Shown here: one piece after another, positions 1 to 64,000 of the stretch | Position numbering within the stretch: the stretch's first letter is position 1 | Layout: each line of letters begins with the position of its first letter | Source of the DNA: Candidatus Moraniibacteriota bacterium | GTDB lineage: Bacteria > Patescibacteriota > Minisyncoccia > Moranbacterales > UBA1568 | Reading direction: 5' to 3' | Assembly: GCA_013334575.1 (NCBI GenBank) | Contig: JAAXXG010000002.1 | Location: 5,377-69,376, forward strand | Length of the DNA: 64,000 nt | The notes under the pieces: generated by a model | Told to the model about the DNA's origin: nothing | The model's input: the letters and a program-made list of their open reading frames with translations, nothing else | Databases searched by the model: none | Translations under genes and position numbers: made by a program

Positions 1-238
<238 letters not shown>

Positions 239-291
239 CTATCCCATCTACGCCGAAAGTTCCAGACCTCCGAAACGGCGGCCCGGAAGCG

Positions 292-2076
292 CTAGCGGAG
301 CGCGATTCCGGCGTCCCGAAGCAGTTTCTCGTCCACCTCGCCCGGACTGTCCATCATCAGGTCCCGTCCGGAACCATCCTTCGGAAAGGCGTAAATATCG
401 CGTATGGAGTCCAAATCGGAAAGCGCCATAAGGATACGGTCGATACCGGGCGCGTTTCCACCGTGCGGAGGCGCGCCGAATCGGAAGGCGCGAATAAGGG
501 CTCCGAACCGGCGGTCGACCTCATCGCGGTCATAACCGGCGATACGGAACGCCTCGTACATGATTTCCGGATCATGATTCCGGATGGCGCCGCTCGAGAC
601 CTCGAACCCGTTCAGGATCATGTCGTACTGATAGGCAACGATGTCGAGCGGAGCCTTCGTACGAAGAGCGTCGAGTCCCCCTTGGGGCATGGAGAACGGA
701 TTATGTTCGAAATCGACCTTTCCTGGTTCGATCTCGGAATAGGAATACATCGGGAAATCGACCGTCCAGCTCCATGCCGCAAGCGACGGATCTTTGAGTC
801 CGAGTCTCGCGCCGCATTCGTTCCGAACCGCCCCGAGCGACTTGCAGACCATTTCCCACGCATCCGCCCCGAAGAACACGACATCGCCAGGCTTCGCGCC
901 GACAGCACCGACAAGCTCTTTCGCGCCATCCTCCCCGAGAAACTTCACGATCGGCGACTGCAGCGTTCCATCCTCGCGGACAACGATGTACGCGAGCCCC
1001 TTGGCACCCTTTCCCTTGGCTATCTCCGTCAACTCGTCTATTTCCCGACGAGTGAACTTCGCCCCGTCGCGAACCGGAAGCGCGTGCACGACCCCGCCTT
1101 CGGCGACGGCATCGGCAAAAACCGAGAATCCCGAGGAAGCTACCTGATCCGTCACGGGAACAATCTCCATGTCGTAGCGGAGGTCCGGCTTATCGGTACC
1201 ATACTTCGTCAGCGCCTCGCGCCACGGAATCCGACGGAACCGCCCGTTCTCATCGAGACCGACGACGCGCTTTTTCGAGAACTTCTCGGTGAGTTCGATC
1301 ATAAGCGGCTCCATGACCGCGAAGATATCTTCCTGCGTCACGAAACTCATCTCCATATCAAGCTGGTAAAATTCGCCATAGTGGCGGTCCATGCGCGGAT
1401 CCTCGTCACGGAAGCAGGGAGCGACCTGGAAATACCGGTCCAGTCCACCTACCATGAGAAGCTGTTTCCACTGCTGAGGCGCCTGCGGGAGCGCGTAAAA
1501 CTTTCCGGGATGGAGACGCGACGGCACCAGGAAGTCGCGCGCACCCTCCGGCGAGGAGTTCGCGAGGATCGGTGTCTGGACCTCGGTGAAACCGCGCGCA
1601 TGGAAATACTCGCGGATGTGGCGGATATATTCGGACTTGAGACGCAATAGTTCCTGCAATTCCGGCCGACGCAGATCGAGGAACCGGTATTGGAGCCGGA
1701 GCGACTCGTTCGTCTCACCCGCCTTCTTGCCGCTTACCTCGAAAGGAGGCGTCTCGGAACGATTCAGGATCTCGAGTCCGGTCGCCGATATCTCTATCTC
1801 ACCGGTCGGCAGGTCACCGTTCACCATATCGTCCGGACGCGCCGTCACCCGACCCGTCACCTTTATCACCCATTCGCTCCGCAGCGAGTCCGCGACCGCG
1901 AACAGTTCCTCGCCGACGGACGGATGAAAGGTTACCTGCGTAAGTCCGTACCGGTCCCGCAGGTCGATGAAGATGATGCCGCCGTGATCGCGACGACGGT
2001 GAACCCAGCCGGAAAGCGAAACTTCCTCGCCGGCCGCGGACCGAGTCAATTCGCCGCACGTGTGTGTCCGAAACAT
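292..2076 (-). CDS. aspS: Aspartyl-tRNA synthetase
   Basis: The 594-aa ORF starts MFRTHTCGELT, has an anticodon-binding OB fold, class II motifs and a GAD insertion (...GLAYIVV..., ...FPMYSYSEIE...). This is a full-length bacterial AspRS architecture. Confidence 0.9.
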   Translation of the reverse strand: MFRTHTCGELTRSAAGEEVSLSGWVHRRRDHGGIIFIDLRDRYGLTQVTFHPSVGEELFAVADSLRSEWVIKVTGRVTARPDDMVNGDLPTGEIEISATGLEILNRSETPPFEVSGKKAGETNESLRLQYRFLDLRRPELQELLRLKSEYIRHIREYFHARGFTEVQTPILANSSPEGARDFLVPSRLHPGKFYALPQAPQQWKQLLMVGGLDRYFQVAPCFRDEDPRMDRHYGEFYQLDMEMSFVTQEDIFAVMEPLMIELTEKFSKKRVVGLDENGRFRRIPWREALTKYGTDKPDLRYDMEIVPVTDQVASSGFSVFADAVAEGGVVHALPVRDGAKFTRREIDELTEIAKGKGAKGLAYIVVREDGTLQSPIVKFLGEDGAKELVGAVGAKPGDVVFFGADAWEMVCKSLGAVRNECGARLGLKDPSLAAWSWTVDFPMYSYSEIEPGKVDFEHNPFSMPQGGLDALRTKAPLDIVAYQYDMILNGFEVSSGAIRNHDPEIMYEAFRIAGYDRDEVDRRFGALIRAFRFGAPPHGGNAPGIDRILMALSDLDSIRDIYAFPKDGSGRDLMMDSPGEVDEKLLRDAGIALR

Positions 2077-2118
2077 ATCGAAAAGACTGTAATCTGACCT
2101 ACTCCGACATCCTGACCG

Positions 2119-2943
2119 TCACCCCTTCCCGCCAAGCACCTCGGTAACCGCATGTGCAAGTTCGGTCGGCGTGATACGGGTTTTCTGAAAAACCCGGGCG
2201 ACTCCGAGGCCTTCGAGACTACCGGACAGATCATCCGCCTCGACCGACGCCGAGAGAAGAATGACCGGCACCTCCTTCCCGGAATCCGATCCGCGCAATC
2301 GCGTCACGATCTCGCTCCCGCTTACGGACGGAAGCATGATATCGGAGACGAGAAGATCGTATCCGCCCTTCAGCGCGGCCTCGAGTCCGGAAGCGCCGTC
2401 GCGCCGGGCATCCACCTCGTACCCCTCGTCCCGAAGACGCCTTCCGAACATCTCCACGAATATCTCTTCGTCTTCCACGAACAGGATCTTCTTTTTCGGG
2501 ACAGCATCGGAAGAAACTGAGGACTGTCCGGCATCCGAAGAACGGTCCGTCGCGTTCCGTTCCCGTTCGGAGAACTGACGCAGGTACCTCCGCACTTCCT
2601 CGATAACCTCGGACGGCGTGAAGTCGGTCTTCGGAATGAAACCGTCCGCGCCGAGACGGAGGCATTCGTCACGATCCTCGGGGCTGCTGAGGTTACTGAA
2701 CACTACCACCTTGACCCGGCCGGCCATCTCCGGGTCCGACTTGAGCTCCTTCAGGACCTCCTGTCCGCTCATCTCGGGAATGACGAGATCGAGCAGGACG
2801 AGATCGAACTGGCCTTCTTTTGCCGCCCGAAGCGCCGCTTTCCCGGTCGCGACGTTCACGGCTTCGAGTCCGGACGCCTCGAACTTCTTCTTGTAGATCT
2901 CCACGATGAACGGATCGTCCTCGACGTACAGTATTTTCGGCAT
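2119..2943 (-). CDS. Response regulator with two tandem receiver (REC) domains and no output domain
   Basis: Two CheY-like segments are present (MPKILYVEDDPF...DLVLLDLVIPEMSG and KKILFVEDEEIF...DLLVSDIMLPSVSG). Phospho-acceptor Asp and Lys positions are conserved in both. Confidence 0.8.
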   Translation of the reverse strand: MPKILYVEDDPFIVEIYKKKFEASGLEAVNVATGKAALRAAKEGQFDLVLLDLVIPEMSGQEVLKELKSDPEMAGRVKVVVFSNLSSPEDRDECLRLGADGFIPKTDFTPSEVIEEVRRYLRQFSERERNATDRSSDAGQSSVSSDAVPKKKILFVEDEEIFVEMFGRRLRDEGYEVDARRDGASGLEAALKGGYDLLVSDIMLPSVSGSEIVTRLRGSDSGKEVPVILLSASVEADDLSGSLEGLGVARVFQKTRITPTELAHAVTEVLGGKG

Positions 2944-2997
2944 ATCGCGGTATTAGGAACCTCTTTAGCCTTATCCTACGGTGTATTCCGCTGAAAA

Positions 2998-4686
2998 TCA
3001 AGCCTCCCCGGATCCGCCTTCCGCCCCGGGATTCGCATACGGGATCTCTATGATGAATCTCGACCCCGTCCCGGGCCCATCGGATTCGGCCCACATGCGA
3101 CCACCGTGTGCCTCGACGAACTTTCGGCCGACATAGAGGCCGAGACCGGTTCCGGACACGCATTTCTTGGTCGTTTCCGCGGTTCGCACGAATTTTCCGA
3201 AGATTTCCTCCGCCATACCGGGTTCAAATCCCATACCGGTATCCGTGACCGACATGCGGACCCTCGTATGACCGATATCCTCGACCGAGACCGTCACCGA
3301 TCCCTGCTCCGTATACTTGATCGCGTTGTCGATGAGATTCGAGAGCGCTTCGCGTATTTTCGGAGCGTCAAGAGGAACCCTCCGGAGACTCTTCTTCGGT
3401 AGCCGCAATCGAAGCTCGAGCCCGCGTTCGCGCGCAATGGGCTGGAACATGTCCGCGAGATCGGCCACGATAAGCTCCGAATGCGCCGGTTCGAACGAAT
3501 ATCGGATACGACCCGTATCGATTCTCGAGACATTCAGCAGATCCTCGACCAACTGGATAAGATGCCGGTTCACGAGGTTTACCTTCTCGAGGACATCCTC
3601 GATCTCGCGGGAAACCTCGCCGTAGGAACCCTCCAGGATGAGCGAGAGGTATCCCTTGATCGCCGTCAGCGGCGTTCGCAGCTGATGTGAGGCGATGGAG
3701 ATGAACTCCGACTTCGCGTTATCGAGGCTCTTGAGCCGCTGATTGGCCTGCGCCAACGAGTCGGAGATGCGCTGCAGCTCCTCTTTCCGCTCCACTTCCC
3801 TTCTGACGGAACGTACCAGGAAGTACCCCGCGACGGAGGTAAGGATCAGGTTCGCTATGCTGATAACCATCCCCTCTTTCGTCTGCGGATAGAAGAACCT
3901 CGCGGTCATAAGTCCGAAAATACCCGCTACCAGGAGCTGTGCCCCGATTACCCGAATGTTAAACATCCGATACTTGGAAATAAGAACTCCCAGAAACACG
4001 AGGAAGATGGTCATTCCGAACATCCCATACTGCTCGAGATAGAAGCTGTCGGTGACCGAGGAAACATAGCTCGTGACGAAGAAAAGCGCCAGAAACATTT
4101 CGATTCCGATCGCCAGCAGCAGCTTCATACTCCGATCAGAGCGGCTTTCGGTCCGCTGATAACAACGCAGCATAGTCACGAGCACCCATATGAATGCGAC
4201 CGCTCCGACCAGGTAGTAATAGCGTTCATATAACGCTCCGCTGGTCGCCTCGCATGAGACGAGATTGAACGACTCCACGTGATACGAGGTAGCGGAAAGA
4301 ACGGCGACGGGAAGGAATAATCCGGCCATCACGAGCTTCGTCCGGAACGGGACATCGCGACCGTCGTTCACGAATACGAGAAAAAAATACAAGACGGAAA
4401 GAAAGAGAAGAGCGTAGATGATACCGAAAAATGACCAGAAAAAGGAAACTATCCTGCTATCGACATTCACCCATACGATCAGGTCCGTGAAAGACCAGAG
4501 TGCGAAAACCGACACGAGTGCCAGCAGGAGTTTCGCGGCCAGCAGCTCGCGCCGCCTCATGAATATGCTCCACCCGAAAATGAGCGCGAAGAGGGCCGTC
4601 GGGATATGCGAATAGTACAGGAGCGTCGACGGGACTGAATCCGAGAAAAGAAAGAGGAATGGCTGAGATATATCGGTACAGAACAT
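2998..4686 (-). CDS. Sensor histidine kinase with a polytopic membrane N-terminus plus HisKA and HATPase_c domains
   Basis: The H-box reads IASHQLRTPLTAIKGY. N, G1 (DTGMGF) and G2 (GTGLGL) boxes are present, and there are about 8 hydrophobic helices at the N-terminus. Confidence 0.8.
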   Translation of the reverse strand: MFCTDISQPFLFLFSDSVPSTLLYYSHIPTALFALIFGWSIFMRRRELLAAKLLLALVSVFALWSFTDLIVWVNVDSRIVSFFWSFFGIIYALLFLSVLYFFLVFVNDGRDVPFRTKLVMAGLFLPVAVLSATSYHVESFNLVSCEATSGALYERYYYLVGAVAFIWVLVTMLRCYQRTESRSDRSMKLLLAIGIEMFLALFFVTSYVSSVTDSFYLEQYGMFGMTIFLVFLGVLISKYRMFNIRVIGAQLLVAGIFGLMTARFFYPQTKEGMVISIANLILTSVAGYFLVRSVRREVERKEELQRISDSLAQANQRLKSLDNAKSEFISIASHQLRTPLTAIKGYLSLILEGSYGEVSREIEDVLEKVNLVNRHLIQLVEDLLNVSRIDTGRIRYSFEPAHSELIVADLADMFQPIARERGLELRLRLPKKSLRRVPLDAPKIREALSNLIDNAIKYTEQGSVTVSVEDIGHTRVRMSVTDTGMGFEPGMAEEIFGKFVRTAETTKKCVSGTGLGLYVGRKFVEAHGGRMWAESDGPGTGSRFIIEIPYANPGAEGGSGEA

Positions 4687-4717
4687 GACGGTACGTCGTT
4701 TACGGATCCCGGAAACG

Positions 4718-6022
4718 TCACTTCACCCAGCCCCATTCACGAAGGCGAGGCATGTCGTCGTTCATGAAACGGAGCCCTATATCGGTGCGATAGAACATCT
4801 TCGCGATGGATATCTTGCCGATGAGGTCGTACGCGTTCCTCCGCGCTTCCTCGACCGTATCCCCGATGCCGCTGACATGCAGCACCTGACCGCCTTCGCC
4901 AGAGACATAGTAGGTTCCGTCGGGACGGCGGGACACCTCCTGGAAGTGGACCCTGCTCCACTCCTCGGCGGTGAGCTCTTCGCGGAAGAATATGTCCACA
5001 TCCTGCCTTTTCCGCCGTCTCCCCGGAACGGAATACGGAAACGGCGGCACCGCGACAAGGATGACCACGCCGACCTTCCCCTTCGGATACCGGAAATCGT
5101 ACGGCTTCCCGTCGGCAACGGCCTTGAGAAATTCTCCCCAGGGAGACGTCGACAGCGCCATCTGAAGCTGCAACGCCGGATATCCGAACCGCGCGGTGAA
5201 CTCCAGCGGGAAGACGCCCTTCTCGTTCACGATGCAGTTGATATCGACATCGCCGCGGAATCCGGAATCGCGGAGGAAGTCCTCGAGCTTCGCGAGAGTC
5301 TCCCGATACAGCGGATTCTCCTCGTCATCGTCGAACCAGGTCAGTGTTCCCATCTCGAAGGTCTTCGGGCCGAGATCGCCGTCACAGAGATCCTTGTGCT
5401 CCACGTTCATCTCGATCGGACCGACCCAGGAGTTTCCGTTGAAATACCGGCCGATACCGATCTCGATCCCACGAACCCGCTCCTGTAACTCGATGCCGAC
5501 GATGTCACGATGACGCTGATGTTCCCTGTAGGTCTCGAGCATGTTGATCACGTCGCGGCCGTCCGACAGGCGACCGACGTAGTTGAAAATCTTGGATGCG
5601 TTCCCGTTCTGTTTGATCACCCATTCGCGCGGATGCTTCCGGACGAACGAGATCGCCTCGTCGAGCGAAGTGAAATCGACCGCCGAGACGATGCGGACCC
5701 CGCTCGCCCACAGGATCGCCTGTCCGTATGCGCGGTCGTCCTCGGTACGGTCCCCGCGCCCGCTGCCGCCGACCACCGAATACCCCTTCGTTCTGAGCCG
5801 ATCCTGGACCTTTCCCCACCCCGTACCATCGAATATGATGAGTCCGTCGCGTCCGACCCAGCGGAGATGCCTCCGCCAACCACGAACCTTCGTGATCATC
5901 CCCTCCATGTCACCGGCCTGGGAACGGTCACCGACATAGACACGCACGTCGTGCCCCTCGCGCATGAGCCGAAAGGCAAGATCGCCGCCGGAAAGGTCGT
6001 TCGAGATCATGAGTACCCGCAT
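4718..6022 (-). CDS. purD: ATP-grasp enzyme resembling phosphoribosylamine--glycine ligase (PurD-like)
   Basis: The protein begins MRVLMISNDLSGG. Segments VIKQNGNASKIF, GPKTFEMGTL, INCIVNEKGVFPLEFTARFGYP and YRTDIGLRF align by eye to the PurD N, ATP-grasp and C domains. Assigned from recalled motifs only. Confidence 0.6.
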   Translation of the reverse strand: MRVLMISNDLSGGDLAFRLMREGHDVRVYVGDRSQAGDMEGMITKVRGWRRHLRWVGRDGLIIFDGTGWGKVQDRLRTKGYSVVGGSGRGDRTEDDRAYGQAILWASGVRIVSAVDFTSLDEAISFVRKHPREWVIKQNGNASKIFNYVGRLSDGRDVINMLETYREHQRHRDIVGIELQERVRGIEIGIGRYFNGNSWVGPIEMNVEHKDLCDGDLGPKTFEMGTLTWFDDDEENPLYRETLAKLEDFLRDSGFRGDVDINCIVNEKGVFPLEFTARFGYPALQLQMALSTSPWGEFLKAVADGKPYDFRYPKGKVGVVILVAVPPFPYSVPGRRRKRQDVDIFFREELTAEEWSRVHFQEVSRRPDGTYYVSGEGGQVLHVSGIGDTVEEARRNAYDLIGKISIAKMFYRTDIGLRFMNDDMPRLREWGWVK

Positions 6023-6052
6023 GGCCGTATGTCGTTAGGAGCGGAATCGCCG

Positions 6053-6664
6053 CTACCGGAAAAGATGCCCGACGAGTTCCGATACCCCTTCAAATCCGAG
6101 TCCGTATATCCAGGTCCAGAAAATCGCCTGACCGGACGTGATAAGGACCAGCAGCGCCGACATGCGGAACATCGTGCGGAGCTCCTTACGGAAGAAGATC
6201 ACGACCTGTTCCGGACCGTCCCAGATGGTCGCCCGCAGGACGACACCGAGCAGGACCAGCATGCCAGTGAACTTCGAATGTCGGTGAAGCTCGTCGACCG
6301 CCCGACGAAAGCTTTCCGCGAGCGTGATATCGTGACCGGACTTCTCGTTGGCATAGAGGAATACGAAGGCGACCACGAGGTCGTATACCCACATGACCAA
6401 TGCGATCTGCCAGAACCCAAGCCCCCGATACGTCAGAAATCCGACAATCCAGGCGCTCAATATGGCCAACCAATAATCAGCGACGACATAGGCCGTCCGC
6501 TTGATCGCGGCCGTCGCCACCCGGACCCCTCCGACTACGGCGCCGTCCCCTTTCCGTATCCTGAAGAATGCGCGAAACGTATCGGTAACCGCACTCAATG
6601 CTCCGGAAACGGAAGTTCCTTCCACACCTTCCTCGTCATGTTTGCTCGGCATATGTGACGGCAT
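6053..6664 (-). CDS. Hypothetical polytopic membrane protein
   Basis: The ORF contains about 5 hydrophobic helices. The start is uncertain: ATGs at 6664 and 6652, and the ORF track extends to 6697. Confidence 0.4.
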   Translation of the reverse strand: MPSHMPSKHDEEGVEGTSVSGALSAVTDTFRAFFRIRKGDGAVVGGVRVATAAIKRTAYVVADYWLAILSAWIVGFLTYRGLGFWQIALVMWVYDLVVAFVFLYANEKSGHDITLAESFRRAVDELHRHSKFTGMLVLLGVVLRATIWDGPEQVVIFFRKELRTMFRMSALLVLITSGQAIFWTWIYGLGFEGVSELVGHLFR

Positions 6665-7203
6665 TATTCGGCAGTACAACCGGATCCATCCGTACATTCG
6701 GGTCCGTTTCCGGAATCAAACCCTTGATCACCCCCTTCGGAAGCATCCGCTTCGGCTCCGTCCGCGACCCTGTCATCCTCTTCCGTCTCCTCTTCTCCGA
6801 CCGGTCCCGCCTCCGTCACGACACTGCAGGGAGCTTCCCTTTCGACGGAAGTCGATTCGTCGCAATAAACCGTCTCGCACTCCGGATCGCCAGCCTCACA
6901 GGACAGTTCCGGACACCCTTCATCCGCACGGGTCGGCTCACACTCCGGAACCGACGAGGCGTTCCTTCGGACGATCTTGTAATACCATTCGTCCTCATCC
7001 TGATTCCCCGTACAGGCCTCATTGCCCGACGTCGACTCTGGATCGCATACCCCGACGAAACAACGTTCCGTTTCCGGATCGCATTCCGATTCCCCTTCGA
7101 CCACGAAATCACGAGTTACGAAAAACCTCAGGTACGAGAACCAGACGGATGCCACCAACAAAACCGCCACGATGACGGCGAGTATTTTCGACCTCATATC
7201 CAT
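6664..7203 (-). CDS. Hypothetical membrane-anchored, cysteine-rich, highly acidic protein
   Basis: The N-terminus has a signal-anchor (ILAVIVAVLLVASVWF). It is followed by about 140 aa with 16 Cys in C-x-P-E and C-E-x-G type repeats and an Asp/Glu-rich tail. Confidence 0.45.
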   Translation of the reverse strand: MDMRSKILAVIVAVLLVASVWFSYLRFFVTRDFVVEGESECDPETERCFVGVCDPESTSGNEACTGNQDEDEWYYKIVRRNASSVPECEPTRADEGCPELSCEAGDPECETVYCDESTSVEREAPCSVVTEAGPVGEEETEEDDRVADGAEADASEGGDQGFDSGNGPECTDGSGCTAE

Positions 7204-7591
7204 ATCCGGATTCTACCACGAAACCGCGAAACACGAAACCGGATGAGCGAAAAAACGTCTCTTTCCGCTATCAGAAAGAATGCCGGACCCTTCAATTTGC
7301 ATCGCCGGTTCGGGCGGATCGCAAAACGGAAAATTTTCGACAACTCTACTCTCGGAAATCTCAGAAAAATCCGACCGGTATCTTTGAACCGAGTCTGCGA
7401 ATCAGCTCTCCGTTTTCACATGCATCGAAAGGCAGTCTACGTCTCAACTCCGAAGTACCCTGATACGCTCATTCATCATCCGAACGAAACCGAGGCCTTT
7501 CTGAAACTCCGGCAATGACTCGATCGTCTCAGGAGAGCATACGCTCCCGGAAGGATTGGCCCCAAACGACGATTCCGCTTCGCAGAAACCT

Positions 7592-7786
7592 TTACGATAT
7601 GTTTTTCCGATGCGTCGAGAATCCGAACGGGAGATAGAGCGGACAGGATCGCAGCGTACCGGTGAGCAGCATGACGAGCCCGAGCACCCCCCACAGGGAT
7701 TCGTAATAAATCGCGACCGAAAGCACCAGGATTCCCAGCAGGATACGTGCCATCCTATCGAACCCGCCTACATTCTTTGTGAGCAT
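7592..7786 (-). CDS. Small inner-membrane protein, DUF2892 (YgaP-like) family
   Basis: The 64-aa protein reads MLTKNVGGFDRMARILLGILVL... The GxxDRxxR motif followed by two TM helices matches this family as recalled. Confidence 0.5.
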   Translation of the reverse strand: MLTKNVGGFDRMARILLGILVLSVAIYYESLWGVLGLVMLLTGTLRSCPLYLPFGFSTHRKNIS

Positions 7787-7813
7787 ACGGATACGGTTAC
7801 GACCCCGACACCA

Positions 7814-8986
7814 TCATCGTATCACACGTTCGTCGTCGCCCGAAACGAACGACCTCAGCACCCGCTTTGCCGCATCATCCCATGAAAATTTCCGCGCCCT
7901 TTCCAGACCCCGAATCCGAAGCGTCTCGCGAAGCTTCCGGTCAAGCAAGACCGCCTCGAACGCCCGGAACAGCTCATCCGGACGATGAGGATCCACCAGG
8001 ATGCCGGCGTCGCCGACTATTTCCGGAAGCGACGAGACGTCGGACGTGACGACGGGCGTCCCACAGGCGAGCGCCTCGAGCGGCGGAAAGCCGAACCCCT
8101 CGTATACGGACGGATACGCGAACACCGATGCCAGATTATAGAACGCGGGCTTGTCCTCGTCCTCGATGAATCCGGGAAGAAGAATGTTTCCGCGGAACGG
8201 AGAGTGTTCCACGTCACGGAGGATTCCGTCCTCTTTCCACCCGGAAACGCCCGCGAGCACGAGCGCCGTCTTCTCAAGCTCCGGATGACGGGCCTTGCGG
8301 AGCGCGTCATACGCGCGGACGATCGCCGAGATGTTCTTCCTCGGTTCGAAGGCGCCGAGATACAGGATGAACGAATACGGAAGCCCGTATTTCTCCTTGA
8401 CGGCAAGCATCTTCGGGTCGTTCCGATTCCGTTCCCGAAACCGGACATCGATCCCGCTTCGAACCACTTCCACCTTCGCGGACGGTATGCCGTATCGGGC
8501 CACCAGATCGTCGCGCGTAGAGGACGAGACGGCGAAGATCCGATGTGCGCGACGGAACAGGGCTCGCGGATTCACGAAGAAATGCCACAACCGCTGCTTC
8601 CACGAGAAGGTCTCGGGACAGACCGAAAATGACAGGTCGTGTGCGGTCACGAACAGACGCGTCCGGGAAGACACCGCGCAGAAGTTCGGATTCGGCAGAA
8701 AATACGCATCGACCCCGCCGATCAATCGGTCGAGTTTCGGATACCGGAAGTACCAGAGCGAGAAATTCAGGAGCTTGTTCGGGATACGGAACCTCCGGAC
8801 GGACACGTTTCCGAAACCCTCAGCGAACGACATGTCCACCTGCCCGTTTCTCCACTCGTTCAGAAAGAGGACATACTCGTTGTCCTGATCCGAACGAAAA
8901 AGCGCCGAAAGGAGCAGCACCGTGTACTCCTCCACGCCGCTCTTCCGGCCGCTCGTCAGGCACCGTAGGTCGATTCCGATTCTCAT
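7814..8986 (-). CDS. Glycosyltransferase family 4 (GT-B, group 1)
   Basis: The ATG at 8986 gives [21 protein letters not shown]. The C-terminus carries the EX7E-type motif [21 protein letters not shown]. The ORF track extends to 9130 but that N-terminal extension is Arg-rich and unlikely to be real. Confidence 0.8.
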
Positions 8987-9134
8987 ATCCCCGTTTGCGG
9001 CACCCTCCGGAACCGGCTCATGGCTGAAGTACCGCAATAATAGCATCAACCGAAGACGAAAATCAAAAACACGCCCTGAAAAGGCGTGAGAATAAAGGAA
9101 GGCTGCACGATCGTACAGCCTCCTGTCCATCGGG

Positions 9135-9665
9135 TTATGATGGCATTGCCCTCTTGATATATGGAGAAAGCCTTTTCATGAGGCCGCCCCACGGAAACAG
9201 GTCCTCGATAACCGTACCGATACCATCCAGCTTTTCCGCCAGAAGTCCGCGGCGGTACAGCACGCCAAGCTTCACACCGGGAATGGCACCGACCTCCTCC
9301 CATACTTCATGCGGCATCAGTGTCATCACTCGCGATAATGAGGGCACTCCGTTATCTGCAAGAATGGTTTCCATGAGCTCTATAACGAACTCATCCGACG
9401 CATTGCACGACATCGAACTGATGCTGAGATCGTGCCTCATGACCCTGACTGAGGGATGACCATTTCCGCTCTCGGCTGCATAAAAACGGATCGGTAATGA
9501 CACCCTCCTGAAATCGAAATCGGTCATGTCCGTAATGGGTACCCGACGTTCATCGGTGCCCGGCATCCGAATCCAGACAACACCCGGAAACAGACTGCGG
9601 AGCAGAAACACGACGGAATTCCGTCTGACTCCCGCCATCCTTGCCAAAGCCCACGATATGATCAT
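9135..9665 (-). CDS. Hypothetical protein
   Basis: The 176-aa ORF has a strong SD (AAAGGAGGGG) 7 nt before the ATG at 9665. I recognise no domain. Confidence 0.45.
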   Translation of the reverse strand: MIISWALARMAGVRRNSVVFLLRSLFPGVVWIRMPGTDERRVPITDMTDFDFRRVSLPIRFYAAESGNGHPSVRVMRHDLSISSMSCNASDEFVIELMETILADNGVPSLSRVMTLMPHEVWEEVGAIPGVKLGVLYRRGLLAEKLDGIGTVIEDLFPWGGLMKRLSPYIKRAMPS

Positions 9666-10099
9666 ATACCACCCCTCCTTTGGGCGTATACGTAAGATGA
9701 ATAAATTCAGAAATTCTTAACGATCCAAATACTGTATATCATATTTTTAATTTTTTGTCCAGTATCACTGCCGAGCGATCTGAACAGAATGAGGTGAGTT
9801 CTCGAATTACCGCCACTCCCCGGTTCCGCTTCCCGTTCGATCCATTCCTTCCTTTTCAAGCAAGAATAATCAAAAGGACGCCCAAACAGGCATTCTCTCG
9901 GTTTCGTGCTGGAGAGGTAGGGAATCAAGCAAATCCGCCAAGCCGGATTTCTAAGAACTATCGATTCTCAGCGTCGCGGACTCGCTGCTCTCCACCCCGG
10001 GAAAACTCCTTTCTCCCGACCACCTTCCCATTTCGATCTCCTGCCTCCGAATATGAACGCAAAACCCGCACCCATTGTGGATGCGGGTTTTGCTTTATG

Positions 10100-10171
10100 C
10101 TGGGGAGGTAGGGATCGAACCTACGCATGGCGGGACCAGAACCCGCTGCCTTACCGCTTGGCTACTCCCCA
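10100..10171 (-). tRNA. tRNA-Gln (anticodon CUG)
   Basis: A cloverleaf was folded by hand: acceptor TGGGGAG/CTCCCCA, anticodon stem GCGGG/CCCGC with loop TTCTGGT, T-arm GTAGG-TTCGATC-CCTAC. CCA is not encoded. Confidence 0.8.
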
Positions 10172-10355
10172 AACACGAATCTCCGAGAACGATGACGCCA
10201 AAACAGGGCCGAATCACGTCCGGAACAAGGATACCATCGTCTTATAGAAAAATCAAGCCAAAAAATGAGGAGCATCTTTCGACGCCCCTCGTATTTGATC
10301 CTTCCGGTATTCGGGATTGCGACCAGACGACTTGTCCGATACCTCCCTTTTGGCT

Positions 10356-11099
10356 TTATCGCAACAGAATGACACTTCCCTCAGATCTCTCCTGAAGCGA
10401 CAAAACGCGGCGACCCAGCCGCTTCTCATATACCTGAAGTTCGGACGCGAATCCCGGTTCGAAGTGATGTGTAAGCTTCTTGACGGGAAACTTGACGAAA
10501 ACCTCGAAAAAATTCGAGGCGAACAACGCTAACGAAGCGGGATCACGTGCACCACAAATCTCATGCTCCCCTAAGATGGAAACGACATCATCCACAAAAA
10601 CCGCTCCCTCCCGTTCGAACGACATCGCATCCGAAAGCAGGAAGATCTTCTGCAAGGCAGACGGTCCGCTTCCCGCTATTCTGCGGACTTCGAATCGAGG
10701 ATCGGCCATCCGTCCTACCGATTGCCAGGTGGACGCGTAATAATTGAGCAACGGCGCAAAAACTCCCCGCTCGACGGATCCGAAGTACTTCTCCCCGAAT
10801 ACGGTCACCATCTCGCCGAACACGCGATCGGTGAATTCCGACACGTCGTCCCCGATGGAATCGGTCCCGATGACACCGATTACCTGAGCCAGCGCCAGCA
10901 TGAACGGAATCCGTTTTAGCGATCCCGGCGTCGCTCTGACCAGATTTTTTCTCATGGCACGGATCTCTTCCATCCGGCGACGAAGATGTTCGACGGTTCG
11001 AAAACTTCTCTTTTTTTGCATGATTCGCCACTCGAATTCGGCTTGTCTGTCCACGACGAGCTCCTCGAGCAATACTGATTTGCCCTTCACTGATGGCAT
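10356..11099 (-). CDS. Hypothetical protein, possibly a ProC-C-terminal-like (DUF2520-type) fold
   Basis: The 247-aa ORF contains an AGSGPSAL segment reminiscent of the P5CR dimerisation domain. The family assignment is weak. Confidence 0.35.
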   Translation of the reverse strand: MPSVKGKSVLLEELVVDRQAEFEWRIMQKKRSFRTVEHLRRRMEEIRAMRKNLVRATPGSLKRIPFMLALAQVIGVIGTDSIGDDVSEFTDRVFGEMVTVFGEKYFGSVERGVFAPLLNYYASTWQSVGRMADPRFEVRRIAGSGPSALQKIFLLSDAMSFEREGAVFVDDVVSILGEHEICGARDPASLALFASNFFEVFVKFPVKKLTHHFEPGFASELQVYEKRLGRRVLSLQERSEGSVILLR

Positions 11100-11184
11100 G
11101 ATGGATTTGTTTGGTTTGGAAAAGAAAAAAACACCGCCCGATAATATCGCATCGGGCGGTTCCGGTCAAACGCACTCCGTCGCA

Positions 11185-12102
11185 TCAGATCCGCAGATAC
11201 CGGCGGATCGCGATAAGGCTCGAGACGACCCCGAGAACCACGCCCGCAATAACGGTCCCGGGAACGAATACCCACAAAAACGAGAGGTAGACGCGGAAGA
11301 ACGTCTTCCCGCCGAGAATCTCGGAGAGGAACGGGCCGGCGTTCCCGGAAAGCGCCGCCGCAAGAGCCGTCAGCAGGAGCACCGTCACCGTAGCGGCGGT
11401 AAGTCCGTAGAAGACACCCTCGAAGAAGAGCGGCATGCGGATATACAGGTTCGAGGCGCCGACGAGCCGCATGACCTCGAATTCCTGCCGGTGCGAATAG
11501 ATCGTAAGCCGGATCGTATTGAACGTGATGAGGATTCCGATGATCACGAACATCGCGCCGAGTCCGAGACCGATCGTGCGAGCCCTCGACGTCAGTTCGT
11601 TGAGCCCGTCGATCCGCTTGCGGTTCCGCTCGTAATTGATCTCCTCGATATCCTGGCGAAACGCTGAGGACCGGATCTGCTCCGCGATAAGGTCGTAATC
11701 TTTCGGCTCGTTCGCACGGATGGAAAGGGAGGAGAGAAGCGGATTCTCTCCGATCGTCTCGACGGCATCCGCTACGGCCGGATTCCCGTCCTTCAGAAAC
11801 TCCTCGAGCGCCTTTTCCTTCGAGACGTAAGTCACCGAGGCGATCTCGCGATACTTGGAAAGGTCGTCCCGGATCTGCAGGATGCGCGACTCGGACACGT
11901 CGGGACGGAACGAGACGCTGATACTGATCTTGTTCTCGAGATTCCGTACCGCAAGACTGCCGGCGAATCCGACCAACGCGGCGAACCCGATGACCGAAAG
12001 GGAGAGTGCGAGGATGCTCACGGTCGCGAAAGTGAGCCACCCGTTACGCCGGTAATTCTCGACCCCTTCCTTGAAAGTCCTCCAGAGCTTGATCGTCTTC
12101 AT
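11185..12102 (-). CDS. ftsX: Cell-division ABC transporter permease FtsX
   Basis: The ORF begins [35 protein letters not shown] and has 4 TM helices with a large periplasmic loop. It overlaps the ftsE stop by 4 nt. Confidence 0.85.
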   Translation of the reverse strand: MKTIKLWRTFKEGVENYRRNGWLTFATVSILALSLSVIGFAALVGFAGSLAVRNLENKISISVSFRPDVSESRILQIRDDLSKYREIASVTYVSKEKALEEFLKDGNPAVADAVETIGENPLLSSLSIRANEPKDYDLIAEQIRSSAFRQDIEEINYERNRKRIDGLNELTSRARTIGLGLGAMFVIIGILITFNTIRLTIYSHRQEFEVMRLVGASNLYIRMPLFFEGVFYGLTAATVTVLLLTALAAALSGNAGPFLSEILGGKTFFRVYLSFLWVFVPGTVIAGVVLGVVSSLIAIRRYLRI

Positions 12103-12956
12103 ACGCGTGTTCGTTTTTTCGTTCCCTTACCGGCCGGCACGGCACCGGGAAAGACGTATCGTCCCTCCATCTCGTCGCTCGCTACCCGGCCGCGGTCGAG
12201 CGCGATGACCCGTCGCCCCACCTTGTTCACGAGTGCCTGATTATGCGTGGCAAGGATGACGGTGGTGCCCAGCTGATTGATCTCGAGCAGGAGGTCGATA
12301 ATCCCTTCCGCCGAGACCGGATCAAGGTTTCCGGTCGGTTCGTCGGCGATGATGATCTTCGGCTGCAGGATAAGCGCCCGGGCGATGGCGACGCGCTGCT
12401 GTTCTCCTCCGGAGAGCTGTTTCGGAAGATTTCCCGCCTTCGCGCCGAGATCGACGATATCGAGGATCTGCGGCACCTCGTCGAGGATCTCGTCGGTCGG
12501 ACTTCCGTACACCTCGAGCGCGTACGCCACGTTCTCGAACGCCGTCTTCTGCGGCAGCAGCTTGAAATCCTGGAACACCGTCCCGATATTGCGACGGTAA
12601 TAAGGGAGGTGTTTCCGATTGATCGTCGAAAGGTCGCGCCCATTGAACGAAACGGCTCCGGATGTCGGCTCCACTTCAGAATAGATAAGTTTGAGCAAGG
12701 TCGATTTTCCCGCGCCGCTCGCGCCGACCAGCGAAACGAACTCGCCGGGAAGGATATCGAAGCTGACACTCGAAAGGGCCGGCGTCCCGTCCGGATATGC
12801 CTTTGAGACGTCATCGAACCGGATTATCGGGAGCGCGATGTCGGAGGATGAGTCACCGTACGTCTGATAGTCGGAAGTCATCGGCTCTCCCGTCGCCCCG
12901 TTTCCGGCATCCGTCTCCGGCATTCTGGTCCTTGCGTTATCCATATCGGCGTTCAT
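12099..12956 (-). CDS. ftsE: Cell-division ATP-binding protein FtsE
   Basis: Walker A is GASGAGKST, the signature [15 protein letters not shown] and Walker [16 protein letters not shown] 12956 is chosen because it lies 17 nt downstream of the prfB stop; the ORF track extends upstream to 13133, overlapping prfB, but that N-terminal extension is Arg-rich and probably not real. Confidence 0.85.
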
Positions 12957-12973
12957 GTTCGTATTATGATCGA

Positions 12974-14071
12974 TTATCGTTCCTCCGAGGAGCGGTACCG
13001 AAGCGCCCGTTCGATAAAGGTCTCTATCTTGCCGTCGAGGACTCCGGCCGTATCGGCGGTCTCTTCCTTGGTCCGGTGATCCTTCACGAGATTGTACGGA
13101 TGAAGCACGTACGATCGGATCTGATTGCCCCACTCGGCGCTCTTGTGCTCGCCTTTGAGCTCTTTGGTCTCCCGCACCCGTTCTTCGATCGCCCGCTGAT
13201 ACAGCTTCGCCCGGAGGAGTTTCATGGCCTGTTCGCGGTTCTGGAGCTGCGAACGTTCGCTCTGTGAACTGGCAACCACCCCCGTCGGCAGATGCGTCAC
13301 ACGGACGGCGCTCTCGGTCTTGTTCACATGCTGGCCACCGGCTCCGGACGCGCGATAGGTATCGATCCGAAGTTCCTCGGGTTTCACCTCTACCGCCCCG
13401 GTATCCGACAACACTGGGAGCACCTCGACAAGAGCGAACGACGTCTGCCGCAGCCGATCGGCATTGAACGGCGACAGGCGGACCAACCGATGGACGCCCG
13501 CCTCGGTCCGGAGGTATCCGTAAGCGAATTCTCCGCGTATCTCGATAGTCGCGCTCTTGACACCGGCCTCGGTTCCGCGGGATTCATCGATCACGACGGC
13601 ATCGAAGCCGGCACGTTCCGCATATCGAAGGTACATACGCAGCAGCATTTCCGCCCAATCCTGAGCGTCGACACCGCCGGCACCGGCATGAACGGACAAC
13701 AACGCGTCGCCACGGTCATGAGGACCCGAAAACAGGAGTTTAAACTCCCATTCTTCCAGCTCCCTGGAAAGAGATTCCGCCTGTGAAACCATGTCCTTTT
13801 CCTCTTCGGGTCCGAGCCCTTCAATCACCGAGAGCTCCTCGAGGTCGCGCAGCTCGCGGCCGATCCGATCAAGCGCCCCAAGCTCCCGTTCGATCGACTC
13901 AAGCTCCCGCAACGTCGCGGCGGCCGCCGCCGGATCGTTCCATAGATCGGGACTGACGCTTTTTTGCCGCAATTCCTCGCGTCTGAGTTCTTTCGCAGGG
14001 ACGTCAAAGGCATTCCCGCAGGGGCGGGAGTTTCTCCTGAAGCGCGACGATGGTTTCACGGAATCCTTCCA
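12974..14071 (-). CDS. prfB: Peptide chain release factor 2, made from two frames joined by a programmed +1 ribosomal frameshift
   Basis: Frame 0 (14071->14003) reads MEGFRETIVALQEKLPPLRECL-UGA. The +1 frame continues DVPAKELRREEL...SPFNADRLRQTSF...GGQHVNKTESAVR (GGQ motif). The shift site is CUU UGA C, as in E. coli prfB. Confidence 0.9.
   Translation of the reverse strand, partial: WKDSVKPSSRFRRNSRPCGNAFDVPAKELRREELRQKSVSPDLWNDPAAAAATLRELESIERELGALDRIGRELRDLEELSVIEGLGPEEEKDMVSQAESLSRELEEWEFKLLFSGPHDRGDALLSVHAGAGGVDAQDWAEMLLRMYLRYAERAGFDAVVIDESRGTEAGVKSATIEIRGEFAYGYLRTEAGVHRLVRLSPFNADRLRQTSFALVEVLPVLSDTGAVEVKPEELRIDTYRASGAGGQHVNKTESAVRVTHLPTGVVASSQSERSQLQNREQAMKLLRAKLYQRAIEERVRETKELKGEHKSAEWGNQIRSYVLHPYNLVKDHRTKEETADTAGVLDGKIETFIERALRYRSSEER
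14002..14008 (-). other. Programmed +1 frameshift site CUU-UGA-C in prfB
   Basis: The heptanucleotide CTTTGAC sits in frame with the upstream ATG at 14071 on the minus strand, and the RF2 body is in the +1 frame. Confidence 0.85.
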
Positions 14072-14164
14072 TGGCCTTCCCAGTGTACCATGTTTCCCCC
14101 GATTCCGGAACTCCCCTCCCGGTTGCCAAACCGTCCGATATCCGCTATCCTGATTCCGTCGTTC

Positions 14165-14237
14165 GCCGATGTAGCTCAGTTGGTAGAGCAACGCACTCGT
14201 AACGCGTAGGTCGCCGGTTCAAGCCCGGCCATCGGCT
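14165..14237 (+). tRNA. tRNA-Thr (anticodon CGU)
   Basis: The sequence is GCCGATG-TA-GCTC-AGTTGGTA-GAGC-A-ACGCA-CTCGTAA-CGCGT-AGGTC-GCCGG-TTCAAGC-CCGGC-CATCGGC-T. T-loop and D-loop are canonical. CCA is not encoded. Confidence 0.85.
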
Positions 14238-14242
14238 CAGGA

Positions 14243-14284
14243 AACGAAACGCGCCCCGATAAAACTGGGCGCGTTTCGTTTATC
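14243..14284. terminator. Bidirectional rho-independent terminator
   Basis: A 15-bp perfect stem AAACGAAACGCGCCC / GGGCGCGTTTCGTTT has a T-run on the plus strand and an A-run on the other side. It sits between tRNA-Thr and the convergent dsbA-like gene. Confidence 0.65.
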
Positions 14285-14306
14285 CGGAGGAATGCCTCAG
14301 GAAACG

Positions 14307-15413
14307 CTATTCCGAAAGTTTAGCATCGACCGCCTTCTTCAGATCCTCGTACGGGATAGCTCCGGCAACGAACTCGTCACCGACAAAGGTTCCCGGCGTC
14401 CCATCCACGCCGAACGACGAAGCTTCAGCGACATCGGCCGCCACCTTGTCGGAAAACTTCTTCGAATCGAGACAGCCCGCGAAATCGGCATACTTGAGCC
14501 CGAGCTGCCGTGCATAGTCCTTGAAACGCTGTGTCCCCTTGGCCGCTCCCCATTCAGCCTGCCTGGCAAACAACAAATCCGAATACGCCTGGTATTTTCC
14601 CTGCTCGTTCGCACACTCGCCGGCAAGCGCCGCATTCTCCGCCTGTGCATGAAACGGAAGCGGCAGCTGCTTGAAGACAAACGCGACCCGGTCTCCGTAC
14701 TCGGAAAGCATTCTCTTGACCGTCGGATAGAATGCCTTGCTGTACGGGCACTGGAAATCGGAATACATCACGACACGGAGTTTCGCGTCATGGGAGCCGA
14801 ACACGATCGTATCGTCCCCGACCGACGGCGTCGTAAGATACTTACCCGGAGCAAGTCCGAGCTTGGACGTATCGAGTACGTATGAACCGTCCTTCTCGGT
14901 AAAAATCTCGCTCGCCGCCGCAAAGAAATCGGTCGCGGCAACGGCATCGGAAAAGATGAAGGCCGGGAGCGTCTTCACGCCGTATGTCTCGGCAAGACGC
15001 TTCCCCTCCTCGGAGGACGCTTCAACCGGCACCGCCTCCATCGTCGGCAGGATTCTTCGGAACCACACGAGCGCCTCATCCGGAGAACACGCCGCACACG
15101 ACTGGTCCGTCAGCACCTTCACGGCGACTTTCGGTTCCGAATAGGCGACCCACGTCTTTCCGGCCGCCTCAAGGATATTGCTCTCGCGGACGGCACGCGG
15201 CGAGTATCCCTCACGAGTGAGCAACTGGGCCACATCGACAAACAGGCTTCCGACCAGCAGGCCTCCGAGCAACACCGCGATCGCGGTCAGATTCTGAATC
15301 TTCAGGTCGCGATCGTCGCGCGCTTCCGTCATCGTTTCTTCGAAGAAGTTCTCGTTGCCGCTCATAGCATTCGGTTCATGGATTACCGTTCTTCCGATCG
15401 TCACTGCTGACAC
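14307..15413 (-). CDS. DsbA-family thiol:disulfide oxidoreductase with a signal anchor and two thioredoxin-like modules
   Basis: CxxC motifs CAAC and CPYS are each embedded in thioredoxin-fold context (MYSDFQCPYSKAF...). There is an N-terminal TM helix. The start is GTG 15413 or ATG 15365. Confidence 0.7.
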   Translation of the reverse strand: MSAVTIGRTVIHEPNAMSGNENFFEETMTEARDDRDLKIQNLTAIAVLLGGLLVGSLFVDVAQLLTREGYSPRAVRESNILEAAGKTWVAYSEPKVAVKVLTDQSCAACSPDEALVWFRRILPTMEAVPVEASSEEGKRLAETYGVKTLPAFIFSDAVAATDFFAAASEIFTEKDGSYVLDTSKLGLAPGKYLTTPSVGDDTIVFGSHDAKLRVVMYSDFQCPYSKAFYPTVKRMLSEYGDRVAFVFKQLPLPFHAQAENAALAGECANEQGKYQAYSDLLFARQAEWGAAKGTQRFKDYARQLGLKYADFAGCLDSKKFSDKVAADVAEASSFGVDGTPGTFVGDEFVAGAIPYEDLKKAVDAKLSE

Positions 15414-15820
15414 GATCCGCCTTCGGGCGCCGCTTCCTGCTCCTGGCCGCCGAGAGCGGCCGATTCCGCATTCTTCTGCGACACCCTCCGCTGCAGCTCG
15501 TTGAGATCATACGCGCCGGCACCCGGCCTAAGCGTATAGTCCTGATACCCGATCGTGACGATTCCGCCGGCAATCGTCTTTACTCCGAAGCCGATTGCCA
15601 GTCCGATTACGAACAAGACGATCAGCCGTTCCTTCAAAGTCATCCGCGTCACGACCGAATCGCCATATGATACGGTCGACCGCACGCATCCGCGAACCTT
15701 TCCGCACGCCACGTTCGAAACGGCAAGCGCCCGCTCCCGGACCTTTCCATATACCGGACCGACCGCGATCCGGATTCTCTCCCGGACTTCCGCGACAGAT
15801 TCCTTCAGGTTTCCAGTCAT
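15401..15820 (-). CDS. Hypothetical small membrane protein
   Basis: The ORF has a single TM (LIVLFVIGLAIGFGV). Its start is uncertain, and an internal ATG would give about 80 aa. Confidence 0.25.
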   Translation of the reverse strand: MTGNLKESVAEVRERIRIAVGPVYGKVRERALAVSNVACGKVRGCVRSTVSYGDSVVTRMTLKERLIVLFVIGLAIGFGVKTIAGGIVTIGYQDYTLRPGAGAYDLNELQRRVSQKNAESAALGGQEQEAAPEGGSCQQ

Positions 15821-15882
15821 ATCGTCTGCGTTACCTACTTGTTTCGGCCCTGTATCATACCACGCGCATTTTTCGTCAACAA

Positions 15883-15911
15883 TTGACGTTTCCTTTCAAA
15901 TATGCTAGTAT
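15883..15911 (+). promoter_or_regulatory. Sigma70-type promoter: TTGACG, 17-nt spacer, TAGTAT
   Basis: Read directly from the sequence. The spacing is consensus-like, and it lies in an AT-richer patch 50 nt upstream of the SD for the small Cys-rich ORF. Confidence 0.45.
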
Positions 15912-15963
15912 TTATCGTAGTTTCATTAACCGAATTCACGCAACCACCTATCAGGAGAACAGA

Positions 15964-16176
15964 ATGCCGCCGTTCAACACCGATATCCCCAACTCTTCCC
16001 CTACCCCTCTTCATCAGTGTCCCCGTATAACAAATGGGGGATCCATGTGCGACGCCTGTGCCGCTGCCGGCGGTTGCGCACCGGAAGGATGCGGTAAGAG
16101 AAACCCCTCTCCCACCGCGCCACCAACCGACCCCGCCGATAAAACAGCCAAGTCGGATGCGGCCATATCCGCATAA
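15964..16176 (+). CDS. Orphan small cysteine-rich protein (70 aa)
   Basis: The SD is AGGAGAA 5 nt before the ATG. The product is MPPFNTDIPNSSPTPLHQCPRITNGGSMCDACAAAGGCAPEGCGKRNPSPTAPPTDPADKTAKSDAAISA. It is flanked by its own promoter and terminator. Confidence 0.45.
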   Translation: MPPFNTDIPNSSPTPLHQCPRITNGGSMCDACAAAGGCAPEGCGKRNPSPTAPPTDPADKTAKSDAAISA

Positions 16177-16185
16177 CGGCAACCG

Positions 16186-16223
16186 AAAGGCGATCACTTA
16201 CCTATGCGTAAGCGATCGCCTTT
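16186..16223. terminator. Rho-independent terminator hairpin
   Basis: AAAGGCGATC ... GATCGCCTTT is a 10-bp perfect stem followed by TTTAACGTTTT. It is shared with the 3' end of pheT on the opposite strand. Confidence 0.55.
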
Positions 16224-16262
16224 AACGTTTTCGGGACATACTATGTCTCGGGATGCCGCAGA

Positions 16263-18626
16263 TCAACCCGCCAGCGTCGCATCGAACCGTTCCCCGACGC
16301 GGGCGACGATATCGGCGACAGCCATCTCCGCTTCCTCTCCGGTCACGGTCCGGTCATCGTGTCCGAAGGCGATCCGGAAGGTCAGATTCCTCGTTCCGTC
16401 CGCCTTTTCGTACGTGTCGACGAAGCGGACATCGCGCACGAGTATCGACGCTTCGGCGATCGCAGAGGAAAGATCGCCGCCGCGTACGGCACGCGAAACG
16501 GACAGTGTCAGGTCACGGGTCGCAAACGGAAATCGCGGAAGCGGGCTATAGGTCACGACCTCGCCCGTCGAACGACGAAGCGCGTCGAACGGGATCTCTG
16601 CCGCATAAACAACGCCCCGGATTCCGTACGCCTCGGCGATATGCGGCGCGATCTCGCCCGCGATACCGAGGAAGGCTCCGCCGACCGATAACCTGGCAGC
16701 TCTCGTCGGATGAAAGAACGGCTCAGCCCCTTCGCCCTGCCCGAGCGGCTCCCAATCGACATTCTCAAGTCCGAAGGCGGCGAACAGTTTCGTGACCGCC
16801 CCCTTGAGCACGTCAAAGCCTTTCTCATCCTTCGCGGAAACCGCGACCAGCGACAGCATGCGCTCTTCCGAAGGTCCGCCGTCACGGCCGATCAGATATC
16901 GGTCACCGAGCTCGAAGAAACGGAAACGATCAAGGAAACGACGGTTTTCCGCGACCTTGCGGAGATGTGTCGGCAGGAGACTTCCCCGGAGGAACGCCTG
17001 ATCCGGATTCATCGGGTTCGAAAGGCGCATATGACGGGAATACGCTTCGGAGCCGAGCCGATGTGCGTCTTCCTCGGAATAGAACGAATAGGTCATGATC
17101 TCGTCCCATCCCGAATCGGCGAGGAATCGTCGAAGGTCCCGCGCGGCCGATACGGACGCGTTCACGTGCGGCGATACGAGCGGCAACAGCGGAGATCGAG
17201 CCGGAAAGGCATCGTAGCCGATCATGCGGCCGACCTCTTCGGCAAGATCCCACTGATCGGAGAGGTCGGGACGATAGGCCGGAACGGTCGCAAGCCATTC
17301 GGAACCGTCTTCCGAAACGGACACGCCGAGATACCCGAGCTTTTCCCGCGCATCCGAAAGATCGATGTCCGCATCGAACATGTCGCGGAACACGGAGGGC
17401 GAGAAGCGGATCGAAGCCGGCACGTCGGCATGCGTGACCGAATCGGAAGAAGAGACGACCCGAGCGCCGCACAGTTCCGTGAAGAGACGTACGGCATCCG
17501 TGGCCGCGGCATCCGCGCGTCCGGTATCGACATTCCGTTCGAACCGGTACGAGGCCTCGGTCAGGATCCGGTGCCGCTTCGCACTCTTCCTGACCGACGA
17601 GGTATCGAACGTGGCTATCTCGAGAAATACCCTCGTGGTTCCGGAGGAGATCCCGGAACGGTCTCCGCCCATGACTCCCGCAAGCGCGATCGGACGCTTC
17701 CGGTCGGCGATGACCAGATCCTCGGACGAGAGCGAAATCTCGGCCCCGTCGAGCAACGAGAGCGTCTCCCCCTCCTCGGCCTGCCGGATCACCACATCCT
17801 TCCCGATCACGTCGGCATCGAACGCATGCATGGGCTGACCATGCAGAAGCATCAGGTAGTTGGTAATATCGACCGCAAGCCCGACCGGCCGCAGTCCGGA
17901 CCGTAAAAGGGCGGCGCGCATCCACAGGGGAGAAACCGCTTCACGGACGCCCTCGAACAGTATGCCGACATATCGCCGACACCGGTCCGATACGATCTCG
18001 ACCGTTACTCCCCCCTTCGGCTTTTCCTGCGTCGGAAGCGGCGATGCGACCGGTCCATCGAACGCTCGCCCCTCGAGGGCGGCGATCTCCCGGGCGAGCC
18101 CGACATACGACAGCGCGTCGCATCCGCGGTTCGGAAGGATGTTCACGTCGAGGATCGTATCCTCGAGCCCGACATATCCGGAAAACGGTATTCCGATCGG
18201 GGCATCGTCCGGAAGAACGAGTATGCCGTCGTGATCCGAACCGAGCCCGAGCTCGTCCTCGGCACAGATCATCCCCGACGACGCGACGCCTCGGATCTTC
18301 GCCTCCTTGATCGTCAGTCCGTTCGGAAGGCTCGCTCCGGGAAGCGCGACCGCGACTTTCTGGCCCGCCGCGACGTTCGGCGCCCCGCAGACGATCGTCC
18401 GAGGCGCCCCTCCGGTTTCCGTGGTCACGGTCGTCACCTTCAGACGATCCGCATCCGGATGCGGCTCCACCGTCCCGACGAGTCCGACCACGACACCGTC
18501 GAGTCCGTGAGGAAACTTCTCGACCGATTCGACCTCGAACGCGTGGAACATGATGAGCTCGGCAAGCTCTTTCGGACTCTTCGTTGTTCCCGACAGTTCG
18601 CGGAGCCAGTTGTAGGAAAATTTCAT
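16263..18626 (-). CDS. pheT: Phenylalanyl-tRNA synthetase beta subunit
   Basis: ATG 18626 gives MKFSYNWLRELSGT... The ORF contains tRNA-binding, B3/4, B5 and FDX-ACB domains, read as an approx. 787-aa beta chain. The ORF track's upstream extension to 18902 is Arg-rich and unlikely. Confidence 0.9.
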   Translation of the reverse strand: MKFSYNWLRELSGTTKSPKELAELIMFHAFEVESVEKFPHGLDGVVVGLVGTVEPHPDADRLKVTTVTTETGGAPRTIVCGAPNVAAGQKVAVALPGASLPNGLTIKEAKIRGVASSGMICAEDELGLGSDHDGILVLPDDAPIGIPFSGYVGLEDTILDVNILPNRGCDALSYVGLAREIAALEGRAFDGPVASPLPTQEKPKGGVTVEIVSDRCRRYVGILFEGVREAVSPLWMRAALLRSGLRPVGLAVDITNYLMLLHGQPMHAFDADVIGKDVVIRQAEEGETLSLLDGAEISLSSEDLVIADRKRPIALAGVMGGDRSGISSGTTRVFLEIATFDTSSVRKSAKRHRILTEASYRFERNVDTGRADAAATDAVRLFTELCGARVVSSSDSVTHADVPASIRFSPSVFRDMFDADIDLSDAREKLGYLGVSVSEDGSEWLATVPAYRPDLSDQWDLAEEVGRMIGYDAFPARSPLLPLVSPHVNASVSAARDLRRFLADSGWDEIMTYSFYSEEDAHRLGSEAYSRHMRLSNPMNPDQAFLRGSLLPTHLRKVAENRRFLDRFRFFELGDRYLIGRDGGPSEERMLSLVAVSAKDEKGFDVLKGAVTKLFAAFGLENVDWEPLGQGEGAEPFFHPTRAARLSVGGAFLGIAGEIAPHIAEAYGIRGVVYAAEIPFDALRRSTGEVVTYSPLPRFPFATRDLTLSVSRAVRGGDLSSAIAEASILVRDVRFVDTYEKADGTRNLTFRIAFGHDDRTVTGEEAEMAVADIVARVGERFDATLAG

Positions 18627-18667
18627 AGACGCCTCTCTAGCTTGATTCTTGATTCCGGATACGCCCC

Positions 18668-19756
18668 TTAGAACTGCCGTATGAACCGAAGGTCCCCACT
18701 CATAAGAAGGCGGATGTCCGGGATCCGGCGTTTCATCATCACGAGCCGCTCGAGACCGAATCCCCAAGCGAACCCCTGGTACTTTCCGCGGGGATATCCG
18801 GCCGCTTCGAACACCTTCTGCTGTACCATTCCCGCACCGCCGACCTCGAGCCACCCGGTCCGCTTGCAGGCGGGACACCCCGCACCACCGCAGAGCACGC
18901 ACGAGATATCGAACTCGAATCCCGGTTCGACGAACGGGAAATAGCTCGGCCGCAGCCGCACTTCCACGTGACGTCCGAAGAACTCGCTGAAGAAGGTCTC
19001 GCCGAGATGCTTGAAATGTCCGACGGTCACGTCGCCCGTCTCCCCTACGACGAGACTCTCGAACTGATGGAAGGTATGCTCGTGCGACGCGTCGGTCGAC
19101 TCGTTGCGGAACACGCGGCCCGGAACGATGATCCGGAACGGCGGCGTATGCGTCTCCATATACCGCACCTGGACCGGCGACGTATGCGTCCGCAGCAGGT
19201 ATCGCGTATCGAACCCGTCGCTTTCGACGAAGAAGGTGTCCTGCATGTCGCGGGCCGGATGGTCGGCAGGCACGTTGAGCGCGTCGAAGTTGTAGAACTC
19301 GGTCTCGAGCTCCGGTCCCTCGGCGATCTCGAATCCGAGCCGGGTAAAGATGTCCTCGATCTCGCGGATCATCGTCGTCACCGGATGCAGGTGACCCAGC
19401 GGGTCATCAGCCCCCGGGAGCGACACGTCGATCCGCTCGGACTCCCAATCCCGTCCTTCGACCAGGAGACGTTCCTTCGCCGCGGCTGCCGCCTCCTCGA
19501 GCGCCCGACGGGCACCCTGAACGACCGGGCCGAATTCGCGCTTCTCCTCGGGCGAGAGGTCCTTAAGCCCCCTCAGGATCTCCGACAGCTCGCTCTTGCG
19601 CCCCAGAAGCCGTACCTCGGTTTCCGAACGGGACGCCTCGTCCGCCGCTTCCGAAAAAGCCCTTTTCCCTTCTTCCAGAATCTCCGAAATCCGTTCGATA
19701 CGCATAGGAAAGCCATGAATCGATTTCATCGTACCATCACGCCGCCGCGCGGTCAA
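18668..19756 (-). CDS. pheS: Phenylalanyl-tRNA synthetase alpha subunit
   Basis: Class II motifs are present (FRNESTDASHEHTFHQFE, GFAWGFGLERLVM). The ORF track's start is a TTG at 19756; internal ATGs for MKSIH (around 19729) or MRIERISEIL (around 19705) are more plausible. Confidence 0.9.
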   Translation of the reverse strand: MTARRRDGTMKSIHGFPMRIERISEILEEGKRAFSEAADEASRSETEVRLLGRKSELSEILRGLKDLSPEEKREFGPVVQGARRALEEAAAAAKERLLVEGRDWESERIDVSLPGADDPLGHLHPVTTMIREIEDIFTRLGFEIAEGPELETEFYNFDALNVPADHPARDMQDTFFVESDGFDTRYLLRTHTSPVQVRYMETHTPPFRIIVPGRVFRNESTDASHEHTFHQFESLVVGETGDVTVGHFKHLGETFFSEFFGRHVEVRLRPSYFPFVEPGFEFDISCVLCGGAGCPACKRTGWLEVGGAGMVQQKVFEAAGYPRGKYQGFAWGFGLERLVMMKRRIPDIRLLMSGDLRFIRQF

Positions 19757-19925
19757 AACGTTTCCCTTCGAGTTCCGTCGGTGCTATACTGTCGGCGAAA
19801 GCCTCCAGAACGGGACGCTGAACACAATGGAATCCACCTGGCACCCAGGGAAAAGCATTTTTTCCGACAGCTGCTTCTTCAGGAATCCATACGCGCCCCC
19901 GCATTGGGGGCTTTTCGTTTGAATG

Positions 19926-19956
19926 AAAAAGCGCAGGATGTTCGTCCTACGCTTTT
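19926..19956 (-). terminator. Terminator hairpin downstream of the 19979..20452 gene
   Basis: The stem GCGCAGGA / TCCTACGC has one mismatch and is flanked by an A-run and a T-run. Confidence 0.4.
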
Positions 19957-19978
19957 CTCCTTCCGTCCGTACGTCAAC

Positions 19979-20452
19979 TTATTCGCGGTACTCGAAGCCT
20001 TCACCGCAGAAACCGGGGTGCCGAATCGACTTCGCCATTCCGAGCGAACGGTGTCCATCATCCGCGCGATTCGAACTCACACGCGATTCCGGAACGTACT
20101 CATTCACCTCGAAGCGTGCCTGTAGCCCGAGACGCACCAACACCTTCACGTTTCGACGGCCCGATTTCAAGACGATTTTCGCCACCTTCTCACGGGGATA
20201 GAGAAGAAAATGCCGTCCCGGTCTCGATTCCCTTCCTCCGTGCCCGACCATCTCCGGTACGACCGGATTCCCGTCGACATCAAGGAAATCCCGACGGCAC
20301 CCGCGTCGTTTCGATTTCGGAACGACGAACGTGTCCTGCGGGATTCCCAGATTTTCCGGGACCGAGAAACGCTCCCGAAGATATCTCTCCAGCTCGCTCT
20401 CTTCCGTTTCATAGCGCCTCACCAGACGGATATTCTGCTCCAAGCTTCCCAT
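19979..20452 (-). CDS. Hypothetical protein (157 aa)
   Basis: A strong SD (AAAGGAGGAG) lies 5 nt before the ATG at 20452. I recognise no domain. Confidence 0.5.
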   Translation of the reverse strand: MGSLEQNIRLVRRYETEESELERYLRERFSVPENLGIPQDTFVVPKSKRRGCRRDFLDVDGNPVVPEMVGHGGRESRPGRHFLLYPREKVAKIVLKSGRRNVKVLVRLGLQARFEVNEYVPESRVSSNRADDGHRSLGMAKSIRHPGFCGEGFEYRE

Positions 20453-20483
20453 GAGTCTCCTCCTTTGATTCGTTTTCTGATAT

Positions 20484-20507
20484 TAAAAGACGACCACGAC
20501 GGTCGTA
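20484..20507 (-). terminator. Terminator of the HAD hydrolase gene
   Basis: The stem ACGACC / GGTCGT has a 5-nt loop and a T-run on the minus strand. Confidence 0.45.
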
Positions 20508-20579
20508 TCCCGTAATCTTACTTGTGACGCTGCCACGTCACGCAGGCGACGTAAACATATCGTGCCGAGACACTGACGA

Positions 20580-21206
20580 TCAGAATCCGCGATCCGGAAC
20601 AGGCGACCACTCACGCATAAGACCGAGCAGCTCTCCGAGTTCCGAAATGAGATGATGCGGATTACCGCGACGCAACGTCTCCCGATCGTGATATCCGGAA
20701 TCGATCGCCACCGTCACCACGCCGGTCTCCCGAGCCGCCAGGATATCTCCCAGCGTATCGGACACGAACAGCACCCGGTCATCGGGTTGCCCATATCGCC
20801 CGCGGATATACCCGATACCATGCGTCTTCGAAGGATGGATATCCCCGCCGATGACTTCCACAAACATTTCCCGAAGGCCGTTATTGCGAAGGTATCCTTC
20901 AATGATCCGGGTTCCTCCGGCGCTCACGATATGAAGCCCCACGGACTCCGAAAGACTTCTCAAGACTTCCGCGACCCCGTCTTCGGTCCGTAATGCCATG
21001 AACTCCTTCGCGACATACTCCCGATACGAGACCCAGTCGGCCCCATGTAGTTTTTCCGGAACGCACCGATAGAAGTTCCCGTTCTGCATGTCGCGGTACT
21101 CCTGTTCCGTCAGTTCGATTCCGAAAAATTTCCTGACGCGCTCAAGATGAAACCGGAAGGTGTCGTGTATGACACCGTCGAAACCGAATATCACCGCTCC
21201 AGCCAT
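20580..21206 (-). CDS. HAD-superfamily hydrolase (phosphatase-like)
   Basis: Motif I is FGFDGVIHDT and motif IV is VLFVSDTLGDILAA. Confidence 0.75.
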   Translation of the reverse strand: MAGAVIFGFDGVIHDTFRFHLERVRKFFGIELTEQEYRDMQNGNFYRCVPEKLHGADWVSYREYVAKEFMALRTEDGVAEVLRSLSESVGLHIVSAGGTRIIEGYLRNNGLREMFVEVIGGDIHPSKTHGIGYIRGRYGQPDDRVLFVSDTLGDILAARETGVVTVAIDSGYHDRETLRRGNPHHLISELGELLGLMREWSPVPDRGF

Positions 21207-21310
21207 GATTCTCTCCTGTTAAGGTTCCGAAAAGCATTCCGGAGCGTACACCGTACCATGACACGCGTCAACCCCGATCGCAACGAACACGAGAGAGAAG
21301 CATACCGAAC

Positions 21311-22117
21311 TCACCGGATACGTTTCCAGGCGAGCAGGACGAAAAAGACGAGGAGGTTCACGAGGACGACGGTACCGCCAGCCGGGATATCGGCCAGGAA
21401 GGAGACGGTGATGCCGACGAGTACGGAAAGCACCGCGATGCAGGAGGAGAGCAGGAGCGCGCCGCGGAACCCGCGCGCGACCTGGAGCGCGGATACGGCC
21501 GGCAGGACGAGCAGTGCGGACACGAGCATCACGCCGACCACCTTGACCGCGAGCACGACCGATACGGCCGTCAGGGTCGCGAGAAGGATGTTGACGGCTC
21601 CGGTCCGTATGCCGGATACGGTCGCGTATTCCTCGTCGAACGCGACCGAGAACAGATCGTGATACAGGAACGCGATCACCGCGAGCACGACGGCCGAAAG
21701 CAGGACCGACAGATACGTCTCAACCGGGCTCACCGCGAGGATGTTCCCGAACAGGTAACTCATGAGGTCGACATTGAAGCCTCCCGCAAGGCTCGCCAGC
21801 ACGACGCCGAGCGCGATGCCGGAAGACGAGACGATCGCGATCGCCGCGTCGCCGTACAGTCGCGCGCGCCGCGACAGGACCAGGATGAGCGAGGATGCCG
21901 CCACCGAAATCGGCAACGCTACCCAGAGAGGCTCGAGCCCCAGAAACAATCCGAGCGCGATCCCTCCGAAGCTAACGTGAGAGAGACCGTCGCCGATGAG
22001 CGAGAAGCGGCGCAACACGAGGAACAGCCCGAGCATCGCGCAGAGGACCGCGATGAACGATCCCGCCAGGTATGCGCGCTGGATGAAGGCGAATCCGAGG
22101 AAGTCGGCGAATCCCAT
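21311..22117 (-). CDS. znuB: Metal ABC transporter permease (ZnuB/MntB, ABC-3 family)
   Basis: The ORF has 8 TM helices and starts MGFADFLGFAFIQRAYLAGS. Confidence 0.8.
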   Translation of the reverse strand: MGFADFLGFAFIQRAYLAGSFIAVLCAMLGLFLVLRRFSLIGDGLSHVSFGGIALGLFLGLEPLWVALPISVAASSLILVLSRRARLYGDAAIAIVSSSGIALGVVLASLAGGFNVDLMSYLFGNILAVSPVETYLSVLLSAVVLAVIAFLYHDLFSVAFDEEYATVSGIRTGAVNILLATLTAVSVVLAVKVVGVMLVSALLVLPAVSALQVARGFRGALLLSSCIAVLSVLVGITVSFLADIPAGGTVVLVNLLVFFVLLAWKRIR

Positions 22118-22122
22118 ACGCT

Positions 22123-22887
22123 TCAGGTCGTGTGCTGATGACAGATCACGTGCTGGTCGAAATATCCGAACTTCCCCTCCATGGACTTCGACCGACAGAA
22201 CTCGTCGAACCCCCCGAAAAAGACGACCGATTTGTCGAGATAGAGGAGCGTTCCACCCTGTTCACCGGCATGCGGAATATCGTGCGTGATCATGACGACC
22301 GTCTTCCCTTCCTCGGACCGGAGTCGGGTAAGCAGGGCGTAGAACCTCGCCCGCGCCTCGGGATCGAGCGCGGTCACGGGTTCGTCGAGCACCAGAAGCT
22401 CTGGATCGGACACGAGCGCCCGAGCCAGGAAGACCCGCTGCTGCTGACCGCCGGACAGGCTCCCGATCGGCGAATGCTCCAGGTCGAGCGCATCCACCGA
22501 GCGGAGCGCCTCGCGGATACGCTCGCGGTCGGCCCCGTCCAACCGCTTCGGCAGACGCTTTCCCGAAAGAAGACCCAGCCCGACCACCTCGCCCGACGTC
22601 GCCGGAAAGAGCGGATTGAACGTATTGACCCGCTGCGGCAGATAGCCGACCTTCCGATGATCGCGGAACGCGCTTCGTGGCGTTCCGAACAGTTCGATAT
22701 CTCCTTCGTACCCGTCGAGAAGGCCGAGGACGAGCTTCATGAGCGTCGTCTTGCCGGCACCGTTCGGACCGGCGAGTGCCACGAAGTCGCCGCGACGTAC
22801 ACGGAACGACACGTCGGAGAGGGTTTCCGACGCGCCGTAGCGGAACGAGAGATGATCGACCGACAGGATGACGTCGTTCATTCGCAT
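22123..22887 (-). CDS. znuC: Metal ABC transporter ATP-binding protein
   Basis: Walker A is GPNGAGKTT, the signature LSGGQQQRVFLARAL and Walker B LLVLDEPVTALD. Confidence 0.85.
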   Translation of the reverse strand: MRMNDVILSVDHLSFRYGASETLSDVSFRVRRGDFVALAGPNGAGKTTLMKLVLGLLDGYEGDIELFGTPRSAFRDHRKVGYLPQRVNTFNPLFPATSGEVVGLGLLSGKRLPKRLDGADRERIREALRSVDALDLEHSPIGSLSGGQQQRVFLARALVSDPELLVLDEPVTALDPEARARFYALLTRLRSEEGKTVVMITHDIPHAGEQGGTLLYLDKSVVFFGGFDEFCRSKSMEGKFGYFDQHVICHQHTT

Positions 22888-23909
22888 GAGAGTCCTTGCC
22901 GTAAAGTATCGAGGTTCCGCCGCATGATGTCAAAGAAGGATACGCTGTGTTCAGCCTCGTCACGCGTCAGGTTATGCGCCGCGTCGAGCTCGAACACCGT
23001 AGCGCCCGTTTCCGCGGCGATCGTCTCGGCGATCTTCGGGCTCGAAAGCTCCTCCGCGAAGACCGCGGACAAGCGTTCGCGCCTCACCTGTCCGACAAGC
23101 CGCGCAAGATCCTTCGCCGTCGGCTCCGCGTCGGGAGAAAAGCCCTGCGCCGCCTCGTATGAGAGCCCGTACCGCGCCGCAAGGTATCCGAACGCGTAAT
23201 GCCCCCCGTAGACGATCGTCCGAGACTTACAGACGGCGAGACCGTCACGATAAGCCCGATCGAGATCGGACAGACCCGAGACGTATTTCTCTGCCCGATC
23301 GGCATACGCGGCGGCATGCGAAGGATCAGCTTCGGAGAGCGCCGCGGCGACATGCCGAACCATGACAGCGGCATTGTCGAAGTCGAGCCAGATATGAGGA
23401 TCCAGCCCGCCGTGGTCATGATGATGCCCCTCTTCTTCCTCAAGGTCCGCATCGGCGTCATCCTCTTGGTCCATACCCTCTTCCCCTTCATGTCCGTGCT
23501 CGTCCCCGTCCGATCCGACTCGCATCGCGATCCCCTCACTCGCATCCACCGCAAGCAGATCCCGCCGCCCCGTCCCCGAAAGAACGTCCTTCGCCCACGG
23601 CTCCATGGCGTCTCCGGTATAGACGAAGACATCCGCCTCTCCGATCCGGACGATGTCCGCCGGCGTCGGTTCGAATGAATGCGGTTCGATACCCGGAGGC
23701 AAGAGCAGCGAGACGTCCGCATCGTCCCCACCGACGAATCGTGCCATATCGTAGAGCGGGAATAACGTCGTCACGACCACCGGACGATCGATGCCGATAT
23801 CGGTCGGCGCTTCCGTCCGGCGATTCAAAATCCAGAACGCGAATCCCATAAATACGAGGCCGATAAGGATCACAAAGACTCTCTTCTCCCACAGGTCCTT
23901 CTGTTTCAT
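22878..23909 (-). CDS. znuA: Zinc ABC transporter substrate-binding protein with a His/acidic-rich loop
   Basis: The loop DGDEHGHEGEEGMDQEDDADADLEEEEGHHHDHGGLDPHIWLD is the ZnuA-type flexible His loop, followed by the conserved HIWLD. Confidence 0.85.
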   Translation of the reverse strand: MKQKDLWEKRVFVILIGLVFMGFAFWILNRRTEAPTDIGIDRPVVVTTLFPLYDMARFVGGDDADVSLLLPPGIEPHSFEPTPADIVRIGEADVFVYTGDAMEPWAKDVLSGTGRRDLLAVDASEGIAMRVGSDGDEHGHEGEEGMDQEDDADADLEEEEGHHHDHGGLDPHIWLDFDNAAVMVRHVAAALSEADPSHAAAYADRAEKYVSGLSDLDRAYRDGLAVCKSRTIVYGGHYAFGYLAARYGLSYEAAQGFSPDAEPTAKDLARLVGQVRRERLSAVFAEELSSPKIAETIAAETGATVFELDAAHNLTRDEAEHSVSFFDIMRRNLDTLRQGLSCE

Positions 23910-23952
23910 ATGCGTATCATTTTATCCGAACATTTATAAGAATTTTTTGTCC

Positions 23953-24369
23953 TTATCGACATCGCTCGCAGTATCCGTAGAACTCGAGCTCGTGACCGAG
24001 TACCCGGAACCGCTCGTCGCGCAGGATACGTTCCTCCTCGCGATGCAGGTGATCGTCGAACGGGACCGAACGCACCTCGCGGCATCCGAGACATACGAGA
24101 TGATGACGATGTCCGCGGACCAGTTCATAGATCCGGCCACGCTTCGCGATACCGGATTCCGACACGATGCCGGCGCCGATCAAAAAGCGCAGCTCACGAT
24201 ACAGCGTCGTCCGGTCCGGCTCGCATCCCCGTTTCGAGAGTGCCTCACGGACGCCGATGAGCGCCTGCGGCCCATCGGAACCGAGAAACGATTCCAAAAC
24301 CGCCCTGCGGGTTTTTGTCATCCGACCACCGGCAGCCCGAACCCGTTGTTCCAATTCACGAATATCCAT
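23953..24369 (-). CDS. zur: Fur-family transcriptional regulator, probably Zur
   Basis: An N-terminal winged-helix domain is present. The C-terminus has HRHHLVCLGC ... GYCERCR metal sites. It is the first gene of the zur-znuACB unit. Confidence 0.75.
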   Translation of the reverse strand: MDIRELEQRVRAAGGRMTKTRRAVLESFLGSDGPQALIGVREALSKRGCEPDRTTLYRELRFLIGAGIVSESGIAKRGRIYELVRGHRHHLVCLGCREVRSVPFDDHLHREEERILRDERFRVLGHELEFYGYCERCR

Positions 24370-24395
24370 GTTTCCATGGTAACCCCATATTCAAA

Positions 24396-24418
24396 ATACT
24401 GCAACAATGTTGCAGTAT
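24396..24418. promoter_or_regulatory. Candidate Zur/Fur operator: perfect 10-3-10 palindrome ATACTGCAAC-AAT-GTTGCAGTAT
   Basis: Read directly. It lies 27 nt upstream of the zur start codon, at the head of the zur-znuACB operon. Confidence 0.5.
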
Positions 24419-24451
24419 CTGAAACACACCGACACCCGAGTACGAGATGAA

Positions 24452-25501
24452 TCAAGAAGAATCGCGGCGGGAAAACGGAAGCCCGAAGTCCCGGTGTGCC
24501 ATGACGATCCCTGGAACAAGCGGGAGCCAGAGTGTCAACCCTCGGAAAATCAGTACCCCGGTAAGCGCTCCCTCGAATGGGACGCCGAGACCGATAAGTG
24601 TCGTCGTCACGGCGAACTCGAAGGTCCCGATGCCGCCCGGAACGAATGACACGGTTCCCGCGACCGCACCGACGACGAACGCGGCGAGAGCGGTACCGAA
24701 GGCCGTATGGACTCCGACCGCATGAAGCGTCGCCCACAAGGTCGCCCCGTCGAGCACGAAGACGATCGCCTGGAACAGCACCGAGAAAGAGATATTCCTC
24801 CCCGCGAGCACGTTATCCGACGTCATTCTCGATACTGCCGAGAGAAGGCGTGCCGGAAACGATCGTCTGGTAAGCCATGCCGGCAACATATCGAGAAGAT
24901 CGCGACGACGCAGGAGGACGACTGCGAGCGTCGGAACCGTGACCGAGATAATCGCGAAGACCCCGAGCGCGGCGAGCACTACCGACGTAACGTCGTGATG
25001 AAACGAAAGTATCGCCAGCGCGACGGCGGTGGCGACCGCATACGCGATATGGAACGAAATGATATCGAGGAACACCGCTTCGAGAGCGACCGCCGAGGAG
25101 ACGCCTGCCCTGCGAAGCGCCTGCAACACGCCGACGTGTCCGGCGACTCCGGCACTCGGCAGAAGCTGATCGACCGTCAGTTTCTCGACGGAAAGTCGCA
25201 CCAGGAACCGGGCTGAAAATCTCTTTCCGACGGCACGCGTCGCGATATTCCATACCTGACCATTGGCCGCGTACGTCAGTACCTGCGCCGCCACCGCAAC
25301 GGACAGCCACCAGGGTTCGGCTTCACTGGCAAGCTCCGCGAAACGGCGCAATTGCCCGAATCTCAGGAAAACGGCGGCAGAAAGTGTCGCGATAACCAGG
25401 AATCCCGCCAAAAACGGCCGCAACGGCAGGGAAGACAATCCCGAAATACCGTCATCCTCATTGCCGACCCGGCCGCCGACCGGCCGTTCCGTTTCATTCA
25501 T
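24452..25501 (-). CDS. UPF0104 / MprF-flippase-like polytopic membrane protein
   Basis: The 349-aa ORF has about 8 TM helices. The overall pattern recalls the lysyl-PG-synthase-family TM domain (TIGR00374-like). Family assignment is moderate. Confidence 0.55.
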   Translation of the reverse strand: MNETERPVGGRVGNEDDGISGLSSLPLRPFLAGFLVIATLSAAVFLRFGQLRRFAELASEAEPWWLSVAVAAQVLTYAANGQVWNIATRAVGKRFSARFLVRLSVEKLTVDQLLPSAGVAGHVGVLQALRRAGVSSAVALEAVFLDIISFHIAYAVATAVALAILSFHHDVTSVVLAALGVFAIISVTVPTLAVVLLRRRDLLDMLPAWLTRRSFPARLLSAVSRMTSDNVLAGRNISFSVLFQAIVFVLDGATLWATLHAVGVHTAFGTALAAFVVGAVAGTVSFVPGGIGTFEFAVTTTLIGLGVPFEGALTGVLIFRGLTLWLPLVPGIVMAHRDFGLPFSRRDSS

Positions 25502-25807
25502 ATGACCTCATGGTACCACGCCTCTCGCCATCCGCTCCGCTTGCCTTTTTCACGATGACATGACTCAATGAAATCGGCTCATTCCACAACATGAAAACAT
25601 CGATAACCATGAGTAACAGCTCCGACCATCAGGACACCGTCGTTCCTTCCTTGGCAGATACGCTGGGAAGCGCCGTCCGCGCGGGCATCGAGACGATACG
25701 CACACTCGCGCTGATTGCCATAATCGTTACCGATCCCTTTTGCGACCAAATCTCACGCGACTTGTCGGACGGGAATACGGAATAGGCATCTGCCGCATGG
25801 CACGAAA

Positions 25808-25836
25808 GAAAAAGCCGTCGAACCCGACGGCTTTTC
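25808..25836. terminator. Bidirectional terminator AAAAGCCGTCG-aaccc-CGACGGCTTTT
   Basis: The stem is perfect, with an A-run on one side and a T-run on the other. It lies 28 nt downstream of the engB stop. Confidence 0.55.
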
Positions 25837-25863
25837 TCCTACCCCGATACGGAGACGGACATC

Positions 25864-26445
25864 TCAGCTGCGAATCGTCCCACCGATTACGGCGAGCAGT
25901 TCTCCGCGACCTTCGCCGGTCTCGGCTGAATAGCGGATGACCGTACTGTCCGGATATTCCTTCATCGCCTGTCGGATATGGTTCGTCACATCGTTCCGAC
26001 GTCCCTTGTCACTCTTGTTCCCGAGCAGCAGAACGAGGCGCCCGGCATCCCGCAGGACGGAGACCGTCTCCCGGTCGGAATCCTGCAGTCCGAGCGCCGC
26101 ATCGAACACGACGACCGCGAGCCGGATCGGAACCTCCTGCGCTCCGGCAAACCAGGAGAGCCGTCTTGCAATCCGCTCCATGTCCGTCTTGGACAGTCGG
26201 GCATACCCGTATCCCGGCGTATCCGCCAGATACCATTTTCCGTCGACATCGAAATAATTCACCTCGGTGGTTCGTCCGGGTCGCGAACTCGACCTTGCCA
26301 ACCCCTTCCGCCTGACAAGCGCGTTGATCGCGCTCGATTTTCCCACGTTCGAACGACCGAAAAACGCCACCGTCGGCCTCATCGGCTCCGGCAGCCCCTC
26401 CGATCCCGTCACGCCTCTCACGAACCGAACTTCACGGATCTCCAT
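25864..26445 (-). CDS. engB: Ribosome-biogenesis GTPase EngB/YihA/YsxC
   Basis: ATG 26445 with SD AAGGAGA gives MEIREVRF...G1 GRSNVGKSS, G3 DTPGYG, G4 NKSD. The ORF track's 365-aa version has an implausible N-terminal extension. Confidence 0.85.
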   Translation of the reverse strand: MEIREVRFVRGVTGSEGLPEPMRPTVAFFGRSNVGKSSAINALVRRKGLARSSSRPGRTTEVNYFDVDGKWYLADTPGYGYARLSKTDMERIARRLSWFAGAQEVPIRLAVVVFDAALGLQDSDRETVSVLRDAGRLVLLLGNKSDKGRRNDVTNHIRQAMKEYPDSTVIRYSAETGEGRGELLAVIGGTIRS

Positions 26446-26586
26446 AGGTCTCCTTACGTTGATTCCTGTATAACACAGCCTTCCGGCCCGGTAAACCGCC
26501 GATTGACAGGAGGGGCGGATAGAATCTATCATTCTTCCCGTTACGCAGACAGCCTCGGTTTCAGGAACCTTAAAAAATACACCGTC

Positions 26587-26976
26587 ATGAACGATCATTA
26601 TTCCCGTCGCCTCGCGGCTTTCCTGACCGCACTGCGGCGGTCCGGCATTCCCGCGTCGCCCGATTCGGTCAATGGGTACTCGCTCCGATACCCCGCAAAC
26701 GGTCCACCCGAAGCATTCGGGTTCTACTACCCGTTCCGGAACATCGGCGCCTGTACGATCGCGCTCATCCACCTTATCCCGAGCAAAGGAATCCGGATCG
26801 ACTTTCATTCCTTCGCGGACCGGGAACTCTCGCCGACTCCGGCAGCCGACACCATCGTCCGAGCCCTCGGAGACCTGATCTGCTCCGCCCTTGCATGCGT
26901 GCGGGATATGCTCGAACGACTGAGAGCAATCATCATACCGAACCCTTTTCCCATAACCCAAACACCCTACCCATGA
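26587..26976 (+). CDS. Hypothetical protein (129 aa), weakly supported
   Basis: This is an ATG-initiated sub-ORF of the 25978..26976 frame lying outside the engB antisense region. No SD and no recognisable domain. Confidence 0.2.
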   Translation: MNDHYSRRLAAFLTALRRSGIPASPDSVNGYSLRYPANGPPEAFGFYYPFRNIGACTIALIHLIPSKGIRIDFHSFADRELSPTPAADTIVRALGDLICSALACVRDMLERLRAIIIPNPFPITQTPYP

Positions 26977-27202
26977 TCGTACAATCGAATCTCAGATTCC
27001 CCGACGAACACATCTTCAGACCAGGACCGATCGAAGATATGATGAACCTGCTCCTGCTCCCGATACGGGCGACTATCATCGTTCTCGAAGGGGTAAACCG
27101 TTTCATATCCTTCGACAAGGACCGCGACTCCAAAAAAAGGAATCGTACGGATAGTTACGATGATATTCTCTGAAAATCGGCTGTCCGACCAAGCAAGTCA
27201 TC

Positions 27203-27256
27203 AAAAAAGCCGCCATTCCCCGCACGCAACGCGTGTTGACCGGAGTGGCGGCTTTT
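27203..27256 (-). terminator. Terminator downstream of the DsbA-like gene
   Basis: The stem GCCGCCA / TGGCGGC has an internal sub-hairpin and a T6 run on the minus strand. Confidence 0.45.
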
Positions 27257-27271
27257 CCCTCTTCCCGGAAA

Positions 27272-28255
27272 TCAGCTTCCACAGTTCGCGTCCGACGATG
27301 CGGCTGCGGTCCCCTCGCCGAACCCCGGCGCGGGCGTATCGGACGAGAGCGCGGTCGCGCACGCATCCGGCGCCTCGTCGAACGCGGAGCAGATCGTCTT
27401 GAGCAGGGACGCCGAATCGCGCGACGACGACGCCGTAACGCCGTTTATGACGAGCGTCGGCGAACCCTCCACGCCGAATTTCTCGTTGTCGTCCTTATCG
27501 ATGCCGAATGTCGGGAATTGACCCTGATACGTGGACTTGTCCTGATAGTCCTTCGACACGGAAAATTCCGTATCAGCCGCCTTCGCGCATGCCGCGTTCT
27601 TCGCGGCGTCGACACCGGCCGCCTTAAGGCAGGTCGCCTCGGTTCCCTGTCCCTTCTTCAGGAAACAGGAAAGGTATGCGGGCAGCTTCGCCGGCTCGTC
27701 CCTTCGGATACAGTACTGGCGCAGGTTCTCGTCGAGCTCCTTCTTGTCATGCATGGCGTACGAGACGAATTCGAGCGTGAATCCGATCTTGTCGCCCAGC
27801 GCAGAGAGGACCGGCAGGATCCCCTTCTCGATCTGGGTCCCATACGGGCAATAGCTCATCACGAACAGTCTGACATCCGGCTTATCCGACTTGGGTATCT
27901 CCTGCTCCTGATCCTGCGTCTTCGAAACGGCCGGCTTCAATCCGGTATCGACTCCGTTCGGAAAGAACTTCGCCCCGTCGAGCGAGAGGTACATCGGATA
28001 TTCCTTCCCCTGAATCGTCACCGAGGCCTGGTACAGTCCGGCGGACTCGACGACATCCTTGACCTCGACGTCGACGCTCTCCGGCACGCCGAACTGACCA
28101 TGAAGCGTCTCCGCGATCTTTGTCTTGGCCGCCTCCGCGCCGATAACGCTCTTTCCCGGGGTCACCCGGAAATATCCGGTCCGGACCGCGACCGCCGAGG
28201 CGATACCGGCGACAATGACCATCGCAAGCACGCCGATAATGATCCCCTTCTTCAC
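27272..28255 (-). CDS. DsbA-like thioredoxin-fold protein with an N-terminal signal anchor
   Basis: The active site is MSYCPYGTQ (CxxC). There is an N-terminal TM and a Lys/Ala-rich linker. Confidence 0.65.
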   Translation of the reverse strand: MKKGIIIGVLAMVIVAGIASAVAVRTGYFRVTPGKSVIGAEAAKTKIAETLHGQFGVPESVDVEVKDVVESAGLYQASVTIQGKEYPMYLSLDGAKFFPNGVDTGLKPAVSKTQDQEQEIPKSDKPDVRLFVMSYCPYGTQIEKGILPVLSALGDKIGFTLEFVSYAMHDKKELDENLRQYCIRRDEPAKLPAYLSCFLKKGQGTEATCLKAAGVDAAKNAACAKAADTEFSVSKDYQDKSTYQGQFPTFGIDKDDNEKFGVEGSPTLVINGVTASSSRDSASLLKTICSAFDEAPDACATALSSDTPAPGFGEGTAAASSDANCGS

Positions 28256-28420
28256 ATGGTTTCTTTTACGACATTACGGGACCAGTATAGCAGATCAGGA
28301 CAAGACTGTCCCGGATACCGGAAAACGCCGACTTGACCTGAGTTACGGACGGGGTTACCGTATGAAATCCGGAATACCGGAAGATTCCCTTAACAGCAAC
28401 CAACCGAAGGAAACCAAACC

Positions 28421-29053
28421 ATGTCCATACCGCACTTTCTCTTCTCCGATCTCATGAAGACGGCCTTTATGACGGCGCTGTGTCGACAGTACGGCAAAAA
28501 AACGCTCGAAGCGGCCGATGATATCGTCGTCGAACCGAATCCGGACAGGAAGAAACGCTACATCTGTTCCTCACAAAGCGCGCTCGTCGTCGGAAAGATC
28601 TCGATCGTCGGATCCCGCCTGGCCGTTTCCCTGTTCACCCTATCTCGGAAGAAGCCGGGCAAAGCGGTCCGCATCGTGACGTATCGGTTCGACGATACCG
28701 ATATCCCAGCCCTATCCATGCACCTCGCGACGATCCGCGTCCTCGGAACGCTCACCGGCATCCTGTTCTTTCCGTTCGAGATGACCGTGCGCGCCACCGA
28801 ACTCTTCGATGACGTAATCGCCCTATCCTGCATGGTGCCAGATGTCGCGACTGACACGGCTTCCCTCGTGGTGGATACGCTCTTCAGCGGCATCCCGATA
28901 CCGGAACCGCTCGACGGAATCCTTTCGTCCGCCGCAGAATCGCTAAGCGGCCTGTCCGAAGCCTTCGTACCGGAGTGGATCCGGAACGCCGTTGCCGAAG
29001 CCTTCGAGCCGCTCCTGGCCGCATCCGGCCTCGATCGGATCGTGGCACTCTGA
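28421..29053 (+). CDS. Hypothetical protein (210 aa)
   Basis: The SD AAGGAAACC precedes the ATG. I recognise no domain. Confidence 0.45.
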   Translation: MSIPHFLFSDLMKTAFMTALCRQYGKKTLEAADDIVVEPNPDRKKRYICSSQSALVVGKISIVGSRLAVSLFTLSRKKPGKAVRIVTYRFDDTDIPALSMHLATIRVLGTLTGILFFPFEMTVRATELFDDVIALSCMVPDVATDTASLVVDTLFSGIPIPEPLDGILSSAAESLSGLSEAFVPEWIRNAVAEAFEPLLAASGLDRIVAL

Positions 29054-29074
29054 TCCCGCAAGGGTTCCATGAAC

Positions 29075-29112
29075 AACGCCCCACAAAGAAAACTTTCGGG
29101 GCGTTATCGTTT
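29075..29112. terminator. Bidirectional terminator between convergent genes
   Basis: The stem AACGCCCC / GGGGCGTT is followed by ATCGTTTTCC. Confidence 0.5.
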
Positions 29113-29131
29113 TCCGGAGTCGTCCTGACGT

Positions 29132-29836
29132 TTAGACCGCCTCGGGAACGACATCGGCCGGAGCGCCATCCCCATCGATGACTCCGCTTTCCGGAAGACT
29201 CCCTTCCGCCTCCTCTCCGTCCTTCGTCTGTTCGCCGGCTTCAATCGTCTCCTTCTCGTCCGCCTTACGAAGATCGTCGTAGAACTTGGCGGCACTGACC
29301 TGCATATACGGCATGAGCCACAAGAATCCGATGCCGGCCGTCAGAAGCGCAAGAATGATCCACCCGATGAAACGGAACATGAGCCCGACATACTTCCAGC
29401 CGTAACCACGCATCAGCTCCTTGCTGCGCCGCATCGCCTCGGATGCGCGCACCGAAGGGTCGTCCGCGATCACGAAGTAGGTCATCGAATACGCGATAGC
29501 CGCGACGATTCCGGGAATGACAAGCAGGAGCGACCAGAGGAACACGAACAGCACGATGAGCCAGTATGCCGAAAGGTACGTCGTATACCGCCTGAATCCG
29601 TCGAAGAGCCGTTCGAACGCGGGAGTCTCGCCGCGCGAAGCGGACAGGAAGAAGATCGTCAGTCCGCCGACAAGCGGACCCGAAATGAAAAGCAATACGA
29701 ACGGACCGACGCCTTTCGCGCTCTGAAGCAGCATGACTATCCCGAGATAGGCCGCGGTCACGCCGACCGCCATACCCCACTTCCCCCGAAGAGCCTCGCG
29801 TGCCGACCGCATAAGATCCGCATTCGCCGTACGCAT
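29132..29836 (-). CDS. DUF975-family membrane protein
   Basis: The ORF begins MRTANADLMRSAREALRGKWGMAVGVTAAYL and has 4-5 TM helices, the recalled hallmark of DUF975. Confidence 0.55.
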   Translation of the reverse strand: MRTANADLMRSAREALRGKWGMAVGVTAAYLGIVMLLQSAKGVGPFVLLFISGPLVGGLTIFFLSASRGETPAFERLFDGFRRYTTYLSAYWLIVLFVFLWSLLLVIPGIVAAIAYSMTYFVIADDPSVRASEAMRRSKELMRGYGWKYVGLMFRFIGWIILALLTAGIGFLWLMPYMQVSAAKFYDDLRKADEKETIEAGEQTKDGEEAEGSLPESGVIDGDGAPADVVPEAV

Positions 29837-29951
29837 ACCCGTTTCCTTATCTGTTTAGACCCTCCGTATGGCATCAGTATACACCCGTCCAAACCGGTCC
29901 GCTACGACCGATCCTCCACTCGTCCCCCGCCACGATCGCCTTCACGCGGTC

Positions 29952-30527
29952 TCAACCATCCCTTCGGAGAAGCCCCTGTGCCTCAAGCAGCAGAAACGGA
30001 TAGCCGGAAATATCACGGGAGACCGTACCGACCCCGATCTCATCGAGGAACGCAAGCATCCCGTCGGCCACCGACTTCGTATCGACCGATTCCGCATCCG
30101 CTCCCTTGTATTCGATCTCCACGAACGCCCCGAGACCCTCGACCGTGTCGAGCGCGACCTCGTAATCACGATAGGCGTATGCGCGACGGACCTTGTCGAC
30201 GGTCACGACCGGACGGATATCGAGAGCCGTCAGTATGTTCCGAAGCGCATCCGCATCGGAAATACCGCTTTCATGTTCCTCACAATGATCGGACGTCCCG
30301 TCCGGCCCGTACTGCCAATCCTTGTAGTTGATCGACGCCTTTCCGTCTTCCGTCCGGATACGCAGCCACTCCCGTATCGGACGCTCCGCAAGAAAGTCAC
30401 GGAATACCGGAACGAAATACTCGTCCATTTGCCGCGACTCGTACCAGAACTCTCCCTCCCGCTCGAGCAGTTCCGTCAGAGGCGCCGCGTTTTCGACCCG
30501 CACCTTGATCTCGATTTCCCTTGACAT
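29952..30527 (-). CDS. CYTH-domain (triphosphate tunnel metalloenzyme / class IV adenylyl cyclase-like) protein
   Basis: The N-terminus carries the ExExK motif (MSREIEIKVRVEN). The size is 191 aa. Confidence 0.65.
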   Translation of the reverse strand: MSREIEIKVRVENAAPLTELLEREGEFWYESRQMDEYFVPVFRDFLAERPIREWLRIRTEDGKASINYKDWQYGPDGTSDHCEEHESGISDADALRNILTALDIRPVVTVDKVRRAYAYRDYEVALDTVEGLGAFVEIEYKGADAESVDTKSVADGMLAFLDEIGVGTVSRDISGYPFLLLEAQGLLRRDG

Positions 30528-30704
30528 AGGCTTCCGTTACGGCTGATGCGGGCATTGTAGCACGCTCCCCCTTTTCCGCCGACCACCTCCGTTTCCGATA
30601 CTTGCCCGTCCGGCACCACTTGACCAGACCGCATATCCGTATAGAATTGAGCCGAACCCGAACCTTAACTCCACGAAAACGCTCACGCACAACCGGAATT
30701 CGCC

Positions 30705-31253
30705 ATGAAAAACACACTCTTCCTGTCTCTCCTCCTTCTGCTTGTTCCTTTCCCGAGCCGAGACGCCCGAGCCGCATCCGAAATTCCCGACACGTTATCC
30801 GCTCACGCGGCGCTCGACTCGACAGCGGCCCGCATCCCCGACCGGATCAGTCTATCGCTGGCCAGAAAACGGTACGTATTCGACGAGGCAAAGGCGTTCT
30901 CGAAATCGGAACGGACGCGTCTGCAATCGGAATGCCGGCATTTCCACGAACAGACCGGTATGCCGATCGTCGTATTCGCTTCGCCGTCCCTTCCGGACGA
31001 ATCGACGCTTGCAAAAGCAAGCGCCGGCCACACTCATATCGTCCTTCTCTTTCCGGAAACGGACGCCCATGGAAGAAAAACGTGGTTTGGCAGGCTTGTC
31101 ATCGTCCAGACCGTCCGCGACAACGGAATCGCGGACCTCGTTATAAAAAGTTTCCGCGTCAAGCCGGGCTCAAGCGCAGCCGAGGGCGCGCTCGCGGCGC
31201 TAGCAACCGCGACGAACGCGTGGCACATGACGCAGGAGATGAATAAACGCTGA
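30705..31253 (+). CDS. Secreted TPM-domain (TLP18.3/Psb32/MOLO-1) protein
   Basis: A signal peptide is followed by a YVFDEAKAFSKSERTRLQSECRHFHEQTGMPIVV pattern. Confidence 0.5.
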   Translation: MKNTLFLSLLLLLVPFPSRDARAASEIPDTLSAHAALDSTAARIPDRISLSLARKRYVFDEAKAFSKSERTRLQSECRHFHEQTGMPIVVFASPSLPDESTLAKASAGHTHIVLLFPETDAHGRKTWFGRLVIVQTVRDNGIADLVIKSFRVKPGSSAAEGALAALATATNAWHMTQEMNKR

Positions 31254-31524
31254 GCGTTATCGCGAACCGAACAAACGGAGACAGGTCGAACCGACCGTCT
31301 CCGTTTTCAATTCATAACGTATCGTCACATCCCCCATCGCCGCACAAATAGCGCCGCACGTCCGCGGGATTTATCGGAAAGTTCGCATACGATTTCCCTC
31401 TTCCCGCCGAACCCGCGAACGGAACCCGACATCGACAGGAATACAGAGGACGCCCATGATAGGCTGGCTTCGCTTTCCGAACCGATGTAAAATAGGCGGG
31501 TCATAATCGGATATCGCACCTACT

Positions 31525-31866
31525 ATGAATTCCTTCACCCGACTCGCCCTCGTATTCCTGTCGGCGATAACCATCATCATCGCCGACGCGATGATCAAGC
31601 GGATCAGCGCCGGTCGGAGCATCGTCGCCGTCATGACCGACCCCCTGATGGCGGCTATCTGCGGTCTTTATTTCGTCCAGATCCTCTTCGCGGTCCTCAT
31701 CTTCATCTTCGAAGGAGAGCTCGCGATCTACACCAATCTCTTCATCGTCTTCTACGGCCTCTCCGGACTCGCGGTCGGATACGTCCTCTTCCACGAGACC
31801 GTCACGCTCACCCAGGGCGCCGGAATCCTGTTCGGCATCGTGGGAGCCGTCCTCATGAGTCTCTGA
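31525..31866 (+). CDS. Small 4-TM DMT-superfamily protein (ArnE/ArnF / SMR-like)
   Basis: The 113-aa ORF has four hydrophobic helices. Confidence 0.5.
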   Translation: MNSFTRLALVFLSAITIIIADAMIKRISAGRSIVAVMTDPLMAAICGLYFVQILFAVLIFIFEGELAIYTNLFIVFYGLSGLAVGYVLFHETVTLTQGAGILFGIVGAVLMSL

Positions 31867-31887
31867 ATCGCCCCTTCCTTCAACGAA

Positions 31888-31923
31888 GCACGGCGCGCCG
31901 GTCGGCTTTTTTACATGACCCGA
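31888..31923 (+). terminator. Possible terminator (GC-rich palindrome plus T6)
   Basis: The sequence CACGGCGCGCCGGTCGGC is followed by TTTTTT. Confidence 0.3.
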
Positions 31924-31960
31924 AAAACGCCCCCCCCTTCGGAATCCCCTCTCACGCGTA

Positions 31961-31984
31961 CTACCATATAATATTATATGGTAG
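31961..31984. repeat. Perfect 24-nt palindrome CTACCATATAAT|ATTATATGGTAG
   Basis: Read directly. It is an AT-rich core within a 440-nt non-coding stretch. Confidence 0.6.
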
Positions 31985-32212
31985 CATCGGTCGGTATTCT
32001 TTATACTTTCAAACGAAACGTGTAACATAATAATGCGGTCGTCGGATTATGTCGCGCGGCTTTTGAAAGGAGCTCGTCCGCCTTGTCCAACAGACATGGA
32101 CAGTCCGACGACTTTGACACTCCGCTCGGTCAATAACGTATCGGCGCGAACCGAAAAAGGCGCCGGCCCCTTTTCCTGACTCCAGGCCGGATGAGCGCCG
32201 TATCACGATATA

Positions 32213-32241
32213 TTGACATCACATAGAATGCATGCTATATT
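32213..32241 (+). promoter_or_regulatory. Sigma70-type promoter TTGACA-17-TATATT
   Basis: Read directly. It lies 60 nt upstream of the lipoprotein ATG. Confidence 0.5.
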
Positions 32242-32300
32242 AATGTGTTTTGAAGCTTAACAGTTTGCAAACCAGGGCAATAGCCCGCTTCGGAGACATC

Positions 32301-32678
32301 ATGGACAGACCTACCGTTACGCTCGCTATCTGCCTCGCGTTATCATGCACGGCAGCACAACCTACCTCGCAGCAGGTACTCGCTGCCACGGTCATGAAGA
32401 CATCGCCGGCAGTATCGATAAGATTCTACGACATCGAAAGGGTGCGCCCGGTCCAGCTTTCGCCGATGATTTCGGCTACGGCGTCCTGGCCGATGGGAAC
32501 GGAAAGACAAACCGCGATAAAAACGGCGAGGCTTCGCATCCAGGAGGAGTTTAGGAAACTCCCTCTCTACGCCAAAGGATACCGCATCGAGAGTATCCAG
32601 GCTGATGACGGATTTCCCGATTTCCCGTCACAGCGGTTCTACGTCATCCTCCAGTTGACCGGGCCCGGGATCCATTGA
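32301..32678 (+). CDS. Putative lipoprotein (125 aa)
   Basis: The SD GGAG lies 6 nt before the ATG. The signal peptide has a lipobox-like ALSC. Confidence 0.5.
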   Translation: MDRPTVTLAICLALSCTAAQPTSQQVLAATVMKTSPAVSIRFYDIERVRPVQLSPMISATASWPMGTERQTAIKTARLRIQEEFRKLPLYAKGYRIESIQADDGFPDFPSQRFYVILQLTGPGIH

Positions 32679-32697
32679 CTCTCCCATCCGAATTTAT

Positions 32698-32736
32698 CAA
32701 AGCCGCACGGCAACGTGTGGCTTTGTAATTTTTTAG
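32698..32736 (+). terminator. Rho-independent terminator
   Basis: The stem CAAAGCCGCAC / GTGTGGCTTTG has one G.U, followed by TAATTTTTT. Confidence 0.6.
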
Positions 32737-32946
32737 CGGTACCGAACCGCGTTCGTCGCAGTCTGTCATGATCGAAACCAAATCCACCCTCAACCACCGC
32801 GCGCTTCAGCACGTAGAATCCCCGACGACTAGGTTCGTATAGCTGGTAATTTATATCTTCATTGCCGTGGTAATTTACACGGATACCCGCCAGATTCTCA
32901 TCCTCTTCAGATTTTGATGTTGCATGGGAAAAGAACGAGATTCTCA

Positions 32947-32985
32947 CAAAAAGGACTCGTATTACGGGTCCTTATTAATATTTTC
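32947..32985. terminator. Bidirectional terminator downstream of the Nudix gene
   Basis: The stem AAGGACTCG / CGGGTCCTT is flanked by an A-run and a T-run. Confidence 0.5.
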
Positions 32986-33076
32986 TCGTTTCTTCTCGAG
33001 TGCTCGGAAGCGTCATCACGAAGCAAAAAATCCCCGCTTTCTTCGGCCTCGTATTACGGCGCGGATCCGAATGACT

Positions 33077-33559
33077 TCAAAGCGAATTCAAAGCACCATG
33101 GATATCCGCCGCGAGGTCCCCGATATCCTCCTCCCGTATCGAGGTGATCTCGGACCAGCGTGGCGTTTCGGACTCGAGATCGTCCACAAGGTCGTCGCCT
33201 TTGAGTTTTTCCGAACGCACAGCGCATCGGAAAAAGAAAAGAAACGCGTGATAGGCCTCGTCGAGCGGGTCATAGTAGAAGAAGTTCTCCCGACAGAGGA
33301 CCAGTTCCCCGATCTCGACCTCGAGCCCCGTTTCCTCGCGGATCTCCCTCCTCAGGGCGTCTTCCATCCTTTCCCCGACTTCCACGCCGCCGCCCGGAAA
33401 CCACAGCTTGCCGTTCCCCTTGTTCCGCATCGTGACGACGCGGCCTCCGCTGACGATGAATCCGTAGACGCTCGGCCGGAAGAAGAACTTGTCACGCGGA
33501 ACCGGGACGATTTCCCCGCGACTGTTCTTACAGGATATCTGATTCATAGGAATGACCAT
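33077..33559 (-). CDS. Nudix hydrolase
   Basis: The Nudix box is GGGVEVGERMEDALRREIREETGLEVE. Confidence 0.8.
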   Translation of the reverse strand: MVIPMNQISCKNSRGEIVPVPRDKFFFRPSVYGFIVSGGRVVTMRNKGNGKLWFPGGGVEVGERMEDALRREIREETGLEVEIGELVLCRENFFYYDPLDEAYHAFLFFFRCAVRSEKLKGDDLVDDLESETPRWSEITSIREEDIGDLAADIHGALNSL

Positions 33560-33655
33560 TCACGCTATTTATATCAGATGGGGTTTGACGGCAACCCCGC
33601 TTCATAACTGGCGTTCATGCGTCCAAGGATATACTCGCGCACCGGGAAAAATGCT

Positions 33656-34192
33656 TCATGCCTGTTTCGATTTCGTCCGTTCCCCTACTGACCACGGGTG
33701 CAAATCTTCGTAGATGGCATCCTGATAATTATGGGGCTTGAGACGAAGAATCGCTTCGGCTATCGGCATGCAGTGCCGCTCGATCTCGCCGGTGTTTCCG
33801 GTTTTTGTATAGTGTTCGAAACTGTCTATCGTATCCGCCGTCTTGACGATCAGCGCGTCCTCGCCCACTTCAGCGCATCGTCGGACCATATCGTCTATCC
33901 GCTCACGTGAATCCTCTATGGTTCGGTCCTTCGAATTCGCTTGTACGATACGGAGCACGTCCTCTCCGAATCCGTCTCGCAGCGCCTCCTCGGACATATC
34001 CGACCATTCCAAGGCATCATGCAGCAATCCCGCGAGTACGATATTCCGTGAATACCCCTTCCCATACAGGAATACGCCGACCCGGATATCGTGAAACAGG
34101 ATCGGCTTCCGCGACCCCTCTTCCGATACCGGCATACGCTCTGCCAGTGCCCGTACCGCCCGCTCGAATTCGACATCTATCGAGGCATTCAT
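33656..34192 (-). CDS. HD-domain phosphohydrolase
   Basis: The H...HD...D pattern is present (GLLHDALEW). Confidence 0.7.
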   Translation of the reverse strand: MNASIDVEFERAVRALAERMPVSEEGSRKPILFHDIRVGVFLYGKGYSRNIVLAGLLHDALEWSDMSEEALRDGFGEDVLRIVQANSKDRTIEDSRERIDDMVRRCAEVGEDALIVKTADTIDSFEHYTKTGNTGEIERHCMPIAEAILRLKPHNYQDAIYEDLHPWSVGERTKSKQA

Positions 34193-34220
34193 AGTATTCG
34201 AATTTATAACTCAACCTTCT

Positions 34221-34292
34221 TTAAAGTGTCACGCCGAGGAACCAAAGGGTGAAGTCGAGCATCTTGGTGTCGGAGAGCTTCCCGACATTCAT
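34221..34292 (-). CDS. Repeat-family R1 copy A: conserved 23-aa ORF MNVGKLSDTKMLDFTLWFLGVTL, 29 nt upstream of the HD gene
   Basis: Nucleotide conservation with copies at 35988-36049 and 38038-38106, plus two decayed copies. The ATG is preceded by conserved GATATTCCCGGA. Confidence 0.35.
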   Translation of the reverse strand: MNVGKLSDTKMLDFTLWFLGVTL

Positions 34293-34506
34293 GCATCCGG
34301 GAATATCAGCGGGTTTCCGCATCGCACCAAACTCCATATATCCTGCTTCGTACATGTTTAATGCAAATGAGATGTATCGACTACCAATTTGCGATTCATT
34401 CTTCGAACAATTTTTAGATAGACCGTATGGCGCTAATTCCTTCCGAAATAAACTCATCTATCAATAGTATTATTATATACCATCTCATCAAGGGGAAGGT
34501 TTGCTT

Positions 34507-34539
34507 GAAAAAAGCAGGAGCACCGTTTGGAACTCCTGC
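34507..34539 (-). terminator. Terminator of the PRTase gene
   Basis: The stem GCAGGAG / CTCCTGC is followed by a T6 run on the minus strand. Confidence 0.5.
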
Positions 34540-34578
34540 ATTTCATGTAGAAACGAATAATCGAACGGAGGTCGTTGT

Positions 34579-35259
34579 TTACCTGGACGCGTCCACGCTT
34601 ACGCGACCAAGCGCCTGCAAGACCTCGTTATCACGGGTATCTTCGAAAGAATCGTAGAACATGCCGGTAGGAAAGTAATCACTTCTTGATCGGCGGCACG
34701 ATACTACCCTGTGCCCGTTGATAATATCGGGAAACCAATTCAAAATGGCCGGAATACCGATGACGATCTGCGATGCTCCGGCATACTCCATCGCATTAAT
34801 TGCGGCGATAATCGAGCGTCCCGTCACGGCACCATCGTCGATGAGCATCACCCGCTTTCCGATAACATCCTCGGGAATCATTCCGCCGAATATGGCGTGC
34901 TGGGAGGCGACGTTTTTGCGGCAATTTAGCACGATTGGATTTGCCAGAGACGCATCTTCCGCATCCCGAAAGAATGTTTCCGGTTCGAACGCACCGGTTT
35001 TCCATACCGTAGCGGTGCCGAAGCCAGTCAGAAATACGGCAACTTCACCGCCCTCAATTTCCTGCGACGGAATCCGGCAATCGTCGACTGAGAAGGAATA
35101 CAACGGCACATCAAGGAGACTCGCTACCTCTTTCGCGACGACGATTCCTCCACGAGCGAGTCCTACGACAATCGTATTTGTCGTCTCGGACGCTTCTCCG
35201 GCGGCGACAATACTGCTTGCCAATTGTCGCCCAGCATCAGTGCGGTTTTCGAAAATCAT
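34579..35259 (-). CDS. Type I phosphoribosyltransferase-family protein (COG1926-like)
   Basis: The PRPP-binding motif is VMLIDDGAVTGRS. The N-terminus is MIFENRTDAGRQLA. Confidence 0.7.
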   Translation of the reverse strand: MIFENRTDAGRQLASSIVAAGEASETTNTIVVGLARGGIVVAKEVASLLDVPLYSFSVDDCRIPSQEIEGGEVAVFLTGFGTATVWKTGAFEPETFFRDAEDASLANPIVLNCRKNVASQHAIFGGMIPEDVIGKRVMLIDDGAVTGRSIIAAINAMEYAGASQIVIGIPAILNWFPDIINGHRVVSCRRSRSDYFPTGMFYDSFEDTRDNEVLQALGRVSVDASR

Positions 35260-35367
35260 GGATATGTTGGTTTTGTTAGAAAAATGTTTAAGGCGTCGAC
35301 CGTTCGTCGACGCCTTGTTGAGACTTGATCCTACCGAGGCCGCGCAGGATTATCAGCAGTAGGAGTA

Positions 35368-35655
35368 TCAGCAGTAGGAGACGTGCTCTGACGCGGCATG
35401 ATTCCTGAGATCATCGAGGTCGATGCCGAAGTCGGCGGAGAGATTTTCGGCGCCCGCCGCAAGCGAGGAGTCGGCGATGACGATGGCGAGCAGCTGAATG
35501 CCAGGCATCTTGTGCGGCTCGGCATTCCCGCCCAGCAGCTTTGCCTTGATGATCTTGTCGGCGTGCATGATAGCTTCTTCCATGATGTCAGCCTCTTCCA
35601 TTTGCGCCTCTTTGATGGCGTCGCGCATGCCGCAGTGATTGATCGCATGACCCAT
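35368..35655 (-). CDS. Hypothetical protein (95 aa)
   Basis: The ATG at 35655 has SD GGGGGA 5 nt upstream. Sequence: MGHAINHCGMRDAIKEAQMEEADIM... I recognise no confident domain. Confidence 0.4.
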   Translation of the reverse strand: MGHAINHCGMRDAIKEAQMEEADIMEEAIMHADKIIKAKLLGGNAEPHKMPGIQLLAIVIADSSLAAGAENLSADFGIDLDDLRNHAASEHVSYC

Positions 35656-35848
35656 AGTATCCCCCGTTGTTTTGTGGTGATTATTGTTGTTGTAGTATAC
35701 GATCGTCACCAGATGATCGCATTCCTCATGAGCAGATTTTTCTCATCAGTCCTGGGGAATGCAATCATCGGCGTGCGCAGGCGGTGCCATACATCGAATC
35801 GGAAAGTTATTAAATGACTGAACATATTAGCAAATATAAACGACTCTG

Positions 35849-36049
35849 TCAAGAATTATATTTATATAGTCGATAATTAGGCTTATTTTTAACGTTTTTC
35901 TTAAACTTGGCCAAAGTTATGACTATTTCCAACGGGTATAAATACAGTATCGCAACGGCCTTATAGATCAAAAATCGTGGTACCATCGCGCCCAATGACC
36001 AGAGAGCAAAGTCAAGCATCTTGGTGCCGAAAAACCTCTCGACGTTCAT
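35849..36049 (-). CDS. Repeat-family R1 copy B, extended to 66 aa (MNVERFFGTKMLDFALWSLGAMV...)
   Basis: Same conserved element as above. Here there is no stop after codon 23, so the ORF continues into an AT-rich hydrophobic tail. Confidence 0.3.
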   Translation of the reverse strand: MNVERFFGTKMLDFALWSLGAMVPRFLIYKAVAILYLYPLEIVITLAKFKKNVKNKPNYRLYKYNS

Positions 36050-36079
36050 GTACTAAAAATATCATCGTGAATCGGAAAA

Positions 36080-36179
36080 GGTACCTGACCCCTTTTCTGG
36101 CTCATCAAATCAACTGGCGCGTACCGGCATAAACACATCGGGTCTTTTCTAGCTTGAGCCAGAAAAGAGGTCAGGCGCC
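36080..36179. repeat. Inverted pair of R2 repeats (GGTACCTGACCCCTTTTCTGGCTCA ... TGAGCCAGAAAAGAGGTCAGGCGCC), 24-25-bp arms about 50 nt apart
   Basis: Read directly. Related single copies lie at 38972-39005 and 39563-39589. Confidence 0.5.
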
Positions 36180-36338
36180 ATTTGAGAGTCTTCCCCTCCT
36201 CCGAAGAAGGTCAATTCCAGACCGAGAGCAGAAGCCATTCGTATGATCTACTCGTTTTCTCCGAACGGCGTCCCGCGATTCACATTTTCGAACCGTGTCT
36301 ATCAGTTTTCACTTGAAAAAAAATACCTAATCCACTTT

Positions 36339-37415
36339 CTAACTTGTTTGCTGGCACTTAAAATCGTTCTTTATCATATATTCCGATCCATCGCCATCCT
36401 TTTCTATATGCTTATCTGGATTGCGAAAAATGTCGATCATCGTTCTAATGAACCTCTCTTTCACTTCCTTGTGGATCTCGATCATTCTACGGACTTGAGC
36501 TTCATCCAAGGCGTCCATTATTTTATCGTCAATTCCGAATATTTCTTTTCCATAATCCTCCGAAAGGGCAAAATTCATTCCCTTTTCCACTTTCCTTGCA
36601 ATTTGATAGACGTATGTTTTCAAGCGGTCGTCTTCTTCGATCAATTTCGAAAGGACGATATCCCTGAAAGAAAACGTGTAGACATCCCCTTCGCCAAGGA
36701 TTTTTTCCGCCCGCGTCACGTCTTCCGTCGACAACTTCCCTTTCGTCGTATCAGACAGCAGCCCCGACCCCAATGGAGCCGAAAAATACATCCCCCCATA
36801 TTTTGCCGAAAAATCTTCGCCGAAGAGATCTTTAACTATCTCACGATTAATCAAATAGTATGCCTTATTAGGGGGGAGCAGTTTTTTGGAAAACAAATCC
36901 CTCCCTTCTCCTGCACCATCACTCCCTTTGCGGTCGTGATCGAGCATCTTCGACAAAGAGTCCTTATCCAGCACCTCCTGATCGACAATCTCATACAACA
37001 GTCGACCGGTCCTGCCATTGCCGTCGGAAAACGGATGAATCGCCTGAATACTATAGTAGAGTAACGTCGCTCTATCTTCATTGTCGCGCAAATTTTTCAA
37101 GGCATCAAAGGCTTCTTTCATCAGCGTATCCTTTTGTTCCGGATATGGAGGCAGATATGCCACGCCTTGAATACCGTAGGAAAGTTCAGTATTTGCTCCG
37201 TCGATACCCCTCCTATTTGTCGGCAATTCCCTGATGATTCCGTTGAGTCTTGAAACGAAATTCTTAAAATCGTCATATGACACATCGAAGATCCATTCGT
37301 CGAACTTTTCCTCCGAGCGCTTCATTTCAGAGAATCCGGATTTTTCTAAAAAATTGAAGACCATTTCTCCGGTATTCATCCTTTCCGCATTCCCTTGCAT
37401 CATTTCCAACGACAT
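36339..37415 (-). CDS. fic: Fic/DOC-family protein (AMPylator-type fold)
   Basis: The canonical Fic motif HPFSDGNGRTGR is present. Size is 358 aa with low GC. Confidence 0.85.
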   Translation of the reverse strand: MSLEMMQGNAERMNTGEMVFNFLEKSGFSEMKRSEEKFDEWIFDVSYDDFKNFVSRLNGIIRELPTNRRGIDGANTELSYGIQGVAYLPPYPEQKDTLMKEAFDALKNLRDNEDRATLLYYSIQAIHPFSDGNGRTGRLLYEIVDQEVLDKDSLSKMLDHDRKGSDGAGEGRDLFSKKLLPPNKAYYLINREIVKDLFGEDFSAKYGGMYFSAPLGSGLLSDTTKGKLSTEDVTRAEKILGEGDVYTFSFRDIVLSKLIEEDDRLKTYVYQIARKVEKGMNFALSEDYGKEIFGIDDKIMDALDEAQVRRMIEIHKEVKERFIRTMIDIFRNPDKHIEKDGDGSEYMIKNDFKCQQTS

Positions 37416-37514
37416 AGGCTTGTCTTAATCCGGACGAAACGAACGCGAATCAAAAAAGTGCCTTACGACTATTCTGGCTCCGATTTTTCCAAAAACTGCA
37501 CCAAGAGACGGAGC

Positions 37515-37555
37515 CGGACATCTTGGCATCGGAACACTTCGCGGCGTTCGACTCT
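37515..37555 (-). repeat. Decayed R1 copy (no ATG) between Nudix and Fic
   Basis: GAGAGTCGAACGCCGCGAAGTGTTCCGATGCCAAGATG aligns at about 75% to the R1 core. Confidence 0.4.
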
Positions 37556-37984
37556 CTATGACGATAGAGCTCTTGCGATACGAGCCGCTTTTCCCACGGC
37601 GGTTCGGAAGTTGTCGTTAAGCCAATGGATGTCGGCAAGGCTGTCGGATCCGACCCACCGCGCCTCCGCGTGTTCGTCGCTCATGTGAATAGTATCCTCT
37701 TCAACGGCGCGGCAGAGATAGAATACGGTATATTTCGGAGGATCCTCGATGCCCCAGCGGGCCGCATGAACCGGCGTGACGATATCGATATCGAGGCCGG
37801 TTTCCTCCTTTACTTCGCGTCGAAGCCCCTCTTCCGGTTCGTCTTCCGCTTCGAGCCTTCCACCGGGAAGCATCCACATCTCCGTCGTGAATTCCTCGTT
37901 CAGCGGCAACCGAAGGATCAGTAACTCGCCCCGTTCGTTCATGATGACTCCGTATTCCCCGACATTACACGTCAATCTCGACAT
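37556..37984 (-). CDS. Nudix hydrolase (second copy)
   Basis: The Nudix box is GGRLEAEDEPEEGLRREVKEETGLDIDI. The start is ATG 37984 (MSRL) or 37942 (MNERG, better SD). The ORF track's 38059 start overlaps R1 copy C. Confidence 0.75.
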   Translation of the reverse strand: MSRLTCNVGEYGVIMNERGELLILRLPLNEEFTTEMWMLPGGRLEAEDEPEEGLRREVKEETGLDIDIVTPVHAARWGIEDPPKYTVFYLCRAVEEDTIHMSDEHAEARWVGSDSLADIHWLNDNFRTAVGKAARIARALSS

Positions 37985-38034
37985 ACTGCTTTTCGATTTC
38001 CATATCAGATCGCAAACGATGAATTTATTATACC

Positions 38035-38106
38035 TCACATGATCGCGCCGAGGGACCACAGGGCAAAATCGAGCATCTTGGTGTCGGAGAACTTCTCGAC
38101 GTTCAT
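38035..38106 (-). CDS. Repeat-family R1 copy C: MNVEKFSDTKMLDFALWSLGAIM
   Basis: It has the same conserved upstream box GATATTCCCGGACAC-ATG and lies 50-90 nt upstream of the second Nudix gene. Confidence 0.35.
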   Translation of the reverse strand: MNVEKFSDTKMLDFALWSLGAIM

Positions 38107-38162
38107 GTGTCCGGGAATATCATTTCGTACAAAAAATTGCCTAGCCTTTTTCGACTTCACAT

Positions 38163-38194
38163 AAAAACCCGTCACGGCTTATCGCCATGACGGG
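38163..38194 (-). terminator. Terminator of the ITPase gene
   Basis: The stem CCCGTCA / TGACGGG has a nested GGC/GCC and a T5 run on the minus strand. Confidence 0.55.
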
Positions 38195-38225
38195 AACCGA
38201 TTTCTTGTCCAAGAAAACTACCGAA

Positions 38226-38765
38226 TCAGAATCCTCGCAGGAAGGCTTCGTAAAACACCTGTTTAAGCCCCTCCGTCAGGATCTTCCGCCTGGAAACCCT
38301 GCAGCCGGACATCACGATATGCGGATCGGTAGGATCTCCGCCGAAGCGCTCGGAAAATACCGACCCGACGGTCGTTGTCCCGAAGCCGCGCTCCTCGGCT
38401 TCCGCGACGCATGCGTCGGGAAATCGCATCCCTTCGGATATCGAAACGTATTCTCTCCCGTCCGGCAACAGCAGAACGATGATAGCGACATCGATTGGAA
38501 ATCGCCTGCCGTCAGCTCCCCCGAATCGGACGATTCCGTTCTCGATACCTATTCCGATGACGTCAGACCCGGTCGCCGCAGCCCCCTTCGCCCGGTTCGA
38601 TGCGCCACGATAGATTTCCTCCAGGCCTTCCGGCTGCGCGTTTACCAATGACGGGATATCCTTGCCCGACACGTCAGCCAGTATCCCCATACTGACGCAG
38701 ACCGCCGAAACCGGACCGACCTTGTGTTCGCTTTCCGAGCCGACAACGATATGTTTTCGTTGCAT
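38226..38765 (-). CDS. YjjX/DUF84-family inosine/xanthosine triphosphatase-like protein
   Basis: VNAQPEGLEEIYRGASNRAKGA aligns by eye to the YjjX [22 protein letters not shown] region, and the C-terminus is similar. Confidence 0.6.
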   Translation of the reverse strand: MQRKHIVVGSESEHKVGPVSAVCVSMGILADVSGKDIPSLVNAQPEGLEEIYRGASNRAKGAAATGSDVIGIGIENGIVRFGGADGRRFPIDVAIIVLLLPDGREYVSISEGMRFPDACVAEAEERGFGTTTVGSVFSERFGGDPTDPHIVMSGCRVSRRKILTEGLKQVFYEAFLRGF

Positions 38766-38924
38766 ATTTCGTTTCTCCTGTTAAGTTTCGAAAATCATCT
38801 CTGTTTTGTAGCAGAGACGTTACGAAACGTCAAGATTCCACAAGGTTTCGACGTCTTCGGTCATCCGACCGATACACGACTCCGTTCGCGCTTCCTTGCA
38901 TAGGACGGGATCCGCCTGCTCCCT

Positions 38925-39005
38925 AGCCCATGACCGAGGACGTTCACGCCTCCGAGAATATCATCGTGAATTGAAAAGGCACCTGACTTCTTTTTCGGCT
39001 CTGGC
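38925..39005 (-). repeat. Decayed R1 copy (ATG->GTG, diverges after 7 codons) abutting an R2 copy (GGCACCTGACTTCTTTTTCGGCTCTGGC)
   Basis: Read directly. The R2 copy ends at the stop codon of the P-loop gene. Confidence 0.4.
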
Positions 39006-39524
39006 TTATAATATACCGGCTCTGATGAGGGCATCTTCCAAGTATTCGCCCGGTTGCATGATAATTTTTTCGTTTGGTTGGTTTACGAAATCCTCGAAAT
39101 CGCTCTGAATGTTCGTCTCGATTCTTTTGACAAATTCTTCATTCGCGCCTCTTTCTCTTGCCCGTTCAATATACTCCTCCTTGCACGTCGGGTCCGGATA
39201 CGCCAACACAAATTCTATGCCATAGTCTCGCATTTCCGAGAAAGGCATACATGGTGCTATGAGAACAATGTCATATATTCCGTTTTTCACTTCTTTAAGA
39301 ATCGCATCGTAATAATTGTTCGGCCAAGCGGGATTGATCTCCCTTTTTGTCGATTTCAGGCTTTCCTTGTTCACGACGGCCTTTTGTTCCTCAGTCAGGA
39401 TATACTTGTAGTCGCCGCTCGGTAGCTCGATTATATTATTATATTTCTTCGTCAAATACGTTTTTCCCGCACAAATCCACGCGCTAATTACGAGTGTTTC
39501 CTTTTTCGTCGATCCATTTTTCAT
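39006..39524 (-). CDS. Hypothetical P-loop NTPase / small kinase-like protein
   Basis: The Walker-A-like motif is ISAWICAGKTY. Size is 172 aa with low GC. Confidence 0.4.
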   Translation of the reverse strand: MKNGSTKKETLVISAWICAGKTYLTKKYNNIIELPSGDYKYILTEEQKAVVNKESLKSTKREINPAWPNNYYDAILKEVKNGIYDIVLIAPCMPFSEMRDYGIEFVLAYPDPTCKEEYIERARERGANEEFVKRIETNIQSDFEDFVNQPNEKIIMQPGEYLEDALIRAGIL

Positions 39525-39562
39525 AAATGTAATAATTGGATATTGAATCTGGAACGCAACTA

Positions 39563-39589
39563 AAAAAGTACCTGACCCTTTTTCTTGCT
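39563..39589 (-). repeat. R2 repeat copy (AAAAAAGTACCTGACCCTTTTTCTTGC)
   Basis: It sits directly 3' of the HNH-like gene stop. Confidence 0.4.
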
Positions 39590-39591
39590 TC

Positions 39592-40362
39592 TTATTTTAC
39601 TTTTTGTAGTGTTTGTTTTTCTCTTAAGCTTTCGCCAATTTTTTTAATAATACTTAACTCAGCGGAATCGTCTAGATCTCCGGATACCATATATAATCTT
39701 GGCATCATTCCAAGAAGTAATCTCTGAAAAGTGCTTGGGGCCTGTAGCTTATCCACTTTTATGTAAACAACGTACCCGCTTCCAAAGTATATCTGGTAAA
39801 ATCGTACTCCATCGATTCTAATTGGTCGTGGATCTAATAGGATTTCCCTAGCAAATTTATTTTTTTCGATGTCGAACTTCCTTATGAAAATAGTGAATGA
39901 TTGATTAGAATCCTCGACGTTATTATCAATCATATCCTTTAGTACTGTTTGATATGGACCCAGCACAACATGTTGATAAAATATATTCTCAGATATATCT
40001 GCTCGAAAAAGGACGGAGCAAAAGAACATTTTTAGTTTTACAAAATCAACTTCTTGCTCAAATACCCATCCAACCGGGTAGGCTCCGCCTTCTTCAAAGA
40101 TTGCTCTAAAGCTAGATTGATTTTGTAACAATATCTTTTGTCCATAATCATCAAGGGGCTTAAACTTTTCTTCGCAGGACAAACACAAAATCTCCTGATC
40201 ATAGATACCTATTCTGCTCTTTTTTGTATGTTCATCCTTATTGCTTGATACAACTAAAAGATGGTCACTTTCCTTTTTTATGGCTCGGAAAAAACTCTCA
40301 GGAATTACATGAGATTTGACTAATTTTTCAAATTCTCGACTACACATCTTGCAAGTCTTCAT
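39592..40362 (-). CDS. Putative HNH/His-Me-finger endonuclease-like protein
   Basis: The ATG at 40362 gives MKTCKMCSREFEKLVKSHVIPESFF... A second CxxC pair (CLSCEEKF) follows. It is very AT-rich, and the assignment is tentative. The ORF track's 301-aa version overlaps the dnaK 3' end. Confidence 0.35.
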   Translation of the reverse strand: MKTCKMCSREFEKLVKSHVIPESFFRAIKKESDHLLVVSSNKDEHTKKSRIGIYDQEILCLSCEEKFKPLDDYGQKILLQNQSSFRAIFEEGGAYPVGWVFEQEVDFVKLKMFFCSVLFRADISENIFYQHVVLGPYQTVLKDMIDNNVEDSNQSFTIFIRKFDIEKNKFAREILLDPRPIRIDGVRFYQIYFGSGYVVYIKVDKLQAPSTFQRLLLGMMPRLYMVSGDLDDSAELSIIKKIGESLREKQTLQKVK

Positions 40363-40370
40363 AAATATAT

Positions 40371-40400
40371 GAAGAGCGGAGGTATAACACCTCCGCTCTT
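40371..40400 (-). terminator. dnaK terminator
   Basis: A 12-bp perfect stem GAAGAGCGGAGG / CCTCCGCTCTTC lies 9 nt after the dnaK stop and is followed by a T-rich tract on the minus strand. Confidence 0.6.
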
Positions 40401-40408
40401 CGTAAACC

Positions 40409-42337
<1,929 letters not shown>

Positions 42338-42525
42338 ATGATTTCAGTTAACGATTTTAGTTACTGGTAGTGTTGTCATTCCGACCGAAGTCGGCTACAG
42401 GCCGATGGAGCGGAGGAATCTGCCAAGAAAGGTGCTGACACCATTTCCACTCAGATCCCTCGACTCGGAGACTCGCTCGGGATGACACGAAAATATTTAC
42501 TCACGTTCTCAGTATAAATACAGAA

Positions 42526-42552
42526 TTAGCACTCGTCAAGTTCGAGTGCTAA
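42526..42552. promoter_or_regulatory. CIRCE operator (TTAGCACTC-N9-GAGTGCTAA) overlapping a TTGACG-17-TATACT promoter for dnaK
   Basis: The inverted repeat is a perfect match to the consensus. On the minus strand the -35 lies inside CIRCE and the -10 is at 42511-42516. Confidence 0.85.
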
Positions 42553-42589
42553 ACTCTAATCAATAGCCGAATCAAGCCCTTTTCGAATA

Positions 42590-42922
42590 TCAGAACAGCC
42601 GCTGTCCGTTTGGCACGTCCTTATCCGGAACCGCAAGGACGACACGTCCGTTTTCATCCGGAAATCCGAGCGTAAGCACTTCGGATACGAACGGCCCGAT
42701 CTGCTTCGGCGAAAAGTTCACGACACCCATCACACGCTTCCCGACCAGCTCCTCCTTGGAATAGAGCGAGGTTATCTGTACCGACGAGCGTTTCATCCCG
42801 ACCTCGGACCCGAAATCGATCGTCAGCTTGTAGGCGGGCTTCCTCGCTTCCGGAAATTCTTCGGCAGACACGATAGTTCCACTCCGGATGTCCACCTTAT
42901 CGAAATCTTCGTACGTGATCAT
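42590..42922 (-). CDS. csaA: tRNA-binding-domain protein (CsaA/Trbp111/EMAP-like OB fold)
   Basis: MITYEDFDKVDIRSGTIVSAEEFPEARKPAYKLTIDFG matches the MetRS-C/CsaA OB-fold pattern. Confidence 0.7.
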   Translation of the reverse strand: MITYEDFDKVDIRSGTIVSAEEFPEARKPAYKLTIDFGSEVGMKRSSVQITSLYSKEELVGKRVMGVVNFSPKQIGPFVSEVLTLGFPDENGRVVLAVPDKDVPNGQRLF

Positions 42923-42937
42923 ATTCGATTCGCTACT

Positions 42938-43828
42938 CTAGGCGACGCTCACCTTCGCCGCCGCGATCACCTTGTCCCCCATCATGTAGCCCTTGCGATG
43001 CACAGTGGTGATCTTCTGTACGTTTCCTTCCCTGACCTCCCCGTCCGTACCGATCGCCTCGTGCCGGGACGGATCGAAGTCGTCACCGACCTTCGGCTCA
43101 ATGAGCGCAACGCCGTTCTGCGAGAGCACGTCCTCGAACTGCTTCGCTATGTAGCCGATACCGGTCACCCACGGGCTGTCCTTGGCCTCTTCCGGGACAT
43201 GTGCGGCCGCCGCATGGAAGTTGTCGAGTACCGGTATCAAATCAAGCACGAGCCGCTCCACCTTGTACGCGCCCATCTCGGCACCCTCGGCATCGCGTCG
43301 TTTGCGGTAGTTCTCGAAATCCGCCAGGCACCGCTTCCAGCCGGACAAGGCGTCGCGATTCTCCAGATGCTCCTTCGCAAGGAGGACGGTTCGCCGCTTG
43401 TCGGCCTCGTAGCCCTTGTCTTCGAAGGTCTCCGCGGCCTCGTCGAGCGTCATCCACTCGAAGCCGTCATGTTCGGCCGGGTCGGTCTTCACCCCGGCAT
43501 CGTGGGTAAAGGCGACGAAGCGGAGGGCTTGGAGCGCGTCGCCCTCATCACTCGTGAGATGGCGGAAGAACGGAAGCGGCACAATATCACGGACGGCAAG
43601 TCCGGTCTCTTCCCTTACTTCGCGGACGATCGTCTCTTCCGGCGTCTCGTCCGCATCCACGTGTCCGCCGGGAAGGTCGCGCTTGCCCGATCCGCGCCGA
43701 TCACCCTTAGCCCGCGTCAGGACGAGGACGCGCCCGTCCGGACCGATGACGGCGGCCTTGACCGTGATGCGGAAGATCCCGTCCGTCGGCTTCCCGTCCG
43801 TCATTTCGTGCGTTTTCTTTCCGGTCAT
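42938..43828 (-). CDS. grpE: GrpE nucleotide-exchange factor whose N-terminal region is a Nudix hydrolase domain
   Basis: Residues about 30-150 carry the Nudix box GGHVDADETPEETIVREVREETGL. Residues about 150-296 are GrpE (WKRCLADFENYRKRRDAE...KITTVHRKGYMMGDKVIAAAKVSVA). It reads as a single continuous frame. Confidence 0.8.
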   Translation of the reverse strand: MTGKKTHEMTDGKPTDGIFRITVKAAVIGPDGRVLVLTRAKGDRRGSGKRDLPGGHVDADETPEETIVREVREETGLAVRDIVPLPFFRHLTSDEGDALQALRFVAFTHDAGVKTDPAEHDGFEWMTLDEAAETFEDKGYEADKRRTVLLAKEHLENRDALSGWKRCLADFENYRKRRDAEGAEMGAYKVERLVLDLIPVLDNFHAAAAHVPEEAKDSPWVTGIGYIAKQFEDVLSQNGVALIEPKVGDDFDPSRHEAIGTDGEVREGNVQKITTVHRKGYMMGDKVIAAAKVSVA

Positions 43829-43854
43829 AGGGTTTTCTTCTAGGCTTAACTTCT

Positions 43855-43924
43855 GTCATTCCCGCGAAGGCGGGAATCCTGGCGAAAAAGAGAGGGTCAA
43901 GATTCCCGCCTTCGCGGGAATGAC
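43855..43924. repeat. Inverted pair of dRS3-like repeats GTCATTCCCGCGAAGGCGGGAATC ... GATTCCCGCCTTCGCGGGAATGAC
   Basis: Read directly in the hrcA-grpE intergenic. The plus-strand translation gives the familiar ...PAFAGMT... repeat-derived peptide. Confidence 0.6.
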
Positions 43925-43941
43925 GCTGAAGGAGGTGAAAA

Positions 43942-44685
43942 TTACAACATCGGATGGATGATGATCGCGATCGCGAGCGAGGAGCCGAGCAGCTTCTTCA
44001 TGTGCTCGAGAAGCGATTTGTTCCGCGCGTACTGCATCCGCTTCGGGCCGATGATGGCAAGGATTCCCTTCCCCTCCTCGGTCTCGTACGGAGCGACCAT
44101 CATCGAGCAGTTCGAGATCTCGGCGATCGGGTTCTCCTTGCCGATGAAGATCTTGGTACCGCCGTCCGCCACCTCGCGAAGGATGAGGTCGAACTTCTCG
44201 TCAAGCGAGTCGAGCGCCTCGACCATGCGGCAGAGCTCGTCGAGCTCACGGAACTCCGGGTTCTCGAGGAGCTCCTTCATGCCGAAATCGTAGAGCTCCT
44301 GCCGATCGGCGATACCGGTCACGGCGAGGTTGCCCGAGAGCGCGGAGAGAAGCTTGGCGGTCGAGCGACCGAGGCGGGCGTGCTTGGCGCGCAGCGAGAG
44401 AAGTTCCTTCTGGAGCCGCTTCTGCTCGGCGACGGAGAGCGCCTCGTCGGGCATCACCTCCTCGACATAGAAGCGGAAGCCCTCGTCGGTCGGAATGCGA
44501 CCGGCCGAGGTGTGCGGCTGATAGAGATAGCCCGCCTTCTCGAGCGCGAGCATATCGTTGCGGAGGGTCGCCGAGGACACGTCGAACCCGTACCGCTCGA
44601 TGAGCAGCTGGGATCCGACCGGGATTGCGGTCTTGGTATATTCCTCGACGATGGCGGCGAGGACCTGACGCTGGCGTTCGTTCAT
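43942..44685 (-). CDS. hrcA: Heat-inducible transcription repressor HrcA
   Basis: The ORF begins MNERQRQVLAAIVEEYTKTAIPVGSQLL. Confidence 0.85.
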   Translation of the reverse strand: MNERQRQVLAAIVEEYTKTAIPVGSQLLIERYGFDVSSATLRNDMLALEKAGYLYQPHTSAGRIPTDEGFRFYVEEVMPDEALSVAEQKRLQKELLSLRAKHARLGRSTAKLLSALSGNLAVTGIADRQELYDFGMKELLENPEFRELDELCRMVEALDSLDEKFDLILREVADGGTKIFIGKENPIAEISNCSMMVAPYETEEGKGILAIIGPKRMQYARNKSLLEHMKKLLGSSLAIAIIIHPML

Positions 44686-44750
44686 AGGGAAGGCTCCGAT
44701 TCATCGGTCCGGAAAACGGACCCTGTTCAGTTCCAGTATACGTCCGTGGC

Positions 44751-44777
44751 TTAGCACTCGTCAAGAAAGAGTGCTAA
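44751..44777. promoter_or_regulatory. Second CIRCE operator overlapping the TTGACG-18-TATACT promoter for hrcA
   Basis: TTAGCACTC-GTCAAGAAA-GAGTGCTAA is a perfect match. The -10 is at 44735-44740 on the minus strand. Confidence 0.85.
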
Positions 44778-44814
44778 TCGCGGAATGCCATGGTCGGAAG
44801 AGCAGGAAAGCGCG

Positions 44815-44843
44815 TTGACAATATCATTATTTCCTGCTACATT
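44815..44843 (+). promoter_or_regulatory. Divergent promoter TTGACA-17-TACATT
   Basis: Read directly. It lies upstream of the 44901 gene. Confidence 0.4.
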
Positions 44844-44900
44844 ATCATTCTCGGATTTTCCGAGAAGTCCGCTCTTTCAAAAACTCTAGACGTTCCCGAC

Positions 44901-45605
44901 ATGAATCAGCAGAATCTTGATCTGAATCTGATTGCCGCCCTCGGCATCCAGGACACCCCCCTTGCCAGAATCATCGAAAAGGCCGTGGAATTCAGCCACG
45001 GAACCCGCCCACCGGAATCACTCATCGAGGAGATGCGACAGCGCCCCGGCGTCCTGCGTGCGCGGTGTGCCACTCCTTTCGAGATGGCCGCGATGTACCT
45101 CATCCGGGAGTATGCCCGGGAGGAAAACTACATGCGAAACATGCTGCTCACTTTCTATTCCATCTCCACACTCTGCGACTGCACCGCCTACACCTTCATG
45201 AGCGACACCGGTGATCAAGAAGCGGACCGCAAGGACAAGAAGGAGTTGGGGGGGCAGTATGTCGTCGTAGAAAACGGGGTGACCATGGTGGTCAAACCCA
45301 ATTACACTTTCGGCTGTGTGAACCCAGAATTCCGGACGGTCCCCTTGAAAACCGGAGGAGATCCGGAGGTCGATGCCGCGTCCGCATCGGGTTTCGCGAC
45401 GAGAATTTACAGACGTCCCACCGAAATCGGGGTCATGCTCGTCTCGGGCAGCATGCTGGAAGGCACTAACGGTCTCCCGTTCGATCTGTTCGGTTCCATG
45501 TTCGGTTCCCCGTGCAGCTGTAAAGGCCCTTCCCCTGCTCCCGGCGCGTCCGCTGAACACGATGCTCCCGGTTCCAGAATTACCCCTGAAAATACGCCGA
45601 ATTGA
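44901..45605 (+). CDS. Hypothetical protein (234 aa)
   Basis: The ORF begins MNQQNLDLNLIAALG. I recognise no domain. The ORF track's 44790 start overlaps CIRCE. Confidence 0.45.
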   Translation: MNQQNLDLNLIAALGIQDTPLARIIEKAVEFSHGTRPPESLIEEMRQRPGVLRARCATPFEMAAMYLIREYAREENYMRNMLLTFYSISTLCDCTAYTFMSDTGDQEADRKDKKELGGQYVVVENGVTMVVKPNYTFGCVNPEFRTVPLKTGGDPEVDAASASGFATRIYRRPTEIGVMLVSGSMLEGTNGLPFDLFGSMFGSPCSCKGPSPAPGASAEHDAPGSRITPENTPN

Positions 45606-45755
45606 CGGCAACGACCGCATCCTTCCCGACGGCTCTCTTCCAAACGAAGAGAGCCGTTCGACGTTTTCCGACTTGATATTTACCGTGTACAATCCGTTGG
45701 CATACGCCATATCCATGTGGAGATGCCCCTGGAAACGTTAACGACCAGAGGGAAC

Positions 45756-45935
45756 ATGGAAACGAAAAATATGCAGGCATCGCTCCAGGAGGGAGCGCAG
45801 GATGTCATTGAGCAAGCAGCAGCGCTCCAGCGTAGACTGGACACAAAGAATCCGGATTTCGCGGAACTGGAAATCAGGCTCGCCGTCATATTCGGAACCA
45901 CAGCAATCGTCGACCTTCCGGGATATCCGCGATAG
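45756..45935 (+). CDS. Hypothetical small protein (59 aa), weak
   Basis: The SD AGAGGGA precedes the ATG. Confidence 0.2.
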   Translation: METKNMQASLQEGAQDVIEQAAALQRRLDTKNPDFAELEIRLAVIFGTTAIVDLPGYPR

Positions 45936-46015
45936 CAGTGAAAGAACGACACCCTGACAGATAATCGACAACCCTCTCCTTCGGGAACGGGCCGCAACTT
46001 TTCCCCTGAAAAGTC

Positions 46016-46041
46016 AAAAAGCCTTCTTCGAAGGCTTTTTT
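46016..46041 (+). terminator. Rho-independent terminator
   Basis: AAAAAGCCTTC-TTC-GAAGGCTTTTTT. Confidence 0.55.
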
Positions 46042-46129
46042 CGATTTCAAAACGGGGTTTTTTCCGTCTTACGAAACCGGAAGGCATCGCCGCCCGCCGA
46101 TCGCGGGCGGCTCGATGGATCGATCCTTG

Positions 46130-46618
46130 TTACAGGACCTCTTCCGCGACTTCGGCATTCGATCGAATCCTCAGCCGCCTCTTGAAGACGGCCATACCGA
46201 CCTTCGCAAATTCGCAGGCCAGCTCGGGAGTCGGGGCCACGACGGCCAGCGCCGCCAATATCGTCGCGCCATCGGATACGCGGAATACGGCGGTTCCACT
46301 GACATTGCCGTCATCCGTCGAAGCGATGTGGACCGAGGAAAACAACTGACTGATCCGGCGGGCATGCCTCGCGATGGAATCCGCCACCTCTTTTCCGGAG
46401 GCCACGTCGAGCGCTACCGACGCCCGAATAAGCGCCGTACCGCTATCAAGCTCATTGGCCCCTATGGTGCTGCGAAGAGTGATGACCATCCCGTTCGACC
46501 GCATAATGCAGATGGTCAACCGATCCGAACATTCCCTTCTCCGGGCTGCGCGGATAATCGCGTCTTCGATCGCCTGACGGATCTCGTCGGAAAGATGAAA
46601 ATTGCACGACATGTTCAT
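46130..46618 (-). CDS. Hypothetical protein, possibly GlcG/HbpS-like (DUF336)
   Basis: The ATG at 46618 has SD GAGGA upstream. The pattern LTICIMRSNGMVITLRSTIGANELDSGTALIRASVAL recalls the DUF336 core. Weak. Confidence 0.4.
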   Translation of the reverse strand: MNMSCNFHLSDEIRQAIEDAIIRAARRRECSDRLTICIMRSNGMVITLRSTIGANELDSGTALIRASVALDVASGKEVADSIARHARRISQLFSSVHIASTDDGNVSGTAVFRVSDGATILAALAVVAPTPELACEFAKVGMAVFKRRLRIRSNAEVAEEVL

Positions 46619-46702
46619 GTGATGTCCTCGTTTGTGGTTTCGGTTGATTGGTAAAGGGGGTATCTGGGTAACTTTCCCAGTAAACAGGCTTTCCGATTCA
46701 GT

Positions 46703-46746
46703 GTCAATCCGACAGCCGTTCCCCGGGAACCGGGTCGATTCGCCCG
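46703..46746 (-). repeat. Diverged duplicate of the last about 45 nt of yidD (the coding 3' end)
   Basis: About 85% identical to 48283-48326, including CCCCGGGAACCGG. Confidence 0.45.
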
Positions 46747-46790
46747 ACGTCCGTGGCACCGATTCGCATCGACGGTCTGCGCAAAAAAAG

Positions 46791-46825
46791 AAAGCCTTCT
46801 GACTCCGAAGAGCAGAAGGCTTTTT
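46791..46825. terminator. Bidirectional terminator AAAGCCTTCTG / CAGAAGGCTTT
   Basis: The stem is perfect, with an A7 run upstream and a T5 run downstream. It lies 47 nt after the dapD stop. Confidence 0.55.
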
Positions 46826-46871
46826 CGTTTTCCGACGGAACCTCATGATGTCATGATGGTTCGGTTCGTGT

Positions 46872-47744
46872 TCAGCGCAAGGCGCTTTCGAGCGCGGTGG
46901 CGCTGTCGGTCCGTTCGTCGCGGTACTTGACGATAAGCGGCGTATAGATCGACAGCCCGTGTTCGGCAGCGAAGTCACCCTTCACCTGACGCGAGCCGAC
47001 AACCACCACCGCGCCCTCGGGAATGACCAGTGGCGACTCCGCCGTCTTCCGGAGAATGGTGCCGTTGACCAGATCGTAGACCGGTGTCGAGCCGTTCAGG
47101 ATCACACCAGTGCCGATGACCGCCCGTTTCCTGACGATCGTGCCCTCGTAGATGCCGCAGTTGCCGCCGACCATGACCTCATCCTCGATGATGACCGGCA
47201 TGGCACCAACCGGTTCGAGCACCCCGCCGATCTGCACGGCGGCGGAGAGATGAACCTTCTTGCCGATCTGGGCACAGCTGCCGACCAGTACGTGGGAGTC
47301 GACCATAGAGCCTTCGCCGACATACCCTCCGACATTGACATAGGAGGGCGGCATCATGACCACCGAAGGCGCAAGGTACGCGCCGTCACGCACCGAGGAG
47401 CCACCCGGAACGATCCGGACGCCATCCACAGCGGTGAACTGGTGAAGCGGATAAGTGTCCTTGTCGACGAAGGAAAACTGGCCGTGATGGGTCTCGACGA
47501 GCATGCCGAGCCTCATGCCGACCAGGATGCCCTGCTTGACCCATTGGTTGACCCTCCAGCCTGTCACGGAACCGGAATCCGGCTCCGCGGCACGGATCGA
47601 ACCGTCATTCAGAAGCCGTTTAAACCCGTCGAACGCTGTGCGGACATCCGCATCCGACTTTAGCTGGTCCGGCGTATAGATAGTATATCGTCCGATCGCC
47701 TCCTTAAGGTCGTCAATCGAGATCGTTGTTTGAACAGTAATCAT
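46872..47744 (-). CDS. dapD: Tetrahydrodipicolinate N-acyltransferase (DapD/DapH hexapeptide-repeat family)
   Basis: A left-handed beta-helix hexapeptide repeat region is present ([36 protein letters not shown]), with a DapD-like N-domain. Confidence 0.7.
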
Positions 47745-47768
47745 CTGGATATCCTCCGTTTGTTCGTT

Positions 47769-48194
47769 TTAGGCGGCTTGGTTCATGTGATACTTTACAT
47801 TGGGATTCACCCCGTCACGCAGCAGCACGAACAGATTGGCATGCTTTCCCCCTTCCGTCGACAGCGCATCGTCACAGATTACGTTTCCGAAGAACCGGCG
47901 TGCGAGGGGGTTCATCGCCTCCCGATCGTACACATAGGATACCTCGTATCCGGTCCTCGTACAGACGACATCGACACAGCACGAAATCGCATAGAGAAAC
48001 AAGGCCATGTTCCGGGCTTCCGGAGCCGACGCCCATTTGCCGTCGATACCGAAACAGATCAATGGCACGTCTTGTACCGAATTGAAACCGAGCAGCCCGC
48101 ACCATGTCTTCGCGTTGTCGACCATTCCGTTTCGCTCAGACTCGGAACACAAACCCATAAGTCGGGCGATCGTCACAGGGTCATTGTTGGACAT
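47769..48194 (-). CDS. Hypothetical protein (141 aa)
   Basis: No domain recognised. Confidence 0.4.
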   Translation of the reverse strand: MSNNDPVTIARLMGLCSESERNGMVDNAKTWCGLLGFNSVQDVPLICFGIDGKWASAPEARNMALFLYAISCCVDVVCTRTGYEVSYVYDREAMNPLARRFFGNVICDDALSTEGGKHANLFVLLRDGVNPNVKYHMNQAA

Positions 48195-48282
48195 AGATTC
48201 CCTCCGTCGTTATTTGTGAAGCAAACAAGGCTCCGGAACCTCTCCGAAGCCTCTTTCTTGTATCAGAAGACGCCCTTCTCCG

Positions 48283-48561
48283 TCAATCCGACAACCGCTC
48301 CCCGGGAACCGGATCGTATCCGCCCGGGTTCCAGGGATGACAACGGAGAATACGCCGCAGACCGAGCCACGAACCGCGAAGGGTCCCGAATCGGTCGATC
48401 GCCTGGTACGTATATTCCGAACAGGTCGGATGAAAACGGCACGCGCCGCCGGGAACGAGCTTCCCGAGCAGTCCGTGATCGAGCGAGAGCGTCTTCTGGT
48501 AGACGCGGATAAAAATGAGGATGATACGTTTCATAGGTCTCCGTTTCGGCGTCTCCATCAT
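48283..48561 (-). CDS. yidD: Membrane protein insertion efficiency factor YidD
   Basis: Motifs [15 protein letters not shown] and [24 protein letters not shown] are present. Confidence 0.8.
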
Positions 48562-48630
48562 GACGTTCCCGGACGGGTTTGTAAATGTCCGGTATGGTAT
48601 ACTGAAAACAAACGAACCGCCGAAACGGAT

Positions 48631-49539
48631 ATGAACATCATCAAATCAGGAAAATTCACCTGGATCGATTTTCTCGATCCTCAGCCGGGCGACATCACCT
48701 ATCTCCAGGAGAACTACAACATCCACCCTCTCGCCATCGAGGAGCTGATGACCCCGACCTATCAGCCCAAGGCGGTACAGTACGACAAGTGCCTGTTCCT
48801 CTCGGTCCATACGCCGCTCTTCGACGCGGCGCTGCGCACCACCTATCCCGGCGAGCTCGATATCATCCTCACCAAGGACACCCTCATCACCGCCCACAAG
48901 CACGACATCTACCAGCTGCGCGAGTTCCACGAGAAACTCGCCCGCAGCAAGGGTTCGCAGCGGCTGTACTTCGCCAAGACCCCGGCACACCTCCTCTACC
49001 ACGTCCTCGAGATCCTCCTCAACTCCTGCTTCCCGAAGCTCCACCACATCTCCGAGAATCTCGACTACATCGAGACGCAGGTCTTCTCCGGCCATGAGAA
49101 GGAGATGGTGACCGAGATTTCCATCGTGAAGCGGGACATTCTGAACTTCCGCCGGACGCTCAAACCGCAGCGGTCGATTCTCGATTCGCTCACGCAGCGG
49201 GACCACCCCTTCATCCCGGACGACCTGACCGTCTATTTTCAGGACCTCATCGGGACGAACATCCGCGTCTGGAACATCCTCGAAAGTACCAAGGAGACCA
49301 TCGAGGCCCTCGAGGCCACCAACAACTCGCTCCTCTCGAATAAGCTCGACATGACCATGAAGGTCCTCACGATCTTCAACGCGGTACTGCTCCCGATGTC
49401 CGCATATTCGAACATGCTCGCCATGAGCGCCGATATCCCCTTCGGACACAGCCCGCACGCCTTCTGGATCCACGTCGGTATCATGTTCGTCATCTCGATG
49501 GCGACCATGGTCGTCTTCAAGGCCCGTAAGTGGTTCTAA
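48631..49539 (+). CDS. corA: CorA-family divalent-cation transporter
   Basis: The ORF begins [18 protein letters not shown] and carries [11 protein letters not shown]. There are two C-terminal TM helices, with the GMN-motif position reading YSNML (variant). The ORF track's 48337 start is antisense to yidD. Confidence 0.65.
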
Positions 49540-49609
49540 TGCCCCCTCTTACACGTAAAAGAGTCCGCGGGAATTCCCGGCGGACTCTTTTCATCTTGCG
49601 GAATCTTCG

Positions 49610-50245
49610 TCAACCTCTCAGCTGTTTACCGATATATTCCGAGCACTTCTTTTCGACGATCCCGGGCTGCTCGACCAGGAACGGGACCAGGACGCTGAAC
49701 GGATTGCACCCTCTCCCATATCTCGTTTCGATTTCGGAAAGCCACGAGGCGGTGGTAATGCCGTCTATCTCCGCAGCAGTCAGGGAGCGAAACGTCACGT
49801 CGAATCTGGCCACATCCGGAAGGGGCGGATTTTCCGTTTTCGGAATCATGCAGCTCGAAACATAAACGAACCCTTCTTTACCAGAAATCTCCCTCAATAA
49901 TTCCGGCGCGTCCGCAAGGTAATTGTCCGTCCATAATAATTTCTCGGAATAGCACGGAAGGACTGCGACACTTAAGATTCTCTCGGCTTGCCAGTTGAAC
50001 TCTCGGGCCAGCGCGGCACGAGAGCGAGCCAACTTGCCCATAATGACCACCGGATCACATCCCAGCCCCAGCTCCTCGATAATTCCCCCGAGAGAACAGG
50101 TCACGCTTCCGTGCGGAACCGCAGATCCGCCAGAGGTGCTCGTTGACGCCTCCAGGGCTTTCACTACGTACGGATGACTCGCGGCGACGACGACCCCGTG
50201 ACCGCTGAGTCGCGATGCAGCTTTTGGTTCTTTCAAAATACTCAA
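49610..50245 (-). CDS. Hypothetical protein (211 aa)
   Basis: The TTG start at 50245 has SD GGAGG 5 nt upstream. The ORF track's extension to 50728 overlaps the permease gene and is Arg-rich. Confidence 0.45.
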   Translation of the reverse strand: MSILKEPKAASRLSGHGVVVAASHPYVVKALEASTSTSGGSAVPHGSVTCSLGGIIEELGLGCDPVVIMGKLARSRAALAREFNWQAERILSVAVLPCYSEKLLWTDNYLADAPELLREISGKEGFVYVSSCMIPKTENPPLPDVARFDVTFRSLTAAEIDGITTASWLSEIETRYGRGCNPFSVLVPFLVEQPGIVEKKCSEYIGKQLRG

Positions 50246-50358
50246 AATAACCTCCCTTGTTTTACATAAGAAATACGGCTGAATTTGAACAAAGAACAAA
50301 AAAACGACTATCAAAGAATACTCCCGGTACGAAACGGAGTCAACCGGAACGAGTCCGA

Positions 50359-51135
50359 CTACATCTCCTCGGCGACGCGCGGCGCAAGCCGGCGATACGA
50401 GAAGATTCCGATAACAGAGCCTGCCGCGACGGCGGCGAAAAAGGCGGCGTTCTGCCAAAGTTCCGGAAAATGGCCGTTTATGAGCGACTCCTTGGAAAAA
50501 TGGATGATGAACGCTATCGGATTGAGAAGCAGGACCTGTTGCACCCAGGCGGGCATCAGCTGTAGCGAGTAGAAGACCGGGGTCGCGTAGAAGAGGATCT
50601 GCAGCAACACTTCCCAGATCATCGAAAGGTCGCGGAAACGGACGAACAGCGGAGCGGTAAGAAGCGCGAACGAAAGGACGATGACGTAGACGAGCACCGA
50701 ATAGAGCGCGAACATGAGAACCGCCCACGGAGACGGCACGAAGCGGCTTCCGACGAAGAACGCGACCACGACGAAAAGGTTCATGAGGTAGATCATGGCC
50801 GCATTCAGGGTCGACGCCATGATGATGGTCCAGCGCGGGATATAGATCTTGGTCACGAGCTGAGACTTTCCGACGAGCGACTGCATACCGGCACTTGTTC
50901 CCTCGGAAAAGAAGTTGAACATGAGGATCCCCACGAGAAGCTGGAGCGAATAGTGTTCCATGCCCTGCCCCCGCTGCGCGAAGATCGAGGAGAACACGAA
51001 GTTAAGAATGGCGAACGTCAGGAGCGGCTTGAGAAGCGCCCAGACATAACCAAGAAACGACCCCTGGTATCGGAGTTTGAAGTCGGTCTTGGCGAGCATC
51101 CAGATGAGCTCGCGATAGTTCTCGTGATAACGCAT
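50359..51135 (-). CDS. ABC-2 type polysaccharide/teichoic-acid export permease (Wzm/TagG-like)
   Basis: The ORF begins MRYHENYRELIWMLAKTDFKLRYQGSFLGYVWALLKPLL and has 6 TM helices. Confidence 0.75.
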   Translation of the reverse strand: MRYHENYRELIWMLAKTDFKLRYQGSFLGYVWALLKPLLTFAILNFVFSSIFAQRGQGMEHYSLQLLVGILMFNFFSEGTSAGMQSLVGKSQLVTKIYIPRWTIIMASTLNAAMIYLMNLFVVVAFFVGSRFVPSPWAVLMFALYSVLVYVIVLSFALLTAPLFVRFRDLSMIWEVLLQILFYATPVFYSLQLMPAWVQQVLLLNPIAFIIHFSKESLINGHFPELWQNAAFFAAVAAGSVIGIFSYRRLAPRVAEEM

Positions 51136-51192
51136 GAGTTCCAGGCTAACACGACGTCACGCTTCCGACAACCGCGTCCGAACAGGATATGA

Positions 51193-52374
51193 TTATCGCT
51201 TCCGAGATCTCCGTACGATGACGGTCAGCAGCACGCCGAGAACGACTATCGCCGCCACGGAGAGCACCAGCGCGACGATGCTTCCCTGTTTTTCGGTTGC
51301 CGCGGGAGCGGCATCGCTCACGGGGGAATTTCCGCCGGTATCCTCGACGACCGGAGCGATTCCCGGCAGCTCGACGGACGAAGATGAGCCGGCGATACGC
51401 TTGAAGACCCGATCTCCCGAAGTGAACAGGAATTCCCCTTCCTTTCCAGTCGAAAATATACGGTCAATGGTGTCGGCAGGACTGAGTATCACACCCTCCT
51501 TTCCCGAATCGATCGAGATCGAATGGACACGACCGTCGGAGGCGAGCACGGCCAAGACCGACCTGCCGATGAAGGCTACGTCCCGGACCGATACCGTCGT
51601 CGTGACATCACGGAATCGGCCGGCAGTCGCATCGAAAAGGCGTAACCCGGATCCGGTCCTGACCAGGAACACCGTGGGGTCAAATACGTCCGCAAAAACG
51701 TCGACTACTTCGCTTCCCGCATCGAAAAACCGTACGGAAGCTCCGTCCGTCCCAAGTACGTAGATGCCTGACGATACGGGCATGACCGCATAAGATGAAG
51801 ACGTGACCGTCGAAAGGCCGTCTTCCGCCTTACGGTCGGATCCCGGCGGAAGCGTCGCGACGTTCGCGAATCGCGAGAGATCGGATTCGGACGAGACCGA
51901 AACGGTCTCGTTTTTCCAATTATAAACAATCCGACCATCCGGAAGCCATCCGGCATCGACTACGCCAGCCCCAAGCAGCGTCTGCTTTTCGGTGGAAAGT
52001 TCATAAAGCCACCAATTCAGGGAATCAAGGTCTCGGTCCGGCGTTCGGAACGGGAGCTCCTGTTTCACGGCGGGAAGATTCCCGGAAAGCACCAGGATTC
52101 GGGATCCGTCCGGTGACCAGGAAAGCTTTTTGATGGAACCGCCGAGATTCCGCGACTCCCCGATCGGAAGCGCCGCGTCACTGCTGATGTCGTATCGGAA
52201 CAGTCCACCCGTCTGCTGCTGATAAAAAGCCACCTCGTTCCCGTCATCGGCAACGAAGGGAAAACCGAACGTCCGACAGCAGACCTGAGCAGAAGCGCCG
52301 CTTGTCCAGAAAAACGGAGCCGCAAGGAGCGACATTGCCAGAAAGGCGACTCCGAAGATGCGCATGTTCTTCAT
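51193..52374 (-). CDS. Exported beta-propeller (TolB/WD40-like) protein with a C-terminal TM anchor
   Basis: The signal peptide starts MKNMRIFGVAFLAMSLLAAPF. Repeated DG-containing blades follow, and the C-terminus is a hydrophobic helix plus RRSRKR. Confidence 0.5.
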   Translation of the reverse strand: MKNMRIFGVAFLAMSLLAAPFFWTSGASAQVCCRTFGFPFVADDGNEVAFYQQQTGGLFRYDISSDAALPIGESRNLGGSIKKLSWSPDGSRILVLSGNLPAVKQELPFRTPDRDLDSLNWWLYELSTEKQTLLGAGVVDAGWLPDGRIVYNWKNETVSVSSESDLSRFANVATLPPGSDRKAEDGLSTVTSSSYAVMPVSSGIYVLGTDGASVRFFDAGSEVVDVFADVFDPTVFLVRTGSGLRLFDATAGRFRDVTTTVSVRDVAFIGRSVLAVLASDGRVHSISIDSGKEGVILSPADTIDRIFSTGKEGEFLFTSGDRVFKRIAGSSSSVELPGIAPVVEDTGGNSPVSDAAPAATEKQGSIVALVLSVAAIVVLGVLLTVIVRRSRKR

Positions 52375-52391
52375 ATGTGTCCGGTTTCCGT

Positions 52392-53789
52392 TTAGCAATT
52401 CTTGTAGACATCGTAATTCGCCACGATGCCGGCGCAGTAATTTCCGCCACATGCGTTCTTATCCACGCAGGAACCGCAATATGCATCTCCCGCCTTGTAG
52501 ATTCCCACGACGCTGTAGTCTCCTCCGCTGCTCTTGGAAATGAACTTGGCTGCGCATTTGAGCGCGTCGGCACGATTGAATTTACTGCCGGTGCAACCCA
52601 GCCCCTTCCAGGTACTGTCCGTGAACTGCATCGGACCGCCTGCGGTATACGAGTTATTGCTGCTGCAGGCATTCGGATTCGTGAGCGCCGGCGCGCATTC
52701 GCGACGCATGAATGCGACCAGCAGCGCGGGTGGGACGCCGTACCCGGCAGCATTCACGTCAGCCATGAGTGCGGCATTCATATCGCTGCATTTCGCGTTC
52801 GAGGAGACGCTGACCGAAGTGTTGTACTGGGTCGATAGCGCGCTTGAGCCGTATGTCTCGACCTGTTCGCCGGAACGGGACGTCGCATCGCAATTGAACT
52901 GATATCCGTCGACCCCTCGGAACTGCGCCCCGACACCGAGGTCGTTACGGGCATTCAGGACGTTGAACATCACGGTCTCGACGATGAACCACGCGAAAAG
53001 GATGAACAGTATGCCGATAAGCGTGTATTTTATGCCGTCCTTGGCGAGCGTCATGAGCTTCTGGTCCCCGCCGGAAACGATATATACGATCGCCATCGCG
53101 GTGATCACCGCGAGCCCGATAAAGAACATCACGTCACGTATCGTCGTAATCAGGTTCGCGATACCCGTTATGAAATGGCAGAGCGTGCAGGGAATCGATG
53201 CATTGCCACACGGGATAAGTCCCGAAATGGAATCACCCGAGACGGTTCCCGCGGTCTCTTCCGCCCCGCTGCCGGTAGCGGCGTTCGATCCCGATGCCGA
53301 CGCAGCGGCGGTCGATCCGAGAGCCGTTTTAACCGAAGACGCGAGAGACGAATAACTTTTCGGATGCAGGCCGTCCGCGGAAGAAAACTGGGACAAATCG
53401 ACCGTCGAATCGCCATACGAAGCGGCCACCGACCGAACGACCGCCTTCATTGCCGCATCGTACGGCAGGATCCAGACGGTTTTTGCGTTCGGCTGCTTGT
53501 CGCGAATGGCTTTAAGGTAGGATTGTTGCTGAGCGGTAGTGAAATTCTGCCCCTTGTCGTTGCTGCCGGCGGAAATGACCATCTGGGTGTACGTACCCGA
53601 AACCGCAAAACCGGCTATCGTCTTAGAATTGGCTCCGACAACCGCCGATGTCTTCGTAGGAGAGAGTGCCGAGGCCGTACCGACAGCGATACTGTCACCG
53701 ATCACCAGAAGCGTATCCGCCGCCGAGACGGCCAAAGGGTTCATCCATGCGAGAACTCCGACGAAAAGCATCGAAAAGAAGATTCTCAT
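52392..53789 (-). CDS. Fusion of an SGNH/GDSL hydrolase domain, a TM segment, and a lytic-transglycosylase-like domain
   Basis: The N-terminus has a GDSL block (LLVIGDSIAVG). Mid-protein there are 3 TM helices. The C-terminus carries ...GGPMQFTDSTWKG..., an SLT-type motif. Confidence 0.5.
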   Translation of the reverse strand: MRIFFSMLFVGVLAWMNPLAVSAADTLLVIGDSIAVGTASALSPTKTSAVVGANSKTIAGFAVSGTYTQMVISAGSNDKGQNFTTAQQQSYLKAIRDKQPNAKTVWILPYDAAMKAVVRSVAASYGDSTVDLSQFSSADGLHPKSYSSLASSVKTALGSTAAASASGSNAATGSGAEETAGTVSGDSISGLIPCGNASIPCTLCHFITGIANLITTIRDVMFFIGLAVITAMAIVYIVSGGDQKLMTLAKDGIKYTLIGILFILFAWFIVETVMFNVLNARNDLGVGAQFRGVDGYQFNCDATSRSGEQVETYGSSALSTQYNTSVSVSSNAKCSDMNAALMADVNAAGYGVPPALLVAFMRRECAPALTNPNACSSNNSYTAGGPMQFTDSTWKGLGCTGSKFNRADALKCAAKFISKSSGGDYSVVGIYKAGDAYCGSCVDKNACGGNYCAGIVANYDVYKNC

Positions 53790-53866
53790 AGAGGAAATTT
53801 ATTCTTTCTCTTCATATTTCCGAACAAGAGCCGTCACATGGCCATTCCCTTGAAATCATACCACAA

Positions 53867-54850
53867 CTACACATCACCGGAAACACGCGGGGAATAATAC
53901 GACCGATACCATTCGACGAACCGGGCGATGCCGTCGTCTATGCGCGTGGAAGGCGCCCAACCGAGCGCGCGAAGCTTCGAGATATCCGCGACCGTCCGAG
54001 TGACATCCCCCCGCTGCATGGGAAGCATGTTCGTCTCCGCCTTGCGGCCGGCATGCCGTTCGACCGCGGCGATATAGTCCATAAGCGCCTCGTCCCGGTC
54101 GCCGCCGATGTTCATCACGTCGCAGGGAAGGTCCGCATCGAGCGTCACGAGCGTCCCGGAGACGATGTCGTCGATATAGGTAAAGTTCCGCCTCATCTCG
54201 CCGCCGTTGTAGACGTCGATCGGACGCCCTTCGACGATGTTCGCCACGAACTTGAAGACGCCCATGTCCGGACGCCCCCACGGACCGTACACGGTGAAGA
54301 ACCGGAGCCCTGTCGTGTGCAGTCCCCAGACGTGACTGTAGACGTTCGCCAGGAGCTCGGTCGACTTCTTGGTCGCCGCATAGACGGAAACCGGGTGGTC
54401 GACGGGATCCGATTCGGAGAACGGCACTTTCTCGTTCTCGCCGTAGACGGACGAAGAGGACGCGTAGACGAAGTTCAAGACGCCGGAGTTCCGAGCGCAC
54501 TCGAGCATGTTGAGCGTGCCCATCATGTTCACGTCCGCATACAGCTCGGGGCGCTCGAGCGAATACCGCACGCCGGCCATCGCCGCCAGATGGATCACCT
54601 TCTCCGGCTTCTCGGAACCGAAGACGTCTCCAAGGAAGGTCCGGTCGCGGATATCCCCCTCGTAAAGCGAGAACTTTCCCGCGTAATCACCGAGAAAGAC
54701 ACCGATCCGGTCCCGCTTCAGCTTCGGATCGTAGTAATCGTTGAAGTTGTCGATAAGGATCGGGAAATCGCCGCGATCCATGAGCGCTTTCGCTACGGCC
54801 GATCCGATAAATCCCGCTCCGCCGGTAATCAGAATCCTCATATCATTCAT
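53867..54850 (-). CDS. NAD-dependent nucleotide-sugar epimerase (UDP-glucuronate/glucose 4-epimerase-like)
   Basis: The N-terminus is MRILITGGAGFIGSAV. The YxxxK site is YAATK. Confidence 0.85.
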   Translation of the reverse strand: MNDMRILITGGAGFIGSAVAKALMDRGDFPILIDNFNDYYDPKLKRDRIGVFLGDYAGKFSLYEGDIRDRTFLGDVFGSEKPEKVIHLAAMAGVRYSLERPELYADVNMMGTLNMLECARNSGVLNFVYASSSSVYGENEKVPFSESDPVDHPVSVYAATKKSTELLANVYSHVWGLHTTGLRFFTVYGPWGRPDMGVFKFVANIVEGRPIDVYNGGEMRRNFTYIDDIVSGTLVTLDADLPCDVMNIGGDRDEALMDYIAAVERHAGRKAETNMLPMQRGDVTRTVADISKLRALGWAPSTRIDDGIARFVEWYRSYYSPRVSGDV

Positions 54851-55064
54851 CCGTTATCCGTTATACCGAGCACCGACCAGCGAAGAAGATCGCCCGCCGC
54901 CGCATCCTGTGCCGCCTCGTCGATGCGCAACTTTTTCGAACAAGGGAACGACTCCGTATTTCCCGCACTCTCCCCACGCGCATCGGGAACCGTTTTCGGC
55001 GGCGAGCTTCCGGTGCATCGCCTCTTCACGTTCGATGATTCCTTCGATCGTCATAGCGGCCGCG

Positions 55065-56279
55065 CTACGACGACATCTTACGGACCCGATCGATCGACTC
55101 GCGCAGGTACGACACATAAACGGCATCGTCCGCGGCACGGGTCACATACTTCGAAAGCGCGGTCTCCCTGGCCCGCTCACCGATACGCTTCCGAAGTTCC
55201 GGATCGACGATGAGCGACTCGAGCTTCGCTTCCCACTCCCCGGCGGTCGAGGCGACAAAACCGTCCGTCCCGTCGGTGATCGCTTCGCGAAACGGTCGCG
55301 TAGCGGCCGCGACGATCGGCACTTCGAGCGCCCCGGCCTCGAAGAACTTCAGTTCCGACTTCCCCTCGCAGAACGGATTCCCGATTTCCAAGGGCGCGAT
55401 GACGATATCCGAACGGGCAATGTTCCCGAAATGCTTCTCGCGCGGCACGTAATGCATGCGTTCGATCCGGTCCGAGAACGCGTCGAACCGCGGGTCGATC
55501 GAGAGAGGGCCGACCAGAAGAAGTCTCAGCTGCGGATACCGGGACAGGAGCGAGAGAAGCGGCTCGGTCACGGTCGCGAAGTCCTTGTCGTGCCCGAGGG
55601 ATCCGCTGAAATACGAAAGCGTGACGGTATCCGTCTTGCGGGCGGCCCCGATGCGGGCGCGCCTTTCCGGGAGCAGCGTGCCGATCACCTCCAGGTCAGA
55701 ATCGGGAAGCCGGTTCGGGACGACATAGACGGTCTTGCCGTACTCGCGGAGCTTGTCGGCGATGAACGAAGTCGAGGCTGTCGCGACCGTGACATACGGG
55801 TCCGCGAGGATCTCCCCGCCCACACCGTGCTCGTACAGCTTCCGCTCGAGCGCGTTCATGACGCGCCAGTAGTCCATATGCTCGAGGTACTTCGGATCGA
55901 AAACGAGATCGTCCGTATCGAAGACGATCGCTTTTCCCTGCGCCTTGACCCGCCCGACGAGCTTCGCGACCGACGGAGTGAACAGGACCCGATGAAGCAC
56001 GAAGACGGAGAACTTGTCCGCGTACGATGCGAGCAACGGATTATCCTGCACGGTGACCGATGACGAGATGCCGTTCCGAAGCAGGCCTTCTCCGACGTGT
56101 CGGGTCCGATACCGCGCACTGTCCCCGACCCCGCCGGTCACGAACAGCACATCCGCCGGGCGGACGTGTCCGAACAGCGCGAGCCCCGCCGGAACGATCC
56201 GCTTCATACCGCGGACGACCCCCTCGCGACGAAGGGTCTGCCACGCCTTTCCTATCTTGATGAGCAGCAGTCGGTTCAT
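55065..56279 (-). CDS. Glycosyltransferase (GT-B, group 1-like)
   Basis: A C-terminal GT4-like domain is present (LLLVGPLS..., ...EFGIPLEIGNPFCEGKSELKFFEAGALEVPIVAA). Confidence 0.7.
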   Translation of the reverse strand: MNRLLLIKIGKAWQTLRREGVVRGMKRIVPAGLALFGHVRPADVLFVTGGVGDSARYRTRHVGEGLLRNGISSSVTVQDNPLLASYADKFSVFVLHRVLFTPSVAKLVGRVKAQGKAIVFDTDDLVFDPKYLEHMDYWRVMNALERKLYEHGVGGEILADPYVTVATASTSFIADKLREYGKTVYVVPNRLPDSDLEVIGTLLPERRARIGAARKTDTVTLSYFSGSLGHDKDFATVTEPLLSLLSRYPQLRLLLVGPLSIDPRFDAFSDRIERMHYVPREKHFGNIARSDIVIAPLEIGNPFCEGKSELKFFEAGALEVPIVAAATRPFREAITDGTDGFVASTAGEWEAKLESLIVDPELRKRIGERARETALSKYVTRAADDAVYVSYLRESIDRVRKMSS

Positions 56280-57484
56280 AGGACGGATCGATAGGTCTTT
56301 TCGAGCGCCTCCCCGGTCGCGTCCCAGGAGAAGCCGGCTGAGCGCTCACGATTCGCCCGGCCGATTTCCGGTAGTCGGTCCCGCTCCCGCGAAAGGGCGA
56401 CGATCGCCTCCGCAAGGGACTCCGGCGTCGCCTCGTCGGCGAAGGATCCGCCATCGTCGAGATACTTCCGATTGTTCATCGTATCGAAACATGCGACCGG
56501 AAGCCCCGCGTTCATATACTGGAGCATCTTTCCACTCGCCTGTCCGGTATCTTCGTGCTTCGGTTCGATCGCGATATCCCCCATTCCGAGCACCTCCCCG
56601 AGCGAGAAGTACGGAAGCGGCGAGATGACCGTCACCCGGTCCGCGACACCGGCCTCGGAAAGCAGCGGGGTCAAAAGATCACGTGGAGAGCCCGCCAGAA
56701 CGAACCGGAGGCGCGGATCGCTCCGAAACGCGATCGGAAGAGCGGAAACGAGCGTTCCGATCCCCTTGTTACGCACGAACGCTCCGGTATAGACCGCGAC
56801 CGTCTCGTCGGGCCCGATACCGTACCGACTCCTGGCCGCGGTCCGAGCTTCGAGCGACAGCGGAGGAAGGTTCCGAGCGCCGTCGAGCACCGTTCCGACA
56901 CCGCCTCTCGTCCGAAGCGACGAGATCTCCTCGGCACTCGCCCACGAACTCGCCACGACGACGTCTCCCATGTCCTCGATCCACGACTCGAGTGCACGGA
57001 ACAGGGTACGGAGCCACCCGCCCCGCAGATACGCGTGCGAGACCATCTCCCGCGTCATGCTCCCCTGCAGATCCGCGACAAGCACCGGACGGATGCCGAA
57101 CATACGCAGAAACGGCATCGCCGCCCACGCTATCGCCACCCCCTCATGGTTGTGCGCGTGGATCACGTCCGGCCTCCAATGCCGCGCGAGCGTGAAGGTC
57201 TTGCGAATGAGCAGCAGATCGAGGACGATCTTCTGCCAATCCGGTCCGGCCTCGAGCTTCCGGTACCAGAACAGGAGCCGACGGATACGCCGAACCTCGA
57301 TGCCCGGATTCTCCTCGGCGGGAATATCGCTGCCGATATGGTACGTCGCGATCATCACGCGATGCCCGCGCCGCACAAGGGCGCGCGCCTCCTCGAGAAT
57401 GCGGATATGCATTCCGCGATCCGCGAAAAACGGGGTCGGGGCGACCATGAGGACCTTCAGTCGCCGTGCTTCGTTCGCTGTCAT
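56276..57484 (-). CDS. Glycosyltransferase family 4
   Basis: The ORF begins MTANEARRLKVLMVAPTPFFADRGMHIRILEEARALVRRGHRV and has a C-terminal E..E motif region. Confidence 0.8.
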   Translation of the reverse strand: MTANEARRLKVLMVAPTPFFADRGMHIRILEEARALVRRGHRVMIATYHIGSDIPAEENPGIEVRRIRRLLFWYRKLEAGPDWQKIVLDLLLIRKTFTLARHWRPDVIHAHNHEGVAIAWAAMPFLRMFGIRPVLVADLQGSMTREMVSHAYLRGGWLRTLFRALESWIEDMGDVVVASSWASAEEISSLRTRGGVGTVLDGARNLPPLSLEARTAARSRYGIGPDETVAVYTGAFVRNKGIGTLVSALPIAFRSDPRLRFVLAGSPRDLLTPLLSEAGVADRVTVISPLPYFSLGEVLGMGDIAIEPKHEDTGQASGKMLQYMNAGLPVACFDTMNNRKYLDDGGSFADEATPESLAEAIVALSRERDRLPEIGRANRERSAGFSWDATGEALEKTYRSVL

Positions 57485-57522
57485 GGGAGAGCTCGTTATC
57501 GGAAAAACGGGACGGGAAACGG

Positions 57523-59982
57523 TCAGAGATCCGATTCCGCGACGGTCAGCCGCCCTCCCTCGGCCACCTCGCCTGAAATGACCTTTCGGACGACCACATC
57601 CTCGATATGATCTTCGATGTACCGGTTCAGGGAACGGGCTCCGAATACGCGCTCGTACCCTTCGCGGACGATCGCCGCAGGAACACCCTCACCGAACGAG
57701 ACCGAGATGTTCTTCTGCTTCTTTACCCGATCCGAGAGCTGTGCGAGCTTGATGGAGACCACCTGTGCCAGTTCCGGTTCCGAAAGCGGCGAGAAGAAGA
57801 TGAGGCCGTCGAAACGGTTCATGAACTCCATGCGGAACGTGCCGTTCTTGGCGATATCGGCGATGACCTCGTCGCGAGCCTGCTCCGCGGTCTTCCCGTG
57901 CCCCAGAAGCTCCTCGATAAGGAGTGAGCTGGCGTTCGACGTGGCGATGATGATGGACTTCCGGAAGTTGACCTTCCGGTCGAAGCCGTCGGTTACGAAT
58001 CCCTCGTCAAGAACCTGCAGGAACAGGTCGAGCACCTTCGGATACGCCTTTTCGATCTCGTCGAGCAGAACGACCGAGAACGGATGCTCCTTCATGATAC
58101 CGGAAAGCCTTCCCTCGTCGCCCGATACGCTCGAGCCGATGAGCCGTTCCACGGAATCAGGCGTCTGATATTCGCTCATGTCGAACCGGACCATTCGTTC
58201 CTCGTCACCGAAATACGCCTCGGCGAGCGCCTTCGCCGTCTCGGTCTTGCCGACGCCGGTCGGTCCGAGAAACAGGAACGACCCGAGCGGACGCTTCGGG
58301 TTCCCGAAGCCTGCGCGCGCGCGACGAAGCGCCTCCGCGACCTGGCGCACCGCATCCCCCTGTCCCACGACACGATGATGCAGAATGTCCTCAAGCAGCA
58401 GTAGCCGCTGTTTCTCGTCCTCACCGAGCGCTCCGACCGGAACACCGGTCTTCATCGAGACGAACGCGGAAACCGTCTCCGGAGTGATGAAGGGTCCCTC
58501 CGGCTCAGACTGCCAATGAAGCGCCGTCTCCTGCATGAGGTCTATCGCCTTTTCCGGATATGGCGTATCCCATTCGTACTGTCCGGAAAGCTCGACGATC
58601 GACTGAAGCGCCTTCCAGGTGAACAGCGGCCGGATATGTTCGGTCGGAACCAGGATATTGAGCAGGATGCGCAGCGTATTTCCCGCATCAGGCTCCCGGA
58701 CATAGACCGAGTCGAAGAACTTGAGCGTCTGCTCGTCGCGATGCGCGAGCGCGTTGTAGCGGGCATTGCCGATAGTTCCGATCACCTGGAAAGTCGGAAG
58801 CGCGAGAAATTCCGCGAAGACCGGAGCGAGGTTCGGCCGGCCGGACTCGGCACCGAGAAAAGCGTCGATATTCTCGATGATCAGAACGACGTTCCCGGCG
58901 TTGGCCGCCTCGTAGAAAAGGGACCGGACGGCGTTGTCGAGATCGGTGCCACGATTCACCGCATCACCGACGGCCATGCCGAGATCGAGAAGCAGGAACC
59001 GCAGGTGCCCGAATTCCGGCAGATCGCCCTCCCGCACCTTCCGGGCAAGCGCGTGTACGAACGTCTTCTTGCCGACACCGGCATCGCCGATCAGAAGAAA
59101 GCTGTTCTGCCCGGGGCGGCGCATGACGAGCGTCGCGAGCCGAAATTCGTCATCGCGACCGAACAGGTGCGCCTTGGCATACTCCGAATAGTCCCCCTTG
59201 GAAAGGTCGACGGAGTATCGATCGAGGTGTACCGTGAATCCGTACTGCCATCCGCGGCCTATCGGGACGGTCTTCCGGAGATTCTCCCACAAAAGCTTCT
59301 GAGACTCCTTGGCGCGCAGTTCCGCCGCCAGCGTCTCGTATGCGACGATCTCGTCGAACGTCTCGCGCGGAAGGTTGAGTTCGGACAGCTTCCGTTCGAG
59401 CGCCTCGTCGGATTCCCATTCATCGACACGGAAGTCCTCGCGACGGATTCCGAGACGGGCCAGGATCCGCGGGAACCATTCGGCTCCGAACAGCTCCCGC
59501 CTCGTACGCGGGAGCGAAACCTCGTGCCCACCGAACAGCGCCACGAAAACCGGAAAGACGATCGAGGGGACGGACACGAGGACAAGAACGGCTTCCACGG
59601 GACCGAGACTTCCCGTCAGGAACAGTTTTCCGGAGAGAAAGACGAACATCGGGACACCGACGAACCAGCCGGGCACCGCGAGCGCGCCGACGACGGTCGC
59701 GACCGAGAGGACGACAAGGCCCAAAGCCAGCACGAGAGAACGGACGATGAATCCCATCATCCGCGAAAAGACGTTCATAAGAAGCCGGTTCGCCTCCTTC
59801 CCGGGAGAAAAACCCAGCCAGTCTTTCGGAGAGACGTCACGCTTCCACGGCGACAGAAGCGTCAATGAAAGTTCGGCGAAATTGAATCGCCGCACGAGAT
59901 ATCGGAGCAGGTTTCTCCATGCAGAAACGAGAAGCCTGGGGCCTCTCGCGAGATACCATGAAAGAAACGTGAACGGAAACAT
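57523..59982 (-). CDS. ClpA/ClpB/ClpC-family double-AAA+ ATPase with an N-terminal transmembrane region in place of a Clp-N domain
   Basis: D1 Walker A is GDAGVGKKT and D2 Walker A is GPTGVGKTE, with sensor motifs. The first about 160 aa contain 3-4 hydrophobic helices. Confidence 0.75.
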   Translation of the reverse strand: MFPFTFLSWYLARGPRLLVSAWRNLLRYLVRRFNFAELSLTLLSPWKRDVSPKDWLGFSPGKEANRLLMNVFSRMMGFIVRSLVLALGLVVLSVATVVGALAVPGWFVGVPMFVFLSGKLFLTGSLGPVEAVLVLVSVPSIVFPVFVALFGGHEVSLPRTRRELFGAEWFPRILARLGIRREDFRVDEWESDEALERKLSELNLPRETFDEIVAYETLAAELRAKESQKLLWENLRKTVPIGRGWQYGFTVHLDRYSVDLSKGDYSEYAKAHLFGRDDEFRLATLVMRRPGQNSFLLIGDAGVGKKTFVHALARKVREGDLPEFGHLRFLLLDLGMAVGDAVNRGTDLDNAVRSLFYEAANAGNVVLIIENIDAFLGAESGRPNLAPVFAEFLALPTFQVIGTIGNARYNALAHRDEQTLKFFDSVYVREPDAGNTLRILLNILVPTEHIRPLFTWKALQSIVELSGQYEWDTPYPEKAIDLMQETALHWQSEPEGPFITPETVSAFVSMKTGVPVGALGEDEKQRLLLLEDILHHRVVGQGDAVRQVAEALRRARAGFGNPKRPLGSFLFLGPTGVGKTETAKALAEAYFGDEERMVRFDMSEYQTPDSVERLIGSSVSGDEGRLSGIMKEHPFSVVLLDEIEKAYPKVLDLFLQVLDEGFVTDGFDRKVNFRKSIIIATSNASSLLIEELLGHGKTAEQARDEVIADIAKNGTFRMEFMNRFDGLIFFSPLSEPELAQVVSIKLAQLSDRVKKQKNISVSFGEGVPAAIVREGYERVFGARSLNRYIEDHIEDVVVRKVISGEVAEGGRLTVAESDL

Positions 59983-60052
59983 CCCTCGTCGTTCTGATTC
60001 TGATCGTCGGACGGACTAAACGCCTTTTCAGTGTACCTTCGAGCGGCCCCTT

Positions 60053-61867
60053 TTGCAAATTGAAGCGCAGCGCCTTTTCAGGTATACTGAAGCCGTGAAA
60101 ACCGCAGAAACCGCAAGCGATCAACCTTCCCGGCGCTTCCTCTCGTTCGCGCTCGGAGTCATCATATTTTCCTGGTCCGCCTACGCGCTCGCGACGGCGG
60201 GCCTGTTCGCGCGACCTGTCGTACTGGCGGTATTCGGAGTCTTCTCCATCATCTCGTCCGTCCTCCTTATCAGGTTCCTCCTTGCCGCATCCGGAACCGC
60301 GCGACTCGCGACAGCGGCCATCATCGTCTTCATTGCGGGTCTCCTCATCGGAACCGCGCCCACGATCTTCTCCGGACGCGACCAGGGATCCATCGCCGAT
60401 GCCGCGGCCGAACTGTCGACGACCGGCTCCTCCACCTTCTCGGATTCCGCCGTCGACACCTTCTTCGAAATCTACGGCCCCGGACGTGCGCTGAATTTCC
60501 CCGGCTTCTTCTATGGGGAAGACGGATTCCTCCGGTCCCAGTTCCCGGAATCGTACATCTCATGGCTTGCCGCGTTCCATTCGGTATTCGGCATCGAGGG
60601 ATTCGTGATCGGGAACGGATTCCTGTTCTTCCTTACCCTGCTTTCGATCTTCATGCTCGTCAGGGAGCTGTCCGATGACCGATCCGCCGTTCTGGCCGTC
60701 ATCCTTTCGGGCGGCTCGTTCCTCCTGCCCTGGTTCGTGAAATCCACCCTCTCCGAAAACCTCGGGGCCTTCCTTTTCATTTTCCTTTCTTTCTCTCTCG
60801 TCGGTTTCTTACGACGCCCCGGCACGACGGGCTTTGTCGCCGTCGTCCTGACGGCGACACTGCTCGCGCTGACCCGCATCGAGGGATTCGCGATACTCGC
60901 CATAGCGTTCGGACTCCTGTACCTGCCCGTTCCGTCGCGACGTTTCCTTGATTCGCACGGACCGCTTTTCCGGATCGCTCCTTTCGTCTTCTCGGCATCC
61001 GCAGCCCTTTCCGATTTCTTACCGAACATCTCCCGGTACGCACTCATCGGAAAGGCGTTTCTCCACGATGTCTCCGCCGGCGAGAATCTCCCCGTCTCGA
61101 CGGTCCTCGCCGACAAGACCGGGACCGCGCTCGAGCTCTGGCGACTCCTTCACTCCTACGGGCTCTTCCCGATCGCGATCCTCGGCTTCGCGGGTATCGC
61201 GGTCCTCATCCTCCGCCGGAACCGTACCGCCCTCGTCCCCGCACTTCTGGCCGCCCCGACATTTCTCTACCTTCTCGACCCGAATATCACCGGAGATCAC
61301 CCGTGGATGCTTCGCCGTCTCGCATTCTCCGTCTGGCCAGCGCTCATCGTATCCGCGACGGTCGCACTCCGCGAAATCATACCGGACCGGCCGACGACAA
61401 GGTTTCTTCCCTCGGCGGCCGTCGCATGCCTGCTGTTCTTCTCGCTTCCTCCGACGCTCCGCACATTCGCCTTTTCGGAAAACCGCGACCTGCTCGCCGA
61501 AACCGCCCGACTCGCGGAATCGGTCGGAAGCGAAGACCTCGTTCTCGTCGATCGGGAGGCTACCGGAGACCCGTTCGCGATTCCTTCGGGACCGCTCCGA
61601 TTCCTGTTCGGAAAAAAGGCGGCCTACTGCTTCAATCCCGACGATATCGCGAAGATTCCTTCCGGCCGCTACCGTCACCTGTATCTCCTCGTAACGGAAG
61701 ATTCCCTCGGTCGATGGTCCGAGGTCATCCGAAACGCCGCCCCCGTCGCCACGTTCCGATTCCACACCGAGCGTCTCGGTCCCTCCCCGCTTTCCGATCC
61801 CGCATTTCCAGAAATTTCCGAACGGACCGTCGAGTCGACCCTCATCCGTATCGATCCGACCATATGA
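60053..61867 (+). CDS. GT-C-fold membrane glycosyltransferase (ArnT/PMT-like, about 13 TM)
   Basis: The ORF is polytopic, with large loops resembling the 4-amino-arabinose/mannosyl-transferase family. The start is TTG 60053 or GTG 60095. Confidence 0.55.
   Translation: MQIEAQRLFRYTEAVKTAETASDQPSRRFLSFALGVIIFSWSAYALATAGLFARPVVLAVFGVFSIISSVLLIRFLLAASGTARLATAAIIVFIAGLLIGTAPTIFSGRDQGSIADAAAELSTTGSSTFSDSAVDTFFEIYGPGRALNFPGFFYGEDGFLRSQFPESYISWLAAFHSVFGIEGFVIGNGFLFFLTLLSIFMLVRELSDDRSAVLAVILSGGSFLLPWFVKSTLSENLGAFLFIFLSFSLVGFLRRPGTTGFVAVVLTATLLALTRIEGFAILAIAFGLLYLPVPSRRFLDSHGPLFRIAPFVFSASAALSDFLPNISRYALIGKAFLHDVSAGENLPVSTVLADKTGTALELWRLLHSYGLFPIAILGFAGIAVLILRRNRTALVPALLAAPTFLYLLDPNITGDHPWMLRRLAFSVWPALIVSATVALREIIPDRPTTRFLPSAAVACLLFFSLPPTLRTFAFSENRDLLAETARLAESVGSEDLVLVDREATGDPFAIPSGPLRFLFGKKAAYCFNPDDIAKIPSGRYRHLYLLVTEDSLGRWSEVIRNAAPVATFRFHTERLGPSPLSDPAFPEISERTVESTLIRIDPTI
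60060..60088 (+). promoter_or_regulatory. Putative promoter TTGAAG-17-TATACT
   Basis: Read directly. A GTG at 60095 would give a near-leaderless start. Confidence 0.3.
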
Positions 61868-63030
61868 TCCTCTTTCATCCCGAAAATCTGATACCGGCAC
61901 ACAATCGGTCCTCCTACCGGATTCTCCGCGCAATCATGTTCGCGATTTTCGCGGCGTCAGCCGCCGTCTTCGCCTATCGGACACTCTTTCCGACTCAGCC
62001 GTTCTCGTTCTCGTTCCGAAACCCCGATACGTCCGAGAACACCCTCGAAGATCCCGTCGACGGCACGGGAAAGACGGTGCGACACGGACGCATTCCGGTC
62101 GGCGGCACCGTTACGACCTATGCCGGTACGGTCGGCACCTTCTCGAACGCGAGCGTACGCATCGTGCTCGATACCGATTCGACGGTACCGAAATCCGGAT
62201 TGAAAGTCGCAATCCGGAAGTCCTATCGTTCGTTCTACTACCCCGAAGGAGAACCCCTCTCGACACAACCGCAGAAACGCGTCATCACCGCCGGAGGAAA
62301 ACCGTACCTCTTCTCGACGGACGCCCTGTATCCATTCGTCAGCGACCGCGCCGCGCTTTCATGGAGCCCGAAAGAACGGATTCTCGCCGGCACACCCGAA
62401 CTGCTCTCGATCTTTCCGCCACGCGAAGAAGAACGGGTCGGATTCCGACCCGGAACGCTCGTCTCCGACGCGCAGGGAGTCTATGCGATCGACGGCGACG
62501 AAAAGGCGCATCCGATCGGCAATACCGAGGTATTTTCTGCCCTCGGCTTCCATTGGGACGATGTCATCAAGGCGGACGAGGAAGAGCTGGGATTCCATAA
62601 GCGCGGCCGCATTCTCCTCTTCGACGGCGCCCAGCCGGACGGAACGCTCTTTCGCGATACGGTTTCCGGATCGTATTCCGTCGTTTCCGACGGCAGGCGG
62701 CTCCCGATATCCGATCGCGATTCACTCGAGCGGCTCCTCGGCGTGACGACACCCATCGACGCCTCTTCCGACTCGCTCTTGACCGCGGCATCCTGCGAAC
62801 TCCGCCGCACACCGCTTTCCTTCCTTCATCCGACATACCGATGCGACATCCCTCTCGGCCCGCTCTCGACGTTCCCGGGCGACAGTTTTTCGATATCTCT
62901 CACATCGGATGAGACGATCCACGCCGCGGATTTTTCCGTAACGCTCGAAACGAAGCCGGACCGGTCGAACTTCTCGCTTTTCCTCGCCCGGATACGGGAA
63001 CGTTTCTCGGCCACTTACGGATCCCGATAA
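61864..63030 (+). CDS. Hypothetical exported protein (388 aa) with an N-terminal anchor
   Basis: ATGA overlaps the upstream stop, suggesting translational coupling. There is an N-terminal TM. Confidence 0.45.
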   Translation: MILFHPENLIPAHNRSSYRILRAIMFAIFAASAAVFAYRTLFPTQPFSFSFRNPDTSENTLEDPVDGTGKTVRHGRIPVGGTVTTYAGTVGTFSNASVRIVLDTDSTVPKSGLKVAIRKSYRSFYYPEGEPLSTQPQKRVITAGGKPYLFSTDALYPFVSDRAALSWSPKERILAGTPELLSIFPPREEERVGFRPGTLVSDAQGVYAIDGDEKAHPIGNTEVFSALGFHWDDVIKADEEELGFHKRGRILLFDGAQPDGTLFRDTVSGSYSVVSDGRRLPISDRDSLERLLGVTTPIDASSDSLLTAASCELRRTPLSFLHPTYRCDIPLGPLSTFPGDSFSISLTSDETIHAADFSVTLETKPDRSNFSLFLARIRERFSATYGSR

Positions 63031-63040
63031 TCATCCTGAT

Positions 63041-63535
63041 ATGAAAAGACCGACCATCGGCCGAACGAGACCCTCTTCAAGACATGCCTTCCGGTCAATG
63101 ACGAACCGGCTCTTCGCAGTCGTCAAGGCGATACGAAAACTGACCCTGCCGACCGATCCGATGTCGTTCGTCATGTATGCGATCCTGGCGGAAGCATGCG
63201 AACTCGGACTCCTCGCCTTCGCCGCCATGCTCACTGTCGAGGCGGTCCTGCCGGGAATGATCACGCTCCGCATCAATCTCGCACCGGTGTTCCTCGTGCT
63301 CCTGCTTCTCATCCTCGCGACGGCAGCACTTGGAAAATCGCTCGGGATTTCCTTCCCCTTCGCCCCCGACAAACGCAGTCCGCTCACCTGGATCGGCATC
63401 TCGTGGCTTGCGTTCCTCCTCACGCTCTCGTCCATCCGGTTCCCTTTCTGGTCCGTCCCACTCATCGTCGGCGGCACGTTCGTCGTCGCCCACCTGTTCT
63501 GGAAGATCCTGTTCCGAAACGAACCGCGGACCTGA
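63041..63535 (+). CDS. Hypothetical membrane protein (4 TM)
   Basis: The ORF begins MKRPTIGRTRP... and has hydrophobic helices. Confidence 0.45.
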   Translation: MKRPTIGRTRPSSRHAFRSMTNRLFAVVKAIRKLTLPTDPMSFVMYAILAEACELGLLAFAAMLTVEAVLPGMITLRINLAPVFLVLLLLILATAALGKSLGISFPFAPDKRSPLTWIGISWLAFLLTLSSIRFPFWSVPLIVGGTFVVAHLFWKILFRNEPRT

Positions 63536-63558
63536 TCGCCCGCCTCATCGACACCGTA

Positions 63559-64000
63559 TGAACGTCATCCTCGGCTATCTCTTCTTTTTCATCGCGGCAA
63601 GCGCCTCCCCGCTGCAGCGTCGGTGGCTCGCCTCAGCGAAAAACCACGAGAACAAAGGGCAGGTCCGCTTCGCCTTCCAGGTGATGACGATCGTGTCCGT
63701 ACTCGGCCTCCTGATCCCCTTCTTTCAGCCGGCACATATCGAAGGCTCTCCGTTGTCCCTGATCGGACTTTCGGTGTGTGCAGGCATCTTCGGGGCCGGC
63801 TTTTTCATATCCTCCTTCGTCGCCCAGAAACACGTCGACGCCGGCGTCACAAGCCTGATAAGCAATCTGTATACGCCGGTGACGATCATCCTCGCCTCCC
63901 TGCTCCTAGGCGAAGGCCTCATGCCGATGCAGGCATTCGGAACGATGCTCCTGCTTGCCGGCGTTCTCATCGTATCGAAAAAGCACCGTACCGGACGGTT
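63559..64000 (+). CDS. EamA/DMT-family transporter, N-terminal part (runs off the window end)
   Basis: MNVILGYLFFFIAASASPLQRRW... is hydrophobic with EamA-like periodicity. Confidence 0.45.

Follow-up and report, generated by a model that had tools for sequence, protein, structure and literature searches.

What is the short element that recurs on the minus strand of this locus, each time ahead of a different small gene? A sequence-only reading described five copies of 70 to 85 nt carrying a mini-ORF and offered three explanations: a shared upstream ORF or attenuator, the junction of a gene-cassette array, or a 5' gene fragment copied along by serial duplication. Every copy in the window, by which we mean the whole 64-kb stretch of DNA analyzed, lies inside an island at 32.0 to 40.4 kb, downstream of dnaK in this Moranbacteria (CPR) genome. 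The island genes are ordered 256-aa gene, 172-aa gene, ITPase, Nudix-2, Fic, 95-aa gene, PRTase, HD, Nudix-1, and 102-aa gene. Their GC content is 0.38 to 0.55, against ∼0.59 in the flanks, and jumps from 0.38 to 0.58 are seen between cassettes. Pfam upheld the labels HD, Nudix, Fic, and ITPase given earlier to the cargo (HD_4, Nudix, Fic, and NTPase_I-T) and also matched a phosphoribosyltransferase. The island genes are unrelated to each other and probably imported.

A repeat search of the window recovered an 80-nt family at 34229-34308, 35986-36065, and 38043-38122, and comparison with shuffled sequences confirmed that repeats are present where they had been reported, far above chance. Three long copies, A (34311-34221), B (36103-35985), and C (38165-38035), and the shorter remnants D, E, and possibly F all lie on the minus strand (Table 1). 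Pairwise identity is 86% for A versus C, 63% for B versus A, and ∼79% for B versus C. The core is nucleotide-identical in A and C, as had been noted (22 nt, TCGAGCATCTTGGTGTCGGAGA), and the upstream box GACGTTCATGnnTCCGGGAATATCAT is found at 34284, 38098, and 38939; zero matches to either are expected from shuffles. The decayed copies are real though weaker: D is 81% identical over 31 nt with a score of 19, where 50 shuffles reached at most 15, and E matches B at 78% over 64 nt. Candidate F is weak and was not recovered by a pattern search at ≤3 mismatches. Thus, the five copies exist, but the unit is longer than had been described. In B, C, and E it begins ∼45 nt further 5' with a 27-nt box, D2, additional D2 boxes stand alone, and F may be a sixth remnant. 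Comparison of intergenic regions extended the A/C homology ∼20 nt beyond the stop codon, 38122-38021 aligning with 34308-34200.

Table 1. Positions of the island, its dnaK edge, and the recurring elements in the window
Feature	Start	End	Strand	Description
Variable island	32029	40408	-	∼10 co-oriented small genes, 8.4 kb, low GC, directly 3' of dnaK
dnaK and terminator	40371	42337	-	dnaK 40409-42337, terminator hairpin 40401-40371; conserved island edge
D2 alone	39563	39589	-	2 nt past stop of first (256-aa, AT-rich) gene; 0 mismatches to pattern
Copy E	38939	39001	-	D2 box plus GATATTCTCGGAGGCGTGAACGTC
Copy C	38035	38165	-	Degenerate D2 (∼38156-38130), box GATATTCCCGGA, gene-X tail ending NDIPGHMNVEKFSDTKMLDFALWSLGAIM, stop 38037-38035
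Copy D	37453	37549	-	Decayed tail 37549-37519, then D2 box 37479-37453; between Nudix-2 and Fic
Degenerate D2	36318	36344	-	Overlaps Fic stop codon
Inverted D2	36155	36190	+	Inverted repeat with 36069-36104: 36-nt arms, 81% complementary, 50 nt apart
Copy B	35985	36103	-	Best D2 (36102-36076), then box region, then tail NVERFFGTKMLDFALWSLGA
Copy A	34200	34457	-	78-aa ORF 34457-34221 ending ADIPGCMNVGKLSDTKMLDFTLWFLGVTL and stop
Possible copy F	33610	33635	-	Box region only, 19/26 matches; ahead of Nudix-1
Last D2	32155	32181	-	Most degenerate; low-coordinate end of island

The copies sit at cassette boundaries and are unequally preserved. Copy C lies between the ITPase terminator and Nudix-2, and copy E lies directly past the stop of the 172-aa gene, ahead of ITPase; homology of E ends after GATATTCTCGGAGGCGTGAACGTC, which indicates that its tail was deleted. 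The box region of B carries a 1-nt deletion that shifts the frame, and its tail lacks a stop and continues as a 66-aa ORF (36049-35849) for which a protein homologue search found none. The described ATG, 23 codons, and stop hold for A and C, where the stop falls 22 to 23 codons past the putative ATG, but not for B, whose frame is open to 66 codons. B, D, E, and F are all frameshifted or truncated.

A degenerate pattern of the repeat matched three metagenome contigs, in which it forms the end of a 210-aa ORF (terminating in GRFVRAGIGPEDVGKISDTKMLDFALWALGDVLRSG and a stop codon). A 206-position profile of this family, gene X, aligned with C over positions 170 to 206 (E = 1.3e−9), with A over 184 to 203 (E = 3.7e−5), and with B over 185 to 205 (E = 1.7e−4). 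The MNVEKFSDTKMLDFALWSLG peptide corresponds to the C terminus of the ∼200-aa gene-X proteins, and the recurring element is the leftover 3' end of this putative accessory gene (∼200 codons) rather than a leader or upstream ORF. The retained part comprises the last 25 to 45 codons, the stop codon, and ∼20 nt further, and the element is as such an ordinary kind of feature. Of the three explanations offered earlier, the copied gene fragment came closest but named the wrong end, the fragment being 3'/C-terminal and not 5'. The gene-X family is helical and a distant relative of DUF6308, with a predicted fold that bears a weak resemblance to Ogg-type DNA glycosylases.

Alignment and the family profile found only tails in the 64-kb window, with no N-terminal piece and no full copy of gene X. 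The GSRYISFA motif of copy A resembles the mid-protein SFASK of gene X, a match that is not significant by itself; if the two correspond, copy A may be an internally deleted gene X. Elsewhere in the family the position of the ATG reads RTNVEK, EDVGK, or TNVER, and the ATG is not present in a relative's fragment (L085, ACG) or in P0002 (RTN). Since the ATG is an internal gene-X codon, the ATG with its 23 codons is not the independent mini-ORF that had been proposed.

The copies diverge as coding sequence does. Recounting reproduced the reported near-equality of synonymous and nonsynonymous changes between A and C (4 versus 4 over 19 codons), and between-copy changes are mainly synonymous (pN/pS of 0.13 to 0.30, pS of 0.33 to 0.67). 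The synonymous excess had Fisher P values of 1e−4 to 2e−3 in four of five tested pairs and 0.05 for A versus C, and variable alignment columns numbered 6, 5, and 15 at codon positions 1, 2, and 3. This mostly synonymous divergence shows that the copies evolved apart within genes that were being translated and did not arise by recent duplication in place. Copy C and the L085 fragment are truncated alike, but the differences between them (8 synonymous versus 4 nonsynonymous changes) look selected. For this to hold, either the two were truncated independently at one site or the fragment went on being translated, and the pattern counts against reading the fragments as scars.

The D2 box (GAGCCAGAAAAGGGGTCAGGTACCTTTTT) is joined to the 5' side of the tail unit in B, C, and E. 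It occurs eight times in the island and four times across two relatives, mostly a few nt to ∼60 nt past cargo stop codons. It consists of an A-run, a short stem, and a T-run; its best-conserved part is the center, GTCAGGT, and the flanks form a weak dyad (AGAAAAGG and CCTTTTCC) that matches at 7/8 at best and more poorly in most copies. Four cassettes have direct repeats on both sides: D2 for the 172-aa gene, D2 plus box for ITPase, the tail for Nudix-2, and D2 for Fic. AT-rich replacements after dnaK terminate at D2 in the window and in L085. Neither viral contigs nor any of 78 further Moranbacteria dnaK loci contained D2, and at the DNA level no clear D2 is visible in the intact gene X of L088.

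The dnaK terminator hairpin is conserved among relatives, and what follows it is variable. In the closest relative (L006/L085; DnaK 93% identical), dnaK is directly followed by an intact gene X, then by a 217-aa gene, D2, a gene-X tail fragment, two D2 boxes, and a Nudix-2 homologue. The displaced tail ahead of the Nudix-2 homologue indicates that tail and Nudix-2 form a module common to both genomes. The cargo genes were mostly missing from the dnaK flanks of 80 relatives; exceptions were the tail plus Nudix-2 module (L006/L085/L086), distant Nudix-domain matches, and weak matches in L037 to HD (39 aa) and Nudix-1 (38%). The first kilobase past dnaK averages 9.6 GC points below dnaK in 65 Moranbacteria loci, and contigs of several close relatives end shortly past dnaK. 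Three loci (L005, L015, and L073) contain one inserted gene between duplicated copies of the dnaK tail, stop, and terminator, and in L055 the flanking duplication is the terminator only. These four loci have the same architecture with a different target.

The tails and D2 boxes are probably scars or junctions left as single-gene cassettes were repeatedly inserted and replaced at a hot spot downstream of dnaK. Fragment identity, coding-type divergence, position at cassette boundaries, and variability of the locus were observed directly; serial insertion and the type of recombination we infer from comparison of static sequences, among which no circular form, excision event, or population variant was seen. 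Each event at this insertion and replacement hot spot would duplicate a short segment at the insertion point or carry its own copy in, as happens when a circular DNA recombines into a short site that it has in common with the target. In this way older tails, together with the genes downstream of them, would be displaced away from dnaK, the tails being pseudogene scars and D2 the preferred junction rather than a regulatory leader. Recombination could be driven by homology or by a recombinase encoded elsewhere. No recombinase or IntI, for which a search beside one end of the array had been suggested, was found when 27 window ORFs, both island edges included, were compared with Pfam in a scan that was not exhaustive; the gene could be elsewhere in the genome. 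Contrary to the simplest serial-integration model, intact gene X is not at the dnaK-proximal end of the window, and copy A counts against serial insertion in being the most complete remnant yet mid-array.

Alternatively, a site-specific (tyrosine, Xer-like) recombinase with its gene elsewhere in the genome could use D2 as its core site; the island would be a true cassette array put together by this recombinase, and the tails marks of the original attachment site in gene X. We regard this as unlikely, though it accords with the number of D2 boxes and their placement just past cargo stops, the conserved center within a dyad, the cassettes between D2 boxes in direct orientation, and the AT-rich replacements that stop at D2. 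Against it stand the weakness of the dyad, the lack of a recombinase among the ORFs scanned, and the absence of D2 from the viral contigs and the 78 other loci; furthermore, the duplications in L005, L015, and L073 use quite different sequence, which argues that the process is not tied to D2. It is more doubtful still that the tails were kept as a reused module, not a neutral scar, for downstream expression signals, either a promoter just past the stop or a D2 terminator. The sequence shared by A and C past the stop codon does contain TATAAT/TATAAA, D2 has a terminator-like make-up following stop codons, and other Moranbacteria (L031 and L023) reuse promoter- or terminator-like intergenic modules of 50 to 125 nt. 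A consensus scan, however, found no sigma-70-like site on the coding strand of A, B, or C (total matches equaled chance), terminator prediction did not score D2, and such a module leaves the codon-position pattern of variation unaccounted for.

A translated upstream mini-ORF, attenuator, or structured leader coregulating nucleotide-hydrolase genes, or in a variant a micro-protein of 23 to 46 aa, was the first of the earlier explanations and is very improbable. The open frames and low pN/pS of A and C would suit it, as would the coding-type substitutions retained by the truncated C and L085 fragments, but its start codon is internal to a 200-aa family and lost in two members, the frame of B is shifted, and truncation affects D, E, and F. 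The copies have no Rfam match, their fold z-scores range from −1.6 to +1.0, RNAalifold gave −6.4 kcal/mol with a covariation term of −0.7, which amounts to no covariation, and anywhere from ∼12 to ∼330 nt separates a copy from the start codon that follows. The cassette-array explanation fared better as a description, the island consisting of co-oriented, single, unrelated genes of heterogeneous composition that are bounded by repeats at a spot variable among relatives. As an integron-type array, with the repeats serving as attC sites for IntI, it has next to no probability: short, co-oriented, functionally unrelated genes with a recurring element between them are what an integron would present, but neither strand folds into an imperfect palindrome, GTTRRRY/RYYYAAC ends were not found, no integrase adjoins either island end, and the repeat is protein-coding sequence. 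An integron-type system is effectively refuted by the lack of an attC-like fold, GTTRRRY, and an adjoining integrase.

The proposed serial insertion after dnaK invites comparison with several known systems. The island resembles integron cassette arrays and CALINs in its co-oriented, small, functionally unrelated cassettes with a recurring element, but it has no attC hairpin, no conserved GTTRRRY core, and no IntI among the ORFs scanned, and its recurring element is a gene fragment. Xer-dependent modules include IMEX and the pdif modules of Acinetobacter plasmids; pdif sites have well-defined 11-6-11 XerC/XerD arms and lie on either side of a module as inverted pairs. Like those Xer-dependent modules, the cassettes here are small, have a boundary site of 27 to 28 nt, and contain no recombinase gene, whereas the symmetry of D2 is weak and its copies nearly all point the same way.

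In the orphan toxin/immunity modules downstream of rhs and cdiA genes, the piece that is kept continues in frame into a variable toxin domain, and an immunity gene comes next (PMC3967940, PMC6336857). In both cases displaced modules each follow a short piece from the conserved part of a main gene, the pieces have diverged as coding sequence, and displacement by newly acquired modules is the explanation offered. Here, unlike there, what is kept is the extreme end of the gene with its stop, and the variable component is an unrelated gene in its own right. In islands formed by serial integration of tRNA-targeting elements, such as the tycheposons of Prochlorococcus (10.1101/2020.12.28.424599), each new integration at the site moves earlier ones inward, and partial target copies stay behind. 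Unlike those islands, this one is built of single-gene modules of 0.5 to 1 kb without integrase, replication, or excision genes and retains no intact target in the window; its target is not a tRNA but an accessory gene that encodes a protein, and in relatives it is the tail of dnaK with the terminator. Both kinds of island have partial copies of the 3' part of one gene, all in the same orientation, between cargo modules, adjoin a conserved gene, vary between relatives, and have older modules apparently pushed inward.

Searching the window for repeats recovered three long minus-strand copies (A, B, and C) of an 80-nt family, to which shorter repeat families link the remnants D (decayed) and E (its tail lost) and possibly a third, F. 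Within the window, identity is 86% between A and C, 63% between A and B, and about 79% between B and C, and no match to either the 22-nt core or the 26-nt upstream box is expected in shuffled sequence. The element described in the sequence-only reading is real, but its extent was drawn too short: multiple alignment gave a longer unit that in B, C, and E starts with a 27-nt box, D2 (consensus GAGCCAGAAAAGGGGTCAGGTACCTTTTT). Copy A lies within a 78-aa ORF. Copy B has lost 1 nt between the box and the tail.

The repeat was traced to the 3′ end of a protein-coding gene, here called gene X. Exact and near-exact forms of the core pattern matched nothing in viral contigs or in GTDB species genomes. 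A codon-degenerate form gave four matches in total; one, L084, comes from an AT-rich genome and was discarded as a match by chance, and the others were three related metagenome contigs in which the motif ends a 210-aa ORF (...GRFVRAGIGPEDVGKISDTKMLDFALWALGDVLRSG, then stop). With this 210-aa protein as the query, tblastn matched the window at A, B, and C only. In L006, from the closest relative (DnaK 93% identical to that of the window), it matched a full-length gene X directly after dnaK and a C-terminal-only fragment 0.8 kb beyond it. A profile of 206 positions built from family proteins P0001 to P0005 aligned with C at positions 170 to 206 (E = 1.3e-9), A at 184 to 203 (E = 3.7e-5), and B at 185 to 205 (E = 1.7e-4), and it found neither another piece nor a complete copy of gene X anywhere in the window (64 kb). 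The C terminus of P0002, NVEKISDTKMLDFALWALG, corresponds to NVEKFSDTKMLDFALWSLG in copy C (aligned as ...FVRLGIPRTNVEKISDTKMLDFALWALG and ...FFVRNDIPGHMNVEKFSDTKMLDFALWSLG, respectively), and the upstream box GATATTCCCGGA codes for D-I-P-G in the gene X alignment. The ATG that had been taken for the start codon of a short leader ORF aligns to an internal residue of the 200-aa protein; the position is ACG in the L085 fragment of the closest relative, RTN in P0002, and ED in P0001. Copies A to E, and possibly F, all come from the last 25 to 45 codons of gene X and all lie on the minus strand (see the table). Among the explanations offered previously, a copied gene fragment was closest, although the wrong end of the gene had been named. 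The 66-aa ORF at copy B was rejected as a stand-alone small protein. It had no homologue among 5.8 billion proteins, and because its homology is confined to its first 21 residues, we do not regard it as a real gene. Copy A may be an internally deleted gene X that retains a SFASK-like motif, a motif match that is not significant by itself.

Substitutions among the tails follow the reading frame. Over 19 shared codons of window copies, the L085 fragment, and intact genes, pN/pS was 0.12 to 0.37, a range that leaves out two comparisons involving the L085 gene, which is AT-rich and very divergent. Fisher tests gave P = 1e-4 to 2e-3 in four of five pairs (P = 0.05 for A versus C), and variable alignment columns at codon positions 1, 2, and 3 numbered 6, 5, and 15. 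A structured RNA found no such backing: fold z-scores on the coding strand were near zero (0.18, −0.26, and −0.08), single-sequence folds of both strands contained no stable hairpin, and RNAalifold gave −6.4 kcal/mol with almost no covariation (one pair with a double change). In an Rfam covariance-model scan of the whole window, two tRNAs alone reached the gathering score, with nothing at the repeat. A promoter and terminator scan gave matches at chance level, none of them within the repeats on the coding strand. The codon pattern and the negative RNA results together argue that the copies are pieces of once-translated genes: they diverged while being translated and are neither a structured leader nor the product of recent duplication in place. 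A leader peptide, riboswitch, or attenuator, with no independent conserved start codon, no conserved hairpins, and no Rfam match, was rejected, and the idea of a shared leader or regulon for the nucleotide-hydrolase genes falls away as a false lead, the recurring sequence being a gene remnant. Synonymous divergence among the fragments is high (0.33 to 0.67), which suggests that the tails derive from different gene X alleles, that is, from separate acquisition events or donors.

Features of the island, its flank, and related loci (D2, 27-nt box; tail, 3′ end of gene X)
Feature	Sequence	Coordinates	Strand	Remark
Repeat copy A	window	34229-34308	minus	80-nt family
Repeat copy B	window	35986-36065	minus	80-nt family
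Repeat copy C	window	38043-38122	minus	80-nt family
Remnant D	window	37522-37549	minus	shorter repeat families
Remnant E	window	38939-38964	minus	shorter repeat families
Possible remnant F	window	33610-33635	minus	shorter repeat families
172-aa gene	window			direct repeats: D2 on both sides
ITPase	window			direct repeats: D2 + box on both sides
Nudix-2	window			direct repeats: tail on both sides
Fic	window			direct repeats: D2 on both sides
Inverted pair of D2 boxes	window	36069-36190
Most degenerate D2	window	32181-32155
256-aa gene	window	39592-40362	minus	first gene after dnaK
Nudix-GrpE	window	42938-43828	minus	296-aa ORF
Inverted repeat	window	43855-43924		hrcA-grpE gap
Insert flanked by dnaK tail	L005	11969-12697
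Insert flanked by dnaK tail	L015	11909-12648
Insert flanked by dnaK tail	L073	11866-12216
Insert flanked by terminator	L055	5811-6615
Intergenic repeats	L040	13117-13243, 13619-13730, 14189-14265
Intergenic repeats	L031	9993-10054, 11982-12105, 12785-12909
Intergenic repeats	L044	13126-13235, 13781-13891
Terminator-like element	L022	6977-7028, 8083-8131		between genes
Terminator-like element	L023	14860-14894, 15504-15538		between genes
Terminator-like element	L017	9692-9745, 12178-12229		between genes

All repeat copies fall within an 8.4-kb stretch (32.0 to 40.4 kb) with a GC content of 0.38 to 0.55, compared to about 0.59 in the rest of the window. This island begins at the terminator of dnaK (gene order hrcA, Nudix-grpE, tRNA-binding protein, dnaK), and its other flank carries EamA-like, TPM, CYTH, and DUF975 ORFs. 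The cargo comprises about ten minus-strand genes of 95 to 358 aa from different families, and Pfam searches bore out the gene labels assigned earlier. Direct repeats of parts of the unit flank several of these genes. The window DnaK has no exact-sequence record. The 256-aa gene has a GC content of 0.36, starts MKTCKMCSREFEKLVKSHVIPESFF, and has no Pfam or PADLOC match and no counterpart in 80 related loci. The GrpE upstream of dnaK bears an N-terminal Nudix domain (Pfam NUDIX, 1.3e-20; GrpE, 2.4e-34), a fusion also called in the closest relative (L085/L086). Between hrcA and grpE, two 27-nt arms that are 96% complementary and enclose a 16-nt loop form an almost perfect inverted repeat, which does not resemble the CIRCE consensus.

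D2 also occurs by itself at four more gene boundaries of the window, plus one inverted copy. Its centre, GTCAGGT, is conserved, its dyad is weak (7/8 in the best copy), and its copies are direct except for the single inverted one. Just upstream of copy B, two inverted D2 boxes with 36-nt arms (81% complementary) enclose 50 nt in a hairpin- or MITE-like layout. The most degenerate D2 (GGAAAAGGGGCCGGCGCC) resembles a terminator-like element, AAAGAAAAAGGCCGGCCC...GGGCCGG, of several species.

The profile search for gene X returned about 2,000 cluster representatives, mostly of 180 to 210 aa, and every member named by any source is a “hypothetical protein.” P0001 scored 20.4 bits against Pfam DUF6308, below the cut-off of 27.3, so we call the family related to DUF6308 and not a member of it; PF19827 is carried by only some of the more distant members. 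A literature search found no papers on DUF6308. Homologues stand alone across many unlike neighbourhoods, which indicates an accessory gene without a fixed partner. A fixed two-gene system of gene X plus an effector was rejected on this ground and because extra tail fragments were confined to the window and L006/L085/L086. A phage gene or phage attachment site was also rejected, given just two distant viral loci with gene X and no viral match to D2. From a single metagenome assembly, L082 (1,647 nt) and L083 (the start of a 76-kb contig) overlap inside gene X: one stops about 90 nt past the gene, and the other starts at codon 73. The overlap suggests that the assembly forked here and hence that the population is heterogeneous at gene X. 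Nuclease-type domains (NERD or DUF2726) are joined to a few family members, among them P0025 and P0027. The Fic of the island hits the SoFic model of PADLOC, and Nudix-2 hits PDC-S07; together, these similarities hint at a role in defence for both gene X and the island. The apparent theme of “hydrolases” (HD, Nudix, ITPase, Fic, and PRTase) is the cargo of a variable island that may be defence-related.

The organism belongs to Candidatus Moranbacteria (Patescibacteria/CPR), across which the region directly after dnaK is a hot spot for gene gain. In 65 related loci, the GC content of the first kilobase after dnaK is on average 9.6 points below that of dnaK. The first gene after dnaK differs in every close relative, and several close relatives’ contigs stop 0.3 to 0.9 kb after dnaK. 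A module of gene X tail plus Nudix-2 is common to the window and L006/L085/L086 (Nudix, 62% identical in protein and 77% in DNA; tail, 83% in DNA), and intact gene X directly follows dnaK in L006/L085. For the remaining cargo, 80 related dnaK loci yielded two weak matches in L037 and distant Nudix-domain similarity only. A recurrent signature is a single-gene insert bracketed by two copies of the upstream gene's tail. In L005, L015, and L073, one inserted gene after dnaK lies between copies of the last dnaK codons, stop, and terminator (42 to 53 nt, 87 to 98% identical), and the inserted ORF runs into the second copy and uses its stop, so that its last codons are dnaK-like. What is duplicated around the insert of L055 is the terminator hairpin only. 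Three of these inserts (L005, L015, and L055) are strongly AT-rich. Three further loci (L040, L031, and L044) have their own 110- to 127-nt intergenic repeats among small genes after dnaK; that of L040 is a long imperfect palindrome (AATCCACCTCA...TGAGGTGGATT), and that of L031 ends in a promoter-like box (TGTGCTAGAAT). The results show that the repeat is a 3′ fragment of gene X that marks cassette boundaries and that the locus is variable.

From this arrangement, we infer that the island grew by repeated insertion or replacement events, each of which would have left the new gene flanked at either end by the short segment present where it inserted. Integration of a circle at a short shared site, through a site-specific enzyme or homologous recombination, gives that outcome. 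Several observations weigh against serial insertion. A Pfam scan of 27 window ORFs, island and both flanks included, found no recombinase or integrase domain. The window lacks an intact gene X, and the most complete remnant, A, sits mid-array. Copy C and the L085 fragment are equally truncated in layout, yet their divergence looks selected. D2 may be the core site of a recombinase, as its conserved centre and weak dyad would allow, although a dyad of 7/8 at best and the absence of a recombinase among those ORFs count against it. D2 may derive from gene X coding sequence or be a separate element; in the DNA of the intact gene X of L088, no clear D2 is present.

CPR bacteria have tiny genomes with few recognised mobile elements, which leaves their route of accessory-gene exchange open. 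A bolder and rather improbable reading is that Moranbacteria, which belong to the CPR, acquire single-gene cassettes by an undescribed process that duplicates a tail on both sides and works without a recombinase gene on the cassette. The target would be either the 3′ end of a resident gene or its terminator, and a tail of 30 to 130 nt would be duplicated; D2 would be one junction and the dnaK tail plus terminator another. Either a recombinase would act in trans or RecA would integrate cassette circles on short homology. If true, this would give reduced genomes a functional counterpart to integrons, a considerably more interesting outcome, and would bear on accessory-gene exchange in CPR bacteria.

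Among known systems, the island shares with integrons its co-oriented short cassettes of unrelated function. However, attC sites are imperfect palindromes with RYYYAAC ... GTTRRRY ends, whereas the repeats show no attC fold, the island junctions no core motifs, and the 27 scanned ORFs no IntI; we therefore rejected an integron, and a literature search found nothing relevant on integrons in Patescibacteria. Xer/pdif sites are 28 nt long, with two conserved 11-nt arms and a 6-nt spacer, and lie in inverted pairs around modules; D2 is 27 nt long, with a conserved centre, a weak dyad, and mostly direct copies. Serial-integration islands are closer: they too have same-orientation partial copies of one part of a target gene between cargo modules, and their content differs between close relatives. 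Where islands contain partial tRNA copies, such integration, leaving a short target segment behind, is the accepted account (10.1101/2020.12.28.424599), and by analogy it also accounts for orphan rhs/cdiA modules (PMC3967940, PMC6336857). Such islands keep an intact target at one end of the array, which holds for gene X in L006/L085 but not in the window, and they carry integrases or remnants of them, unlike any window island ORF. The island differs in having a protein gene tail as the target, single-gene modules, and no integrase, but in how it works it comes nearest to serial-integration islands in which pieces of the target gene persist.

Follow-up and report, generated by a model that had tools for sequence, protein, structure and literature searches.

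A probable gene-by-gene patchwork in the low-GC stretch downstream of dnaK in a Candidatus Moranbacteria genome

Results

We analyzed a 64-kb stretch of DNA (hereafter the window) from a Candidatus Moranbacteria MAG of the CPR that belongs to the high-GC Moranbacteria clade. Its low-GC stretch is probably a patchwork: the portion, nearest the heat-shock gene dnaK, of a flexible region whose genes turn over one by one, rather than one block or a co-inherited system. This reading draws on composition, gene families, variability among relatives and independent phyletic patterns, all of which were observed directly, and on the separate histories that sequence comparison assigns to the p256 (a 256-residue protein), P-loop and Fic genes. 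The flexible region would begin directly past the dnaK terminator in this clade, and two types of single-gene unit would interleave in it: resident nucleotide-pool genes (Nudix, DUF84, HD_4, PRTase, CYTH and P-loop) and AT-rich units with histories of their own, namely the phage-related p256 and a Fic AMP-transferase-type protein of a Patescibacteria-wide family. No nucleotide biosynthesis pathways are known from Patescibacteria, and their genomes are rich in genomic islands (PMC12455944); in such a host the resident genes would serve salvage and pool sanitation.

Composition and gene content

A windowed GC run bore out the predicted drop in composition, as GC is 0.460 in positions 35270-40408 versus 0.584 in the remainder of the 64-kb window, and sliding windows place the start of the lowest-GC 5,139-nt segment of the 64 kb at position 35251. 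Windows outside 32-40.4 kb have a mean GC of 0.586 (sd 0.018, minimum 0.549). The long A/T runs that had also been described are a weak feature, with three of the window's ten runs of at least 7 nt located in 32-40.4 kb. Per-gene GC and GC3 values reveal that the drop is patchy, not uniform, and that it is carried by the p256, P-loop and Fic genes and by spacers. The P-loop and p256 genes (39006-40362) have a joint GC of 0.376 (GC3 of 0.51 and 0.31, respectively), and the spacer at 35710-36338 has a GC of 0.43. The Nudix and DUF84 genes of the stretch have GC values of 0.56-0.58 and GC3 values of 0.64-0.67, as in the window's ordinary genes, and GC3 is likewise native in the HD gene and in g35368. 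The features are compiled in Table 1. The original prediction listed seven genes; the Fic gene, one Nudix gene, the DUF84/NTPase_I-T gene (its 'ITPase'), the P-loop gene and its 'HNH-like' gene, which is p256, are located within 35270-40408, while the PRTase and second Nudix genes fall outside it. The start of the inner Nudix gene is called at 37942 in the same-strain contig L135. A 301-residue ORF overlapping dnaK is an artefact of reading the longest ORF; the real gene there is p256.

Table 1. Features of the dnaK-proximal region, 32-40.4 kb of the window
Feature	Coordinates	Strand	Properties
dnaK intrinsic terminator hairpin, right-hand edge of variable region	40371-40401	-	14-bp stem, -25.6 kcal/mol, z -7.7
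p256, 256-aa AT-rich gene, phage-related, N-terminal Cys4/His motif	39592-40362	-	GC 0.348, GC3 0.31; phrog_19960/7075
D2 copy, 2 nt past p256 stop, 39 nt ahead of P-loop ATG	39563-39589	-	
172-aa P-loop nucleoside/nucleotide-kinase-like protein	39006-39524	-	phrog_4182, Foldseek
D2 copy, ATGATATT box and decayed D1 module start (GTGAACGTC)	38957-39000	-	
DUF84/NTPase_I-T, inosine/xanthosine triphosphatase-type, native composition	38226-38765	-	Pfam PF01931 E 3.9e-16; GC3 0.67
Intrinsic terminator behind DUF84 gene	38168-38194	-	11-bp stem, 8 GC pairs, T-run
D1 module copy with 23-codon ORF (MNVEKFSDTKMLDFALWSLGAIM), upstream of Nudix gene	38035-38122	-	
Nudix hydrolase, native composition	37556-37984	-	Pfam NUDIX E 2.2e-17; GC3 0.64
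D2 copy between Nudix stop and Fic start	37453-37479	-	
358-aa Fic protein	36339-37415	-	HPFSDGNGRTGR motif; Pfam Fic 47 bits; GC 0.437, GC3 0.52
D2 copy overlapping Fic stop codon	36318-36344	-	
Inverted D2 pair, MITE-like layout	36069-36190	.	36-nt arms, 81% complementary, 50 nt apart
D1 module copy lengthened to 66-codon ORF	35849-36049	-	no family match
Sigma-70-like promoter for 95-aa gene	35824-35852	-	TTGACA-17-TAATAT
95-aa hypothetical gene (g35368), native composition	35368-35655	-	GC3 0.76; no family match; gene call also in L135
Terminator behind 95-aa gene	35290-35316		
Phosphoribosyltransferase-domain protein, outside 35270-40408	34579-35259	-	Pfam Pribosyltran E 8.9e-13; GC3 0.57
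D1 module copy with 23-codon ORF, upstream of HD gene, outside 35270-40408	34221-34308	-	
HD_4, RelA/SpoT-type HD phosphohydrolase	33656-34192	-	Pfam HD_4 E 1.3e-8
Second Nudix hydrolase, outside 35270-40408	33077-33559	-	Pfam NUDIX E 1.4e-15; GC3 0.74
Leftmost D2 copy	32155-32181	-	

The dnaK 3' flank in relatives

The hrcA-grpE-dnaK order is conserved in 80+ related loci. As anticipated, the stretch is missing downstream of dnaK in relatives: no gene of the window's 31.5-40.4 kb is found there in 80 of 80 related loci, where relatives were sampled at dnaK-, P-loop- and Fic-anchored loci only, such that absence behind dnaK does not equal absence from the genome. Neither uniform composition nor identical synteny in all relatives was found. 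Clustering of the first ORF past dnaK gives 38 clusters for 60 loci, and 23 for the 29 loci whose DnaK is at least 80% identical; because the downstream gene differs almost every time, the dnaK 3' flank is an insertion hotspot. Toxin-antitoxin and defence-type genes occupy this site in relatives. The sister genome L129 (DnaK 94.5% identity) has its own ~9-kb low-GC stretch past dnaK, with MNT-HepT, SLFN_AlbA_2, MazG-like and KAP NTPase genes, and in both L046 and L129 the dnaK 3' end recurs as a direct repeat flanking the MNT-HepT cassette, and therefore site-specific insertion does occur at the dnaK flank.

Despite this otherwise different content, L129 keeps the same P-loop gene (94% identity). 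Third-codon identity between the window and L129 is 0.85 for this gene, matching the 0.81 of dnaK, which indicates that the two were inherited together, vertically, since the split from L129. The encoded protein has no Pfam or NCBIfam match; it matches phrog_4182 (E 8e-24), its homologues in CPR genomes, among them Moranbacteria and Nomurabacteria, form >120 clusters (72-94% identity), and homologues also occur in 193 phage records. Foldseek aligns it with UCK2, AK6/Fap7, GMP kinase and TMP kinase at a probability of ~1 and TM-scores of 0.45-0.53. In L129-L134 the gene is present without p256 or Fic, and in relatives, too, it neighbors nucleotide enzymes: RelA_SpoT, AAA_18, NUDIX and Maf in L131 and NT5C in L133/L134. 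Given the native GC3 of the nucleotide enzymes and the widespread, apparently vertical P-loop gene, the proposal that these enzymes are accessory rather than core is not supported.

The Fic gene and a possible conflict system

The Fic protein contains the canonical motif at residue 127, and as originally predicted its gene has no adjacent antitoxin; a sequence scan also revealed no [ST]xxxE[GN] inhibitory motif. The family is conserved from end to end throughout Patescibacteria (~70 full-length homologues, 35-64% identity), and in L136-L139 its neighbors are unrelated genes, with rpsT and ruvA nearby. Its core aligns with the SoFic and FICD structures. A SoFic orthologue was considered and rejected, as the score against the NCBIfam SoFic model is 28.7 bits versus a cut-off of 550 and the match is limited to the core. 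We propose that this protein would act as a regulated housekeeping modifier, not as a toxin. The alternative, a nucleotide-targeting conflict or defence locus in which nucleotide-depleting Nudix, NTPase and kinase proteins would work with an HNH-type nuclease and an unregulated Fic toxin against phages or competitors, is unlikely. The intact active site without inhibitory motif or antitoxin is what it would predict, PADLOC returns partial matches (SoFic core, E 3e-14; PDC-S07 candidate for the Nudix proteins), and the relatives' hotspot holds MNT-HepT, SLFN_AlbA_2 and KAP NTPase genes. One p256 homologue, moreover, is part of a defence island, with SIR2_2, OLD-type ATPase and type III restriction genes around it. 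However, the components co-occur in no other locus sampled: they do not travel together in L126-L128 (p256 without P-loop gene or Fic), L129-L134 or L136-L139. The Fic family is phylum-wide and sits among unrelated genes, the Nudix and DUF84 genes are native in composition, PADLOC has no match for the P-loop protein or p256, and the nuclease assignment of the latter is putative. With the patchwork preferred, some units may still have a defence role, given the toxin-antitoxin and defence genes at the relatives' site and the island that holds the p256 homologue.

The p256 gene behind the dnaK terminator

p256 begins 9 nt behind the dnaK terminator and would be expressed by read-through, since there is no room for a promoter of its own. 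It matches phrog_19960/7075 (E 6e-18), and with the phrog_4182 match of the P-loop protein this shows phage affinities among the genes of the stretch, in support of the original interpretation; the family comprises 6,141 clusters, with relatives in phages and prophages. The earlier call of an HNH nuclease rests solely on a conserved Cys/His pattern and was not sustained: p256 scores 12 bits against Pfam HNH_5 (cut-off 27.5), at E<=0.01 HNH_5 matches a single member among 75 diverse sequences of the family, and the AF2 model (pLDDT 82.8) has no fold match in the PDB.

Only a subset of the relatives has the gene in this position. In L126-L128 the same terminator hairpin is followed after 9-10 nt by the ATG of a p256 homologue with 71% identity, whereas the closer relatives L129 (94.5% DnaK identity) and L046/L047 (~92%) do not have it there. 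GC3 is ~0.30 in all copies, from three lineages 29% apart in protein sequence, a persistence that simple vertical residence does not explain. Were p256 a selfish gene, homing-endonuclease-like or mobile in some other site-specific way, with the sequence behind the dnaK terminator as its target, its patchy presence, fixed position and lasting AT-richness would all be accounted for. A His-Me finger (as defined in PMC5714182) would accommodate its Cys4/His pattern, whose His is predicted to end a beta-strand, and its phage and prophage relatives agree with mobility. We nevertheless consider this improbable, as HNH_5 remains far below threshold, no PDB fold matches, distant homologues sit at unrelated sites, and the 71% identity resembles the divergence of HrcA (76%), so that one insertion in an ancestor and later losses would explain the data just as well.

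Mobility signatures and junction repeats

A single acquired genomic island, in keeping with the original interpretation, or a degraded prophage, inserted between dnaK and the GC-rich neighbors and bringing all low-GC genes jointly, is largely refuted and very unlikely. In its favor, GC is lower here than in any other segment of this size in the window, two genes of the stretch match phage families, P-loop homologues occur in phage records, the block is missing downstream of dnaK in relatives, and insertion at this flank is seen in L046 and L129. Against it, composition is mosaic with native genes interleaved, the P-loop gene was already resident before the L129 split, and p256, P-loop and Fic differ in phyletic distribution. 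No integrase or transposase is encoded among the ORFs of 25.8-44.7 kb, gene-family searches of the region found no structural phage gene, and no tRNA lies within 14 kb of the stretch. The att sites suggested for its edges were not found: the searches returned no att repeat, no second copy in the window of the dnaK 3' end, and no attC-type sites (R''/R' boxes).

Two repeat families had been described as confined to the island; both are real, but one copy of each lies left of 35270. D2 (27 nt) has seven copies, all within 32155-39589 (7.4 kb) and none in the window's other ~56 kb, compared with 0-1 matches in shuffled sequence, and D1 (80 nt) has three, at 34229, 35986 and 38043. D2 copies mostly lie 0-6 nt past the stop codons of co-oriented genes. 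A sequence-conserved 24-nt D2 motif marks unit junctions in the window and in relatives, and near-identical motifs (CAGAAAAGGGGTCAGGTACCTTTT) occur downstream of dnaK in L048, L049, L126-L128, L129 and L131. The D2 hairpin is too weak for a plain terminator and its loop sequence is conserved, and the junction placement points to a possible organised mechanism of recombination or regulation outside the patchwork explanation. We see little likelihood that gene cassettes are shuffled by recombination at D2, in an integron-like array anchored at dnaK without a nearby integrase: the clustering behind stop codons, the recurrence in relatives and the conserved loop would suit it, but the region has neither attC boxes nor a recombinase, the motif is absent from the viral contigs searched, its apparent confinement in relatives could merely reflect the choice of loci around dnaK and the query genes, and a REP/MITE-type repeat or an operator is another possible identity for D2.

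Comparison with known systems

The window's Fic protein shares with the Fic/Doc AMP-transferases (SoFic, FICD, VbhT/FicT) the Fic domain, the HPFxDGNGRxxR motif and a core alignment with SoFic/FICD. Unlike them, it has no Fic_N domain, [ST]xxxE[GN] inhibitory helix or adjacent antitoxin, and it has a ~200-residue family-specific C-terminal region conserved across Patescibacteria. p256 resembles His-Me finger (HNH, Pfam HNH_5) nucleases in its CxxC...H...CxxC pattern and in its AF2 model, where the conserved His is predicted to end a beta-strand that precedes a short helix; like free-standing phage homing endonucleases it is small, stand-alone, AT-rich, located behind a conserved gene and related to phage proteins. 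However, it falls below the HNH_5 threshold and matches no solved HNH structure, a Glu replaces the Asn/His that normally binds metal, and it adds a conserved ~170-residue C-terminal domain with no PDB fold match. The P-loop protein has the P-loop (AWICAGKT) and kinase-like fold (Foldseek probability ~1) of UCK2, AK6/Fap7, guanylate and thymidylate kinases and phrog_4182, but differs in having no Pfam/NCBIfam model, TM-scores of just 0.45-0.53 and unusually high conservation in CPR (72-94% identity). Compared with integron cassette arrays and CALINs, the 24-27 nt motif is not built like attC (R''/L''/L'/R') and IntI is missing, whereas the short co-oriented ORFs each followed by a repeated motif, the mixed composition and the accessory-type functions are alike. 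Flexible genomic islands and hotspots, including those of Patescibacteria (PMC12455944), share with the region its deviant composition, a boundary at a core gene, gene content that changes from one close relative to the next, and the presence at this site, in relatives, of toxin-antitoxin, IS and phage-like genes. The window differs from them in having no integrase, tRNA or att repeat, and in that native-composition genes and one vertically inherited gene are interleaved, which therefore describes a zone of gene-by-gene turnover, not one mobile island.

Composition and gene content of the low-GC stretch

The original prediction treated positions 35270-40408, next to dnaK, as a horizontally acquired island, and the compositional drop on which it was based is real: GC is 0.460 in this stretch versus 0.584 in the rest of the window (window mean 0.574), and the lowest of all 5,139-nt windows in the 64 kb starts at 35251, almost exactly at the proposed left boundary. 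Windows that do not overlap 32-40.4 kb have a mean GC of 0.586 (sd 0.018, minimum 0.549). At 300-nt resolution, however, the drop is a mosaic rather than a uniform block, with genes at GC 0.58 lying between the AT-rich segments. The third-codon GC content (GC3) separates the genes clearly. DnaK (0.92) and HrcA (0.88) are high and ordinary genes range from 0.63 to 0.76; the Nudix gene at 37556-37984 (0.64), the DUF84 gene (0.67) and the gene for a 95-aa protein (0.76) fall within this range, and the genes encoding the Fic protein (0.52), the P-loop protein (0.51) and the phage-related 256-aa protein p256 (0.31) fall below it. As predicted, the Fic, DUF84, P-loop and one Nudix gene lie inside the stretch, whereas the PRTase and the second Nudix gene lie outside it. 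Both Nudix proteins pass the NUDIX HMM (63.7 and 58 bits, cut-off 21.1); the DUF84 gene scores 59.8 bits with PF01931 (cut-off 25), and 35-49 bits with the NCBIfam equivalogs, below their cut-offs of 117-199. Two of the AT-rich proteins are listed at NCBI as hypothetical, HGB18_01585 and HGB18_01580, encoded on a contig of 134,881 bp in a Candidatus Moranbacteria MAG. Genes for a TPM-phosphatase (30705-31253, +) and a DUF975 protein (29132-29836, -) lie a short way to the left of the stretch together with the CYTH gene, extending the theme of nucleotide and phosphate enzymes.

Features of the low-GC stretch and of the insertions behind dnaK (window coordinates unless a relative is named)
Feature	Coordinates	Strand	Remarks
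dnaK	40409-42337	-	strong terminator 40371-40401
p256, 256 aa	39592-40362	-	phrog_19960/7075; no Pfam, NCBIfam or PADLOC match
P-loop protein, 172 aa	39006-39524	-	phrog_4182, E 8e-24; no other match
DUF84/NTPase_I-T	38226-38765	-	
Nudix	37556-37984	-	
Fic	36339-37415	-	
Hypothetical, 95 aa	35368-35655	-	
PRTase	34579-35259	-	outside 35270-40408
HD_4 protein	33656-34192	-	outside 35270-40408
Second Nudix	33077-33559	-	outside 35270-40408
CYTH (triphosphate tunnel) protein	29952-30527	-	outside, just left of 35270-40408
AT-rich segment	39.0-40.4 kb		GC 0.33-0.43 (300-nt windows)
AT-rich segment	36.2-37.5 kb		GC 0.37-0.48 (300-nt windows)
AT-rich segment	35.7-36.3 kb		GC about 0.40 (300-nt windows)
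Intervening segments	37.5-38.0 kb and 38.2-38.8 kb		GC 0.58 (300-nt windows)
dnaK 3'-end direct repeat, L046	11886-11921 vs 12630-12662		25+10 nt, 92-100% identity
dnaK 3'-end direct repeat, L129	4682-4711 vs 5560-5589		30 nt, 87% identity

The 3' flank of dnaK is a hotspot

Look-ups by exact sequence of the window's DnaK and of p256 matched no recorded contig, and a metagenome scan with DnaK recovered 80 loci (66-92% identity). The order hrcA-grpE-dnaK is kept throughout, and none of the window genes of 31.5-40.4 kb occurs downstream of dnaK in these loci. Where the downstream sequence is long enough (60 loci), the first ORFs behind dnaK form 38 clusters, and in the 29 loci whose DnaK is at least 80% identical they form 23; the 3' flank of dnaK is a hotspot in the Moranbacteria clade. 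In the 92% relative L046, the sequence upstream of dnaK is collinear with the window from 56 to 40.4 kb and that downstream is unrelated. In more distant relatives the post-dnaK sequence rejoins window genes at 26.4 kb and at 15.7-11 kb, so that about 14 kb of the window is lineage-specific. An MNT-HepT toxin-antitoxin pair (nucleotidyltransferase and HEPN proteins) directly follows dnaK in L046, in a further relative, L047, and in the sister genome L129; in L046 and L129 the 3' coding end of dnaK is repeated at the 3' end of HepT, which is the signature of a target duplication upon insertion into the dnaK 3' end. The site in L047 also holds an IS transposase.

That Patescibacteria often carry genomic islands is established (PMC12455944), and the stretch has two attributes of such islands, a deviant composition and absence from the same site in relatives. 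It lacks the others, namely an integrase or recombinase, flanking att repeats and a tRNA or gene-3'-end target: no integrase or transposase was found among the ORFs of 25.8-44.7 kb, a search of the window for att sites as repeats of the dnaK 3' end or terminator returned none, and the only two tRNAs in the window are at 10.1 and 14.2 kb, the latter being the nearest. A single island or prophage is therefore improbable. What stands of the claim of horizontally acquired content is that the region is variable and partly foreign-looking, but it is not one island. The absence downstream of dnaK in relatives applies to the 80 loci; the P-loop gene is present in L129.

Variability extends into the operon itself. 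A 110-aa ORF between grpE and dnaK (42590-42922, -), CsaA-like (tRNA-binding domain) by eye alone, has no tblastn match in any relative, and its position is taken by an HSP20 gene in L129 and by unrelated sequence in L046, so the grpE-dnaK spacer is variable too. As a separate observation, GrpE carries a fused N-terminal Nudix domain (42938-43828, -, 296 aa), so that a nucleotide-exchange factor is joined to a nucleotide pyrophosphatase domain, an unusual combination. The fusion recurs in the hrcA-grpE-dnaK operons of many, not all, relatives, including L046 (8284-9129), L047 (5678-6580) and L129 (606-1955, 449 aa); a scan of genome contigs with it found no close relative (best 41%). In another Moranbacteria genome (L131, GCA_013334245.1), the gene directly behind dnaK (235-1299) encodes a RelA_SpoT-domain protein of 354 aa that may be a small alarmone synthetase. 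Given this gene and the HD_4 (RelA/SpoT-type hydrolase) gene of the window, alarmone metabolism may be a recurring cargo of the post-dnaK region.

A P-loop kinase-like protein with a probable long residence in the clade

The three AT-rich genes have separate histories. Homologues of the P-loop protein at 72-94% identity make up more than 120 clusters from CPR genomes, Moranbacteria and Nomurabacteria among them, and its Walker A motif AWICAGKT (residues 15-22) is invariant in the family. Foldseek matched its AF2 model (pLDDT 86) to UCK2 (uridine-cytidine kinase, E 1e-4) and also to AK6/Fap7, GMP (guanylate) kinase and TMP (thymidylate) kinase, with probabilities of 0.94-1.0. From the Walker A motif and the modeled kinase-like fold, the 172-aa protein is predicted to be a P-loop nucleoside/nucleotide kinase. 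It matches nothing in Pfam, NCBIfam or the PDB sequences, and phrog_4182, its only match, has no assigned function. The CPR-type gene was not found in IMG/VR; distant homologues (~28%) occur in 193 phage records, mostly of large phages (jumbo, T5-like and SPO1-like), some of them annotated as polynucleotide kinase.

In the sister genome (L129/L130), whose DnaK is 94.5% identical, the gene lies 3 kb downstream of dnaK, within a different low-GC stretch of ~9 kb; in L131 it is found among RelA_SpoT, AAA_18, NUDIX and Maf genes, and in two low-GC genomes (L133, L134) it comes after an NT5C gene, so that the theme of nucleotide enzymes comes back around this gene in the relatives. DUF975, 9 kb away from the P-loop gene in the window, immediately precedes it in L131. 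Between the window and L129, third codon positions are identical at a rate of 0.85 in this gene and of 0.81 in dnaK. The GC3 of the P-loop gene ranges from 0.51 to 0.56 within the high-GC clade and drops to 0.28 in genomes of 35% GC; these values fit a gene that would be long resident and partly ameliorated rather than recently imported.

p256 belongs to a large, phage-related family

Homologues of p256 with 71-75% identity occur in a few related metagenomic contigs. In three of them (L126-L128) the ATG again lies 9-10 nt past the dnaK terminator hairpin, and the gene has a GC of 0.35 and a GC3 of 0.29-0.32 in surroundings of 0.55-0.63; p256 is missing from L129, L046 and L047, which are closer relatives. 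Taken more widely, the family comprises 6,141 clusters at 50% identity, all of about 240-270 aa; members also occur in prophages and phages, within a defence island of Marinobacterium and, next to housekeeping genes, in a small cluster of ORFs. The residues C4, C7, H18, D55, C60, C63, D71, Y73, R120, K202 and D204 are conserved. The AF2 model (pLDDT 82.8), which places H18 at the end of a β-strand and C60, C63 and E64 on a short helix, would agree with the definition of a His-Me finger given in PMC5714182. The HNH-like nuclease of the original prediction is nevertheless retained as a putative assignment only, because the Pfam HNH_5 match is far below threshold (12 bits versus 27.5; the model finds 7 of the 18 close members at E ≤ 1, the best of them at 1.3e-3, and a single one of the 75 diverse members at E ≤ 0.01) and the model has no fold match among PDB structures. 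A homing-type selfish gene is an unlikely explanation of the stretch.

The Fic protein belongs to a family without the canonical inhibitory motif

The Fic domain scores above the gathering threshold (PF02661, 47 bits versus a cut-off of 24, E 4.6e-12). The segment HPFSDGNGRTGR at residues 127-138 conforms to the active-site motif HxFx(D/E)GNGRxxR, and H127, D131, G132, N133, G134, R135 and R138 are invariant across 20 homologues. The inhibitory motif [ST]xxxE[GN] is absent from the 358-aa protein and from all ORFs of at least 40 aa in 35.7-38.2 kb, in agreement with the prediction of a Fic gene with no adjacent antitoxin; a conserved segment, ILGEGD (E242), is a possible non-canonical equivalent. 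The family is made up of proteins of ~365 aa from Patescibacteria, whose conservation (35-64% identity) spans the entire length; searches of the literature for Fic in this group yielded nothing relevant. In four loci of other Patescibacteria (L136-L139) a 49% homologue sits among unrelated genes near rpsT and ruvA. There it is preceded by a similarly sized protein of 366 aa (4772-5872) with no Pfam match, which may be either a partner protein or a paralogue that has diverged. Assignments to the SoFic defence system and as a SoFic orthologue were both rejected: the PADLOC match is limited to residues 43-142, aligned with positions 112-209 of the 361 in the profile, and the NCBIfam SoFic score is 28.7 bits against a cut-off of 550.

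The conflict system that had been predicted, in which Fic, nuclease and nucleotide enzymes act together, was not borne out. It has little probability, mainly because its components never co-occur elsewhere.

A junction motif marks the hotspot

Two repeats are found in this region. D2 is a 24-27-nt motif, AGCCAGAAAAGGGGTCAGGTACCTTTT (24-nt form CAGAAAAGGGGTCAGGTACCTTTT), with seven copies in the window, all within 32155-39589. Most lie 0-6 nt past a stop codon, and two form an inverted pair (36069-36190). Near-identical copies occur downstream of dnaK in the relatives L048, L049, L126-L128, L129 and L131; no exact match was found in viral contigs. A plain intrinsic terminator was rejected, as the D2 hairpins reach -2 to -12 kcal/mol with non-significant z-scores, compared with -25.6 kcal/mol (z -7.7) for the dnaK terminator. 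Because this hairpin is weak and unremarkable, whereas strong terminators follow dnaK, the DUF84 gene and the 95-aa gene, D2 is conserved as a sequence and not as a stem. A -35 element was also rejected: the spacing to -10-like boxes varies between copies, and a normal TTGACA-17-TAATAT promoter is nearby. The same-strain contig L135 (Logan SRR11449211, 11,396 nt) carries a 100% identical Fic and follows the window's gene order from ~39.1 down to 27.7 kb. It stops at the D2 copy belonging to the P-loop gene, on the downstream side of that gene and close to it, and does not contain the gene, which points to a break in the assembly or to differences among strains at the AT-rich P-loop/p256 segment.

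D1 is an 80-nt repeat in three copies, each opening with a ATGATATT box 8-9 nt before an ATG; the ORF that starts there has 23 codons in two of the copies and 66 in the other. All three lie upstream of genes of native composition (HD, Nudix and 95-aa), and a decayed copy precedes DUF84. Neither a D1 homologue nor the D1 peptide occurs in any of the retrieved loci. A structured RNA leader was rejected, since the three copies give a weak consensus fold (-14 kcal/mol across 127 columns) that shows little covariation; Rfam, at gathering thresholds and at E ≤ 1, gave only spurious dnaK-terminator matches over the stretch and none for D1. Substitutions by hand count of the three-copy alignment number 3/6/9 at codon positions 1/2/3, which settles neither coding nor non-coding.

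An integron-like cassette array mediated by D2 is a doubtful explanation, as the integron test failed: 0 candidate attC pairs (R'' RYYYAAC ... R' GTTRRRY) are present in 32-40.5 kb, with 1.4 expected in shuffles, and no integrase was found. We consider it a long shot that an undescribed, dnaK-3'-anchored cassette exchange, its recombinase encoded elsewhere, uses D2 as its site of recombination or recognition, with the module of D2, -10-like box and 23-codon ORF serving as a portable expression unit for captured genes.

Interpretation and significance

The stretch is probably a zone of gene-by-gene turnover behind dnaK, in which AT-rich units, each with an origin of its own, would alternate with resident nucleotide-pool genes. 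The nucleotide-enzyme theme suits an organism for which no nucleotide biosynthesis pathway is known, as described for Patescibacteria (PMC12455944). The original prediction was thus wrong on its main point, since the stretch is neither one island nor a demonstrable system, and this correction is the main value of the analysis: a GC trough beside a core gene in a CPR genome can mimic an imported toxin or defence island, when here it would reflect an insertion hotspot interleaved with resident nucleotide-pool genes. Its leads are of modest wider interest and none overturns current understanding. The D2 motif, which marks the clade-wide dnaK hotspot, is the one feature with the potential to be more. 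The unannotated P-loop protein is a candidate core salvage enzyme for organisms unable to make nucleotides. Finally, the Patescibacteria-wide Fic family combines an intact active site with the absence of a canonical auto-inhibition motif, and its member in the window differs from SoFic and FICD in that it matches them in the catalytic core only.

Follow-up and report, generated by a model that had tools for sequence, protein, structure and literature searches.

REPs (repetitive extragenic palindromes) are short sequences that readily form hairpins, and REPINs join two inverted REPs across a short spacer into one long hairpin that is replicated as a unit. REP and REPIN elements are the Y1-transposase counterpart of MITEs. 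Y1 transposases of the IS200/IS605 type employ two same-strand hairpins as left and right ends. The attC sites of integrons are imperfect palindromes of 57-141 nt with the architecture R''/L''-L'/R' and a GTTRRRY core. Among REPs, the GTAG- and CGTC-tagged superfamilies carry an unpaired tetranucleotide at one end of the palindrome (PMC3733652), and Y---NP is the class-2 RAYT signature (PMC6006769). REP/RAYT systems are a known kind of element; the lineage considered here is little studied.

We describe a repeat family, R2, in a window of 64 kb (the whole stretch of DNA that was analysed). It is likely that R2 comprises REP elements of the RAYT/TnpA-REP family of tyrosine (HUH-Y1) transposases, and that the local transposase has decayed to a stub.

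The R2 family in the dnaK island

The island is a low-GC, hypervariable accessory region of a Candidatus Moranbacteria genome, immediately 3' of dnaK, and its genes are all on the minus strand. Its main features are as follows.

32143-32184, minus strand: marginal R2 member (repeat search; leave-one-out E=0.027)
33077-33559, minus strand: NUDIX gene (Pfam search; comparison with locus L123)
34217-34318: full R1 copy (repeat search)
35973-36076, minus strand: R1 repeat, small ORF MNVERFFGTKMLDFALWSLGAM…, directly after R2
36064-36105, minus strand: best R2/REP copy (nhmmer E=4e-11, leave-one-out 4e-8)
36153-36194, plus strand: inverted R2/REP copy, 3 mismatches (nhmmer, leave-one-out, repeat search, folding)
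about 36298-36171, minus strand: what is left of the 3' end of a RAYT (Y1 transposase) gene, ~40 codons interrupted by a single in-frame stop and a single frameshift
36310-36347, minus strand: half of a degenerate REP (…GGATTAGGTATTTTTTTT), of doubtful status, which overlaps the stop of fic (E=5e-4 with this copy included in the model)
36339-37415, minus strand: Fic-domain gene (Pfam Fic, 4.6e-12), directly 5' of the RAYT remnant
37442-37483, minus strand: R2/REP copy whose flanks are kept and whose 21-mer has 5 mismatches (leave-one-out E=3e-3)
38031-38134: full R1 copy (repeat search)
38963-39004, minus strand: R2/REP copy, with its start 11 nt past the stop of the P-loop gene and a degenerate R1 behind it
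39006-39524, minus strand: P-loop (Walker-A-like) gene, 172 aa, R2 on both sides, no Pfam match
39551-39592, minus strand: R2/REP copy, starting 8 nt past the HNH-like ORF stop and 39 nt before the P-loop start codon
39592-40350, minus strand: ORF labelled HNH-like, 252 aa from the ATG at 40350, no Pfam match, R2 abutting its stop

A sequence-only reading of this DNA had named four R2 copies; all four are present, and the repeat search groups them as one family. Beyond these we add a robust copy at 37442-37483, a marginal one at 32143-32184, and a doubtful one at 36310-36347. In leave-one-out nhmmer searches the R2 model regains all five robust copies (E = 4e-8 to 3e-3), and the best match outside the family has E >= 0.17. 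At 32143-32184 the flanks match (GAGTCAGGAAAAGGGG…CCTTTTTCGGTTCGCG) and the core is swapped for GCCGGCG, a GC-rich palindrome. The doubtful half is missed by leave-one-out nhmmer; by alignment it is homologous to 'AAGTACCATTTTT', just 5' of a RAYT remnant in L129, a Ca. Moranbacteria contig, and it may be the former 5' REP of the RAYT.

The total of five to seven copies lies inside 7.5 kb (32.1-39.6 kb), in the low-GC island around the RAYT remnant. The R2 model finds no copy across the other ~56 kb of the window, so that within these 64 kb the repeat strongly prefers the island and is not the ubiquitous element without island preference that would have refuted the sequence-only reading. Every copy in the window is intergenic. 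All single copies in the island lie on the coding (minus) strand, and since all island genes are on that strand, R2 lies right behind stop codons. The coding-strand sequence of R2 is GAGCCAGAAAAGGGGTCAGGTACCTTTTCC, and the element starts 8-11 nt past the stops of the HNH-like and P-loop genes, in keeping with its proposed place on the 3' side of genes.

The core of R2 is the 21-mer AAAAGGGGTCAGGYACCTTTT. The best copy carries AAAAGGGGTCAGGTACCTTTT, with no mismatch to the metagenome consensus; mismatches across the window copies are 0, 2, 3, 3, 5, and 5, as against 0-1 beside most intact RAYTs. Possible pairing within the 21-mer joins A1-4 to T18-21, G5-6 to C16-17, and G8 to Y14. Only position 14 varies, between C (50%) and T (49%), either of which can pair with G8. 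The resulting hairpin of a single copy is weak, with 6-7 A/T-rich base pairs. The most conserved section is the 'loop', GGTCAGGYA, which suggests sequence-specific recognition more than a role for a stem. Across 224 unique instances, the flanks of the 21-mer hold no conserved tetranucleotide, and thus no GTAG or CGTC foot; their only bias is towards purines at -2/-1 and pyrimidines at +22/+23.

The small repeat R1 had been placed 5' of genes in a unit layout of R1, gene, and R2. This layout does not hold. R2 and then R1 share a single junction at three places (36105->35973, 39004->38939, and weakly 38157->38031), and the order is reversed once (37551->37442), where the R2 copy at 37442-37483 has an R1 remnant on one side and the start codon of fic on the other. 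The R1 start codon is 27 nt past the best R2 copy. About half of the island genes are without R2, including NTPase, PRTase, HD, NUDIX33, and orf95.

The RAYT family adjoining the 21-mer

An observation beyond the reach of the sequence-only reading is that the 21-nt core appears as the REP of a very large RAYT family. Scans with the R2 pattern matched a Ca. Moranbacteria MAG, where a P-loop homologue accompanies R2, and a Planctomycetaceae MAG with two inverted doublets; the core pattern occurs as singles, tandems, and inverted doublets in at least 120 metagenome contigs of 30-77% GC. In 11 motif-seeded loci, the motif adjoins a ~226-aa ORF that ends KPRGRPKKGT*, with the stop inside an inverted motif. 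This protein matches Pfam Y1_Tnp (PF01797) at 6e-20. Its top NCBIfam match is REP_Tyr_transpos at 72.3 bits, below the cut-off of 80 and so a close match, not an equivalog. Family proteins carry the HUH motif as HWH or HFH and Y---NP as RYVERNP (RY[VI]ERNP). The family holds at least 7,945 cluster representatives, some of which NCBI labels 'REP-associated tyrosine transposase [Patescibacteria group bacterium]'.

An independent test used five RAYT loci picked by protein alone (L123-L127). The 21-mer adjoins the transposase gene in each of the five. It lies 5' of the start in all four loci with upstream sequence (three of these at a distance of 27-40 nt) and covers the stop codon in four of five; extra copies number 0-1 per 20 kb, against ~0 in shuffles. 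Two motif-seeded loci (L043, L045) have the motif on both sides of the RAYT likewise. The inverted 3' copy overlies the RAYT stop and partly encodes the C-terminal …GRPKKGT*. Judged from these sequences, flanking of a Y1 transposase gene by the 21-mer is the REP/RAYT arrangement, and the family, as assigned by sequence, is widespread in Patescibacteria (CPR) and also present in high-GC Planctomycetota-like contigs. Copy number in CPR relatives looks low, with 2-3 per 20 kb around the RAYT; relatives carry 2-5 per 20 kb, each of them either at the RAYT or within the dnaK island. Single copies in motif-seeded loci show no general orientation bias relative to genes, so the uniform orientation in the window is local, and the REP reading covers it only through inference.

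The 64-kb window holds no intact RAYT, only the stub, and any present activity therefore requires a copy elsewhere in the genome. The remnant is the sole six-frame match of two RAYT HMMs across the whole window. Its peptide, NVNRGTPFGENE*IIRMASALGLE / DLLRRRGRLSNGA*, was joined by eye across one stop and one frameshift, and in this stitched form reaches 21.7 bits, whereas the best of 20,000 shuffles gave 7.3 and 5.3 bits; split at stops, the pieces are each insignificant alone. The remnant DNA is 76% identical to L129 6716-6837 (blastn E=2e-15), a segment that matches RAYT residues 195-226 (tblastn E=1e-6). L129 thus carries the same RAYT remnant with inverted REP as the window. Of two gene-level parallels, one is L125, where a Fic gene is followed by an intact RAYT; the other is the window NUDIX gene (33077-33559), with 67% aa identity to the L123 NUDIX, 650 nt 3' of an intact RAYT.

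These data recast the inverted pair, which had been described as TIR-like arms of a small MITE-like insertion. The pair is present about 50 nt apart, with arms longer than first described (36069-36104 and 36155-36190; 36 nt, 81% complementary). The region 36060-36200 folds at -55 kcal/mol (z=-4.1), and a hairpin of 22 bp or more is possible. No direct repeat of >=4 nt, that is, no target-site duplication, occurs at any plausible boundary over 22 x 22 combinations. The inverted R2 encloses the pseudo-stop TGA of the remnant (36173-36171, minus). This arm of the pair is the decayed RAYT gene's 3' REP and not an insertion terminus. The part of the claim that invoked a mobile-element system stands, in REP/RAYT form, and the TIR/TSD type of MITE does not. 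This is the only R2 doublet in the window, and its arms come from different modules: we infer a dead RAYT's 3' REP beside the next forward REP, with a REPIN-like long hairpin possible.

Shuffled blocks and a proposed origin of the copies

Comparison of the same locus in relatives, as the sequence-only reading had proposed, places the R2 edges at the limits of shuffled blocks. The P-loop gene is the best example of an R2-bounded block: in four genomes it has R2 or its left half on both sides, with differing neighbors. In the four-way alignment of this locus, homology blocks start and stop at R2 edges, and R2 therefore marks shuffling boundaries. The 38963-39004 copy is kept at the equivalent place in L002, L128, and L129. 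L128 keeps the 39551-39592 copy too, there after an unrelated gene; L129 and L002 share just its left half, GAGCCAGAAAA. The P-loop gene still has R2 behind it in these last two, while the sequence further 3' is different. In the L129 island downstream of dnaK, R2 follows the stops of RelA_SpoT, RidA, SNase, and P-loop genes, and the next 9 kb beyond the island hold no R2. Island content is completely different among genomes whose dnaK genes are 88-91% identical.

A history consistent with these features would begin with copies seeded from the RAYT locus through the strand-specific, single-strand cut-and-join chemistry of Y1 transposases; such chemistry would place all single copies on the same strand as the genes. 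Copies would persist only in short intergenic gaps right after stop codons and would have been decaying since the loss of the local RAYT. The dispersed same-strand REPs may now serve mainly as recombination breakpoints that reshuffle island genes.

A more active role is conceivable because Y1 ends are two same-strand hairpins: any gene between REPs of one orientation could leave as a single-stranded circle and integrate beside another REP. The array of gene, REP, gene, and REP downstream of dnaK would then be an integron-like system run by an HUH enzyme. The R2-flanked P-loop gene and its homology limits in four genomes, the four different L129 genes each immediately trailed by R2, the shared coding strand of the island's single REPs, the RAYT remnant within the island in two genomes, and the turnover of content despite similar dnaK genes all fit such mobilised cassettes. 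We nonetheless regard this as unlikely. The sole RAYT seen in the window is dead, about half of the island genes lack R2, and the intact-RAYT loci L123-L127 have no REP-bounded neighbor genes; no empty-site/filled-site pair, circle junction, or same cassette at two loci was found, and homologous or illegitimate recombination predicts short-repeat boundaries equally. Integron-type attC sites bounding promoterless cassettes, the recombination sites that had been proposed, would account for an array in which small accessory genes (NUDIX, Fic, P-loop) share one orientation and a lower GC content, several of them trailed by a repeat. However, the 40 window ORFs scanned with Pfam, including all that flank the island, contain no tyrosine recombinase or Phage_integrase, and the ~40-nt R2 is not a 57-141-nt imperfect palindrome, has no attC architecture or GTTRRRY/RYYYAAC core sites, and is linked to a Y1 transposase instead. 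We give this explanation next to no weight.

Two further readings assign R2 a role in expression. In one, R2 is an RNA element whose conserved stem-loop would end or stabilise the transcript of the gene upstream; its place on the coding strand 8-11 nt past stop codons fits this, an AAAAGG/CCTTTT stem is possible, copy 39555-39600 folds better than shuffles (z=-3.0), the inverted pair reaches -55 kcal/mol, and E. coli REPs reportedly influence transcription termination and mRNA stability (background in PMC3733652). That this is the primary role of R2 is improbable, as the fold of five out of six single copies does not surpass that of shuffles (z -0.35 to +1.4), conservation peaks in the 'loop', and Rfam gives no match; the terminator scan calls no R2 copy, yet it calls three clear terminators elsewhere in the island (40401-40371, 38194-38168, 35316-35290). 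A promoter or 5' leader of the downstream gene could explain why GTCAGG (GTAAGG in the fic copy) lies 51 nt from the start codon of both P-loop and fic and at nearly equal distances, 40, 40, and 38 nt, in three R1 cases, with downstream genes that have no obvious Shine-Dalgarno sequences. It is very improbable, given that the P-loop gene of L129 and L002 keeps its 3' R2 while what follows differs, that no R2 coincides with a minus-strand promoter in a σ70-type scan, and that copies at RAYT loci occur in both orientations, even over the stop codon. Taken by class, R2 is not an attC site, terminator, promoter, or classical MITE, as judged from searches of the window for integrase and core sites, terminators, σ70-type promoters, and TSDs, respectively.

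R2 among known repeat systems

Under the REP reading, the island recalls several described systems to different degrees. Integron cassettes share the co-oriented small accessory genes, several with a related repeat behind, and content that varies among close relatives; the window differs in having no IntI, attI, attC architecture, or core sites, and its repeat belongs to an HUH transposase system. DDE-moved MITEs with TIR and TSD are likewise short and non-coding, and R2 has inverted arms at one place. Unlike them, R2 has no TSD and no DDE partner, and its arms are separate REP units. The R2-linked RAYT comes from the same enzyme superfamily as IS200/IS605 (PF01797), also without TSD, and the same-strand hairpin geometry of those elements fits co-oriented single R2 copies; in contrast to IS200/IS605, the R2 system is not organised as an IS: TnpB and multi-copy identical elements are absent, and the repeat occurs scattered apart from the gene.

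REPINs (Bertels & Rainey 2011, PMC3116915) resemble the short-spacer inverted core doublets common in metagenome loci and the Planctomycetaceae MAG, the inverted doublets that flank the RAYT in L045, and the hairpin-capable window pair at 36064-36194. Most window copies are instead single and co-oriented, the sole doublet combines a dead RAYT's 3' REP with the next forward REP across a 50-nt spacer, and the window has no second identical doublet.

Among the systems compared are the REP and RAYT/TnpA-REP pairs, or 'REPtrons', of E. coli, Pseudomonas, and Stenotrophomonas (Nunvar 2010; Ton-Hoang/Messing 2012; Quentin 2018, PMC6006769). In departure from these, R2 in the window flanks only the 3' side of a gene remnant; the family has no GTAG or CGTC foot; its A/T-rich stem has just 6-7 bp around a 9-nt 'loop' that is highly conserved; the end of the transposase gene runs into the 3' REP, which supplies part of the coding sequence for the C-terminal …GRPKKGT*; the middle residue of HUH is W or F, W being absent from the list in PMC6006769; one 21-mer is kept across contigs of 30-77% GC; and copies near the gene are few, the transposase in the window being a stub. 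In common with REPtrons, R2 is a short, extragenic, imperfect palindrome that flanks a single Y1 HUH gene in inverted orientation, with additional copies in nearby intergenic regions, and the linked protein carries HUH and Y---NP, with some members named by NCBI as REP-associated tyrosine transposases.

The R2 repeats and their junctions

All four copies of R2, a repeat of about 40 nt with a 21-nt core, that the sequence-only reading had named are present in the window at the positions it gave, and a repeat search places them in one direct-repeat family with additional members. A profile made from the copies and searched over the 64 kb found seven members, all within 32,143-39,592; the best non-member had E = 0.45. 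Because a profile built from its own copies is circular, we ran a leave-one-out search in which every copy was omitted in turn. This recovered five copies with E from 4e-8 to 3e-3; the copy at 32143-32184 was marginal (leave-one-out E = 0.027), and a putative copy at 36310-36347 was not recovered. A 28-mer search with up to 3 mismatches allowed proved too stringent for these repeats and returned a single copy. The coding-strand sequence of R2 is GAGCCAGAAAAGGGGTCAGGTACCTTTTCC, and its REP (repetitive extragenic palindrome) 21-mer is AAAAGGGGTCAGGTACCTTTT. An R2/R1-like match at 8747-8964 was dismissed; it falls within a long ORF (7814-9130, minus).

Repeat and transposase features of the island downstream of dnaK
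39551-39592, 38963-39004, 37442-37483, 36064-36105: R2 copies recovered in the leave-one-out search
36153-36194: inverted R2 copy recovered in the same search
36069-36104 and 36155-36190: arms of the inverted R2 pair (36 nt, 81% complementary, 50 nt between; repeat search)
39524-39575 and 37415-37466: 51-nt spacing from R2 to the start codons of the P-loop and fic genes, respectively
38031-38134, 35973-36076, 34217-34318, minus: full copies of the second repeat, R1
38939-38975, 37500-37551, 33610-33643: R1 remnants
36385-36206 and 36352-36200, minus: matches to the two profiles of REP-associated tyrosine transposase (RAYT)

The island has a GC content of 38-53%, against 56-64% in its surroundings, and every gene in it is on the minus strand. 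The order (Pfam) is dnaK, an HNH-like ORF, a P-loop ORF, NTPase_I-T, NUDIX, Fic, a 95-aa ORF, a phosphoribosyltransferase, an HD-domain protein, and a second NUDIX. R2 begins 8-11 nt past the stop codons of the HNH-like and P-loop genes, so its original placement on the 3' side of genes was right. Counted from the G that opens GTCAGG (GTAAGG in the fic copy), the next start codon is exactly 51 nt away for both P-loop and fic, and neither gene has an obvious Shine-Dalgarno sequence.

R1 is a repeated unit of about 105 nt that codes for a 23-aa peptide, MNVEKFSDTKMLDFALWSLGAIM (66 aa in one copy); its substitutions do not clearly follow the pattern of a conserved protein. R1 and R2 share a junction, with R1 directly after R2 at three places and before it once, and the proposed layout of R1, gene, and R2 is not borne out. 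At three junctions R1 starts 27 nt past the R2 21-mer. R1 also occurs in two closely related Moranbacteria contigs, L129 (10846-10909) and L128 (10555-10589), and was not found in any of the 120 metagenome loci seeded by the motif. In L129 (3301-3375 and 10518-10600) and in the Candidatus Moranbacteria locus L002 (1970-2060), R2 is followed by another shared module, CAAAATACTRCATAGAGAATCTCACCGATACGAATGAATCGAAG… ("R3"), instead of R1; the junction repeats are therefore composite (R2+R1 or R2+R3).

Several readings of R2 were weighed against this arrangement. A conserved 3' stem-loop had been suggested, and it finds little support in folding: as RNA, 5 of the 6 single copies (z from -0.35 to +1.4) are no more stable than shuffled sequence, the copy at 39555-39600 reaches z = -3.0, and a strong hairpin forms only in the inverted pair (-55 kcal/mol, z = -4.1). 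Rfam, run on the whole window at the gathering threshold and on 31.5-40.5 kb at a permissive E-value, returned just two tRNAs and noise, with nothing at R2. A simple scan of the island minus strand called three good terminators (40401-40371, 38194-38168, and 35316-35290) and none at R2, and a simple scan called no promoter at R2; both regulatory readings were rejected. No target-site duplication flanks the inverted pair, against its earlier description as a MITE-like insertion, and that reading was likewise rejected. An integron does not fit, as R2 lacks attC architecture and Pfam finds no tyrosine recombinase in 40 window ORFs. The R2 pattern had no match in viral contigs.

The R2 core and a RAYT family in other genomes

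A degenerate R2 pattern scanned over one genome per species gave two matches. The first, L002, has a P-loop gene of 88% identity with R2 behind it, and its homology to the window stops just past …CCTTTTTCAA. The second, the Planctomycetaceae locus L001, has two inverted doublets of the core of roughly 80 nt each. The core AAAARRRGTCAGGYRCCTTTT occurs in at least 120 metagenome contigs with GC from 30 to 77%, as single copies, tandems, and inverted doublets. The orientation of single copies relative to genes follows no general rule in these motif-seeded loci, where ORF calls are crude and unreliable for high-GC contigs. Partial tandem half-units AAAAGGGGTCAG stand directly 5' of the full REP in L006, L028, L035, L074, and L111, for example TAAAAGGGGTCAGTAAAAGGGGTCAGGTACCTTTT; they may have been left by cutting and rejoining inside the REP.

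Several AT-rich loci encode an ORF of about 226 aa that ends in …KPRGRPKKGT*, with its stop codon inside an inverted motif, and homologues adjoin the motif in 11 motif-seeded loci. The protein matches Pfam Y1_Tnp (6e-20), and among NCBIfam models "REP-associated tyrosine transposase" fits best, with 72.3 bits, slightly short of the 80-bit cut-off. Its HUH motif takes the form HWH or HFH, and it also has Y---NP, the defining motif of class-2 TnpA-REP/RAYT proteins (PMC6006769). A comparison with PDB sequences gave nothing at E <= 0.01. The family comprises at least 7,945 cluster representatives; NCBI already annotates some members as REP-associated tyrosine transposases in Patescibacteria, Parcubacteria, or Yanofskybacteria.

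As an independent test, five loci (L123-L127) were selected on protein similarity alone. The motif lies shortly upstream of the RAYT start codon in all 4 loci with upstream sequence: 27-40 nt from the start with at most 1 mismatch in three, and 31 nt away with four mismatches in L126. An inverted copy covers the RAYT stop codon in 4 of the 5. Further copies number 0-1 per 20 kb, and shuffles give about zero. A motif upstream of the RAYT and an inverted copy over its stop is the arrangement of known REP/RAYT systems ("REPtrons"), which makes R2 a REP family belonging to a RAYT family.

A RAYT remnant and the island boundaries

No intact RAYT was found within the 64 kb. ORF fragments split at stop codons are too short and individually not significant against a RAYT profile; a whole-frame scan and a stitched peptide were used in their place. 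Two profiles, one from 10 locus proteins and one from 120 database homologues, each had a single match when all six frames of the window were searched, both on the minus strand. Read from 36298 to 36171 through one in-frame stop and one frameshift, the peptide NVNRGTPFGENE*IIRMASALGLE/DLLRRRGRLSNGA* aligns with RAYT …KRGRPFGEESWVKKIAKKLGLESTLKERGRPKK. Stitched by eye, it scores 21.7 bits with either profile, and the top of 20,000 shuffles reaches 7.3 bits (10-protein profile) and 5.3 bits (120-homologue profile). Comparison with L129 settles its assignment as a RAYT remnant: L129 6716-6837 has 76% DNA identity to window 36288-36168 (E = 2e-15) and matches RAYT residues 195-226 (E = 1e-6). Synteny agrees, with a Fic gene directly before an intact RAYT in L125, and in L123 a NUDIX just downstream of the RAYT that is 67% identical to window 33077-33559. 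The pseudo-stop (36173-36171) lies inside the inverted R2, with the geometry of intact genes. The pair that had been read as TIR-like is thus the 3' REP of a dead RAYT beside the next forward REP.

The window's P-loop protein is 100% identical to that of a "Candidatus Moranbacteria bacterium" MAG, and dnaK of L128 and L129 shares 88-91% DNA identity with the window's. The content of the hypervariable region downstream of dnaK differs entirely among the window (32-40.4 kb), L128 (6.8-16 kb; a HepT/NTP-transferase pair, SLFN_AlbA_2, and others), and L129 (2.2-16 kb; RelA_SpoT, PP2C, RidA, SNase, AAA_18, and others). R2 occurs in both of these islands. In L129 it directly follows the stop codons of the RelA_SpoT, RidA, SNase, and P-loop genes, and it is absent from 9 kb beyond the island. 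In the window, L002, L128, and L129 alike, the P-loop gene is followed by R2, and upstream it has R2 or the left half GAGCCAGAAAA in all 4, despite differing neighbours. In the four-way alignment, homology sets in with the left arm of the upstream R2 and switches class right past the downstream R2. Breakpoints after the A-run (GAGCCAGAAAA|) predict that the RAYT would cleave at that position; R2 edges therefore coincide with rearrangement boundaries.

The RAYT remnant lies within the island, R2 copies cluster around it, and breakpoints fall at REP edges. We propose that the copies would have spread from the RAYT locus through the single-strand chemistry of Y1 transposases, which is strand-specific and leaves no duplication. 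They would persist only in short spacers past stop codons and would have decayed ever since the loss of the local RAYT; those in the window differ from the 21-mer by 0, 2, 3, 3, 5, and 5 mismatches, and copies beside intact RAYTs by 0-1 in 4 of the 5 protein-seeded loci. They may now act mainly as recombination breakpoints. A bolder alternative makes the region a cassette array run by the HUH (RAYT) enzyme, not an integrase: genes between co-oriented REP hairpins would be excised and re-inserted beside other REPs as single-stranded units, with REPs as the "attC" of a CPR gene-shuffling system. If true, this would be a new way to build accessory-gene arrays in tiny-genome organisms. We think it improbable. 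The four-genome P-loop alignment supports that part of the earlier proposal in which R2 delimits shuffled units; as for active cassette movement, the analysis found neither an empty site nor a circle junction nor a duplicated cassette. L130, a contig of 36.5% GC, carries a P-loop homologue that is more distant (80% aa identity); after it, at 2018-2070, comes …ATAGAGCCAG|TTTTGC, which has the left flank of R2 and a T-run but lacks the REP core. This may be a site that has no REP or has had it excised, or the resemblance may be chance.

Other features lie near the island. Two CIRCE-type operators (TTAGCACTC-N9-GAGTGCTAA; 42526-42552 and 44751-44777), which precede the tRNA_bind/dnaK genes and hrcA, are ordinary HrcA heat-shock regulation. 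Between hrcA and grpE lies a different palindromic doublet (43855-43924; 27-nt arms, 96% complementary, GTCATTCCCGCGAAGGCGGGAATCCTG …), with GGATCCCGG…CCGGGATGAC units like it in L129 (6880-6960) and in the loci L066 and L122; it is possibly another REP-like family. GrpE carries an N-terminal NUDIX domain (42938-43828, minus; Pfam NUDIX 1e-20 and GrpE 2e-34), a fusion also found in L128 (2606-3955).

Comparison with known REP systems

A puzzling island repeat thereby gains a concrete identity as the REP partner of a RAYT transposase. To our knowledge, work on REP/RAYT systems has dealt almost exclusively with Proteobacteria and a small number of other cultured phyla; in the literature searched we found no paper linking REPs or RAYTs to CPR/Patescibacteria, and no mention of the core sequence strings. 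The main interest lies in the CPR context and the possible part of REPs in island shuffling. For those who work on REPINs (inverted REP doublets) and HUH enzymes, three features are relevant: the very large size of the RAYT family; a 21-nt REP that overlaps the stop codon and is near-invariant across very different genomes; and the concentration of Moranbacteria REPs in one hypervariable island, where they coincide with rearrangement boundaries.

REP/RAYT systems, with their REPtrons and REPINs, are the closest known relatives of R2 and its transposase. A point linked to the cassette alternative is that one such lineage, from Patescibacteria to Planctomycetota-like contigs, would keep an almost invariant 21-nt REP that partly encodes the RAYT C-terminus. 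In high-GC contigs (57-69%, one labelled Planctomycetaceae), the core forms doublets of about 70 nt with a conserved spacer GTGCGAAGCACCCTSCGGGCCGTTCCGGC (L001, L005, L010, L023, L061, L075, L086, L097, L099, L113, and L119); these REPIN-like doublets form a subfamily of their own, apart from the doublets with a short spacer (CCGCGGCGG) in contigs of 70-77% GC. Described REPs have a GTAG or CGTC foot (PMC3733652), which the R2 family lacks. It also differs in its A/T-rich 6-7-bp stem and highly conserved 9-nt centre, in a 3' REP that overlaps the transposase stop codon and the C-terminal …GRPKKGT, and in a 21-mer that is near-invariant over 30-77% GC, where position 14 alone varies (C or T, either compatible with pairing to G8). 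These differences are peculiarities at the level of the family, not a new kind of system.
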